Shown here: piece after piece, positions 1 to 39,670 of the stretch
Position numbering within the stretch: position 1 is the first letter of the stretch
Layout: each line of letters starts with the position of its first letter
Virus record (IMG/VR): IMGVR_UViG_3300006867_000026
Span: 1-39,670 of that record
Reading direction: 5' to 3' (one strand)
Source of the DNA: a virus
Taxonomy: Duplodnaviria > Caudoviricetes
DNA length: 39,670 nt
Notes under the pieces: model-generated
Database searches by the model: none
Told to the model about the DNA's origin: nothing
The model's input: the letters and a program-made list of their open reading frames with translations, nothing else
Position numbers and translations under genes: made by a program

Positions 1-2
1 TA

Positions 3-1541
3 CCAAACGGCTATATAGCAAGAAACGACAGTGCTGATACGGAGGGCACTCATGATATTTGGGGTATCTCTGAAAGATATTATCCATCAAACTCAACTGA
101 TGCTGATGCTTGGGGTATTCAGTGGTCTGGCACTCCAAACGAAATAAACTTTATTGGTGCTGGTCAGAAAAAGCTAAGTATTGATTTAGATACTGCGGGT
201 ACTGTAAAAATAGATGGCGATGTTGTTGCGACACAAGCTTATGTAAATACAGCGGTATCAAATATTGTAGATTCTGCTCCAGCTGCGTTAGATACTCTTA
301 ATGAGCTTGCAGCTGCTCTTGGTGACGATGCTAGCTTTAGCACTACGATGTCTACTGCCCTCGGCAACAGACTACGTATTGATGTAAACAATCAGAGCCT
401 TAGCTCTACGGAGCTTGCTAACGCAAGAACTAACCTCGGCTTGGGTTCTGCCGCTACTGCTGCATCTACAGCTTTTGTAGCTGTGTCCGGTGATGAGATG
501 ACTGGAACTTTAAAGCTTCCGTGGAAGTGGAATAGTACAGACTTGACAGCTAACTCTTTTTATGTTCAAAGAAGTGCCACGGAAGATGGTTTTGCTTTTG
601 GTATTGGTACTGGTGTTTCTACTTGGTTTAGTTGGGATGGCGGGGTAGGTACAAAAAGAGCGATAGATGTTTGGAATGATGCCTCTAAAATACTTTTAGG
701 AAATGGAGGTCATGATGTAGAAATTCAAAATGACCTTTATGTTCCAGCTCATATTTTTCATACTGGTGACACTGATACTTATATGCAGTTCCACGCTGCT
801 GACCAGTGGAGAGTAGTTACTGGCGGTGTAGAAAGACTTGAGGTAAACAGTACAGCAACAACTGTAGCAAACACCCTTACCGCTTCTGGTGGTATTAATG
901 GATTAACATTAGCTAACGGAGGTATATCTGGATCTAATTACAACATCACTGGTGTTAATCAATTAGAATTTAATGACCCAGGTGAAGGGATTGTATTTAA
1001 GTCTGGTTCAAGTGGCGACATGACACTTGCTATTGTAGATGACACTAACGATAATACATTAAAATTCTCTGGTACTAACGCAAAATTTGAGGTTGCAGGT
1101 TCTTTAAAACATAGTGGTTTAGAACCAACCACCGGTGGCGCGATTGACCAAATCAGTGAATTTGCAATGACGTTCCGTTTAGTCGCTGATACATGGACAG
1201 ATACTGATATTTCTGGAACAGACTTATCTACTGGTACTTACGCAATGCAGGTTTATGTAAGTGATTTCAATGCAGGTGGACAGCATTACTACGAGTATTA
1301 CTCAGCTACTATATCTTGGTACAGTCAAAGTACCAATAGTACAGCCGTGGATGAAATACCAGTGCATAGAGCTGGGCACGCTCCTAATGCCGGTGATTTA
1401 CAATTTAGAACACAGAGAGCATTGGGCACGGATACCCATGATTTAATGCTACAAGTGAAAACAAACCAAACATATACTGAGAATTTAGATAATTCCAATG
1501 GCGGTAAAATAATGAGGTTCAAGTTTAGAAGACTAATGTAA
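3..1541 (+). CDS. Tail fibre protein, 5'-truncated by the window edge
   Basis: The frame of the 348..1541 ORF is open from position 3 (PNGYIARND...). It includes the tail-fibre motif ATQAYVNTAVSNIVDSAPAALDTLNELAAALGDDASF, then ARTNLGLGSAAT, a Gly/Ser/Thr/Asn-rich beta shaft and a C-terminal globular tip. The true start lies upstream of the window. Confidence 0.85.
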   Translation, partial: PNGYIARNDSADTEGTHDIWGISERYYPSNSTDADAWGIQWSGTPNEINFIGAGQKKLSIDLDTAGTVKIDGDVVATQAYVNTAVSNIVDSAPAALDTLNELAAALGDDASFSTTMSTALGNRLRIDVNNQSLSSTELANARTNLGLGSAATAASTAFVAVSGDEMTGTLKLPWKWNSTDLTANSFYVQRSATEDGFAFGIGTGVSTWFSWDGGVGTKRAIDVWNDASKILLGNGGHDVEIQNDLYVPAHIFHTGDTDTYMQFHAADQWRVVTGGVERLEVNSTATTVANTLTASGGINGLTLANGGISGSNYNITGVNQLEFNDPGEGIVFKSGSSGDMTLAIVDDTNDNTLKFSGTNAKFEVAGSLKHSGLEPTTGGAIDQISEFAMTFRLVADTWTDTDISGTDLSTGTYAMQVYVSDFNAGGQHYYEYYSATISWYSQSTNSTAVDEIPVHRAGHAPNAGDLQFRTQRALGTDTHDLMLQVKTNQTYTENLDNSNGGKIMRFKFRRLM

Positions 1542-1549
1542 AAACAACT

Positions 1550-4500
1550 ATGGCGATAAAATTTGATAACATAGAGGCGGAATCACTCCTAAATAGCCAA
1601 GGAGAGTTAACTATTACTCTTACCGATGATCAAGGCATTACTGTACCTGGAGCGGTGCAATCAGCTTCTGTTACGGCTACTGGTACGGTTCAAGGAAGTT
1701 ATGTAACAGCTAATAACACTTCTGGCGCAGCGGACGGTTCAGCACAAGAAGTAGCTAGATTTGTAAACACAAGAAGTGCCGCTACTAGTGGTTACATATA
1801 CATTGGTGCGGCTTCTGGTACAGACTGGAGACTTGGTAAGAATATAAATGGAACTGCCGGCAACACTAATTTTGGTATAACTAAGCATTCTGGTACTGAT
1901 ATATTTTTAGAAATAGATGGTAGCGGGAACACCTCTATTTTGGGTGATGTATTTAGTGATGGTTTGTACGTAAACTCAACAAGTGCTGTTAGTGGAACTC
2001 AAGTTGCAATAGTACAAGATGGGAATCAAAACCTACAAAGATGGGGTTCTAGCTCTGACGGTACTACACAAGCATCATATAGGTTTAGGATTGACCAAAA
2101 TTTCAAGTTTATAGGCAATAGTGGAGGTGGCGATACGCTCACACTAGATTCAACCAATGGAAGTGCAACTTTTACGGGTTCAATATCTGCATCAAACTTC
2201 TCTGGCTCATCATCTGGCACGAACACGGGTGACCAAGATTTAAGCTCATATTTAACAACAGTATCTTTTTCTGATTTAACCGGAAAGCCAACTACACTTA
2301 GTGGTTATGGGATTATAGATGGGGCTTCTTTAGGTCTAGACCAAGTCTTTACTGGTGACACGGAGTTTGAAGCTGATTTACTAAGAACTAACCAAAGGAT
2401 TAGCAACAACCAAGAATATCCACTTGGTCATTACACTCCAGGCGAGACTGTATTTGAATTAAATACTACTTGGAGTAATAGAGAATTACGACAGTATTTT
2501 GGCAATGATAATGTAAGCTGGGACGAAGTTGCAAACGCTCCAGGTGGTTATGCAGTATACATTGATGGTTCAGTAAGTGTGGGTGGAGCTTACAATTCTG
2601 GATTCCCATACATCCCTATTGACCAAGACGGTATTTACTACATGGAGTGTTGGATTAAAAACGCTGGTACGGCTCAAGGACATTACATGGGTTCTATTGA
2701 CTACGAGGCGGATTTTACGGCTCCAGCAAGTGGTGCTGGTAATCCAGGTTCATATGGATATTTCGTAATGTCTAATTATACTGGTGCTGCAGAATGGACT
2801 AAAGTTAGTGGTTATATTACTGGTCACCACAACAGCAACACTGGTGCATTTGAAACAGATGCAACGTATTGGACACCGCAAGCTTTGTTTAACTATTCTG
2901 CTGGTAGCGGTACTCGTGCTTGTTGGATTTCTGGATGGAAAGTAATTCGTGTAGATCACGTTGGTGATAGAACATTCCAAGACGATGTTAAAGTAAAAGG
3001 TAAATTAGAGGTACATACTCTAGATGCAAATACCACATCTACCACAGCTTTGGTAATGAATGGTAATGAAGTGGAGAAACGAACTCTTGGTTCTAACGCA
3101 TTTAACAGCACTTCTTTCTTAACATCAGTAGACTTTACAGATATTGGTGGAGCTACAAGAACAAATTACACTCTTAAATTTAAACCAAATACTAGTAACT
3201 ACGCTGGATTTCAATTCTTAGGCACAGACAGTCAAAACGCTGGTTACTTTTTGATTAGAGGTACTTCTGACGACGGTGTTTATACCGCTGAAGGCATTAC
3301 TCTTGTTGCTGACCAAGGATGGTTAACTCTTGCACAAAGAACCGCTAGTGACAAGGGTATTAGATTCTTGACGGGCACTGGTGCGACTAACAGAATGACT
3401 ATTGCTAGCGATGGAGATGTCAATATAAACAATAACTTAACTGTAGAAGCGGATTTAGGTGTAAACGGATTTATTAAAGATAGTTTTTACAAACACGTTG
3501 GTAATACGAATTGGAGAACCTCAAAGTCCGTTAGAAGTGTAGGTATTACTGGTAGTGAAATTGCTGATTCATGGGTTCAATTATCACGAGTTACCATTGG
3601 TTCTAGTTACGAAAAGGTAACTATTAAGTTTACGATAAACGGTTATGACGACGTATCAAGTGGTGTAGAAGCAATTGACGTTAGATACGAGAACGGAGCC
3701 TCTGCTCAAGAAAATCATCAAATGGCTTGGTACTCTACTGATGACCACGCTAACCTTTTTAAAAATGTTCGTTCTATAAGAAGCTCTAGTAGTGGCTTAT
3801 CAAACACGTATGATTTGTACGTTCAGATGGCTGGTGACTGGAGAGACAGTTTTACAGTTGTAGCAGAATCTTGGACTACTCATGCAGGTGATTCTCCTAT
3901 AACATACATAACAGCTGCTGGTTCAGCAAATGAGCCTTCTGCTGGAAGTAATGATATAGAAAGAACTGAAAGAAGATGGTATACTGAAAACTCGTTCATG
4001 TATCTCGGAGCTAACCGAGTATACACTACCGGGGATTTTGCTACTTCAGACTTTACGTATAGCGCTGGTACGTTGTTAGACCTTAGCAGCAATACTTTCA
4101 ATGTAGATCTTTCAGAGTTGACCAACAACACTGCTACGTTTGCTCCTACACAAGACCACTTTGTTATTCTTGACAACGGAGTACAAGGCAAGAAGCTTGC
4201 GTCTTCAATCTTTGGTAGTGCGGCATACGAAGCATCATCTGCGTTTGCTACCGCTTCACACAACCACGCTGGAGTATATGTTCCAGAGTATGAAGCATTA
4301 CAACCTACTGGCAGTGACAAAGAGATGAACGTATGGCGTAAAACTCACGCTGTATGGTCTGACAGTTCTGGTGCATCAACTTATATTATCTTACAAACTG
4401 AAGTGCCTCAAGATAACTACTCTATGGGTGGTTTTACTTTAGTATACCAAGATAATTATTATGACTCTGGTGAAGGCGGTGAGATTAAAATTTATGGGTA

Positions 4501-7123
4501 TTGGAATCCAGAATCTAATGGTGGATTTGAAGGTTTTAGATATGAGTGTTCTAACCCTTACCACACACCGACTATTGAAGTTTGTAGAAACTCTTCTTCT
4601 GGAAACACAGCATTCTTTATAAGCGGTGAAGGGGCTAACTATACTCAGCTCATTGCTAAAGATTTGTGGCTTGGTTATACTGCTTCTTCTGCTACGTCAC
4701 AGTGGGGTAACGGATGGGTTGTTTCGCAAGCTGATAACAAAAATGGATATACCAACTTTAATACTTTAAATCGTAACGACTTTCCTGCCATCACTACCGA
4801 TGGCTCAACACCTTCTTTAACTGGTGGTGTAGATGCTGCAGAGGTTAGAACTCTTATTGGTGCTCAAGTGGCTGGCAGTTATTTAACTGCCCACCCAAGT
4901 ATTACAGAAGCAGCTGATGTAAACAATAGTGGCGGTACAGTAATACAAGATTTAACCTTTGACGACAATGGGCACGTTACAGCTACTGGGTCTGTAAACC
5001 TTGACGCTATATATACTTCAACGGACGGAACAGATAATGACTACAGATTTACATTAAATCTATCAAGTTTTTCTGGAACTCGTTGGTATAAAGTAGCAAC
5101 AGTTAATACTGGTTCTGGGGGTCTTCGCATACGTGGTATGATGACAAACCACGTGGAGTCGTTTGGCTCTAACATGATAGACCTTGCAATACAAGGTCGT
5201 GAAGGAAATAATTCCGATAATATCGAAGTAACTGGGCATGTCCACGTATTACACGAAAACGTTGGTATCGCTATTTATTCTGGTGAAAAACCTAGTTATT
5301 ATCGACATTGGGATGTATATGTTGTAGCCACACAATACACTCAGTGTCAGCTAGATTTAACGCAAGTGTCTGGTAGCTTTGACACCTCTGGAAACTATGT
5401 TACAACAGAACCTAGCGGAACTTTAGAACTTGAAACATATCAGCTATCAGAAGGTAACTATGTAATCAGAGACAGTGCTGCAAAAAGAATATTTGACTCG
5501 GGTATAAACTTAGCAGGCGGTCTAAGCTATACGCCATCTACAAACACGTTAACGCAAACTGATAACAATACGACCTATAATGTAGCAACTACTTCGGCTG
5601 ATGGGCTGATGTCTTCTACCGACAAGACCAAATTGGATGGCGTTGCTACTGGAGCTGATGTAACTCCTTCATGGGTTCCGGCTAATGACCCGAGTTATTT
5701 AACAGCTCTACCAACCCACAACCATGACGATAGGTACTTTAGAAGATACACTGGTCAAGCAGCTAGCATTAGCAGCAATGGGTATAGAACAGCCTTTACT
5801 GTTGATGGCGGAAACCTTGCTTCTAGTATTAGAGTTTCTTTGCAAGGAACTTCTAACGGTGTTGTTGTTTCTAATGTGTTGGATATTTTAGTAAATCACT
5901 ACCAAGACATTGTGATAGAATCTAACGCTGGGGTTTACACAAGGTTGTATGTAAAAGTCATATCTAACAACAATGAAGATTTTGCTGTTGAGTTAAAAAC
6001 AGACAATGCTCAAGCAGTAACATTAGATATAGAAGTGCTAGCATATGGTAATGAAACTGTTACGTTTGCTACGTCTCATTCATACACTGGGTCTACACTA
6101 GAACTAGATTGTGAGCCCGGGAAAACATTTAAGGCTACTGGTGGCGATAGTGGAGATATAAAAACTTATGGTGTATTTAAAGGAGACGGCAGTGGATTAA
6201 CGGGTATAACCAAAGCTGCTACCGTTAGCGACCAAGCGTCTCCAACCGCAACAATACAAGTAGGTGCAGGTACTTCAAATACCAGTAATCGTTCTGGTGT
6301 TGCGCTTCTGGGGGATGCTAATGCTGGGGGTGTTGTGAACGCCTTGGGTCTTGTAAATACAGCAACTGCTGCTAATAGCAATGGTGTTGCTTTGAACTTC
6401 CATAACGCAAACAACTATTCTCCAACTGGGCAGATTTTACTTCAGCAGAACTCTAGTGGTACAACCACCCACTCTGCAATGAAGTTCTTTACATATGGTA
6501 GTAATAACCTTACTCATCAGATGTCTATTAAATCTGATGGTACTATTAGATTCTTATCTTATGGCGCAGGTTTTATAAAATCTGATTCTAGTGGTAACTT
6601 GAGTGTAGATACAAGTACTTACTTAACTGGTATTGCGGCTAACTCTGTAGGTATTGGAGAGCTTAATGTATCTGACGGTTCAGCAGGGCAAGTTCTTACT
6701 ACAGATGGTAACGGCACTTTATCTTTTGCAACTGTAAGTAGTGGAAGTAGTTATACCCTACCAGCAGCTACGTCTTCAGCACTTGGTGGTGTTAAAATTG
6801 GATACACTGCAAATGCTAAGAACTACCCAGTACAATTAGACGCTAGTAACAAAGCTTATGTAAATGTCCCTTGGACAGATGCTAATACGACTTATTCTGC
6901 TGGTAGCGGTCTAGACTTGAGCAGCAATTCGTTTAGTGTTGAGGCTGATCTTCGTGATGGTATTACACACGTTGGTAAAGATGCTAACAACTACATACAG
7001 TTTGATTCAACCAACGGACGTATAGATTTTTATGCAGGTGGTAATTTTGTAGCTCGTATGGAGTCTGATGGTGATTTACATATTAAAGGAGACGTTATTG
7101 CGTTCTCAAATATATTTGGGTAA
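1550..7123 (+). CDS. Long mosaic tail fibre / receptor-binding protein (1857 aa)
   Basis: Contains common fibre shaft motifs: SGTNTGDQDLSSYLT, FSDLTGKPTTLSGYGI, ATTSADGLMSSTDKTKLDG, HNHDDRY, YTLPAATSSALGGVKIG and two TYSAGxxLDLSSNxF copies. Several inserted aromatic-rich beta-sandwich-like domains. Ends in GDVIAFS. Confidence 0.85.
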   Translation: MAIKFDNIEAESLLNSQGELTITLTDDQGITVPGAVQSASVTATGTVQGSYVTANNTSGAADGSAQEVARFVNTRSAATSGYIYIGAASGTDWRLGKNINGTAGNTNFGITKHSGTDIFLEIDGSGNTSILGDVFSDGLYVNSTSAVSGTQVAIVQDGNQNLQRWGSSSDGTTQASYRFRIDQNFKFIGNSGGGDTLTLDSTNGSATFTGSISASNFSGSSSGTNTGDQDLSSYLTTVSFSDLTGKPTTLSGYGIIDGASLGLDQVFTGDTEFEADLLRTNQRISNNQEYPLGHYTPGETVFELNTTWSNRELRQYFGNDNVSWDEVANAPGGYAVYIDGSVSVGGAYNSGFPYIPIDQDGIYYMECWIKNAGTAQGHYMGSIDYEADFTAPASGAGNPGSYGYFVMSNYTGAAEWTKVSGYITGHHNSNTGAFETDATYWTPQALFNYSAGSGTRACWISGWKVIRVDHVGDRTFQDDVKVKGKLEVHTLDANTTSTTALVMNGNEVEKRTLGSNAFNSTSFLTSVDFTDIGGATRTNYTLKFKPNTSNYAGFQFLGTDSQNAGYFLIRGTSDDGVYTAEGITLVADQGWLTLAQRTASDKGIRFLTGTGATNRMTIASDGDVNINNNLTVEADLGVNGFIKDSFYKHVGNTNWRTSKSVRSVGITGSEIADSWVQLSRVTIGSSYEKVTIKFTINGYDDVSSGVEAIDVRYENGASAQENHQMAWYSTDDHANLFKNVRSIRSSSSGLSNTYDLYVQMAGDWRDSFTVVAESWTTHAGDSPITYITAAGSANEPSAGSNDIERTERRWYTENSFMYLGANRVYTTGDFATSDFTYSAGTLLDLSSNTFNVDLSELTNNTATFAPTQDHFVILDNGVQGKKLASSIFGSAAYEASSAFATASHNHAGVYVPEYEALQPTGSDKEMNVWRKTHAVWSDSSGASTYIILQTEVPQDNYSMGGFTLVYQDNYYDSGEGGEIKIYGYWNPESNGGFEGFRYECSNPYHTPTIEVCRNSSSGNTAFFISGEGANYTQLIAKDLWLGYTASSATSQWGNGWVVSQADNKNGYTNFNTLNRNDFPAITTDGSTPSLTGGVDAAEVRTLIGAQVAGSYLTAHPSITEAADVNNSGGTVIQDLTFDDNGHVTATGSVNLDAIYTSTDGTDNDYRFTLNLSSFSGTRWYKVATVNTGSGGLRIRGMMTNHVESFGSNMIDLAIQGREGNNSDNIEVTGHVHVLHENVGIAIYSGEKPSYYRHWDVYVVATQYTQCQLDLTQVSGSFDTSGNYVTTEPSGTLELETYQLSEGNYVIRDSAAKRIFDSGINLAGGLSYTPSTNTLTQTDNNTTYNVATTSADGLMSSTDKTKLDGVATGADVTPSWVPANDPSYLTALPTHNHDDRYFRRYTGQAASISSNGYRTAFTVDGGNLASSIRVSLQGTSNGVVVSNVLDILVNHYQDIVIESNAGVYTRLYVKVISNNNEDFAVELKTDNAQAVTLDIEVLAYGNETVTFATSHSYTGSTLELDCEPGKTFKATGGDSGDIKTYGVFKGDGSGLTGITKAATVSDQASPTATIQVGAGTSNTSNRSGVALLGDANAGGVVNALGLVNTATAANSNGVALNFHNANNYSPTGQILLQQNSSGTTTHSAMKFFTYGSNNLTHQMSIKSDGTIRFLSYGAGFIKSDSSGNLSVDTSTYLTGIAANSVGIGELNVSDGSAGQVLTTDGNGTLSFATVSSGSSYTLPAATSSALGGVKIGYTANAKNYPVQLDASNKAYVNVPWTDANTTYSAGSGLDLSSNSFSVEADLRDGITHVGKDANNYIQFDSTNGRIDFYAGGNFVARMESDGDLHIKGDVIAFSNIFG

Positions 7124-8094
7124 TGGCTATATCAAGTAGTGGACAAATAAAAATATCAGAAATAGCTACTGAGGTTGGGGTTGGTGGCGAACCAGACTTA
7201 AGTCTTAGAGGTTTGTCGATTGGTGATTTCGGAACAATAAACACAAATAGTGCGTCTTATCCAGACGGAGAGGCTCCTCATTCAATGTTAGAGTGGAGGG
7301 GATATGACCATAGTGCTGCACCAGCAGTTACTGATAGTGATTACTACTGGCTTGGTGATGGTGTTAATGATACATTAAGGTTTACTAACCACAGTAGCAC
7401 ATTGTTTGGAAGTAATGATGACTTTAGTTATAGCGGTTGGTTTCGTGTAGATGAAACCAGTAACCAAGCACAATGGTTAGGTTCATTTTCTGAGGCATCT
7501 CCAAGCGGGTCTAACCAGATTTTTATTCAGTATAATCCAACTAGCGCTAGAATGCAGTTGAGATTCAGATATGGCGGTGGGGGTAATTTTCATCAAAGGT
7601 TTTGGTCTATTTCTTCTACTAATAATACGTCTATTACGGGGGTAAATAGTAACGGATGGTATTCTACAAACAGAGGCAATGTAAATAGTGAAGGATTTGT
7701 ACACTTAGTATTCACACGTGATAATTCAGACACGACTTCTTCTGGTATGAATCTATACTGGAATGGAACAAAATTACCAGAAAGCATTCAGTTTAATTCT
7801 CGAAGCCTAACAACTTTTAATATACGAAGCGTAGCTATTGGGGATGCTGTTGGTAGTTCACCTAACAATGCTAATGTATTCAAAGGTGGTATAGACCAAG
7901 TAAGTGTGTATAACAAGACTTTAACGCAATCAGAAGTAACAGCTCTGTATAACAGTGGTACTCCAATGACATGCTCTGATGCTGGCGTAACCACCAATTT
8001 ATTGGCTGAGTATAGATTAGAAAACAACACCACGAATACTAGCGGTACATTCCCTAGCTTAACAAATAGCGGTGGAACATTTACAGCTTACTAA
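7123..8094 (+). CDS. Fibre-tip adhesin with a C-terminal LamG/concanavalin-A-like lectin domain
   Basis: The N-terminus MAISSSGQIKISEIATE...PHSMLEWRGYDH resembles the N-terminal module of phage fibre-tip adhesins. LamG-type motifs: FSYSGWFR, FVHLVFTRD, LYWNG, FKGGIDQVSVYNKTLTQSEVTALYNSG. Coupled to the fibre gene by TAATG. Confidence 0.75.
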   Translation: MAISSSGQIKISEIATEVGVGGEPDLSLRGLSIGDFGTINTNSASYPDGEAPHSMLEWRGYDHSAAPAVTDSDYYWLGDGVNDTLRFTNHSSTLFGSNDDFSYSGWFRVDETSNQAQWLGSFSEASPSGSNQIFIQYNPTSARMQLRFRYGGGGNFHQRFWSISSTNNTSITGVNSNGWYSTNRGNVNSEGFVHLVFTRDNSDTTSSGMNLYWNGTKLPESIQFNSRSLTTFNIRSVAIGDAVGSSPNNANVFKGGIDQVSVYNKTLTQSEVTALYNSGTPMTCSDAGVTTNLLAEYRLENNTTNTSGTFPSLTNSGGTFTAY

Positions 8095-8095
8095 T

Positions 8096-8311
8096 ATGAA
8101 CACATACTATTTAATGACCACTGAGCAGAAAGATGCGGTGGAGGCAGAAGTTTTATTTCAAGAGCCTTATAGCAATATTGCTACAGACAAATGGATAGTA
8201 GAGTGTACGACTGGGGGGCTAGACTGTGTAACTGAATACGCTAGTGCTGAAGAGTGTAGAGAGTATGTTATAGAAAATTTAAGCGTGTGGGACGATTTAT
8301 ACGGAGTGTAG
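8096..8311 (+). CDS. Small acidic hypothetical protein, possibly a fibre-associated chaperone
   Basis: The ATG at 8096, just after the adhesin stop, is preferred to the GTG at 8072. Ends in tandem TAG TAG. Confidence 0.55.
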   Translation: MNTYYLMTTEQKDAVEAEVLFQEPYSNIATDKWIVECTTGGLDCVTEYASAEECREYVIENLSVWDDLYGV

Positions 8312-8318
8312 TAGACAA

Positions 8319-8351
8319 TTTGTCAGAATAGGCTTATTTGTATTATATTTG
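8319..8351 (+). promoter_or_regulatory. Bacteroidota-type primary sigma promoter (TTTG -33, TAnnTTTG -7)
   Basis: TTTG at 8319-8322 and TATATTTG at 8344-8351 with a 21-nt spacer, upstream of the ATG at 8382. Confidence 0.7.
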
Positions 8352-8381
8352 AAGTATTGAATTCAATTAATAATAAACATT

Positions 8382-8639
8382 ATGGCGAAGGCTAAAAAAA
8401 TCACCAATGAAGAGTTGGCTGCTGTACAAGGTGCAGTAAACAGCATTAACAATCTTTACATGTCTGTAGGACGTACTATCGTTGAACTAATCAAAACCTC
8501 TGGGGGCATTGACGATCTTGATGCTGCTTTAAAGAGTCATCAAAAAGATCTCGAAGACAAGTATGGGTCGATAACAATAAACCTACAGACCGGCGAATAC
8601 GAAGAAGCCGTAGAAGAGGCTGAAGAAGTTGCAGAATAA
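8382..8639 (+). CDS. Hypothetical coiled-coil protein (85 aa)
   Basis: Clean ORF with an A-rich leader (aattcaattaataataaacattATG), a helical body, a DLEDKYGSITINLQTGEY motif and an acidic tail. Confidence 0.75.
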   Translation: MAKAKKITNEELAAVQGAVNSINNLYMSVGRTIVELIKTSGGIDDLDAALKSHQKDLEDKYGSITINLQTGEYEEAVEEAEEVAE

Positions 8640-8652
8640 AGATTTTTATACG

Positions 8653-8660
8653 TATCTTTG
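8653..8660 (+). promoter_or_regulatory. Bacteroidota -7 promoter box
   Basis: TATCTTTG. No ORF lies between it and the terminator at 8701-8732. Confidence 0.55.
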
Positions 8661-8664
8661 ACTA

Positions 8665-8730
8665 GCTCATAAGGCAATACATGAGTTTGGTTTACTATTG
8701 AAAGGGGGGCTTTTTGCCCCTCTTTTATTT
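8665..8730 (+). ncRNA. Candidate small regulatory RNA (~65 nt)
   Basis: A promoter box at 8653-8660 is followed by the hairpin GCTCAT-AAGGCAATAC-ATGAGT, the U-rich linker TTTGGTTT and an intrinsic terminator. No + strand ORF of meaningful length. Confidence 0.45.
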
Positions 8731-8732
8731 TT
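8701..8732 (+). terminator. Rho-independent terminator
   Basis: AGGGGGGC-TTTTT-GCCCCTCT stem-loop followed by a T-rich tract. Confidence 0.8.
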
Positions 8733-8740
8733 TATCTTTG
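8733..8740 (+). promoter_or_regulatory. Bacteroidota -7 promoter box
   Basis: TATCTTTG directly after the terminator, 5 nt before the ATG at 8746, so the mRNA may be leaderless. Confidence 0.6.
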
Positions 8741-8745
8741 TCCTT

Positions 8746-9645
8746 ATGAGTGATCCAGGAAAAAGAATCAAGAATCTCCTTAAAAAGCATGGGCTTAGTG
8801 GAGTGAATAAAGCTAAGCGTACACCTAGTCATCCGACAAAAAAAGGTGTTGTTCTTGCTAAGGTTGGCAATAAGATAAGGCTTATTAGATTCGGTGACCA
8901 GAAGATGGGTCACAACTATTCTAAAGGAGCTCGTAAATCATTTAAAGCACGACACGCTTCTAACATTGCTAAGGGTAAAATGAGCGCTGCTTACTGGGCT
9001 AACAAGCTTTTCTGGGCAGGCTCTGGAGGGAGCAAGAAGTCACCACCAAAATCCCAGAAGAAAAGATTTGAAGACGGCGGAGTGGTAGATCCTCCAAAAA
9101 AAGAGCTTACATACAAAGACCTCGTCAACTACGTGGCAACCGCTAAGAACACAACACCGGAGCAAGTAGAGGAGGCTATGGCTCGTATCATATTCCATGA
9201 ATCTAAGGGAGACCCTACCATCAAGCAAAAAGGCGGTGGTCCGGGTAGAGGTGCTTTTCAGTTTGAGGTAGGTGATGGTCACGGCGGAATTATTGCTGTC
9301 AACCGCGCATATAACCTTATCAGCGGTAAGGATAAGTCTCACCCCGATCTTATGAATTACGCCACTCCAGAATGGATAGAGACCGCATACCCGAGTAAAT
9401 CATTTGATGCTTCTACAGTTTCACTTGAGCAGCAGAAATATTTATTCCTAATGAATCAGCTTGCCCACCCAAAGGCGGACTTAGGAAAGCTATTCAGTGG
9501 TGAAGTTCCGTTGGTAGATTACTGGGCTAATTATCATTGGGCAGGGACGGAAGAGAAACGTGCAGATAGAATAAAATCTTTTGACCTAGACATGAAGGCA
9601 TACGATCAATTAAACATTAAGAAAGATGAACAAGGGGCTGAGTAA
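8746..9645 (+). CDS. Two-domain protein: basic N-terminal domain plus a lysozyme/transglycosylase-like C-terminal domain
   Basis: Start reassigned to MSDPGKR, because the TTG start at 8698 runs through a terminator. The N-domain is Lys-rich (IRFGDQKMGH...RKSFKARH...SAAYWANKLFW). The C-domain has a helix-ES motif (IIFHESKG) and GRGAFQFE, as in lysozyme-fold enzymes. Confidence 0.6.
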   Translation: MSDPGKRIKNLLKKHGLSGVNKAKRTPSHPTKKGVVLAKVGNKIRLIRFGDQKMGHNYSKGARKSFKARHASNIAKGKMSAAYWANKLFWAGSGGSKKSPPKSQKKRFEDGGVVDPPKKELTYKDLVNYVATAKNTTPEQVEEAMARIIFHESKGDPTIKQKGGGPGRGAFQFEVGDGHGGIIAVNRAYNLISGKDKSHPDLMNYATPEWIETAYPSKSFDASTVSLEQQKYLFLMNQLAHPKADLGKLFSGEVPLVDYWANYHWAGTEEKRADRIKSFDLDMKAYDQLNIKKDEQGAE

Positions 9646-10003
9646 ATTAAAGAGCTTGTTTTGGTATTCAGATTCTGAGCCAAACGAAATACTAATTGCA
9701 TTTTGTCACTTGATTGCTCTCCCGGCTTCTTTAGCGGTAGAGTATTCTGAGCCTCACTACCTTCTTATGCTTGGCGGCATAGGTGCTGGTGCGTTTCAAA
9801 TGTGGTCGGTTTTGTGGAACGGATCTCTTAAAATGCGTCTTTATGCAGTACAGATTGCGTCATTAATTGCCATCGCTACAATTATCAATTTATCTAGTGC
9901 AGGACTCATGACGGGCTCAAGAACCGGCTGGGTAGTGATTGGTATCTTTGCTATATGGAACACTGTACGCGTGTTCAAAGAAAAGATAGATAGAGGTGTT
10001 TAA
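9626..10003 (+). CDS. Four-TM membrane protein (paralogue A)
   Basis: Four hydrophobic segments and N-terminal FWYSDSEPNEI. Confidence 0.75.
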   Translation: MNKGLSKLKSLFWYSDSEPNEILIAFCHLIALPASLAVEYSEPHYLLMLGGIGAGAFQMWSVLWNGSLKMRLYAVQIASLIAIATIINLSSAGLMTGSRTGWVVIGIFAIWNTVRVFKEKIDRGV

Positions 10004-10361
10004 ACGTTTACAGCAGGTTTGGAAGTACAGCGACAGTCAGCCGACAGAGATAACTCTCGGTGCGGCACTAATGATTTTGGCCCCGATAGCCACTTGTATG
10101 GAGCTGGGTTTTATGCCTTTCTTTCAGCTCGTTCTAGTAACAGCGGGAGGCTATCAAATTTATTGCGTATCAAAAGGAGATCTGGCTTGTAGAATAAGAG
10201 CTGCTTTCTTTACGTTTGGTCTTTATGCATCGAGCTTGGTAATGTTTTTGATGTCTATAGGCTTGCCTAGCCCCTCTCACTATGGATGGGTGGTTTTGGT
10301 AATATCGTCTTTTGGGAATTTGAGGAGGTTAAAAACAGAACAGCTGCATAGAAATGGATAA
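9996..10361 (+). CDS. Four-TM membrane protein (paralogue B)
   Basis: Four hydrophobic segments and N-terminal WKYSDSQPTEI, aligning with the upstream gene. Confidence 0.75.
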   Translation: MFKRLQQVWKYSDSQPTEITLGAALMILAPIATCMELGFMPFFQLVLVTAGGYQIYCVSKGDLACRIRAAFFTFGLYASSLVMFLMSIGLPSPSHYGWVVLVISSFGNLRRLKTEQLHRNG

Positions 10362-10665
10362 CATTACACAGATAATAATAACGATAGCCACCGTTGCTGG
10401 GTCGGCTGGTATATGGAAGTTTTTCGAGTCTAGATTAAAGGTTAGAGCTCAAGAAAAAAAAGACGCTTTAGAAAACAACGATGGGGTGCAATATAGAGAT
10501 GATCTAAAGAATAGAGTTCGTAACTTAGAGGCGTTGTTAGCGCAATCGTCTGATGAGAAAGATGAGCTGAGAAACCAGGTGCTACAATTAACGCAAGAAG
10601 TTTCTGCACTTCGTGTAAAAGTTGAGTATCTTGAAAAAGAAAATGACCGATTAAAGAATAAGTAA
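10354..10665 (+). CDS. Single-TM plus coiled-coil protein (holin/antiholin-like)
   Basis: N-terminal TM (IIITIATVAGSAGIWKF) followed by a long heptad-repeat region. Confidence 0.65.
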   Translation: MDNITQIIITIATVAGSAGIWKFFESRLKVRAQEKKDALENNDGVQYRDDLKNRVRNLEALLAQSSDEKDELRNQVLQLTQEVSALRVKVEYLEKENDRLKNK

Positions 10666-10847
10666 TGAAGCACTTGAAAGTATTTTGTAGCTGGGTAAAG
10701 GAGACGGGGTCTCGCCTTTGGGCCTACTTATTAGGTCAAACTGAATTAGACGAAAAGATTACGGCAGCCGTAGATGAAACGCAGCGTAGAGTAGCTAACG
10801 TTGTGGAGGAAGCTAAGGATGTTGTAGACGCCGCTAAAGGCAAATAA
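10665..10847 (+). CDS. Small amphipathic hypothetical protein (60 aa)
   Basis: Coupled to the upstream gene by TAATG; helical composition. Confidence 0.6.
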   Translation: MKHLKVFCSWVKETGSRLWAYLLGQTELDEKITAAVDETQRRVANVVEEAKDVVDAAKGK

Positions 10848-10886
10848 CTATCCATTTTTTTATTAACCATTTTAACTCATAACACT

Positions 10887-10991
10887 ATGGGACAAGACTC
10901 TTTTGCTTCATGGGTAAACGATTTAGAAACCGCTGAACAGCCAACGTGCAACATTTCCAACCCAGAGGAGTGTGAAGCGTGTGGATCGTAA
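10887..10991 (+). CDS. 34-aa acidic Cys peptide resembling the C-terminal CxxC tail of class I ribonucleotide reductase alpha
   Basis: Read by hand, as it is below the ORF-track cutoff: MGQDSFASWVNDLETAEQPTCNISNPEECEACGS*. AT-rich leader. Confidence 0.65.
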   Translation: MGQDSFASWVNDLETAEQPTCNISNPEECEACGS

Positions 10992-11047
10992 GTGGTGCTC
11001 GGTAGAACCCAAGGAGTGCGAGTGTGCAAAAAGAAATATCTGTTGCG

Positions 11048-11221
11048 ATGAAAGTTCAAAGAAAGCAAAACCCAAAAAAGGAAGTAAGCGTCAAAGCACC
11101 TAGCGGTTATCACTGGATGACCAAAAAAGGACGTTATTACTTGATGCCTCATGAGGGAAAATTTAAGGAGCACGAAGGTGCTTCACTAGAAGTTCCGTTT
11201 AAGGTAATCACACAGCACTAA
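11048..11221 (+). CDS. Small basic hypothetical protein
   Basis: MKVQRKQ...APSGYHWM...YYLMPH. ATG at 11048 or GTG at 11024. A terminator follows immediately. Confidence 0.6.
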   Translation: MKVQRKQNPKKEVSVKAPSGYHWMTKKGRYYLMPHEGKFKEHEGASLEVPFKVITQH

Positions 11222-11223
11222 AA

Positions 11224-11255
11224 GAAGCCTCCCAGATTGGGGGGCTTTTCTTTTT
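11224..11255 (+). terminator. Rho-independent terminator
   Basis: AAGCCTCCCA-GAT-TGGGGGGCTT stem followed by a T-tract. Confidence 0.75.
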
Positions 11256-11263
11256 TATCTTTG
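11256..11263 (+). promoter_or_regulatory. Bacteroidota -7 promoter box
   Basis: TATCTTTG fused to the terminator T-tract, upstream of the ATG at 11291. Confidence 0.65.
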
Positions 11264-11290
11264 TGATGTTACGTAACAAATGACATAATT

Positions 11291-11914
11291 ATGAAAATTG
11301 GAAAAAAAGAATACGGCGGTGGCGGTGCAATGAAAGAGATGTACGTTAGCGGCGGGATGCTAAAGGCTCTACTAAAAGACCCTAAGCAAGCAGAGATGGC
11401 TAGATCAATTCTAGCTGAGATGGGCGCGAAGATCCCGGAATACGAAGAAGGCGGCGCAACTGGTGACCCAGAAAAAGAAGGTAAGGGCAAAATGATAAAA
11501 GGTAACCCGGGAGAAATCCGTACCCAAGACCTTACCTCCCAAGAACAGAAATTTCTAGGCTTGCTTGATGATACAAACATGAGAGGCGGCAAGTACGAAA
11601 ACTTCTACAATATGAACATGTATTCCGCTACCCCTGCAGAGGCTTATAAGTTCTACCAAGTAGATGCTGCGATTAAGCTTTTGAAAGACAAAGCCGGTAT
11701 AACTGTTCACAGTAGCACAGACCCGGATAAGGTTTTGCAAATGGCTAAAACGAAAGACGTGCTGCAAGATGCTAATATATCAGCCAAGGAGATGTTTATG
11801 GATTGGTCTGACGATAGAAAGAAAAATCCTAAAAACTATCAAGCTAGTTATGCAGGTGTTGGTGGGGCGACACGAAAAAAGGATGCAGATGGTAATCCAA
11901 TAATGCTACAGTAA
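11291..11914 (+). CDS. Hypothetical protein with three YxxGG motifs (candidate internal virion protein)
   Basis: YGGGG, YVSGG and YEEGG in the first 55 aa. Lys/Met-rich. Confidence 0.7.
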   Translation: MKIGKKEYGGGGAMKEMYVSGGMLKALLKDPKQAEMARSILAEMGAKIPEYEEGGATGDPEKEGKGKMIKGNPGEIRTQDLTSQEQKFLGLLDDTNMRGGKYENFYNMNMYSATPAEAYKFYQVDAAIKLLKDKAGITVHSSTDPDKVLQMAKTKDVLQDANISAKEMFMDWSDDRKKNPKNYQASYAGVGGATRKKDADGNPIMLQ

Positions 11915-11915
11915 T

Positions 11916-11947
11916 AAAGAAAGGGGGTCCGAATGGGCCCCCTTTTT
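11916..11947. terminator. Bidirectional intrinsic terminator
   Basis: AAGGGGGTCC-GAAT-GGGCCCCCTT with an A-tract upstream and a T-tract downstream, between convergent genes. Confidence 0.8.
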
Positions 11948-11989
11948 GATTGCAACAAACCAAAAAAACCTAACACCACAGTGCCGCAA

Positions 11990-12313
11990 TCAATTTTTGT
12001 ATACCCGGATAAACGGATCTTTAATCTCATCGTCTTCGTCGGGTACTACTAGTCTAACCTTGAAAGGAGTACCTTCGATTCTGTAGACCACCGCATTCGT
12101 GAATCTGTTTACTCTGTGCTCAACAAACACCAGATTGTCAATCTTATCGATAGCATTAATCTGGTATGTGTATACACATGTATCATTAGTTCCAAATAGT
12201 TCAGTGACTTCAATCTCTTGCTCTACGTCTGCAGGCAGGATGTCTAAGATTGATACTTGAGCTTGAGTTTGTGTTGCGAATAAAACCGCTAACACCAGAA
12301 TTACATTCTTCAT
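11990..12313 (-). CDS. Secreted/periplasmic protein with a Sec signal peptide (107 aa)
   Basis: MKNVILVLAVLFATQTQA/Q fits a signal peptidase I signal with Gln at +1, as is common in Bacteroidota exported proteins. It is the only credible - strand gene in the virion arm. Confidence 0.75.
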   Translation of the reverse strand: MKNVILVLAVLFATQTQAQVSILDILPADVEQEIEVTELFGTNDTCVYTYQINAIDKIDNLVFVEHRVNRFTNAVVYRIEGTPFKVRLVVPDEDDEIKDPFIRVYKN

Positions 12314-12401
12314 AAGGCATATGTTTTAAGTTTAACTGGTAACAAGTTATTAACTTCTATTCACAATTGCAACCCCCCAGCAAAAAAAATGTTTTATTAT
12401 C

Positions 12402-12409
12402 TATCTTTG
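12402..12409 (+). promoter_or_regulatory. Bacteroidota -7 promoter box for the head operon
   Basis: TATCTTTG, 27 nt upstream of the scaffold ATG. Confidence 0.65.
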
Positions 12410-12436
12410 TGTATAATTTATTGAAAATCAATTCAT

Positions 12437-13543
12437 ATGGCAAGTTCAGTTCAATCATCACTAGAAGCAGCGGCTTCTGCAATGGGTATCGAAATTAGCG
12501 ATACTCCGGAATTTGAAAGCGATTCTTCACCAGCACCAGAGCAATCTACCGCTACTGAAGAACCACAACAACCAGTAAGCGAGCCAGTGGCTCAACCTGC
12601 TGAAGATATTACACCGGAAGCTGAACCGGTACAAATGCAGCAAAGTTCTTCGACAGAAGATGACGACATTGATATAGACGCTACGTTCTTAGAGTATCTT
12701 AATGAAAAGATGGATACGAAGTTCGGCTCTTGGGATGACGTTAACTTCGGGAATGAAACTCAAGCTCAAGAAGAGATTCTTTTGCCAGAGAGTGTTAAGG
12801 TTATTGCAGACTTTGTTGAGAAAACGGGTCGTAGTCCAGAAGACTGGTTTCGCTACCAATCACTTAATCCGTCCGAAATGGACGATATGTCGGTGGTGCG
12901 ATTAGAATTGGCAAGTGATTTCCCTAACCTTTCTAATGATGAGATCAACCTCCTTCTAGAGAAGAAGTATAAGGTGGATGAGGATATGTACGATGAACAA
13001 GATGTCTCATACTCTAAGCTTCAACTCAAGATAGATGCTGATAAGGCCAGAACCAAAATCAACGATGTCCGAAATGGATATATGTTGCCGGTAGAAAAGC
13101 CTGCCTCTTCAGAAGAGATTCAAAGTCCTATAGATGACCAGTGGGTAAATACCATGTCTGGCGTAGTTGACAACATGTCCTCTTTAGATTTCGATCTAGG
13201 AAAGGGCAATGAGTTTAAATACGCTATAGATGATAATTACCGCTCAGCTCTAAAGGATAAGAACGCTCGACTTGATGAGTTTTTTGATCAATACGTTGAT
13301 GACTCTGGTCAGTGGGATCATGAGACATTAAGTGCACACCGTACTATCATTGATAATATTGACAGTATTGTTCAGTCTGCATACCGACAAGGTTTGGGGG
13401 ATGGACAAAAAAATATTGTTACGCGTGCAGCTAATGTTGATGCCTCTAACCCGGTTCAGCAAACTAAAGATCGCAACCCAGTTGAAGAGCAGATTGTTAA
13501 CGCACTCTTAGGAGGTGGAGACAGTTTGATGAGATTTAAATAA
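12437..13543 (+). CDS. Putative capsid scaffolding protein
   Basis: Acidic Pro/Glu-rich disordered N-terminus and helical remainder, directly upstream of the major capsid gene. Confidence 0.65.
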   Translation: MASSVQSSLEAAASAMGIEISDTPEFESDSSPAPEQSTATEEPQQPVSEPVAQPAEDITPEAEPVQMQQSSSTEDDDIDIDATFLEYLNEKMDTKFGSWDDVNFGNETQAQEEILLPESVKVIADFVEKTGRSPEDWFRYQSLNPSEMDDMSVVRLELASDFPNLSNDEINLLLEKKYKVDEDMYDEQDVSYSKLQLKIDADKARTKINDVRNGYMLPVEKPASSEEIQSPIDDQWVNTMSGVVDNMSSLDFDLGKGNEFKYAIDDNYRSALKDKNARLDEFFDQYVDDSGQWDHETLSAHRTIIDNIDSIVQSAYRQGLGDGQKNIVTRAANVDASNPVQQTKDRNPVEEQIVNALLGGGDSLMRFK

Positions 13544-13563
13544 TAACGCCTAAATAAAGTATT

Positions 13564-14928
13564 ATGGCTTTTGGAATTACTGGGGCATATAGCGATGCTG
13601 ATAGCCCATCACAAGGAGTAGTACGCCGCGCAACGATTGATAAATACAGCGCGCTAGGAGACTACATCGATGAAATCAACAAACCGGATAACCGTGAGTT
13701 GTTGGTAAAGACATTCGGTGATCAAGGTATCACCGGTTTCTTGAAATTAACTGGAGCTGTTAAGGCTGCAGGTACTAACGATCAAGTACAATGGTGGGAA
13801 GAAACTCGTTTACACCCAATCCAGTCTTACACTGTTGCTGGTTCTGCAATCACTGCAGCAAAGTCTCAGACTGTAACACTAGGTTCTAACGACACTTATG
13901 TTCGTGTAGGAGATATCGTATTGTTGGCTGGTGGTGAGCGTGCTTACGTTTCTGCTGTAACAGCTGGTACGTCTTTCGTAATCAAGAACTTGTTAGACGC
14001 TAACTTACCACAAATCGCTATCGGTTCTGGTAAAATAGCTATCGTTGGTAACTTGTACGCACAAGGTACTGACCAGCCAGGTGAGTTCTTCGAGAGCAAC
14101 GTTACTAAGCGTACAAACGACTACATGATCTTGAAAGAGACTTACAAAGTTTCTGGTTCTCAAGCAACCAACATTGGTTGGATTAACTTGGGTAACGGGG
14201 ATTACCGTTGGTACTTGAAAAACGAAGGCGACACTCGTCAGCGTTTCATGGACAAGCGTGAAATGATGATGTTGTTGGGTCAGAAAGTAACTTCTACAGA
14301 TTCTGCATTGAGCGGTATCTCTGGTTCTGAAGGTTACTTCGCTGCTATCGCTGACCGTGGTATCAACGTATCTGGTGGTGCTATGACTGCATTGAGCGAT
14401 TTCGATTCTTTGATTAAAGAATTCGACAAGCAAGGTGCTAACGCTGAGTACGCTCTATACGTAAACCGCGACCAAGACTTGGCTATCGACGACATGTTGG
14501 CTGCTGCAGGTCACACTGCTGCTGGTGGTACTACTACTGGTTTGGCTGCTAACTTCGGTGCATTCAACAACGATTCAGACATGGCTGTACAGCTAGGTTT
14601 CAAATCATTCACTCGTGGTGGATACACTTTCCACAAGCACGACTGGAAATTGTTGAACGACCCACAGTTGTTAGGAGACGCAAAAGAGTTCGTTGGTGCT
14701 GCTATTCCACTATCTACAGTAGTAGATGCTAAGAGTGGTGATCGCAACCCATCGTTGGAATTGAACTACAAAGCTTCTAACGGTTACAGCCGTGAGATGG
14801 AGCACTGGATTACTGGTTCTGTGTTAGGTGCTAACACTGACGGTAATGACTTCGCTCAGTTCAACTACCGCTCTGAGGTATGTTTGGTAACGCGTGGTGC
14901 TAACCGTCACGCTTTGATTTCTAAGTAA
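13564..14928 (+). CDS. Major capsid protein
   Basis: 454 aa, after the scaffold and before a strong terminator. Visibly biased codon usage (ggt/gct/aac/ttc) suggests high expression. Motifs QWWEETRLH, YAQGT, SEGYFAAI and C-terminal YRSEVCLVTRGAN resemble Bacteroidota podophage capsids. Confidence 0.8.
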   Translation: MAFGITGAYSDADSPSQGVVRRATIDKYSALGDYIDEINKPDNRELLVKTFGDQGITGFLKLTGAVKAAGTNDQVQWWEETRLHPIQSYTVAGSAITAAKSQTVTLGSNDTYVRVGDIVLLAGGERAYVSAVTAGTSFVIKNLLDANLPQIAIGSGKIAIVGNLYAQGTDQPGEFFESNVTKRTNDYMILKETYKVSGSQATNIGWINLGNGDYRWYLKNEGDTRQRFMDKREMMMLLGQKVTSTDSALSGISGSEGYFAAIADRGINVSGGAMTALSDFDSLIKEFDKQGANAEYALYVNRDQDLAIDDMLAAAGHTAAGGTTTGLAANFGAFNNDSDMAVQLGFKSFTRGGYTFHKHDWKLLNDPQLLGDAKEFVGAAIPLSTVVDAKSGDRNPSLELNYKASNGYSREMEHWITGSVLGANTDGNDFAQFNYRSEVCLVTRGANRHALISK

Positions 14929-14942
14929 TCAATCTGATATGG

Positions 14943-14979
14943 GGGGAGGCTTCGGTCTCCCCTTTATATCTTTTTTTTT
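14943..14979 (+). terminator. Rho-independent terminator with a cUUCGg tetraloop
   Basis: GGGGAGGC-TTCG-GTCTCCCC followed by a T-rich tract. Confidence 0.85.
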
Positions 14980-15001
14980 AATTCAATTAAATACTACTAA
15001 A

Positions 15002-15784
15002 ATGGCATCAGCTACAGTAAAAAAGGCTGCACCTAAAGGCCGTAAGGCAGGCAGCGAAAAAGAATCCTTTGAGAAAAAGGATCGCATTTATACAGTCATC
15101 AGCGGAGGAGGGATTGTTTATTCTCTACCGCAAACCGGAGTAACGGTGTATGACGAATCTACCAACTCTGTTCGTGAGTTGCGTTATTGTCCAAACGAGC
15201 GTTCTGTCTGGAGAGACGAACAAAGTCAATTTGCAAAGAGAGAGCATATCATGTTTTATGATAGCCTTCTTTATGTGCCTTACACAAAGCCCAATCTAAT
15301 TCTATACCTTGATTTACACCCGGGTAATGTTGCAAATGGGGGTAACCGATTTGAGATGGTGGACAATGAGAAGACAGCAGAAGAGCAACTAAGCCAAGAA
15401 TTCCAGGTGTTAGATGCAGTTAATGCTGTTCGTGATAAATCTATCGATGAGCTTGTGCCTATCGCTTTGTTCTACAACATTAATGTAGACCGTCCTGCAA
15501 GTGAGATTCGTTTTGATTTGTTACAGCAGGCCAGATCTAATCCATCTGGATTCCTACAAAGTTTTGATAACCCAATGGTTACGGTACGCGCTACAGTGAA
15601 GAAAGCTGAGATGTATCAAATCATTAAGACTGACCCTACTGGTGCATACTGGTTTGATAGCAGTAAGCTCATCTTATCGACACCAGCTGGTCAAGATACG
15701 GTAGACGTGATGACTCGTTTCTGTATGACAGACAAAGGCGCATTGGTGCTTAGTGAGTTAGAGCAGAAGACTGGTAACTTATAA
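15002..15784 (+). CDS. Hypothetical protein downstream of the capsid gene
   Basis: Start reassigned to MASATVKK at 15002, because the 14939 start overlaps the terminator. A-rich leader. Confidence 0.75.
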   Translation: MASATVKKAAPKGRKAGSEKESFEKKDRIYTVISGGGIVYSLPQTGVTVYDESTNSVRELRYCPNERSVWRDEQSQFAKREHIMFYDSLLYVPYTKPNLILYLDLHPGNVANGGNRFEMVDNEKTAEEQLSQEFQVLDAVNAVRDKSIDELVPIALFYNINVDRPASEIRFDLLQQARSNPSGFLQSFDNPMVTVRATVKKAEMYQIIKTDPTGAYWFDSSKLILSTPAGQDTVDVMTRFCMTDKGALVLSELEQKTGNL

Positions 15785-15814
15785 GTTACTACTACCTAGA
15801 AAGTTAATGTAGTG

Positions 15815-15842
15815 AGGGGCGGGAAACCGCCCCTTTCTTTTT
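15815..15842 (+). terminator. Rho-independent terminator
   Basis: AGGGGCGG-GAAA-CCGCCCCT followed by a T-tract. Confidence 0.85.
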
Positions 15843-15844
15843 GG

Positions 15845-15852
15845 TATATTTG
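15845..15852 (+). promoter_or_regulatory. Bacteroidota -7 promoter box for the tail operon
   Basis: TATATTTG right after the terminator, upstream of the ATG at 15874. Confidence 0.65.
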
Positions 15853-15873
15853 TAGGTATCTAAAAGTAATAAA

Positions 15874-16611
15874 ATGGCTAGTGTTAATACGGTATATAAC
15901 ACCCTAAAAGACCTTGCTAATAAAGAGCAAAAGGGTTTTGTGACGCCATCTGTGTTCAACAACTTTGCTCAAATAGCGCAGGTGAACGTGTTCAAGGGAA
16001 TGCTTGATAAGATTGTTGCGAGCAAAAGACTGCGTTTGCGTCAAGCAGACGGCAGCCGACATATGTCTGTTGAAAATCAAATCAAGGAAGATCTTTCTTC
16101 TTTATCAAAAACAACAACCTTGTCAAAATCTAATGGTGTGTTTACCAAGCCAGACGACTTTGCATATTTAATATCAATGACCTCCGGGGGAACAATCTTG
16201 TTAGGCCAGAGTACGCGTGTAAACGTTGAGGTGTTGTACGATGAATCTAAGATTGACTATATCTTAAAGAGCGACTTGTCTGCACCCAGTGAATCACATC
16301 CTATTGGTTTGATATCTGACGACATCGAGGTTTTCCCTAGCAGCATAAGCCGACTAAGACTTACATACTACAAATACCCAGAAGGGCTTAGCCCCACAAC
16401 TGGCGCAAGAACCGCTAGTCTTCCGTCATTCGGATACACTACATCAAACGGTGTACATGTTTATGACGCTAGCACTAGTGTAGACTTTGAACTGCCGGAC
16501 CACTATGTTCCCGAATTGGTAACTCAGATAGCAATGCTTATCGGTATTAATTTGAGAGACCAAGATGTGTTCACGTATGCTAGCCAGGAGGATATTAAAA
16601 ACAAACAATAA
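15874..16611 (+). CDS. Putative head-tail adaptor / tail ring protein
   Basis: Position and size; motifs LANKEQKGFVTPSVFN, KPDDF, YYKYP and DFELPDHY resemble podophage tubular/ring proteins. Confidence 0.6.
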   Translation: MASVNTVYNTLKDLANKEQKGFVTPSVFNNFAQIAQVNVFKGMLDKIVASKRLRLRQADGSRHMSVENQIKEDLSSLSKTTTLSKSNGVFTKPDDFAYLISMTSGGTILLGQSTRVNVEVLYDESKIDYILKSDLSAPSESHPIGLISDDIEVFPSSISRLRLTYYKYPEGLSPTTGARTASLPSFGYTTSNGVHVYDASTSVDFELPDHYVPELVTQIAMLIGINLRDQDVFTYASQEDIKNKQ

Positions 16612-17438
16612 TGGCTAGAAATTACGTAAACTTAGAGCAGGTAGTTAACGACTTCATTATCACCCTAGATGGTGATGACTTTGTGGCCAATGCTACAGAT
16701 ACGCTGATCCGTACGTTTGCACTTCGTGGCATTCGTGAAATGGGTTTTGATTTATCTCAAAAGCTGCGTTCGTTAAAAATGAAAGTAAACACCGATAATA
16801 ATACGGTAGAGCTACCAGACGATTACGTAGACTTGGTTAAGATTGGTGTGATTGGAGCAGATGGGCTGGTGTATGTTTTTGGTGAAAACCGAAATATGCA
16901 TATTGCTCAAAAGTATAAGGTTACCTCCGGCAGCGACTTGCTTGCAGCCAATGCTATAGATTCTGACTCTGACGGGGTTTTTGACAGAGTAGATGTAACA
17001 GAGAGCGGTCAAGAATATAACGCTCTTAGAGGATACGATTCTTATGTGTTCAGAAATTACTTGTACGAAAACAGTGCGGGTCAGTTGTATGGACTTGGCG
17101 GGGGACAGTATAGCGGTGAGTACCGTATCAATCTAGATCAGAGTCGTATTGAGCTTAGTATCAATGACCACGTAAACACAGTGGTTATGGAGTATGTATG
17201 TGATGAAGCTAGAAGCAGTAACCCTACCGTGCATGTTTTTATGGAAGAAGCGTTGCGTGCGTATATTTACTACAAGCTTATTCAGCACAAGGCAAGCGTG
17301 CCTATGAACGAGAAAATGCGTGCACGCACGGAATACTATAACGAACGCAGGCTAGCTAATTCTAGACTAAAAAGGTTTAACAAAGAAGAAGCACTCAAGG
17401 TTATTCGCAAGAATTCTAAGCAGTCTCCTAAATTATGA
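16611..17438 (+). CDS. Putative second tail ring/tubular protein
   Basis: VELPDDYVDLVKIG motif and C-terminal EEALRAYIYYK helix. Coupled to both neighbours. Confidence 0.6.
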   Translation: MARNYVNLEQVVNDFIITLDGDDFVANATDTLIRTFALRGIREMGFDLSQKLRSLKMKVNTDNNTVELPDDYVDLVKIGVIGADGLVYVFGENRNMHIAQKYKVTSGSDLLAANAIDSDSDGVFDRVDVTESGQEYNALRGYDSYVFRNYLYENSAGQLYGLGGGQYSGEYRINLDQSRIELSINDHVNTVVMEYVCDEARSSNPTVHVFMEEALRAYIYYKLIQHKASVPMNEKMRARTEYYNERRLANSRLKRFNKEEALKVIRKNSKQSPKL

Positions 17439-20400
17439 TAATCAAGAACGTACCACAATACCTCAACAAAGCTTCGGACGAGAAACTTCTCAAGCCGATA
17501 GAGATGTTGGATGCAGAGAACGTGCAGGTTTCATCTGACGATGACGGCAATGCTGGTATCGTTAAGACTATAAAGGGGAATGCTCATGTTGAGCAGAACT
17601 CTTCTGACGAAGTGTACTTTACTCCGGCAAGCCTTAAGGTTATCGGATCTGTCGCTATACCCAAGAAGCAGCAGGTAGTTTATTTTGCAAAAGCAGAGGC
17701 TAATCTTACAAACATAGACCACATTTATGTTTACGATGTAGACTTGAATAAGTATAAAATACTATACCGTGGTAACCAGCTAGGTTTTAACATTGACTCT
17801 TTTGTTGAGTCTAGTGTTGTGTTTAATGGTGACGACGAGGCGATCGTGTATTTTACAGACGGGGTGGGCGAACCCAAAAAGATGAATGTTGATCGTCTTC
17901 TAGCTAATCGTTCTGACATATGGAAGGATGCTGATGGTATTAACTACTACACTGACACAGATAGAGATGAGTTCTTTGCTGTCTGTAAAACCCCACCGCT
18001 AACCCCAATCACGTTTGAGTATACTACAGACACTGCTGTCCAAAGTAACAATGTCACAGACAAAACATTTCAGTTTGCATACCAATACATCTATAAAGAT
18101 GGAGAGGTAAGTGCTGTATCTACGTATTCTAAAATTGCAATTAATCCTAATACATTCGGCACTGGTGTTGTAGAGCCGGAGTTTGAGAGAGAGAATAACA
18201 AGATTGTACTGTCCTACCAGAACGGTGGATCGGAAGTTGAGTCTATTCGATTCCTTGCTCGTCTTGGTGGGACTACAGTCTTTTATAAAATCGGAGAAGT
18301 AAACAATGGTACTGGGGCTAACCCCACCTTTGACTTTACTAATGATGGGATGTTCCCGGCTGTTTCGACAGCAGAGATAGATAAGGTGTATGATAATGTA
18401 CCGCTAAAGGCAAACGCGCAGAGCATATCTGGAAATAGGCTAGTATATGGTGATTACACAGAGGGATACGACAATGTGGCAATTAACGTAGAGTCTTCTA
18501 TCACATATAAAGACGTAGAGAATACCGGAACCATTAATGCTACACTACAATCCATCTCACTAGGAAACGGACCTGCTATCATTATTGACGGTACAAACAT
18601 GGCAGCTAGTTACGGTCAAGGTGCTATCATTAGATTGAAGGTTACATTATCCGGTTCTAGCGGCTCATTTAGAATCAGTAGAGACTCCCCGTCATATTTA
18701 TTTAGCGAGGATTATGTTGTCGGTTCGGACAACGGAAACTACGGATTAGGTCAGTACACTGGTAATCCATCAACCAATAACTATGTAGACATTCCTTATA
18801 ATACAGACAAGGTTCTCAGTGCTACTATCATAGCAGGTTCTGTTATGACGCGTGACGAGATCCTCGACGAGATAGAGACTCAGTTTGCGGCAACATCAAA
18901 CGCTGTTTACGATTACACAAACAACGGTGTTAATTACAATGCCACTGGTGTTGTAACCTCTGTTGGTTCTGGTACACAGTCTTATTCTGTAGGAGATCCA
19001 GTAGAGGTTGGATTAGACTTCCCGGAGATTGAGCTAGCCTTTACTGCTGATTCAGCATACACTGTTACAAACAAAAGAAAAATAGATATAGAGTTTGATG
19101 TACTTAAAGCAAAGGTTCATTATAACTCCGGTATATCAAAGCGCTTAGTGCAAATTGACGGTCATCCACTAAACGATACCAGAACCACAGCTGCTAGTTA
19201 CCTCGGGGTTGCTAACTTTAGATACATATCCACGACTAATGTGACTTTAGCCGTAGATGTCAAGCGTTCTCTAGAGGCAGGTCTTTCTTCGTTTAAGACA
19301 AGCGCAATGCATAATTTTGGTATTGTGTATTATGATGCTAAGGGCCGGGCTTCTTTTGTACAGAAAATTGACGGTGTTTTTGTTGGGGGCTACACCGATT
19401 CCAACCGAAGCACAAGCCTAGGCAGGGTTCAGATAAACTTAAAGATCAAACACAATCCACCTTCTTGGGCAAAGAAGTATCAGATTGTATATGGGGGCAA
19501 TGAAACTTATTCAAAGTTTCTCCAGTACGGGGTTGCCGGTGCTCACTACATTTCAGACCAAGACAGTATATACTTAGACTTGTTCCCTCTAGAAGGAAAG
19601 AATAATTCTTACTCGAAAGACAAAGGTGCAAACCTAGATTATACCTATCAAGACGGAGACATGCTTCGCATTATTTCGTTCCATGATTCCTCACAGAATC
19701 GTGTATATGTTGATGACCAGATATACAACGTCCTTGGCAAAGAGTTGGTGACCGACGCTAGCGAGGTAACTCCAAGTCGTGCGTCTACATATGTTGTGAT
19801 TAGAGATGAAGATTATTCCTCTAAAACGTACAGCAACTTTAACCTAACAAAAGTTAAGGCGGGTAGTGACGACTGGGGTCAGCGTGTTATGGTAGAGATA
19901 GTATCGCCTAACACCGTCAACAACGACACAGTATATTATGAGATAGGTGAAGTATACGATATTACTAGTGGCGCTCATGTTGGAGATATAACTGACGGCG
20001 GATATCCAGTAGTGCAGCTTACTGATGGCGATATTTACTTTAAGCCTCGCGAAGTGCTGGTTGCTCCTTTTGATTCTAGCAGTTCTGAATATGACGAAGA
20101 TGATTATTCTAACTATGAATACGAAACTTTCTACGTGGAGTCTTCTAGTGTCAGCGACTACTTCGACTCAGAGGTTACTTCTCGAGGGCGTCCTCACGCT
20201 ATCAATGAAGATGCAAAGCAGGTTCGTAGACGATCTTCTGTTACGTACTCAGATCCGTACATAGCGGACAGTGCTGTTTTAAGCCTCTCCAGCTTTAACC
20301 CAGCTACTGCTAACTTTAGCGACTTTGAGATTCGTCACGGAAAGATTGACAAGCTTGTTGACCAGACCGATAGACTTTATGTTTTCCAGGAGCACAAGGT

Positions 20401-21529
20401 AGGTATTGTAGGTGTAAACAGAAATATACTAGAGACCCTTACAGACCAGAACGTTGTGGTTTCTAATGTAGTATTTAGTACTCCAAATTATTATGCTGGA
20501 GACTTTGGCTCTAGCGGTTATCCTGCTGCTGTGGTAGAGCGGTTTGGTATGATGTATTTCGTGGATGTAAAAGCGCAGCGAGTGCTTCGCATCTCTCGTG
20601 ACGGCATCACGCCTATTAGCGACCCGAATATGGATTCGTTCTTTGATAAGAAGTTTTCTTCATATTTAACTGAAAGCGGTAAGACAGAGCTTGATATAGT
20701 TGCTGGTTATGATCCAGACAACTCAGAGTATGTGTTAACTAGTAAAGACCGTGGAAGCTACACTGGATTCACCATTGGGTACAGTCACAACAAGAGAGTG
20801 TTCACTTCTTTCTATTCTTTTAAACCAGACTTTTACACCCACATAAATGACAGATTCTTTTCTTTCAAAGTCGTTAGCGTTAGCGGTACGCAACAGTACA
20901 TGTGGGAACATGGTGCTGGCTCAACATACGGCAATTTCTATGGCACAGACTACGACGCAAAGATTTCAATCATTGCAAACGCCAATCCGTCCATGGTTAA
21001 AGCTTTCCAAGCATTATCACTAGAGGGTGATTCCGTGTGGTCTGCTGTGGTGTCTACCTCTAATCAAACCACCAGTATTGCTACTGGGGATTTTGATGAA
21101 AGAGAGCGAGGTTACTACGCTGCTATACCTAGAGATACTAGCGCCTCTACTGCTAATTACATAACGATAGGTATTGTAGACGACGTTACCGGAACAGCGG
21201 TAACCTTTGACAACAAGATTAATAGAATGCCTATACCTTTAGGTGCGGCATTGTATAAGGTTGACGGTAGCTCACTGACTAATCTTAATGCTACGGTGTC
21301 TAGTATTGATAGCTCTAAAAAGCTAACCACCAGTACTGCGCTTACTTCTTCTGAAGAGGGTAAGACTATTGTGGCTAAGCTTTCGGCTAAAGACGAAGGA
21401 GATGTCCTTAGAGATTACTACGCTAAGATTGAACTTACTAACTCTGTACATAACAAGAAGTCTGAGCTGTACGCTGTAAACACAGTGTTTGTAGATAGCC
21501 CTATGCACTCGGCGCTTAGTCAGAGATAA
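17435..21529 (+). CDS. Tail stabilisation / nozzle (muzzle-like, P22 gp10-like) protein, 1364 aa
   Basis: Beta-propeller-like composition with LDAENV, VYFTDGVGEPKKMN, FQFAYQYIYKDGEVS, GNRLVYGDYTEGYD, FGIVYYDAKGR and FTSFYSFKPD. Follows the ring proteins, as in crAss-like tail modules. Confidence 0.7.
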   Translation: MIIKNVPQYLNKASDEKLLKPIEMLDAENVQVSSDDDGNAGIVKTIKGNAHVEQNSSDEVYFTPASLKVIGSVAIPKKQQVVYFAKAEANLTNIDHIYVYDVDLNKYKILYRGNQLGFNIDSFVESSVVFNGDDEAIVYFTDGVGEPKKMNVDRLLANRSDIWKDADGINYYTDTDRDEFFAVCKTPPLTPITFEYTTDTAVQSNNVTDKTFQFAYQYIYKDGEVSAVSTYSKIAINPNTFGTGVVEPEFERENNKIVLSYQNGGSEVESIRFLARLGGTTVFYKIGEVNNGTGANPTFDFTNDGMFPAVSTAEIDKVYDNVPLKANAQSISGNRLVYGDYTEGYDNVAINVESSITYKDVENTGTINATLQSISLGNGPAIIIDGTNMAASYGQGAIIRLKVTLSGSSGSFRISRDSPSYLFSEDYVVGSDNGNYGLGQYTGNPSTNNYVDIPYNTDKVLSATIIAGSVMTRDEILDEIETQFAATSNAVYDYTNNGVNYNATGVVTSVGSGTQSYSVGDPVEVGLDFPEIELAFTADSAYTVTNKRKIDIEFDVLKAKVHYNSGISKRLVQIDGHPLNDTRTTAASYLGVANFRYISTTNVTLAVDVKRSLEAGLSSFKTSAMHNFGIVYYDAKGRASFVQKIDGVFVGGYTDSNRSTSLGRVQINLKIKHNPPSWAKKYQIVYGGNETYSKFLQYGVAGAHYISDQDSIYLDLFPLEGKNNSYSKDKGANLDYTYQDGDMLRIISFHDSSQNRVYVDDQIYNVLGKELVTDASEVTPSRASTYVVIRDEDYSSKTYSNFNLTKVKAGSDDWGQRVMVEIVSPNTVNNDTVYYEIGEVYDITSGAHVGDITDGGYPVVQLTDGDIYFKPREVLVAPFDSSSSEYDEDDYSNYEYETFYVESSSVSDYFDSEVTSRGRPHAINEDAKQVRRRSSVTYSDPYIADSAVLSLSSFNPATANFSDFEIRHGKIDKLVDQTDRLYVFQEHKVGIVGVNRNILETLTDQNVVVSNVVFSTPNYYAGDFGSSGYPAAVVERFGMMYFVDVKAQRVLRISRDGITPISDPNMDSFFDKKFSSYLTESGKTELDIVAGYDPDNSEYVLTSKDRGSYTGFTIGYSHNKRVFTSFYSFKPDFYTHINDRFFSFKVVSVSGTQQYMWEHGAGSTYGNFYGTDYDAKISIIANANPSMVKAFQALSLEGDSVWSAVVSTSNQTTSIATGDFDERERGYYAAIPRDTSASTANYITIGIVDDVTGTAVTFDNKINRMPIPLGAALYKVDGSSLTNLNATVSSIDSSKKLTTSTALTSSEEGKTIVAKLSAKDEGDVLRDYYAKIELTNSVHNKKSELYAVNTVFVDSPMHSALSQR

Positions 21530-21533
21530 TTAT

Positions 21534-21541
21534 TAAATTTG
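21534..21541 (+). promoter_or_regulatory. Bacteroidota -7 promoter box for the ejection-protein operon
   Basis: TAAATTTG in the 29-nt gap before the ATG at 21559. Confidence 0.6.
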
Positions 21542-21558
21542 TAAAATAGTATACTATT

Positions 21559-22365
21559 ATGATAGATCCAGTAACGGGAATGCTTATAGTCCAAGGGGTT
21601 ACAGCCGGAGCGCAATATCTCTCTGGACGTAAGGAGGCTAAAAAAGCAGAGGCAAGAGAAGAGGAGATTCGTTCTGCGGGTATTCCTAAAATGGAAACCC
21701 CACAAGAATACTTTGATCTCTACATGAAGGCCAAAGAAAACAAAGGGGCTCAGCTTGCTACAGCGCAGGCTCAGCAAGGTATGGCTGATACCGCTGCTGC
21801 TTTGCAGGCCGGTGGTTCGCGTGCGTTAATCGGTGGTCTATCAGCGGCTCAGCGTAGAACAGACACAACAATTGCAGGTATTGGAGCACAATCTCAGCAA
21901 CAAGAACTGTCTGCCCTTGAAGGTTTGGCTGGCGCTCAGATGCGCACCGGCATGATGAACACTCAGATGGCTGGCCAGGAATACTTTAATGATTTGCAGG
22001 GAGCTCAGATGGCTTATCAGTCTGGAAGACAGATGCAGGCTAGCGCTATTAATAACTTCGCGCAGGCAGGGACTGCGGCTATGGGTGCTTACAGTGATGC
22101 TGATTACATGAAGAAATACGGGGATAGTGGCGTACTTAAGTTCTTCGGGAAACAAGGGATGAAGACTCCGGGTGAGTTTAGTCACGATGAGAATCCTATC
22201 GATCTTGTACGCGATGGTCAGAAAATTGGAGAGGCTACCGGTGGAGAATATATATTTAATCCAGAGCAGTCTAAGAAAATGAAAGCACTTGCTGGTAAAG
22301 AGAAGTCTCCACTAGCAAAATACGTTGTAGGGTTACTTAATAAATTTGATAAGAAAGCAGGATGA
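21559..22365 (+). CDS. Putative internal virion / ejection protein
   Basis: MIDP start, Ala/Gly/Gln-rich helices typical of podophage ejection proteins, and a small C-terminal domain (FSHDENP...GEATGGEYIFNP). Confidence 0.6.
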   Translation: MIDPVTGMLIVQGVTAGAQYLSGRKEAKKAEAREEEIRSAGIPKMETPQEYFDLYMKAKENKGAQLATAQAQQGMADTAAALQAGGSRALIGGLSAAQRRTDTTIAGIGAQSQQQELSALEGLAGAQMRTGMMNTQMAGQEYFNDLQGAQMAYQSGRQMQASAINNFAQAGTAAMGAYSDADYMKKYGDSGVLKFFGKQGMKTPGEFSHDENPIDLVRDGQKIGEATGGEYIFNPEQSKKMKALAGKEKSPLAKYVVGLLNKFDKKAG

Positions 22366-23741
22366 GTTTAATTTCAAAACCACTAGACTACAGTTCTGGA
22401 GCTACTCAAGCTGCTATCCAAGGCATTAGAGGTCAGCTTCAGATGGCGGCAATGGGCGCTGAAGAAGATCGTAGAGAGCGTAAGCGCGCTGAAGCGCAAG
22501 CAGCCTCCTTTGAGAAAAGCATGTCTGCTGCTGAAGGGTCGGTAAATTTCTTACCACCAAAAGCTCAGCAAGTATTCTCCGCCTACCATGACGGTTACAA
22601 GCAAGCCTTGGATGCTTATGAAGAAAACCCATCTCAAGAAAACCTAAACAGTATCAACAGAATTGTTGGTGCTGCAAACACATACTTGAGTCAATACGAG
22701 GGATTGCATAACGCAGACAAAAGCACTTTGCTAACCGGCATGTCCCAGCCAAACAAGTTTGGTATATCAACAGAGACAATGATGGGTGAGTTCGCTATGC
22801 GGCATGGTAACGATTCTGCATATAGCGAGGTTCGTTATGACCCTACTGTTGGTGATGTAGTTGTTAGCGGTGGCGGCATGGTTGGTCTTCGTGCTTCACA
22901 AGACCCTATGTTCAATCCGGACAATGCAATGATATTCCCTTCTAAGGCATCCATACCTAGAATAACCTCTGCTGAAGATTACGGTGGTAGATATGAGTCT
23001 TTATATTACAATCGACCAAGAGGGGAATTTGATAAAACCCTTCGCAATAGAATTGCTACGCAAGAAGAACTTCAGTTCTCAGCGGCAGCGTCATTAGCTG
23101 CTATGGATTACGGTAGCGATCCTCAAGACTTGAGTATAGGTATTGAGAACATCATGTCTGACCCAGAAGAAATGAAGCGAGCTACAGATTTATATGTAGA
23201 TAATGCGTGGAGGCAAGCAAACATTGCTCATCAAAGAAGAAGAGAGCAAGAAAGCACTGGTCTAGACTACAATGGATCGGATGCAGTGACCTTTACTACA
23301 GAGGACTACGACTATACCGCAGGTCAGATGACCACAACAAAAATGTCAGCAGATATTCCTACCTTTGATAAACCAATAAAGGTGTTGATTGAGGCTGATC
23401 CGGGTAACGAAAATACCCCTACTTATCAAAGAGTTGTGCTAGGCGCAGCACAGCTCCCAGATGACGAGGGGATCGTTATAAAAGAAAATGTCGGAACTAC
23501 ATATTATCAAGATCCTAACTCTGGAGAGGTAAGTAATACCCCTCAGCCAGGCTGGGCAGAGATGACTCGTTATGAGAATAGAAGTAGAGTAATCAAACCT
23601 ATTGGTATAGATGGGCGTAAAGAATACGCCGCCTATATGAATGCACTTGAAAAACAAAATGCGTTAAACCAAGAGGCTTCTTTACGGGTGATTAGCACAG
23701 AGCAAAGTGCGCTACCCGGACCACCGATGCCTCCACAATAA
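22362..23741 (+). CDS. Putative internal virion / ejection protein (459 aa)
   Basis: Lies between the ejection-like gene and the giant protein. N-terminal coiled coil. Confidence 0.55.
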   Translation: MSLISKPLDYSSGATQAAIQGIRGQLQMAAMGAEEDRRERKRAEAQAASFEKSMSAAEGSVNFLPPKAQQVFSAYHDGYKQALDAYEENPSQENLNSINRIVGAANTYLSQYEGLHNADKSTLLTGMSQPNKFGISTETMMGEFAMRHGNDSAYSEVRYDPTVGDVVVSGGGMVGLRASQDPMFNPDNAMIFPSKASIPRITSAEDYGGRYESLYYNRPRGEFDKTLRNRIATQEELQFSAAASLAAMDYGSDPQDLSIGIENIMSDPEEMKRATDLYVDNAWRQANIAHQRRREQESTGLDYNGSDAVTFTTEDYDYTAGQMTTTKMSADIPTFDKPIKVLIEADPGNENTPTYQRVVLGAAQLPDDEGIVIKENVGTTYYQDPNSGEVSNTPQPGWAEMTRYENRSRVIKPIGIDGRKEYAAYMNALEKQNALNQEASLRVISTEQSALPGPPMPPQ

Positions 23742-23749
23742 CATACTAG

Positions 23750-26700
23750 ATGAACGACGAGTTACTGCAATTATTGCAGAGTGGGTTTGATAGTGGATAC
23801 AGCGAGGACCGCGTATTTGCTATGGCTATTAAGAATGGGTTTTCCTACAACGAAGTGACGTTGGCCCTAGAGTCTATTAGTAAAAAAAAAGACCAAACTC
23901 AACCTCCTCCCCAGGTTACAGACACTATGGTTTCTGGCTTGGAAGACTCTGGGTTGGATTTATCATACGAGACAAAGGCTGACGGAACGCAGTTTCCAGA
24001 CGACTTATTAACTCAGCGATTTACTCAAAGCTCTGCTCCAAATAATAAACCGCAGGAAACTAACGATAGAGAATACCGTCATGCACTAATCGCTGATGAT
24101 TGGTTCGCTGATAGAGATGATTGGTTCGGTCGTACCGCTAGATGGTACAATAACTTTATGGCTATGGCTCTTGCGACCGGGGCTCAAGAAGATCTCCTAG
24201 ACGAAAGCCCAGAGAACAATGTTGATGCTGCAGAGCGACTGGCTTATTACAACGAAATACAAAACAAATACAGAGACGAGCGAGGGTATCCCGGATGGGG
24301 AGATCTTGGTTCTGCTAGCGGATGGTGGAAGATGGTTTTACCGGAAGTAGCAGGTAACGTTTTTTCATCTATTGCTGGTGGTTTTGCAAGCGGTAGTGCG
24401 CAAGAAACTGTATTAAAAACTATTGCAGAGGGTCAAGCTATAGGAACTAGCGCTGGTCTTGCTGGTGGTCCTCTTGCTGAGTTTACGGTTCCAATAGGTT
24501 ACGTAGCTGGTACAGCATACGGTGCTGCTACCGGTACTTCTTTTGCTGGTTCATACGCCCTTGAAATGTCAGAGGCTATCGCCAAGGCTCTTGAAGACCT
24601 GCATATAGATACAGAAGACCCGGAAGAAATTGCACAGACCTTTGAGTCTGAGGAGGGTTTGAAAAAGATTAGAGAAGCAATGGAGCGCCGTAAGGTACGC
24701 GCTGCTACTATTGCATCTGTAGATGCTCTTCTCGCTGGAGGTGGTGGTAAAACCGCGCAGGCTATTAGAAAAGCTGGAGGTAGTAAAACAAAAGCAGTGG
24801 TCGCTGAGATATTAGTGGATGCCGCTGGAGGTGGTGCTGGTGAAACTGCAGGTCAGATCGTTGAAGAGGGTAAAGTTACCTCGGGTCTTGATATTGTTAT
24901 GGAGGCTCTTGGCGGCCCAGTAATGGCCACGCCTGCTGCTGTAACCCGTGGCGCTAGCGCTAGGTATACAGAGCTGATGACTCCTACTGCAGAGAGAAAC
25001 TATATCCAATGGGCTCAGCAGAACAAAGAAAACGGCAGTAGTATTACTACCGCGGCTTCACTTATGGGTGACGGCCAGGTTCAGATAGTAGAGAAAAAGA
25101 TACAAGAAACAAAAGAGCAGCTTAAGAATGCTAAGGGCAAAGAGGCAAAGCAAACTTTGCGTGATGACCTTAAGCAACTTAGAGAGAAGAAATACGAGAT
25201 GCTCAATGCAAACATTAGAGCATTCGAGGAACTCAATCAAGACCAACAAGTAGAGTTACTCGAGAAGAGTCAAAAGATATTTGCACTCCAGCAGGAGATG
25301 CAGGAGACAACAGACACAAAGCTTAAGTCAAGATTGGGTGCAGAGATCCTCACTATGATGACGGGCTTTAATACGTTTGAAGTAGAGGCTGTAGCCCCAG
25401 CGGTAGAAACTACTACCATGGATCAAATGCAGGCTCCGGTTATGCCAACAACAGATGCTAAGCCTATCGTCGAAGGGCGCTCTGAGGTTGACGCCTTAAC
25501 TATCAACACACTAGAAGATGGAACTGAGGTTATTGCTCAGCGTCCTATCGATGGAACAGAGGTGCAAGGCGCTCTCCGCTTGGAGGGTAACCCAGAAAAC
25601 CCTACACTGGTAGTTGAGACTGAAACAGAAAAAGTAGAACTCGGGCAGCGTAGTGAGGTAGACCCGTCTACAATCAGAATGTTTGAGCCGGCTATTGCTG
25701 AGCGTGAGACACTAGCGGTGCAGGAAGATGGATCGTTTGTTTATCAACGTGATGACAACCCTAACGTACCGCAAGGAACAAAGCTTACTATTGATGAAGA
25801 GGCTGGCGTTAGCGCTATCTCTGTATTTGGCGAAGGCCAATTCAATCCACTACAAACACCAGAGGCAATTGCTGGTGACGCAGACAGAGGTGTCCGTGTA
25901 CAAATGAAAAACGAAAGCGGTGAGGTTGTTGAGCTCTACGGCCAAGACGCATTGGATGCTGCATATCAAATACTGCTGGCAGCCAAAGAGAACCCTGCAG
26001 ATAGAGCAAAAGTTAACCAAGTAATTGAGAACAATGAAGCAGCAAGACAAGCCCTTGAACAAGCCGAACGTGAGTTCGCAGAAGAAGGATCTGTACCAGA
26101 GACTGATGGACCTACCACAGAGCAAGCGCAACCAAGTGTTGGCCCAGCTCCTCGCCCAGCCGAAAGAGTAGCCCCGGGTGCTGCTGAAGAGGCAGCGTCA
26201 GAAACGGAGAAGACTAGAGAGGCCGTTAACGAACTAGACGATTCCGTTGAGGTTCGTGGTGGCGCAGTAAATCCAAGACGCCACGGTGTAACCCCACGTA
26301 TTGCAAGCATGCTTAACAGCGCGTATAATGCATTCGTTGGTTTATATACAGAAGCTCCTCGTGTTATTATCCATAAAACAAAAGAGTCGTTGCAGCGTGC
26401 TACCGGAGGCCCGTACGAAGCTTTCTATGAACATGAAAGAGAGGGTGGCCCAGCTATACACGTTATGTATAATGCGACTACCGCTGCTATACGTGAAGAG
26501 TTTGCGCACGCAGGACTTCGTCACGTCATGGTACTCCAGCCTGCTGTTCGTACAAAATTGTTTAACGACCTGCAAGGCATTAACAATGAAACACTTCGCA
26601 ATAAAATCAATGAGCGCTTCCGTAAGTACGTAGCGTTCTATATGGAGCGTGGTGCTTCTGAGGCAAAGGCTGTTGCCATCGCTGAAGAGGAGGCTATTGT

Positions 26701-29700
26701 CGGTATCATTGCAGACATCAACGACAACCTTAATCAGATTGACGCTAGTGCTAAGGCTAAGACTAGACGTGTTATCAACAAGATGCTCGGCACTAAGCTT
26801 GGCAAGTTCCACCTAAAGAGCAACAACGATTTAGTCAATATGATCGAGCGTGTTACGCAGGGATACAGAACTGGTAATAAGATATACATATTAGACATTG
26901 TTAGAAACGCACAGCCAAATCCAAATCCGAACCCGGCAGAGGCAATGCGTACTGAGTCTGACCCTACATCAGATGACCGTGCTCGATTGATTGACTTTGC
27001 GTTTGACCGTGACCTCGATTTGTCCGACATGAAGAAGTTGGGTAGCGGTGCTTTTGGTTATGCCTTCATGGTTAAAGATAAGGATGGGCGAGACGTTGTC
27101 CTTAAGCAGGCACAGAGCGTTGACGAGATGTACATTGCTTCAAACTACTTTGATAGATTTGGTGGTAAGCTACCGGGCCTTGCTCAGTACTACGATGTAG
27201 CAATTGCTTCCGATGTAGATGGAGTGCCGTTTATATACCAACTCAAAGAGTATTTACCGACATCAATGACAGACGTTGTTGGTAGAGATGGCGTCACTTC
27301 TCAGCTTAACATTGGCGCTGTAATCGGAGACCTTGAGAACATTGCTGAATCATTAAACAGAAACTTCCCTTACTCCGGTGCTTTAGGTCCTAGTAGAGGG
27401 ATTAGTAAAATCCAGCATCAAGCCATGATCGAAAACATGACCGTGGCGAAACAACTTTACCAAGCTCTTAAGGCTGCTAGACTTGAGTCAATCAATGATT
27501 CAGAGAGAACTGCTGGTTCTGGTTTTGTAGAGTTGAGACTGTCTAATCTAAAGGCAGTGTTTAGTCCTATACTAAATTCAAGAGAGCTTAACATAGAAAT
27601 GAACACATACAAATACTTGTATGAACATTTGTTTGGTTTAGACTACTACGCTGACGACCGTTTGGTTTTAAAGCCGGATGTCACTAGAGCTGAGTTATCT
27701 GCCTCACTTTTGCGTAAGCATGTAGTAAAGAGTTTAGTTACTGATATCGCTGACGGTTTGTTTAATTGGGCGTCTGTTGGTACTGCTACTTTAGAGTCGC
27801 TTCAAACAAAGGCTAGGCTCTTGGGTGAGGCCAGTCCTAGCAGCTTAGAGCGTTACGAGATAAGACAAGAATCTTTAGAAGATCTAGAGCAAAACCACCC
27901 CGGTTCGCTAGAGAAGATATCTAAATTGTACGACAACAATGAAATGATATTCACTCTAATAGACAACGCTATCCGTGCTGCTTTTGACGTCGAAGGCTTT
28001 ACCGCTGAAGAAGTGATAGATGTTTCGATGGCTTATCTCGATAACCAGGTGGCAATGAGTAAGAGTCTTGGGCAGTTGGGCTTGAGATCAGCAGACCTTC
28101 ACCCTGGCAACGTAGGGTTCGCAGCTATCAACTCCGAGAATAAGATTGAAAGATTCTCTTCTGTCAAGTTCTTTGATATCATGGGCCCGATATATGAGGG
28201 CGTAGAGCGAGGAGGGAATTTCCCGGTTACAGAGATTGATGCGTTTATAGCCAGGGATTTCAAGGAGTTTGTTAATGAAGGTAACAGAAGACTTAAAGAT
28301 GCTGCCGCTGATATGGATTACTACACCAGTTTCGGTGAGGAAGACTTTGCGGCACGCACATATTACAATCACATAGGTGTTGGTGTTATACCTCCTATCA
28401 CCATCAAGGCTATACTAGATGCAGAACCGGAAATGTCTATAGGCGAAAGCAACCTGGGGTATGATGGTACTGCACATCCTAAATCTAGAGAAGCTCTTAA
28501 GCACATAGCAAAGACCATTGGTCTTGTTAAACTGATGCATAAGAATCCAGACTACAAGTTAATGAGGGTTCTGCAAAACGAGTTGTTTAAAGTAGATGGT
28601 GCTCTGGGTGTTACCAAAGTAGACACTCAACAGCGTGACGACATATACTTCTTTAACGAGCAGGTACAGACAGCTTTCCATGATGTGCTCCAAGAGTATC
28701 AGCGTGAGGCTATGCTTGATCCTAGTGAGCGTTCAACTGTAGACAGTGGCAACCGTGCTCGTATTGAAGAGTACCTTCTTGCCGAGAGTATTGAATTTAA
28801 GGCGATCGAAGAGATTGGCTCTGGTGCTTTTGGCAAAGCATTTATTGTTAACACCCCAGACGGAAACGTCGTTGTTAAAAGAACCGCAAGCAAGAGAGAG
28901 ACCTACATTAGTTCAAGATATATCAAGCGCCATAACGGTAAGCTTCCTGGGCTTGTTAAGTATCACGCGATGAGGGCGATGTTCCTGGACGCCGCAAACG
29001 ATTGGATGGGCAGCGGTGTGATATTTGTCACAAAAGATTTATCAAACACAACTGTTGACAAGTACGGTTCTAGTTATGATATTTCGGTAGGCGATGTCTT
29101 CGGACAGATTACACTGGCTGTTAATAGTGTATACGATAAGTCAACAGAGCTGCTAGGTAATGTAGATCCTGGACCAGGTGTGCGTAACGGTATAGATTTA
29201 CATACCGCGCAAAATACCGCGCTGGCTTTAATGCAGGTCTATCAAGACCCATACAAGGTTGCAGAGATTAATAAGTATATTGAAGATGAGCTTCCGGGAA
29301 TCATGCTTCGTGGAGACAATTCCCCTAACACTGTAACTCAAGAAGTTATTGACGGGTCTATGACCCTTGAAGATATCATTGGTTATGCTGTTAACTTCTG
29401 GCAGATGGCAGGGTCGTTTACTTTATTAGGCGCCGCCAATCCAGATATACACAGCGCTAATCTAGGTTTCTCAAAAGAAGAGAAAACATTAAATGGATAC
29501 CCCTTACTTGAAGCATTTGATGTTGACGGGTTTGAGAACAACATGATGCTCAACAGCCGCCAGGCACAAGAGGACCATCAAACTTTCATGAATGAGATAA
29601 CAGACGAGACAAAAGCTGCATTCATTCCTGGGTATCAAGACAAGCAATACTTCTTCTTTGGGCAACCGTTTTCTCAGTTGAATCCAGTGGGGCTTGTTGG

Positions 29701-32700
29701 TGAGGAGGCTGCTAAGTTTAGAGAAGAGAACAAAGATGAGATAGTAATGGAGACCGCTATCCCAGCTCAAGTTCCAATCACCACCATGCAGGACGTCATG
29801 TACGATCAAGAAGAGGCTGAGTACACAGCAGGAGACATCATTGAAGAACTTCGATTGCCTCGAGACGACGAATCTCCTTACAGTAATAAGGACCCGTATT
29901 CAGATATACTTAGACAGTACGATTACGGATACACAATCCCATACCTTGACGGTACAGAATTGTTTAGAGATTTCCGTAGACAAGAAGACGGAAGCACGGC
30001 AGACTTTAGAGCTGGAGAGATAGCGGAACTGCTTACCAAGAACATAGATCAGTATGCTCTTAGTGATATGATTGAAAGGATGAATGAGCCTATGTTCCAA
30101 GCAACCTATTCAAGTCGATTCAAGGATATCTTTGAGACCAGAGAAAAACAAAGAGCAAGCTTGGTTTCTGCCTTGAAGTCTAAGCTCGACTACATGGAGA
30201 ATGGAAACCGCGCTCGACTAGATGACGAGACCGTTGAGTTAGCGGTATCTAAAATCAGCGGCGGCAAGCGCGTGTCTCCTGCTCGTGCTACATCTGCTGG
30301 TTCAGATGTCAAGCTTAACTATGACGGGTCGAGACAAATCTCTATGGACTACACCAGAGAGAACGCTCCAGCTGTATATGTTCGTGGCGCTTTCGTATTG
30401 GGTACACACACAATGATGTCTGACATCAAGGGTACTAAAGCTTTAGATACTAAGAACCCTACAGAGGCTCAACTGAAAAAGGCTGACGAGATCTACGAGA
30501 TATTCGTTGAGCGCGCAACCAAGAACCTTATTAGACTTCACGATTCTTTCAGTGAAGATGTGAGAAAATATTCTAAGCTCTGGTATGTTGGTGCTAACCT
30601 TACCGCTCAAGACATGGGCGCAAGATATGGGTACTCTCAAGAGCAAGCCGCCGGTATCCTAGCGGCTCTGTCTCCGCAGAAAGATTGGTATCAGAACATG
30701 GCGCTAGCTGAAGCGGTGATGCGCGTGATGCGCAATCAGAAAGATACAGAGTTTTCTAAGGCTATGTATAACAAAGCCCTTGGTAATACACGTAAGGTAA
30801 ACAACAAGGTGCTTAGCCAGCAAGACTTTAAGAAAGCGGTAAACGAAAAAGCATACCAAGCTTACCTCAAGAGAAAGGCTGTGTTGCAGAGCATGATAGG
30901 CAAGACTTTAGGCGAGATGAGTCTCGAGGAAAACGGAGCTATGAACGCTGCTATGTTTGTCCGTACATACAACGAGATGTTTGAGGATCGCAACTACCAC
31001 GTGGTAAGTCCTATTGGTGAGCGTATTGGTTATGCTAAGAAAGCAGATGGGTCTATGTCCACTATGGCATGGGGTTCTTATGCTGAGATTTCTTCAGCAA
31101 CATCTATTGTGTTGAACGGTACTATGTCAAACATCGACAAGCAGGTTGGTGACCAACACAAGGTGCGTTCATTCTTCAACAATATCAATAACCCTAACTC
31201 TTTGGAGGGTGATGTTACGATTGACACTCACGCTGTTGCGGCTGCAGAGCTACTACCTTTAGCAGGGTCTAGCTCAGAGGTGTTCCACAACTTCGGCGGT
31301 GGTACTGCTGCTATGAAAGTCAAAGCTGGTAGTTCAAACCTCGGCATCAAGGGTGTGTACTTTGCGTATGCAGAGGCATACCGTAGAGCAGCAGACGAGA
31401 AAGGTATACTTGCAAGAGAGATGCAGTCTATCACATGGGAAGCTGTACGTACTTTGTTTACCGCAGGCTTCAAGGCTCAGAAGAAAAACAAGCAAGAGGT
31501 TCGTGCCATCTGGCAAGAGTATAGCAAGGGTAACATTAGCTTTGAAGAAGCTCAAGACCAGGTGTTTGAAAGAGCCGGCGGTGTGTTCAACCCGGACTGG
31601 TATGTAGACAGCGGCGATCGCGCAAGGCTAGATGAAACTAGAGAGAGACGTCACGCTCGCAAGATGTTCCAGAACCTACGACCAGATGTTCCTTTCGAGG
31701 CAGCCGTTCGTGAAGAACTTAAGAGAGACCCTTCTAGATTCTATGAACCTCAAAAGTTTAGCGAGATCAAAGAGCGTCTAGAAGAGATGAGTATTGAGGA
31801 GCTCCTTGCTGAGATGAAAGACGTTGCTATGTTTGACGGAGATAACCCCTCTGTTATCAATGACGCAATGGGTTCTTTAGCCGGAGGAGACTTCCGTGTT
31901 CTAGCAACACTTGAGTACCTCAAGAGACTGCAGCAGCAGGGGCGTACTTCTGAGTACCGTGCTGTTCTGAAAAGGTTCTTTGAAACTGGTACAGCTGTCG
32001 GTCAATTGTTACGACAGTTCGGTGAAATAAAAGGCCAGACTCCAGAGGGAATGAAAGACCTGGTTGACAGTGTGTACGAAGCAAACGGCACTACTCTCTC
32101 TGATACAGAGTACGAAGAGATGGGTGCTATTGTTGATGATTTGTTTGATGGTCAGCAAGATGTTCAAGCATTGATCAAAGAGCTTTCGGAAACCACAGAC
32201 ATGGACCGTGTTGGAGAGATTGAGGGAAGATTAGAGGACGCTAAACGCAGAGTGTCTGAGGCTAACAAACGATTGAATGAATTCAATAGCAAGTATGCTA
32301 TGACATGGGGTAAACTAATTGGTTTACTTATCCAAGGTAACCTTCTTACTCCGGTGTCGCAGATGGTCAACGTTACCGCCAACCTTTCTACGCTACCTAT
32401 CCTAATGCTAGACAAGACTCTTGGGTATGGCGCTGAGGTTTTGATTAACGGTATCCGCAAGAGCATGGGGAAAGATGTTGACCCTAGTATAGCATCATTA
32501 CCACCTTCTATAACTGCAGCAATCTACGCTGGTAAACAGTTTGGTGTTGGTATTAAAGACGCATACAAGAGTGCTATTGGAGAGACTGTACCTAACGATA
32601 AGTTTGAGTACAACATGCAGCTTCAGCTGGCGCCCATCAAAGCATTCGGTTTGATAATGGCGAACAGCGACAAGCTTCCGGACGCTGTGAAGAACGGTAC

Positions 32701-34378
32701 TAAATTAGATCAGATTGATTACCGTGCTAAGAAATTCCTAGAGGCAGTTGGTGGTACACCAGCAAACCTTATGTTCAGACTGCTGGCGTTTGGTGATGTG
32801 CCGTTCTTTAAATTCATGGAGGGATACGAACTATACAGAGTCGGTAAGTCTTTAGGGCTTAGTGGTGATGAGTTAAATAGATTCTTGAAGTATCCAAATG
32901 AAGAGTACAGAAACAAGGCAACACAAGCAGGTCTAAAGGTTACGTTCCAAGAGGATAACCAGTTTGCTACATGGTTGAATAAGGCTATAACAAGAACCGC
33001 TGATTTAATCGGGGAGCGCAGTCGTGTATTAGAGAATGCTTTCCGTGTTGTGGTGCGTATGCACATGCCGTACGTTAAGACTCCGGCTAACATCCTCGCT
33101 CAAAGTATTCAGCTAGCACACCCTGCTATACCTATTGCTACCATTGCTATCAAGAAAGCAGCAAGAGGGAGAGTATCTCAGCGCGAGCTTGCCGAGTTGT
33201 TGTCGAAAGCATTCATGAGCTGGCTGATGTATAAAGCCACACAGCGATTGATGGAAAGCGGATTGATTACTACTCCGGTAGATGCTGACGTTGCAAGAGA
33301 AAGAGATTTGAAATACTCGGTCGCTCCACCCAACTCGATCAACATCACCGGTATCAATAGACTATTGAAAGGTGAAGACCCTACACTTCAAGCGAATGAT
33401 GTATGGTTTAACTATCAGAAGCTTGGTCTTGGTGGTGCGGTAATGGCAGCCCAGGCAGTAGGCTTGAAGTCCACAATGCGTGATGCGCAGATGGAGTCTA
33501 GAGTACTTAACCGCTCGGACAACTTCATGGATTACCTTGCAGATTTAACGGGTGTTGTTCCTGGGGTGTTAGGTTCTATGATGAACCAGTCTTTCCTTAC
33601 TGGTATTGACGGTATCATTAAGCTTCTTGCTGACCCAAGCGAGCGCCAGCTCACTAAGTACCTTGAGAACATTTCGCGTTCTGGTTTCTCTGTGATTCTC
33701 CCGAACTCACTCAGCGCATTCTACCGCTCTGGTCGTGAGTATCTTCCGGACTACAGACATCCTAACGCAGACTTCTTCAACGTGCTTGACAACATCTTGC
33801 GTGATAAGACATTCAACTACCTGGGTACTGGCGAGCAGGTCATACCTCGTGTGAATATTTGGGGTGAGTCAATCACGCAAACTCCAGAGGGTGGTGGCTC
33901 ATTGATGATCGGTGATGGAGATGAGTACCCTTGGTTGTACAATACCTTCGGTGTATTCAAATCTAGAATCAGTTCTACTGACCCGGTAAAGGTTGAGATA
34001 TACAACTTGTTCAAAGAGACCGGTGACACTGATGTGATCCCTGGATATCCTATGCCGGTGGGTAAGTTAAAGATTCAACTCACCAAGAGTGAATCAGCTT
34101 ACTATGGATTGAATGTAAACGAACCGCACTACATTGACGTGATGCCTAAAGATGCGCATGCTATGATGAAGATGTTCGGTACATACAGATACAATGAGAT
34201 TAAGAAGTTTGTTTCAAGCGACTCTTACGAGCGAATGACAAACGCACAAAAGATTAGTGCTTTGAAATCTATTTACAATAGAAATTCTAGAGGCACATAC
34301 GATGGCGGTATCTATCCATGGAAAGCATACCGTGATGGAATGGTTAGAAATTATTTTTTAGATTTAGGAGATGAGTAA
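23750..34378 (+). CDS. Giant multidomain (polyvalent) virion protein, 3542 aa: Gly-rich membrane segment, zincin-like domain, two kinase-fold domains, HhH-glycosylase-like domain, C-terminal helical domain
   Basis: Uninterrupted ORF and last of three ejection-type genes. Motifs: EEFAH...EEEA; GSGAFG...VVLK...DLHPGN...FFD; GSGAFG...VVVK...DIHSAN...AFD; WY...AALSPQKDW...KVRSFFNNI...VTIDTHA...QSITW; PYVKTPANI. Confidence 0.8.
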   Translation: MNDELLQLLQSGFDSGYSEDRVFAMAIKNGFSYNEVTLALESISKKKDQTQPPPQVTDTMVSGLEDSGLDLSYETKADGTQFPDDLLTQRFTQSSAPNNKPQETNDREYRHALIADDWFADRDDWFGRTARWYNNFMAMALATGAQEDLLDESPENNVDAAERLAYYNEIQNKYRDERGYPGWGDLGSASGWWKMVLPEVAGNVFSSIAGGFASGSAQETVLKTIAEGQAIGTSAGLAGGPLAEFTVPIGYVAGTAYGAATGTSFAGSYALEMSEAIAKALEDLHIDTEDPEEIAQTFESEEGLKKIREAMERRKVRAATIASVDALLAGGGGKTAQAIRKAGGSKTKAVVAEILVDAAGGGAGETAGQIVEEGKVTSGLDIVMEALGGPVMATPAAVTRGASARYTELMTPTAERNYIQWAQQNKENGSSITTAASLMGDGQVQIVEKKIQETKEQLKNAKGKEAKQTLRDDLKQLREKKYEMLNANIRAFEELNQDQQVELLEKSQKIFALQQEMQETTDTKLKSRLGAEILTMMTGFNTFEVEAVAPAVETTTMDQMQAPVMPTTDAKPIVEGRSEVDALTINTLEDGTEVIAQRPIDGTEVQGALRLEGNPENPTLVVETETEKVELGQRSEVDPSTIRMFEPAIAERETLAVQEDGSFVYQRDDNPNVPQGTKLTIDEEAGVSAISVFGEGQFNPLQTPEAIAGDADRGVRVQMKNESGEVVELYGQDALDAAYQILLAAKENPADRAKVNQVIENNEAARQALEQAEREFAEEGSVPETDGPTTEQAQPSVGPAPRPAERVAPGAAEEAASETEKTREAVNELDDSVEVRGGAVNPRRHGVTPRIASMLNSAYNAFVGLYTEAPRVIIHKTKESLQRATGGPYEAFYEHEREGGPAIHVMYNATTAAIREEFAHAGLRHVMVLQPAVRTKLFNDLQGINNETLRNKINERFRKYVAFYMERGASEAKAVAIAEEEAIVGIIADINDNLNQIDASAKAKTRRVINKMLGTKLGKFHLKSNNDLVNMIERVTQGYRTGNKIYILDIVRNAQPNPNPNPAEAMRTESDPTSDDRARLIDFAFDRDLDLSDMKKLGSGAFGYAFMVKDKDGRDVVLKQAQSVDEMYIASNYFDRFGGKLPGLAQYYDVAIASDVDGVPFIYQLKEYLPTSMTDVVGRDGVTSQLNIGAVIGDLENIAESLNRNFPYSGALGPSRGISKIQHQAMIENMTVAKQLYQALKAARLESINDSERTAGSGFVELRLSNLKAVFSPILNSRELNIEMNTYKYLYEHLFGLDYYADDRLVLKPDVTRAELSASLLRKHVVKSLVTDIADGLFNWASVGTATLESLQTKARLLGEASPSSLERYEIRQESLEDLEQNHPGSLEKISKLYDNNEMIFTLIDNAIRAAFDVEGFTAEEVIDVSMAYLDNQVAMSKSLGQLGLRSADLHPGNVGFAAINSENKIERFSSVKFFDIMGPIYEGVERGGNFPVTEIDAFIARDFKEFVNEGNRRLKDAAADMDYYTSFGEEDFAARTYYNHIGVGVIPPITIKAILDAEPEMSIGESNLGYDGTAHPKSREALKHIAKTIGLVKLMHKNPDYKLMRVLQNELFKVDGALGVTKVDTQQRDDIYFFNEQVQTAFHDVLQEYQREAMLDPSERSTVDSGNRARIEEYLLAESIEFKAIEEIGSGAFGKAFIVNTPDGNVVVKRTASKRETYISSRYIKRHNGKLPGLVKYHAMRAMFLDAANDWMGSGVIFVTKDLSNTTVDKYGSSYDISVGDVFGQITLAVNSVYDKSTELLGNVDPGPGVRNGIDLHTAQNTALALMQVYQDPYKVAEINKYIEDELPGIMLRGDNSPNTVTQEVIDGSMTLEDIIGYAVNFWQMAGSFTLLGAANPDIHSANLGFSKEEKTLNGYPLLEAFDVDGFENNMMLNSRQAQEDHQTFMNEITDETKAAFIPGYQDKQYFFFGQPFSQLNPVGLVGEEAAKFREENKDEIVMETAIPAQVPITTMQDVMYDQEEAEYTAGDIIEELRLPRDDESPYSNKDPYSDILRQYDYGYTIPYLDGTELFRDFRRQEDGSTADFRAGEIAELLTKNIDQYALSDMIERMNEPMFQATYSSRFKDIFETREKQRASLVSALKSKLDYMENGNRARLDDETVELAVSKISGGKRVSPARATSAGSDVKLNYDGSRQISMDYTRENAPAVYVRGAFVLGTHTMMSDIKGTKALDTKNPTEAQLKKADEIYEIFVERATKNLIRLHDSFSEDVRKYSKLWYVGANLTAQDMGARYGYSQEQAAGILAALSPQKDWYQNMALAEAVMRVMRNQKDTEFSKAMYNKALGNTRKVNNKVLSQQDFKKAVNEKAYQAYLKRKAVLQSMIGKTLGEMSLEENGAMNAAMFVRTYNEMFEDRNYHVVSPIGERIGYAKKADGSMSTMAWGSYAEISSATSIVLNGTMSNIDKQVGDQHKVRSFFNNINNPNSLEGDVTIDTHAVAAAELLPLAGSSSEVFHNFGGGTAAMKVKAGSSNLGIKGVYFAYAEAYRRAADEKGILAREMQSITWEAVRTLFTAGFKAQKKNKQEVRAIWQEYSKGNISFEEAQDQVFERAGGVFNPDWYVDSGDRARLDETRERRHARKMFQNLRPDVPFEAAVREELKRDPSRFYEPQKFSEIKERLEEMSIEELLAEMKDVAMFDGDNPSVINDAMGSLAGGDFRVLATLEYLKRLQQQGRTSEYRAVLKRFFETGTAVGQLLRQFGEIKGQTPEGMKDLVDSVYEANGTTLSDTEYEEMGAIVDDLFDGQQDVQALIKELSETTDMDRVGEIEGRLEDAKRRVSEANKRLNEFNSKYAMTWGKLIGLLIQGNLLTPVSQMVNVTANLSTLPILMLDKTLGYGAEVLINGIRKSMGKDVDPSIASLPPSITAAIYAGKQFGVGIKDAYKSAIGETVPNDKFEYNMQLQLAPIKAFGLIMANSDKLPDAVKNGTKLDQIDYRAKKFLEAVGGTPANLMFRLLAFGDVPFFKFMEGYELYRVGKSLGLSGDELNRFLKYPNEEYRNKATQAGLKVTFQEDNQFATWLNKAITRTADLIGERSRVLENAFRVVVRMHMPYVKTPANILAQSIQLAHPAIPIATIAIKKAARGRVSQRELAELLSKAFMSWLMYKATQRLMESGLITTPVDADVARERDLKYSVAPPNSINITGINRLLKGEDPTLQANDVWFNYQKLGLGGAVMAAQAVGLKSTMRDAQMESRVLNRSDNFMDYLADLTGVVPGVLGSMMNQSFLTGIDGIIKLLADPSERQLTKYLENISRSGFSVILPNSLSAFYRSGREYLPDYRHPNADFFNVLDNILRDKTFNYLGTGEQVIPRVNIWGESITQTPEGGGSLMIGDGDEYPWLYNTFGVFKSRISSTDPVKVEIYNLFKETGDTDVIPGYPMPVGKLKIQLTKSESAYYGLNVNEPHYIDVMPKDAHAMMKMFGTYRYNEIKKFVSSDSYERMTNAQKISALKSIYNRNSRGTYDGGIYPWKAYRDGMVRNYFLDLGDE
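27020..28190 (+). other. Protein-kinase-like domain 1 within the giant protein
   Basis: G-loop GSGAFG at 27041-27058, beta3 Lys at 27104, helix-C Glu in SVDEMY, catalytic loop DLHPGN at 28094-28111, Mg-binding Asp (FFD) at 28175. Confidence 0.75.
28790..29535 (+). other. Protein-kinase-like domain 2 within the giant protein
   Basis: GSGAFG at 28817-28834, VVVK, SKRETY, DIHSAN at 29444-29461, then EAFDVDG. Confidence 0.75.
30560..31600 (+). other. HhH-GPD glycosylase-like domain (DUF7178-like, from memory) within the giant protein
   Basis: LWY, AALSPQKDW at 30662-30688, KVRSFFNNI, VTIDTHA at 31214-31234 (compare EndoIII VDTH) and MQSITW. Confidence 0.55.
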
Positions 34379-34736
34379 TATTATTAAAAAGATTCTAGGG
34401 GGTGGTGCAAAAGAAACTGTAGATGCGGTAGGTAATATCGTGGATAAGTTTGTTGCTACTCCAGAAGAAAAGGCCGCAGCGAAAGCTCAGATTGAACAAG
34501 AGATTAGTAAGCGTTGGCAGTCAGACATGGCATCTACATCTTGGCTGTCTAAGAATGTACGCCCACTTACACTCATGGTGGTTGTGGTTTTCCTAGTATT
34601 GATGACGTTCTTTGATGGCTTCGGATTGGTAGATGTTAACGGGGCGTGGATCAATCTATGGAACATGCTTAGCGTTACCGTTGTTGGCGGTTACTTTGCA
34701 GTAAGAACAATTGATAAAAGAGGAAACACAAAATGA
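34371..34736 (+). CDS. Holin (3TM / GTA-holin-like family)
   Basis: DKFVATPEEK, WQSDM..SWLSKNVRP, two strong TMs and GGYFAVRTIDK. Adjacent to a peptidase-like lysin. Confidence 0.75.
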   Translation: MSNIIKKILGGGAKETVDAVGNIVDKFVATPEEKAAAKAQIEQEISKRWQSDMASTSWLSKNVRPLTLMVVVVFLVLMTFFDGFGLVDVNGAWINLWNMLSVTVVGGYFAVRTIDKRGNTK

Positions 34737-35206
34737 AACTACAAGTATTAAGATTCTCTTCGCAAGAAGACAGTACACTAGGGTTGTTGTTCGATGTAAC
34801 AGACGGCAACAGAGAGTTCTTAGCATTCACATTAGAAGATGAGCACAGAGAAGAAAAAGTATATGGAGAAACACGAGTCCCTGCAGGAGAGTATAAAGTC
34901 ACGCTTAGAACCACCGGTGGATTTCACTCCCGCTATACTAGAAAGTATGGTGGGTTTCATCGTGGCATGCTTTGGGTACGCGACGTCCCAAACTTTGAGT
35001 ACATACTTATTCATACTGGGAATACTGATGACCATACTGCTGGTTGCCTATTAGTAGGCGATCACTCGCAGCAGAATATAACTAAGGAGGGATTCATTGG
35101 TTCATCGGTTGACGCTTACCGGAGAATATATCCGGACCTAGCCGATGCTGCAGAGGATGGTGACTTGACTATCGAGTACGTAGACTTCGATATCCCTAAT
35201 ATCTAA
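34733..35206 (+). CDS. DUF5675-family L,D-peptidase-like protein (putative endolysin)
   Basis: STLGLL, FTLED, TRVPAGEY and the His/Cys motif ILIHTGNTDDHTAGCLLVG. ATGA overlap with the holin. Confidence 0.75.
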   Translation: MKLQVLRFSSQEDSTLGLLFDVTDGNREFLAFTLEDEHREEKVYGETRVPAGEYKVTLRTTGGFHSRYTRKYGGFHRGMLWVRDVPNFEYILIHTGNTDDHTAGCLLVGDHSQQNITKEGFIGSSVDAYRRIYPDLADAAEDGDLTIEYVDFDIPNI

Positions 35207-35543
35207 ACCCATTAAAGCCGACCATGTGAAGCAGTGTTTCTAGTAGATGCGCTAGCTTCATGTGTCTGGTTTTGACTACAATAAAAGCCCACTCTACATT
35301 CTTTCCGTTTTCTTTGTGGCGCTTTATCCTTCTAGAAAAGTTCTTCGTCATACCTATGTACCGCTCCTTTGGTAGGTAGTAGATTATAAACTTTCCGTCG
35401 AGCTTTTTCTTTCCGTGTACATCAGCTCGCTTCTTGCAAGGTATGCAATACCTTTGCACACCAGTGCGTCTGCTTCTGTCCTTATGAAAGTGTTCTCTGG
35501 TCTTGTGCTTTTTGCACTTCGCGCATCTAAACTTCTCTGCCAT
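35196..35543 (-). CDS. Zinc-finger plus GIY-YIG-like endonuclease
   Basis: CAKC...CIPC zinc ribbon followed by IIYY..RYIGMTKNFSRRIKRH. Start is either 35543 (MAEKF) or 35561. Confidence 0.65.
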   Translation of the reverse strand: MAEKFRCAKCKKHKTREHFHKDRSRRTGVQRYCIPCKKRADVHGKKKLDGKFIIYYLPKERYIGMTKNFSRRIKRHKENGKNVEWAFIVVKTRHMKLAHLLETLLHMVGFNGFRY

Positions 35544-35754
35544 CTGTTTCGTGATGTTCAATGACGGCAGTCTTAATTAAGTCAAGCTCTATCCTTACCC
35601 TTTGATTCACTCGTTGCAGGATGTAGATGATTTTCTCAGTGTCACACACCGGGTCACCATTGGATTCATGGCACGATTCATAGAGCTCAACGATCTCCTT
35701 GTGAGCATTCTCACAAGCGTCGTGATAGAGTCTAGATAATTCGTGTTTAGTCAT
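35527..35754 (-). CDS. Hypothetical helical protein (75 aa)
   Basis: In series with neighbouring - strand genes; A-rich leader. Confidence 0.6.
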   Translation of the reverse strand: MTKHELSRLYHDACENAHKEIVELYESCHESNGDPVCDTEKIIYILQRVNQRVRIELDLIKTAVIEHHETDGREV

Positions 35755-35810
35755 GGCCGTTTGTTTGTATATAATTTACAGCAAACTACAGACCATTAGC
35801 AACTAATGTA

Positions 35811-36254
35811 TCACACGTTATTAACAATATGTTCTACCACCTGGTCAACCTCCTTCTGGTTTCTGGGTATGTAAACATCATAGTCCCCCATGTCGTTGTT
35901 CTTTAGCCACATGAGAAACATTTTGAAACGCAATGGGAAGCTGTGCTGTGATGGCACAAATCCTTTTGTCTCGATCACGAACTTATGTTTGTGACTCACA
36001 AAGTCTGGGGTGTAAGTGACAGCCCGTATCAACTTGTTTTGTTTCAAGCTGAATCCACGAGCTGCCTTCTTACCATAGAACCCTTCGTGTCTAAAGGATT
36101 CTAGTACCTCGAACCTATGACCTTCATAGTCAAAAGATAAATCACTAGACTTTAGTTTTTTGTAGCAGTACAACTCAAGGCTTGACTGGAACTCTATACC
36201 ATCATGCTTTGATTTCTTATGTCTTACCGCTCCGGTCTTCTTCTTTCTTCTCAT
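35811..36254 (-). CDS. PD-(D/E)xK endonuclease (T7 endonuclease I / DUF1064-like resolvase)
   Basis: FQSSLE, YTPDF and IETKG motifs. Confidence 0.8.
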   Translation of the reverse strand: MRRKKKTGAVRHKKSKHDGIEFQSSLELYCYKKLKSSDLSFDYEGHRFEVLESFRHEGFYGKKAARGFSLKQNKLIRAVTYTPDFVSHKHKFVIETKGFVPSQHSFPLRFKMFLMWLKNNDMGDYDVYIPRNQKEVDQVVEHIVNNV

Positions 36255-38089
36255 ATTACATTAGTCATATCAAACGCGTCCTCAGCTGAGCTCGGTGGAA
36301 TGTAGCTTTCAAACTGCTCACTGATAGGAGTGAAGAACCTCTTGCCTCTATCGTTTGCGCAGTAGAACCCAGTGTTAGTGATGTTCATTTGGAACTCTAT
36401 TGGATCATACAATGGCGTCGGCGTACCACCAGTTTCAACCACACGCACCTTACGAACATGGAACTCAGTGGTCTTTCTTACCATAGGGTCGTGGTGCTGG
36501 ACCTTCCTATGTATTGTGAGGAAGCAGGAGCAGCGGTTGACCCACTTGCCACCGTGCTCACTGTCCTCAGCGTAAGGCGCAACTGGATATCCTTCACCAT
36601 CCTTGCGTCGCTGCGCCTCAGTTACAGCATGAGTGTTTAACCAAATTGCGAGTTCATTGTTGACGCTGTAATTTAAAAGTTCCGATGCAGCTTCGTAGTG
36701 ATACTCATGTATCCCAATCTTAGAGTGCTGCCCCATGTCAATCTTAAGTGAGTTATACGGGTCTATGAATAGTGCATCTATCTTTTGACTCTCTCTAACT
36801 TTATCGGTGAAAGCCAGGATATCGTGGAAAGAATACATGTCTTTGTTACTAAAGAACACGAAGTGTTTGTTTACCCAGTTGTACGCACTAGCCAACTCAC
36901 TGCGAGACATGCGGTCTACCTTTCGGTCGGTAGCGAATTCCATCAGCCTCATCTTCGTGCTGGCAGTAGCATTCTCGGATGAATACACACACCACTTCCA
37001 CCCGTGCTTGATGCTTGAGTTCACCATGAGGTACAACACAAAGGTAGTCTTACCCACATTGCTATGCCCGTTGAGTATAGTAAACTCTCTTTTGTATCTA
37101 AAGTGTTTGTCTAGGGTATCGCTTCCGGTGGTCAACCCCATCTCAATCTTGCCTTGAGCAAAGTCTTCAATCCATTTAAAGTCATCGTCAGTGGGCGCAA
37201 TGAAACTCATGTCGCCACTCTTCACGCGCTGCTTACGTTGCTCAGTTTTTTCAAAGGTTAATACCTCGTGGATAGGCATTCCCTTTCCTTCGTTCAGCGC
37301 GTCTCTAATGGTCCTCTTAGCATGATCGAAATCCTTGATGTCTCTCAATGATATCTCATACTCTAACACCCGGATAGCTTCTTCCTCAATCATCTTACCT
37401 CCGGCAATGTATCCGCCACACAATCGAGCTGCGTTATACAAGGCGTGATGCTTCTCTCCGTCCACCGCATTCCGTATCATAGACGCTGCTATGTTCAGCT
37501 TGTTGTAGTCGGTGTACTCTTGAGGTTTAATAAGCTCCTGCTTAGGCTTAGATTCTTTCTTCTCTTCACTCACATAAGCGGTAAAGGTTTCACTGTCTTC
37601 ATTTAGATACAGCTCACTATCGTAACTTTCGTAGCAGGCTCTCGATACATTCTTGCCGGTAGGGTCAACTACAATATTATAATGATTGTCGAAATAGTTT
37701 TCGATAGCGAAGAAATGTTCTCGGTGTCTGGTGCTGTCATTGATCTTGACCAAGGCCTTCACACCCTTACCGCTAGGCGATAGCCAACACGAGTAAACAT
37801 AAGAGTCCAGGGATAGAGTTTGCTTTACTTCGTTAGGATTGCTGAGGTCATCAATATCAAGTACAATAAATCCGCTATGCTGCTTTAACCCAGCGTCCTT
37901 ACGCTCCTCAAAAACCCCGCTAAACAATACAGCAGGTAATGATATCTTAAGGTCTTTCTCTCCAGTGTCTCGTATCTTCTCGACTATGTCCTTACTCTTT
38001 CCGGACTTGATTCGTTGTAGTGCTGTACCAAGTGGAATGTGAAAGGGATTCTTGGTATCCGTTATTGATTGGTAGATGGTTACTTTCAT
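36251..38089 (-). CDS. Primase-helicase: VirE/BT4734-like N-terminal primase domain plus SF4 (DnaB/Twinkle-like) helicase
   Basis: N-terminal HSGFIVLDIDD, SPSGKGVK and D..GKNVSRACYESYD. C-terminal Walker A GHSNVGKT, SSEN, Walker B LFIDPYN and KVR. Confidence 0.8.
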   Translation of the reverse strand: MKVTIYQSITDTKNPFHIPLGTALQRIKSGKSKDIVEKIRDTGEKDLKISLPAVLFSGVFEERKDAGLKQHSGFIVLDIDDLSNPNEVKQTLSLDSYVYSCWLSPSGKGVKALVKINDSTRHREHFFAIENYFDNHYNIVVDPTGKNVSRACYESYDSELYLNEDSETFTAYVSEEKKESKPKQELIKPQEYTDYNKLNIAASMIRNAVDGEKHHALYNAARLCGGYIAGGKMIEEEAIRVLEYEISLRDIKDFDHAKRTIRDALNEGKGMPIHEVLTFEKTEQRKQRVKSGDMSFIAPTDDDFKWIEDFAQGKIEMGLTTGSDTLDKHFRYKREFTILNGHSNVGKTTFVLYLMVNSSIKHGWKWCVYSSENATASTKMRLMEFATDRKVDRMSRSELASAYNWVNKHFVFFSNKDMYSFHDILAFTDKVRESQKIDALFIDPYNSLKIDMGQHSKIGIHEYHYEAASELLNYSVNNELAIWLNTHAVTEAQRRKDGEGYPVAPYAEDSEHGGKWVNRCSCFLTIHRKVQHHDPMVRKTTEFHVRKVRVVETGGTPTPLYDPIEFQMNITNTGFYCANDRGKRFFTPISEQFESYIPPSSAEDAFDMTNVI

Positions 38090-38306
38090 AGTCGATAAGG
38101 TCGAGTTCTCTTTTAAGGTGTACTATTGCTTTAATGATGTCTTGTTTCATTGGATTGCCTGGTTTCTTCCCGGCCCTCATAAGATAGGTAAGCGCTGTGC
38201 CTACATTGTAATTACTCCTCTGAAAATCCAACACAACATCCATAGCTTCAATAGCCTTATGCTCTCCTATGTAGTAGTGGGGTACGTCTTCTAAATTATA
38301 TTCCAT
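37992..38306 (-). CDS. DUF3310-family protein
   Basis: PHYY...IEAMDV...YNVGTALTYLMRAGKK...DIIKAIVHL. Confidence 0.75.
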   Translation of the reverse strand: MEYNLEDVPHYYIGEHKAIEAMDVVLDFQRSNYNVGTALTYLMRAGKKPGNPMKQDIIKAIVHLKRELDLIDYESNHLPINNGYQESLSHSTWYSTTTNQVRKE

Positions 38307-38634
38307 TTTTGTATTCGATTCGCTCTTTATACTTAATCAGTTTCGCTATCTCCTCAAAGGTCATGGTCTCCCGACCCCAAACATCTTTACCTTCTAGTAA
38401 GATTAGGTTGTCTCCAACTTTGTTTGGTATGATAACTATCTTGTAGTCACTCTCTCCTTTGTTAGGCAAGCACAGTGTTTTGTCTTTGTGTTTAACCACA
38501 TCTATCGTAAACGATATTTCTTTGCCACCTCTCTTGGCTCGGTATGTTGGGGGAACAGAACCAACACGCTCCATTCCCCACGCAAAACATACCATTAGAT
38601 ATAAGGTGTCCTCGATCTTAGAACGGCAGACCAT
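38296..38634 (-). CDS. Hypothetical protein (112 aa)
   Basis: Overlap-coupled to both neighbours in the replication arm. Confidence 0.6.
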   Translation of the reverse strand: MVCRSKIEDTLYLMVCFAWGMERVGSVPPTYRAKRGGKEISFTIDVVKHKDKTLCLPNKGESDYKIVIIPNKVGDNLILLEGKDVWGRETMTFEEIAKLIKYKERIEYKNGI

Positions 38635-38923
38635 CGCTATCCTCTTGGGTCGCTGGCTGCTTATCTTCTTTCTTTCCCCAGGTACTAGGGTCTTTTACGA
38701 TTGCGTAAGGACGCCCAGTCTTGCGAGACATCTTGAGTTCAAAGTAAACTCGCGGTGTCTTTGCATTATGGGTTGCAAACTTCTTCACATCCTCGAGTTC
38801 ATCGAGGGTGAAACTAAACTCTCCGCTTACACCAGTTGTAAACGGCACGAACTTGCTGTCCGTGTCACTCCAGACCTTCATCTCATTGAAGTATCCGGCT
38901 AAAACATTCTCGTTTTGGCTCAT
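38618..38923 (-). CDS. Putative single-stranded DNA-binding protein
   Basis: Small beta-rich body and acidic C-terminal tail EDSDGLPF, like SSB tails. Next to an exonuclease. Confidence 0.55.
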   Translation of the reverse strand: MSQNENVLAGYFNEMKVWSDTDSKFVPFTTGVSGEFSFTLDELEDVKKFATHNAKTPRVYFELKMSRKTGRPYAIVKDPSTWGKKEDKQPATQEDSDGLPF

Positions 38924-38938
38924 GATATAGATATTAAA

Positions 38939-39670
38939 TTAAACATAGAATTCTTTGTAAAAAGTAGTGGCAGGTCGGTCGAGTTGGAAGTGCTCTTTGA
39001 TAGCATCAACAGCTTTCCAAAACTTAAACTCTCCACTACGAAGTGTTTCATCACTTGCGTGTATCAACGCAGGTAAGTAGGGGTACGCTTTCTCCTGCGC
39101 TACCCAAGCAAACTCATTGCCGGGATAAACTGATGTGTAGATGTAGGCTTGAATGTCATAGCCAAAAGAAAACACATCCCGTTTAAAACCTCCGATACTA
39201 CGGGTGCTCTTGCTGTCTATGATAATACCAGGCACTTTACAATCCAAGAACCCTCGAACCGGAATGTCTTCAATCCAAGTATTAAATTCCACCTGGACTT
39301 CACCAGTGAGATGGCTGTCGAGCAGTCCACAATCATCTAATCTTGAGATCATGTCTATAGCCATGATGTAGTCCTCTTCCGACACCACATCCTTGCCCAA
39401 TGCTTTAGCATCGACATACAATTCTTCTTTCCATTCCTTGTACCTTTTCGTAGCACGAGGATTCTTGCCGCCAATCTCAGCGCAAATCTCTTTGTCATCA
39501 AAAGTGTGAAAGCGGTTTTGGTATTCGTTAGGTTCAAACAAGAGCGTATCGTACACGCTCCCAAAGCTCAGCGCTTGAGATTCTTTTCTCAGCTGACCAG
39601 CCATGTACATTTCCCATAGCCTTATGTCATTGAGAGCATGTTTGATACTGCTATAGGAAAGATATCCCTT
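38939..39670 (-). CDS. RecE/DUF3799-like PD-(D/E)xK exonuclease, 5'-truncated by the window edge
   Basis: The frame is open to 39670 (KGYLSYSSIKHALNDIRLWEMYM...). Motifs FGSVYDTLLFEP, RGFLD, IIDSKST and YDIQAYIY. Confidence 0.8.
   Translation of the reverse strand, partial: KGYLSYSSIKHALNDIRLWEMYMAGQLRKESQALSFGSVYDTLLFEPNEYQNRFHTFDDKEICAEIGGKNPRATKRYKEWKEELYVDAKALGKDVVSEEDYIMAIDMISRLDDCGLLDSHLTGEVQVEFNTWIEDIPVRGFLDCKVPGIIIDSKSTRSIGGFKRDVFSFGYDIQAYIYTSVYPGNEFAWVAQEKAYPYLPALIHASDETLRSGEFKFWKAVDAIKEHFQLDRPATTFYKEFYV

Follow-up and report, generated by a model that had tools for sequence, protein, structure and literature searches.

A short peptide of the form [DG][DN]RAR[LI], hereafter the junction word, recurs at each of the four joints that follow the zincin-like domain in a giant phage protein, is held at the protein level and bounds modules that are exchanged among relatives. 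The protein, of 3,542 aa, is encoded on the plus strand at 23750..34378 of the window, i.e. the whole stretch of 39,670 nucleotides that was analysed. Since the word is found at four module joints, and since relatives have their own versions of it at such joints, it likely marks cut sites for a predicted built-in metal protease; that the protein's own predicted zincin would indeed cut there, into separate modules, is given an even chance on the sequence evidence presented below.

The giant protein, its genomic setting and its modules

Among the large genes of the virion operon, the giant gene comes last, as read from ORF calls, synteny and the polyvalent domains found in relatives of its product (LPD3, LPD23, ART-PolyVal and RadC), and judging from operon position and these domains it probably encodes an ejection protein. 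Directly upstream, after the muzzle gene, lie two smaller genes on the same strand (268 and 459 aa, 21559..23741), which by their position likely encode other ejection proteins. The muzzle protein itself (17435..21529, plus strand) is of crassvirus type (Pfam crAss_MUZ, E 8.7e-25), which points to a short-tailed virion. The order muzzle, two small genes and giant gene is also that of phi38:1 and elemo, where the counterparts in the same operon slot, gp101 in the case of phi38:1, are annotated in the records as 'structural protein'. For the major capsid candidate (13564-14928) there are matches in 85 phage records, the majority from Flavobacterium elemo and Cellulophaga phages, phi38:1 among them, with 32-34% identity to phage records among the 25 matches listed; Calle, which is congeneric with phi38:1, is podoviral (PMC8776804). 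The phage is phi38:1/Elemovirus-like, with marine flavobacteria as likely hosts. The synteny with phi38:1 and elemo, together with the likeness to phage N4 (PMC13434306), suggests that the giant protein is packaged and ejected.

Elsewhere in the window, two genes (8698-9645 and 11291-11914) encode proteins in which [EY]EDGG/YEEGG-like stretches precede D-P-K-K-like words, possibly internal head proteins, and the gene of this pair that encodes 315 aa with a basic N-terminus matches 'minor head protein and DNA pilot' profiles. Three small adjoining genes at 9626-10665, two of them hydrophobic with similar starts (WYSDSEPNEI and WKYSDSQPTEI), possibly form a membrane or lysis cassette, separate from the holin at 34371.

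Along the chain, the giant protein consists of an N-terminal region, a zincin-like domain, two kinase-like modules, a DUF7178 module and a conserved C-terminal domain, with DUF7178 as the sole named family in Pfam and PHROG scans. Like other polyvalent proteins, it thus joins unrelated predicted enzyme domains (zincin-like, two kinase-like and HhH-glycosylase-like) in one phage polypeptide, and the domain architecture varies among relatives, known polyvalent domains included. Sequence searches of the PDB returned nothing significant, and at E<=0.001 Foldseek gave no match for either of the two structure models, of which that of aa 2101-2817 has a mean pLDDT of 66 and that of aa 826-1717 is poor (mean 46.7). 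The N-terminal region (aa 1-857, 23750..26320, plus strand) has no family match in the Pfam and PHROG scans; it is 72-95% identical among close relatives and, judged by eye, bears Gly/Ala-rich hydrophobic stretches that may serve a membrane or ejection role. The C-terminal domain (about 915 aa, 31631..34378, plus strand) is common to the whole family, with 632 relatives at E<=0.001, and has neither a Pfam or PHROG family match nor a solved-structure match; tblastn against cultured phages found nothing for it.

The zincin-like domain (aa 858-1049, 26321..26896, plus strand) contains E916-E917-x-x-H920 (26495-26509) and a downstream E980 (26687-26689). The latter corresponds to the downstream glutamate ligand of MPTase domains, while the motif reads EEFAH in place of their HExxH helix, for which reason the domain is named zincin-like rather than a canonical zincin. 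Among proteins of at least 1,200 aa, an iterated profile of aa 860-1050 gathered about 60 domains in which [EH]ExxH is followed further on by a conserved E; most are EExxH as in the window protein, HExxH being a minority, and the second E and the H of the motif are retained across all of them, the E980 column being conserved as well. In a model of moderate confidence (pLDDT about 55-76), strands at model positions 46-50, 66-69 and 77-81 are followed by helices. The domain has no family match and is absent among the fold matches listed in a wide fold search; via P0020 there is a weak match (E 7e-5) to the HExxH domain encoded by a cultured elemo phage, and the literature search returned no metalloprotease paper for EExxH. 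In the relative L007, which shares a contig with L016, two overlapping ORFs (2623-4842 and 4580-12736) make up the giant gene, with a frame change near aa 922, directly after the EExxH motif, which may be an assembly error or a real frameshift.

Kinase-like module 1 (26990..28729, plus strand; GSGAFG, VVLKQ, DLHPGN and FFDIMG) and kinase-like module 2 (28766..30184, plus strand; GSGAFG, VVVKR, DIHSAN and AFDVDG) match each other and are paralogues. Both display, as read from sequence, the features expected of APH and ePK kinases, namely a Gly-rich loop, a Lys/Glu pair, D-x-x-x-x-N and a Mg-binding D. For module 1 only, the N-lobe has fold matches to APH and protein kinases (Z 6-7, up to 6.9, rmsd 4-5); the kinase C-lobe model lies below pLDDT 50, and the Pfam and PHROG scans returned no kinase match for module 1. 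Identity to P0007 amounts to 26% for module 1, which is fast evolving, and 39% for module 2, as against 72-78% for the other parts of the protein. The middle of module 1 even falls to 0-5% identity with P0007, and both modules (26990-30184) diverge far faster than the remainder, which suggests host-driven selection. A search for stand-alone relatives of module 2 retrieved one protein, itself a fragment of the same gene.

The DUF7178 module (30221..31612, plus strand; core about aa 2172-2619; Pfam PF23802, E 1.8e-25) has a putative HhH-glycosylase-like fold, its best fold matches being the queuine-salvage protein DUF2419 (Z 8.7, rmsd 4.5, 217 aligned) and an 8-oxoG glycosylase (Z 7.8), among many glycosylase-family matches with Z of 5.7-8.7, values that are middling for a helical model. 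DUF7178 is also present in 1012 shorter proteins.

The junction word in the giant protein and its relatives

The first-pass annotation had reported four copies of the peptide with their coordinates and codons, all of which are correct: DDRARL (word 1, aa 1075, 26972..26989) before kinase-like module 1, GNRARI (word 2, aa 1667, 28748..28765) before kinase-like module 2, GNRARL (word 3, aa 2152, 30203..30220) at the start of a stretch with pLDDT<50, and GDRARL (word 4, aa 2622, 31613..31630) three residues past the DUF7178 core and likewise within a pLDDT<50 stretch, all on the plus strand. The QPNPNPNP linker described ahead of word 1 is present too (26912..26935, plus strand), again within a pLDDT<50 stretch. 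The four words hold all four RAR triplets of the protein, and no further [DN]RAR[LI] turned up when the window was scanned in all six frames; the N-terminal region has no copy. From composition, 0.002 occurrences of the six-residue pattern and 0.135 of RAR[LI] are expected, and in a shuffle control, which is post hoc, any 5-mer (I=L, N=D) reached four copies in 5 of 2000 cases, so that a chance origin of the fourfold word is rejected. The idea that the gene merely contains a repeated DNA segment is likewise rejected, since silent positions vary among the four copies. The constraint was said to lie on the peptide, and this holds, since codons vary between copies and drift synonymously between orthologues while the residues stay. 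As words 1 and 2 open paralogous kinase-like modules, only three of the four sites are independent. The suggestion that the words leave one module per piece holds except for the first piece, which has two parts, the N-terminal region and the zincin-like domain.

That the word marks module boundaries, as proposed in the same annotation, is borne out by alignments, fold models and DUF7178 proteins elsewhere. In the model of aa 2101-2817, word 3 is coil and word 4 is drawn as a helix start in a low-confidence stretch, both outside the confident core; in the poor model of aa 826-1717, words 1 and 2 form the first turn of the N-terminal helix of each kinase-like module, after low-confidence linkers, and solved kinases align from about word 1. 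Words 1 and 2 hence do not appear as open linker in the model. In seven to eight shorter proteins and in gp40 of Roseobacter phage CRP-738, the DUF7178 module covers what corresponds to about aa 2172-2619, and the word is absent. That the word is inherent to DUF7178 is rejected on this ground: words 3 and 4 flank the module from outside, and the word belongs to the chassis rather than to the module. CRP-738 gp40 (L084:4819-7326), whose gene adjoins the portal gene, is a fusion of a methyltransferase-like module with DUF7178, i.e. the same module types as in P0008, with neither zincin motif nor junction word.

Among close relatives, with identities as low as about 63%, the word is found at every junction contained in a translated ORF (16 loci; L008 covers no junction, and the ORFs of L009 and L010 are too short to include). 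Exchange of cargo between conserved ends, another point of the first reading, is seen in P0008 and P0017, where a methyltransferase-like module (Pfam E 0.0045, below the cut-off) occupies the first slot instead of kinase 1 and the junction word is kept. The expectation that RAR[LI] persists while cargo varies is right as to the cargo, but the literal RAR[LI] is restricted to close relatives, the distant ones having a word of their own. In the clade of eight members to which the window protein belongs, unrelated joints alter their word in step, from four copies of [DN]RAR[LI] in P0001/P0007 to four of [GA]R[AST]R[LMK] in P0008/P0017, three of G[MVL]AR[IL] in P0009/P0018 and three of GRA[NSA][IL] in P0010/P0019.

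This agreement between joints extends to the wider family. Among 48 proteins (nine near-duplicates dropped), the likeness of first to last junction is 18.33 within proteins vs. 16.48+-0.38 across proteins, a value reached in 0 of 20,000 permutations, with 9 of the 48 passing singly. A matrix trained on last junctions scored 3.35 on the first junctions of 29 EExxH proteins, vs. 2.21+-0.32 when shuffled (0/1000), and it also surpassed random windows in these proteins (0/1000). The same anchored matrix did not predict first junctions in nine HExxH proteins, and a matrix built for HExxH failed. Motif discovery free of anchoring gave no signal in the 29 EExxH proteins, where it locked on domain-start motifs, and worked for the nine HExxH proteins. 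In an alignment of 28 relatives, R[AS][SA] piles up between conserved blocks in four bins with 14, 13, 10 and 17 sequences; two lesser piles hold 6 and 4, and another bin, with 10, corresponds to the start of the C-terminal domain itself.

Regarding the type of zincin, R[AS][SAR] precedes the C-terminal domain in 16 of 28 EExxH proteins, 0 of 8 HExxH proteins and 4 of 38 zincin-less ones (1.9 by shuffle), and F[SA]h in 5 of 8 HExxH proteins, 0 of 28 EExxH and 0 of 38 zincin-less ones, bearing in mind that both patterns were picked after viewing the junctions and that kin are not independent. In the zincin-less relatives, the word is thus at chance level; these proteins are mostly cargo-less too and kin share traits, so that such counts cannot separate an effect of the protease from one of the cargo. 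The zincin can also be replaced: P0013, P0025 and close kin lie inside the RAS clade by C-terminal tree, yet have another, HExxH zincin together with an h-F-Q word, and this zincin is shared with the distant P0015, which uses h-F-Q too. Where the zincin block is replaced, the type of word thus goes with it. In P0138, P0152, P0153 and P0156, the zincin directly adjoins the C-terminal domain, with FQN at the single joint in P0138 and P0153.

Proposed cleavage by the resident zincin and other readings of the word

If the words are cut sites, the giant protein would be packed whole in the virion and then ejected or threaded into the host, the N-terminal region anchoring the chain at the membrane. 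The refolded zincin, with E916, H920 and E980 as presumed metal ligands and E917 as general base, would then cut at or beside each word, probably after threading into the host, and the two kinase-like modules and the HhH-glycosylase-like module would be freed to act on host targets. In the course of evolution, a swapped-in module would be kept if it came to stand behind a word readable by the resident protease. When the zincin was modelled in complex with the peptide of junction 3, the score was 0.59 vs. 0.45 for the control, which speaks neither for nor against cutting. Against cutting weigh N4 vRNAP, which stays whole despite its HExxH domain, the fused module pair of CRP-738 gp40 and the helical modelling of words 1, 2 and 4; the first metal ligand being E, not H, and the zincin having neither a fold nor a family match, also count against it. 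More tentatively, and at somewhat less than an even chance, these proteins may represent self-cutting polyproteins with a lineage-specific code, in which EExxH enzymes would read R-A-[RSA] and HExxH variants F-S-h-D or h-F-Q, word and enzyme changing together and words bounding the cassettes that are gained or lost.

The in-step change and the position at module starts would be explained equally well by a non-proteolytic docking, pause or refolding mark read in tail threading, with the chain remaining whole like N4 vRNAP and with the zincin-like domain possibly acting as a reader that binds without cutting. Such a mark, although considered improbable, is in keeping with the non-canonical EExxH site and with N4 vRNAP as beads on a string with uncut linkers (PMC13434306). 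A threading or export signal, the alternative offered in the first-pass annotation, keeps some probability in the same way. A mark of this kind accounts poorly for the retention of the putative general-base E and later ligands across about 60 zincins. Moreover, the N-terminal region would be threaded too, yet has no word, and in the HExxH group FS-h-[DES] is concentrated in the cargo, with 31 occurrences in 12,319 residues vs. 1 among the 6,342 residues of the N-terminal part and none among the 6,870 of the C-terminal part.

Gains and losses of modules end on the word, most clearly in the five proteins of the FSxD clade, where 34 of 40 cargo alignment ends lie at most 15 aa from a word (5.2 expected), or 16 of 22 if each distinct end is counted once; for the clade of the window protein the effect is weak, with 20 of 114 alignment ends on the word (9.5 expected), or 9 of 54 distinct ones. 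Besides, P0076 is devoid of a block that lies between two words in L067, where five of the six word copies start with TTC/TTT TCT and two adjacent copies share TCT GTA GAC GAA. Such observations would suit a word arising as a by-product of module shuffling, through duplicated leaders or short DNA homology, and kept as a helix cap with no reader at all, as would the origin of copies 1 and 2 in the kinase duplication and the modelling of words at helix starts. This origin appears more doubtful still than a threading mark: the silent differences between the window copies and the synonymous drift between orthologues with residues staying both speak against it, words 3 and 4 precede unrelated sequence, and an in-step residue change at three non-homologous joints is hard to conceive without a common reader. 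Least probable of all, the word would be the cleavage site of another protease, either a phage maturation protease encoded outside the window or a host one; the boundary evidence is the same for it and the protease scan was limited to the window, but none of the 18 other window proteins matches a protease family (Pfam, PHROG), no other window protein bears the word, and replacement of the zincin block goes along with another type of word.

Comparison with known systems

Autoproteolysis of polyvalent proteins by their own metallopeptidase is not a new idea: in a study of phage-type polyvalent proteins, it was proposed for MPTase domains, with the processed DdrB of phage P1 cited (Iyer et al. 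2017, PMC5512222; DdrB in section 8). Sections 6 and 8 of that paper mention neither a recognition sequence nor a junction word that is repeated, a point on which its FTP supplements may bear, and literature searches outside subscription papers found no description of such words. The substrate of the polyvalent-protein metallopeptidase has been a question since 2017, for which exact candidate sites are now offered; together with zincin pairs that have different words, they open the way to a simple assay. If true, cleavage at the word would account for the way in which enzymes on a membrane-threaded chain reach their targets, would provide a rule by which giant phage proteins, in their thousands, could be divided into modules, and would add an EExxH type of metallopeptidase.

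As in the class delineated in the sections of Iyer et al. (2017) referred to above, the giant protein combines unrelated enzymes in one phage protein around a zincin-like hub, with kinases in Bacteroidetes phages; it departs from that class in its EExxH zincin and in chassis domains that match no Pfam family. DdrB of P1 and gp47 of phi24B compare with the giant protein as virion proteins with a metallopeptidase domain, with no repeated site described for them in the portions of the sources available; gp47 is found in virions and was proposed as an ejection protein, its peptidase being proposed to act on peptidoglycan (bioRxiv 10.64898/2026.04.10.717836). A parallel in overall build is the vRNAP (gp50) of coliphage N4, an ejection protein of about 3,500 aa accompanied by two smaller ones, with an N-terminal membrane region, a HExxH domain and inter-module linkers (PMC13434306). 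Unlike the giant protein, N4 vRNAP carries a polymerase, and there is no sequence match between the two; it is described as packaged unprocessed in spite of the HExxH domain (PMC5512222, section 8) and was studied at full length, with no cleavage mentioned in the accessible part of that work (PMC13434306).

Among cultured flavobacterial phages, gp101 of phi38:1 is half the size of the giant protein, inspection by eye showed neither a zincin motif nor cargo in it, and, as in phanotate88 of the cultured Flavobacterium phage elemoE_6-9C (L082:30691-41335, annotated as a structural protein), its C-terminal domain is not detectably related to that of the giant protein. Phanotate88 itself has a HExxH zincin and cargo modules in common with P0013 and P0020, the shared module has FQ at its start in each of the two proteins, and R-x-Q at its module starts is a candidate word, too short for significance alone. 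With a HExxH zincin and cargo shared with the family, this elemo giant protein may offer a cultured test system.

What the first reader, a model, noticed from the sequence alone, without database searches (positions are those of the whole stretch)
27020..29535. Tandem pair of diverged protein-kinase-fold domains carried inside a virion protein
Seen: both domains keep the full catalytic set (GSGAFG loop, beta3 Lys, helix-C Glu, DxHxxN loop, downstream Asp). They also share private sequence (EMYIASNYFDRFGGKLPGLAQY vs ETYISSRYIKRHNGKLPGLVKY; LNIGAVIGDL vs ISVGDVFGQI), indicating an old duplication. The distance from G-loop to catalytic loop differs greatly (~350 aa vs ~210 aa), implying large variable helical insertions. 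Known: DxHxxN is typical of atypical kinases (APH, ABC1/UbiB), and phage T7 uses an early-expressed kinase (gp0.7) against host proteins. Inference: two pre-made kinases with different substrate-binding inserts are injected to phosphorylate host defence or expression machinery before phage genes are expressed.
Basis: partly seen in the sequence, partly recalled or inferred. Interest (0 to 1): 0.85.

Follow-up and report, generated by a model that had tools for sequence, protein, structure and literature searches.

The report
Twin kinases in phage cargo protein
A giant gene at the end of an uncultured phage's virion gene block carries two duplicated kinase-fold modules whose catalytic residues never vary among relatives; the protein is likely packed in the particle and injected, where the kinases would phosphorylate host proteins before any phage gene is expressed.

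Summary
Observation confirmed. The 3542-aa ORF (23750-34378) holds two kinase modules, K1 and K2. Eleven motif residues are invariant in 11 of 11 distinct K1 and 14 of 14 distinct K2 copies, while the inserts are only ~50% identical. K2 folds confidently as a protein-kinase-like domain; the K1 model was too poor to judge. K1 and K2 are sister clades. They match no Pfam, PHROG, NCBIfam or PADLOC kinase model, including Kinase-PolyVal, but link to unnamed ~200-aa minimal kinases and, through them, to T7 gp0.7 and eukaryotic-type kinases; G-loop and insert position argue against the APH type. The ~350-aa spacing is optional: orthologues have 180. The protein is a polyvalent cargo protein: relatives carry other modules instead. 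Virion location rests on gene order alone; activity, substrate and host are untested. Iyer 2017 already predicted C-lobe-less kinases in Bacteroidetes phage polyvalent proteins, so this is a new variant of a known kind. The scan had no earlier look-alike sequence, only the same cargo theme on other genomes.

The parts
23750..34378 (+). Giant 3542-aa ORF, last gene of the virion block; polyvalent cargo-type protein
   Evidence: same gene slot as phi38:1 gp101; family with variable middle modules
26300..26959 (+). Zincin-like module with EEFAH (nt 26495-26509) and downstream EE; HExxH in several relatives, EExxH here
   Evidence: motif reading only, no library hit
26975..28195 (+). Kinase module K1 (aa 1076-1482): G-loop 27041, Lys 27104, Glu 27125, LPGL Pro 27173, DLHPGN 28094, metal Asp 28175
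27275..27994 (+). K1 helical insert between hinge and helix E; about 170 aa of it absent in orthologues L021/L022/P0041
28196..28750 (+). K1 tail (about 185 aa), unassigned; may stand in for the lower C-lobe
   Evidence: 63% mean identity; role inferred
28751..29539 (+). Kinase module K2 (aa 1668-1930): G-loop 28817, Lys 28877, Glu 28898, Pro 28946, DIHSAN 29444, metal Asp 29519
29045..29344 (+). K2 helical insert between hinge and helix E; most variable part of the protein
   Evidence: 50% mean identity
29540..30205 (+). K2 tail (about 220 aa), unassigned
30206..31615 (+). DUF7178 (PF23802) module
   Evidence: (E 1.2e-22)
31616..34375 (+). Conserved C-terminal domain shared by the cargo family, with or without kinases
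26975..26989 (+). [DN]RAR[LI] junction motif, copy 1 of 4 (others at 28751, 30206, 31616); each heads a module
   Evidence: 0.016 expected, 4 seen; kept in P0041, variant forms in P0006
13564..14928 (+). Context: major capsid-type protein, 34% identical to phi38:1 gp093
17435..21529 (+). Context: crassvirus-muzzle-like tail protein, orthologue of phi38:1 gp097
21559..23741 (+). Context: two ORFs (268 and 459 aa) between muzzle and giant gene, in the slot of small cargo proteins
   Evidence: position only
34371..35206 (+). Context: holin-like gene and DUF5675 gene directly downstream

Best explanation
K1 and K2 are duplicated kinase-fold modules with an invariant catalytic core, set in the swappable middle of a giant polyvalent phage protein that is likely packed in the head and ejected into a probably Bacteroidota host, where the two modules would use host ATP to phosphorylate host proteins, most likely defence or takeover targets, before phage genes are expressed. 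Shown: sequence motifs, their invariance, the K2 fold (as a prediction), the duplication, the modular architecture, module turnover among relatives. Inferred: packaging and ejection (gene order, as for phi38:1 and crAss001 cargo genes); refolding in the cytoplasm; possible release of modules at the four RAR junctions; Ser/Thr/Tyr protein substrates (by kinship to T7 gp0.7 and eukaryotic-type kinases); the inserts and tails as the parts that set target or localisation, changing faster because they face the host.
For: Eleven motif positions invariant in 11/11 K1 and 14/14 K2 distinct full modules against ~50% identity in the inserts and 83-89% in the non-kinase parts. dN/dS 0.05-0.19 in N-lobes and most catalytic segments, 0.21-0.35 in inserts. 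K2 model pLDDT 84.5, pTM 0.86; Foldseek PDB 311 matches at E<=0.001, the 48 rows shown all kinase-fold. K1 recognised independently: ESM Atlas 0.95-0.97 to 207-226 aa unnamed and Pkinase/RIO1/ABC1 clusters. Family profile A2: best PDB scores are eukaryotic-type protein kinases (RSK2 37 bits), then the minimal effector kinase SteC 26 bits, APH-type amicoumacin kinase 22 bits; T7 gp0.7 23 bits and 95.9% by hhalign; 5 of 32 A2 rows hit the T7-kinase-annotated phrog_15752. G50, G52, G55 all kept and insert lies before helix E, whereas APH lacks G50/G55 and inserts between VIa and VIb. Six upstream genes are orthologous to phi38:1 gp092-097 in the same order and the giant gene ends the block as gp101 does. 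Of 14 relatives sharing the C-terminal domain, 6 carry kinases and 8 do not; among these P0044 has LPD23 and P0047 a sub-cutoff ART-PolyVal match. P0006 has a methyltransferase-like motif set where K1 sits, then one kinase. Against L011 the C-terminal 920 codons are identical while the kinase cassette differs at about 110 sites, as expected for a recombining conflict module.
Against: No activity, substrate, virion proteomics or host data exist here. The giant protein has no significant sequence similarity to phi38:1 gp099-101 and its C-terminal domain matches no cultured phage, so virion location is positional only. Structure comparison does not separate protein from small-molecule kinases: APH(4) Z 9.4, APH(9) 9.0, PKR 8.9 are tied. 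The direct K1/K2 profile vs gp0.7 is not significant (6%); the link runs through the small kinases. The K1 model has pLDDT 51 and does not show an assembled active site. No region has dN/dS above 1 except a 65-codon stretch with 4-5 replacements and no silent change, too few to count. No Ser/Thr/Tyr depletion in kinase-bearing versus kinase-free cargo proteins. A kinase made late would need to be held inactive in the producing cell, and no such control was found.
Confidence: 0.55

Rival explanations
1. The kinases act on the phage's own proteins (auto- or trans-phosphorylation of the cargo, portal or tail) to time packaging, unfolding or ejection, not on the host.
For: They are fused to a structural-slot protein; T7K autophosphorylates.
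Against: 8 of 14 relatives with the same C-terminal domain have no kinase, so the cargo works without it; the fastest-changing parts are the kinase inserts while the rest of the protein is conserved, the reverse of what a self-substrate would predict.
Confidence: 0.13
2. They are small-molecule, lipid or nucleotide kinases of the PKL fold that inactivate a defence metabolite or signal at entry.
For: APH-type structures tie for first in VIA-align and Foldseek; DxHxxN is shared with such enzymes; tandem relatives are fused to nucleotidyltransferase-like and InPase domains.
Against: Intact GxGxFG loop and no insert between helix E and the catalytic loop; profile scores favour protein kinases; 19 of 21 parsed stand-alone relatives end within 40 aa of the metal Asp, leaving no APH-type substrate helices.
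Confidence: 0.14
3. The kinases are protein kinases that work late in the producing cell (host shut-down, superinfection exclusion, lysis timing) and are merely fused to, or clipped off, the cargo protein before packaging.
For: The gene is late by position, next to lysis genes; RAR junctions and a zincin-like module allow cleavage, and P1 DdrB is processed before packaging according to Iyer 2017.
Against: Fusion inside the cargo protein gives no advantage for a late cytoplasmic role, which stand-alone relatives could fill; other modules in this slot are typical entry effectors.
Confidence: 0.1
4. One or both modules are ATP-binding or scaffold pseudokinases; K1 in particular is disrupted by its long insert.
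For: H158/H164/D220 network and DFG Phe are missing; K1 model not assembled.
Against: All catalytic positions invariant in both modules; T7 gp0.7 also lacks HRD-His and DFG and is active; short K1 orthologues align end to end with K2.
Confidence: 0.08

Closest known systems
Phage polyvalent proteins with Kinase-PolyVal (PF18762); Iyer et al. 2017, PMC5512222 (passages read)
   Same: Giant multi-domain protein among virion genes, zincin-like module, interchangeable effector modules; kinase predicted to lack the usual C-terminal subdomain; Bacteroidetes-type phage; T7 kinase cited as precedent.
   Different: No PF18762 match; canonical GxGAFG loop without the described Glu; Gln in the last N-lobe strand in K1 only; 50-220 aa helical insert before helix E; two tandem paralogues; RAR junctions.
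T7 gp0.7 (T7K) and JSS1_004; PMC13645617 (abstract and sections 9-11 read), PMC12345140 (abstract read)
   Same: DxHxxN catalytic loop without HRD His/Arg, PG[IL] motif after helix C, non-DFG metal-Asp motif; phage-borne; family profile aligns at 95.9%.
   Different: T7K is a small early-expressed protein with a DPV motif and a DNA-binding shut-off domain; K1/K2 have D-[IV]-[MD]-G, inserts, no shut-off domain, and sit in a late giant protein. Not among close kin in the tree (long branch).
Unnamed 170-300 aa minimal kinases from metagenomes (P0007-P0040; BFVD uncharacterised marine-phage proteins)
   Same: Closest sequence and structure relatives; same motif set, end shortly after the metal Asp; also occur as 2 or more tandem copies (P0010, P0013, P0008, P0016, P0023, P0028, P0034).
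   Different: Stand-alone or in other giant proteins; G-loop to Asp spacing 107-195 versus 180-354; no function known.
crAss001 cargo proteins and phi38:1 gp099-gp101; PMC10172136 (passages read)
   Same: Genes after a muzzle-like tail gene; large proteins that in crAss001 are in the virion by mass spectrometry and are proposed to be ejected partly unfolded.
   Different: No sequence similarity to gp101; crAss001 large cargo is RNA polymerase, not kinases.
Minimal bacterial effector kinases SteC/OspG; PMC13395416 (passages read)
   Same: [quoted passage not shown]
   Different: Secreted by bacteria into animal cells; keeps two C-lobe helices needed for substrate binding; no specific kinship shown.
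APH/CAK small-molecule kinases; Kannan et al. 2007, PMC1821047 (passages read)
   Same: PKL fold, DxHxxN-type loop, tied top structural scores.
   Different: APH lacks G50/G55 and inserts between VIa and VIb; K1/K2 keep both glycines and insert before helix E.

Membership tests
Protein kinase-like (PKL) superfamily | Bilobal PKL fold | tested here: met
   K2 model pLDDT 84.5; 311 PDB matches at E<=0.001; VIA Z 9.4, rmsd 6.1, 164 aligned. K1 by sequence homology and Atlas only; its model was inconclusive.
Protein kinase-like (PKL) superfamily | Six catalytic residues G52, K72, E91, D166, N171, D184, and P104 | tested here: met
   Present in both modules and invariant in 11/11 and 14/14; residue list.
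Protein kinase-like (PKL) superfamily | H158-H164-D220 network | tested here: not met
   H158/H164 positions are G/S (K1) and T/N (K2); no D220 identified. Single members of the triad are lost in active families; T7K also lacks both His by inspection.
Protein kinase-like (PKL) superfamily | ATP-dependent phosphotransfer | not testable with these tools
   Needs assay.
Kinase-PolyVal (PF18762) | Match to the family HMM | tested here: not met
   0 of 11 A1 rows at E<=1, 0 of 32 A2 rows at E<=0.1, no candidate in own genome. No positive-control member was obtained.
Kinase-PolyVal (PF18762) | Loss of the C-terminal subdomain | tested here: inconclusive
   Stand-alone relatives end soon after the metal Asp; K2 model shows two short helices after it and both modules carry 185-220 aa unassigned tails.
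Kinase-PolyVal (PF18762) | Glu N-terminal to strand 2 of the ATP site | tested here: not met
   Loop reads G[SDER]GA[FY]G; a Glu occurs only at the variable second position in some K2 copies.
Kinase-PolyVal (PF18762) | Conserved Gln in last N-lobe strand; insert between conserved His and Asp | tested here: inconclusive
   Gln in K1 (YQLKE), Thr in K2 (VTKD); catalytic-to-metal Asp spacing 25-27 versus 17-19 in most small relatives. The paper's alignment file was not seen, so the wording cannot be mapped with certainty.
Phage polyvalent proteins | Disparate enzymatic modules in one giant chain, varying among relatives | tested here: met
   Kinase x2 + DUF7178 here; MTase-like motifs + kinase in P0006; LPD23 in P0044; ART-PolyVal (below cutoff) in P0047.
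Phage polyvalent proteins | Encoded among virion genes | tested here: met
Phage polyvalent proteins | Zincin-like MPTase with HExxH | tested here: inconclusive
   EExxH..EE in this lineage, P0006, P0042, P0043; HExxH in P0044, P0045, P0046, P0049.
Phage polyvalent proteins | Packaged and injected | not testable with these tools
   Uncultured; no virion proteomics.
T7K (gp0.7) family | DPV motif at the metal Asp | tested here: not met
   D-I-M-G, D-V-D-G, D-I-D-G.
T7K (gp0.7) family | C-terminal DNA-binding shut-off domain; early gene | tested here: not met
   Alignment to gp0.7 covers residues 69-208 only; gene lies in the virion block.
APH/CAK small-molecule kinases | Insert between subdomains VIa and VIb; G50 and G55 replaced | tested here: not met
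   Helix E runs directly into the catalytic loop in the K2 model and in the RSK alignment; G50/G55 kept.

The most novel reading that the evidence does not exclude
A previously unnamed family of minimal T7K-like kinases has been captured and duplicated in a phage ejection protein, so that the virion delivers a ready-made burst of broad protein phosphorylation at the DNA entry site, disarming defences before any transcription; the RAR junctions are processing sites that switch the kinases on only after ejection, and the hypervariable inserts replace T7K's shut-off domain as the aiming device.
Probability: 0.25. Interest if true: 0.85.

Novelty: new variant of a known kind. Interest (0 to 1): 0.52.

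Why it matters
T7 kinase was recently shown to be a general anti-defence weapon, but it must first be transcribed and translated. A kinase carried in the particle would act earlier, against defences that strike entering DNA. Such kinases were predicted in 2017; my literature searches listed no experimental case. K2 is a compact, well-predicted domain that can be assayed directly, and natural long and short K1 variants give a ready test of what the inserts do. The search also exposes an unnamed family of ~200-aa minimal kinases that current libraries mostly miss.

Tried and rejected
Library scans of K1/K2 found nothing: Pfam, PHROGs (6, 68 for the window row), NCBIfam, PADLOC. tblastn of K2, of the C-terminal domain and of small kinase P0012 against cultured phages: no match. 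A1 against GTDB genomes: none of 53 pattern hits confirmed. A2 against longer proteins: none of 7996 candidates at E<=1e-5, weak evidence. K1 fold with 10 sequences failed (pLDDT 51) and its structure search gave only generic helical matches, best Z 5.4. Kinase-PolyVal members for a profile comparison could not be obtained (0 of 401 genomes over cutoff). DUF7178: no solved relative (the A4 profile was diluted by full-length rows) and no paper naming it. Host: capsid relatives in three MAG contigs labelled Microbacteriaceae and Parvibaculum look like binned viral contigs and were not used as host evidence. No calcineurin-type phosphatase in 0 of 3 related genomes. No Ser/Thr/Tyr depletion. No hydrophobic segment above 1.5 in the three cargo-slot proteins. 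Papers on phi38:1 gave no mention of gp100/gp101 in the main text; supplements were not read and may hold virion proteomics. Three of the 36 profile hits (P0017, P0021, P0025) were judged spurious from their Pfam content and left out. In the tree the pattern cut missed P0010, P0022, P0023 and some tandem copies, mis-ended P0041_k1 and P0011, and paired parts of two modules in P0008_k1; the K1/K2 sister result does not depend on those rows but the outer tree is unreliable. RNA run X17 holds a close variant across both kinases, which does not show transcription. No complex prediction was run: no candidate partner.
Full report
Setting. The window is a 39.7-kb linear virus record, 66% complete by CheckV. 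The finding lies inside one 3542-aa ORF, 23750-34378 (+). Upstream genes at 12437-21529 are orthologous, in order, to Cellulophaga podovirus phi38:1 gp092-gp097 (E 3e-8 to 3e-65); the 1364-aa gene matches the crassvirus muzzle families. Two mid-sized ORFs and the giant ORF follow, then a holin-like gene. In phi38:1 the block ends with gp099-gp101, annotated 'structural protein', the last being the largest. In crAss001 the large cargo proteins were detected in virions and are proposed to be ejected partly unfolded (PMC10172136, passages). The giant ORF has no significant similarity to gp101, so its virion location is an inference from position. The capsid protein matches 85 phage records, 84 of them Flavobacterium, Cellulophaga or Maribacter phages, at 32-34% in the rows shown, which makes a Bacteroidota host likely but unproven.

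The observation. Every motif quoted is present in frame at the stated place. K1 spans aa 1076-1482 and K2 aa 1668-1930. They align over the N-lobe at 32% (E 1e-14) and again over the catalytic loop. Each of the two main motifs is expected 0.12 times by chance in this protein and occurs twice in the right order. Identical copies exist in other assemblies, so this is not an assembly artefact.

Conservation. Across all relatives fetched, eleven motif positions (G50, G52, G55, K72, E91, P104, D166, the His two after it, N171, D184 and the Gly three after it) are invariant in 11 of 11 distinct complete K1 modules and 14 of 14 K2 modules; four partial K1 rows were set aside. Among eight full-length proteins mean identity is 83-89% outside the kinase region, 74-81% in the kinase cores and 50-53% in the inserts. 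Pairwise dN/dS is mostly 0.05-0.19 in the cores and 0.21-0.35 in the inserts, so selection is purifying throughout and relaxed in the inserts; positive selection is not shown. Against L011 the last 920 codons are identical while the kinase cassette differs at about 60 silent and 50 replacement sites, the mark of local recombination. Orthologues L021, L022 and P0041 have a K1 with 180 aa from G-loop to catalytic Asp instead of 348-354. This natural deletion ties the two halves of K1 into one domain and shows that most of the long insert is optional.

Fold. K2 folded with a 32-row alignment gives pLDDT 84.5 and pTM 0.86: five-stranded N-lobe with helix C, then five helices, helix E, catalytic loop, beta7-beta8, and two short helices. 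Foldseek finds 311 PDB chains at E<=0.001; the rows shown are all kinase-fold, protein and small-molecule kinases mixed. VIA-align ties APH(4) (Z 9.4, rmsd 6.1, 164 aligned), APH(9) (9.0) and PKR (8.9). In BFVD the best matches are uncharacterised marine-phage proteins, with enterobacterial phage 'protein kinase' entries at ranks 5 and 7. The K1 model failed (pLDDT 51, confident only in the helical insert). K1 is nevertheless recognised by the ESM Atlas at 0.95-0.97 as like 207-226 aa unnamed and Pkinase/RIO1/ABC1-labelled proteins.

Family. No library model names K1 or K2. A profile of K1+K2 against 1.84 billion representatives gave 36 hits at E<=0.001: two cargo proteins, three judged spurious, and 31 small or tandem kinases. 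Twenty-two small ones were aligned: G-x-G-x-x-G, Lys, Glu, Asp and Asn are invariant. Nineteen of 21 parsed end within 40 residues of the metal Asp, so the family core is a kinase without the usual lower C-lobe. Several hits carry two or more tandem copies, so tandem arrangement recurs in the family. A profile of the small kinases alone matches K2 (E 3e-22) and the K1 N-lobe (E 1e-15) for a single comparison, with the caveat that they were selected by a K1/K2 profile. In the tree K1 and K2 form sister clades (97/89), supporting a duplication in this lineage; the single kinase of P0006 joins them only weakly (68/53).

Protein or small-molecule kinase. The combined profile scores eukaryotic-type protein kinases highest in the PDB (RSK2 37 bits), then SteC 26, T7 gp0.7 23 and an APH-type enzyme 22; hhalign to gp0.7 gives 95.9%, though K1/K2 alone do not reach it. 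gp0.7 shares DxHxxN (DMHSGN), a PGI motif and the lack of HRD. Kannan et al. 2007 (passages) state that APH-type kinases lack G50 and G55 and insert between VIa and VIb. K1 and K2 keep both glycines and insert before helix E. [quoted passage not shown] I therefore favour protein substrates, without excluding small molecules.

Architecture. A [DN]RAR[LI] motif stands at the head of K1, K2, the DUF7178 module and the C-terminal domain (4 seen, 0.016 expected). Upstream is a zincin-like module reading EEFAH rather than HExxH. Of 14 proteins sharing the C-terminal domain, 6 carry the kinase pair (one truncated) and 8 carry none; among the latter are LPD23, a sub-cutoff ART-PolyVal match, DUF3293 and L5 gp82. 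P0006 has methyltransferase-like motifs (read by eye, no library hit) in place of K1 and one kinase after a GRARM junction. This is the layout of polyvalent proteins. Iyer et al. 2017 (passages) describe in them a kinase family lacking the C-terminal subdomain, found mainly in Verrucomicrobia and Bacteroidetes (pro)phages, and propose a T7-like role. K1/K2 do not match that family's HMM and lack its Glu signature, so they work like it at best and are not filed as members; the paper's alignment file was not seen.

Mechanism. Most likely the protein is made late, packed in the head and ejected; the kinase modules refold in the cytoplasm, perhaps freed at the RAR junctions, and phosphorylate host proteins with host ATP before phage transcription. 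T7K disarms DNA-targeting defences this way and owes its promiscuity probably to a non-DFG motif (PMC13645617, abstract and sections 9-11); K1/K2 also lack the DFG Phe, but with a different motif, so promiscuity is a hypothesis. What holds the kinases quiet in the producing cell is unexplained. Confidence 0.55; rivals are small-molecule substrates (0.14), self-phosphorylation (0.13), late action in the producer (0.10) and pseudokinase (0.08).

Novelty. Searches for polyvalent/phage/kinase, virion or injected phage kinases, and truncated or tandem phage kinases (listings only unless cited above) showed no experimental virion-delivered protein kinase and no description of this family; the library lacks most subscription papers. 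The concept is in print as a prediction, the family and the tandem pair with variable inserts are not in the libraries tested. Verdict: real feature, new variant of a known kind, interest 0.52.

Noticed in passing
window 26975, 28751, 30206, 31616: A [DN]RAR[LI] motif marks all four module junctions and is kept in relatives; candidate processing or ejection signal.
   Followed up: partly
window 26495-26509: Zincin-like motif reads EExxH with downstream EE in this lineage and three distant relatives, HExxH in four others; altered or inactive peptidase.
   Followed up: partly
window 30206-31615: DUF7178 module, 88% conserved; its VTIDTH and AYRRAA...QSITW motifs recall (from memory, untested) the end of helix-hairpin-helix DNA glycosylases.
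   Followed up: partly
P0008, P0016, P0023, P0028, P0034: 1200-1900 aa proteins with several tandem minimal kinases plus a cytidylyltransferase-like domain and, in two, InPase; unnamed.
   Followed up: no
P0007-P0040: Family of 170-300 aa stand-alone kinases ending just after the metal Asp; only 1 of 22 aligned reaches the Pfam Pkinase cutoff. P0020 is a GNAT-kinase fusion.
   Followed up: partly
P0006 aa ~1120-1345: Methyltransferase-like motifs occupy the K1 slot in a distant cargo relative.
   Followed up: no
window 23750-24950 versus L011, L033: The N-terminal 400 codons form a second recombination or divergence tract (dS 0.42-0.44) while codons 401-1070 are nearly identical.
   Followed up: no
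L017 2461-4680 and 4418-12574: In one relative the giant gene is in two overlapping frames just at the zincin motif; frameshift or assembly error.
   Followed up: no
window 8698-9645: ORF whose N-terminal part matches phrog_7595 and weakly a minor head/pilot protein, with a lysozyme-like-looking C-terminal half (by eye).
   Followed up: no
window 9626-10665: Two paralogous-looking small membrane proteins followed by a coiled-coil holin-like gene, a second lysis-type cluster apart from the holin at 34371.
   Followed up: no
window 36251-38089 (-): Primase-helicase with BT4734-like N-terminal domain and DnaB-like C-terminus, on the opposite strand where GC skew flips.
   Followed up: no
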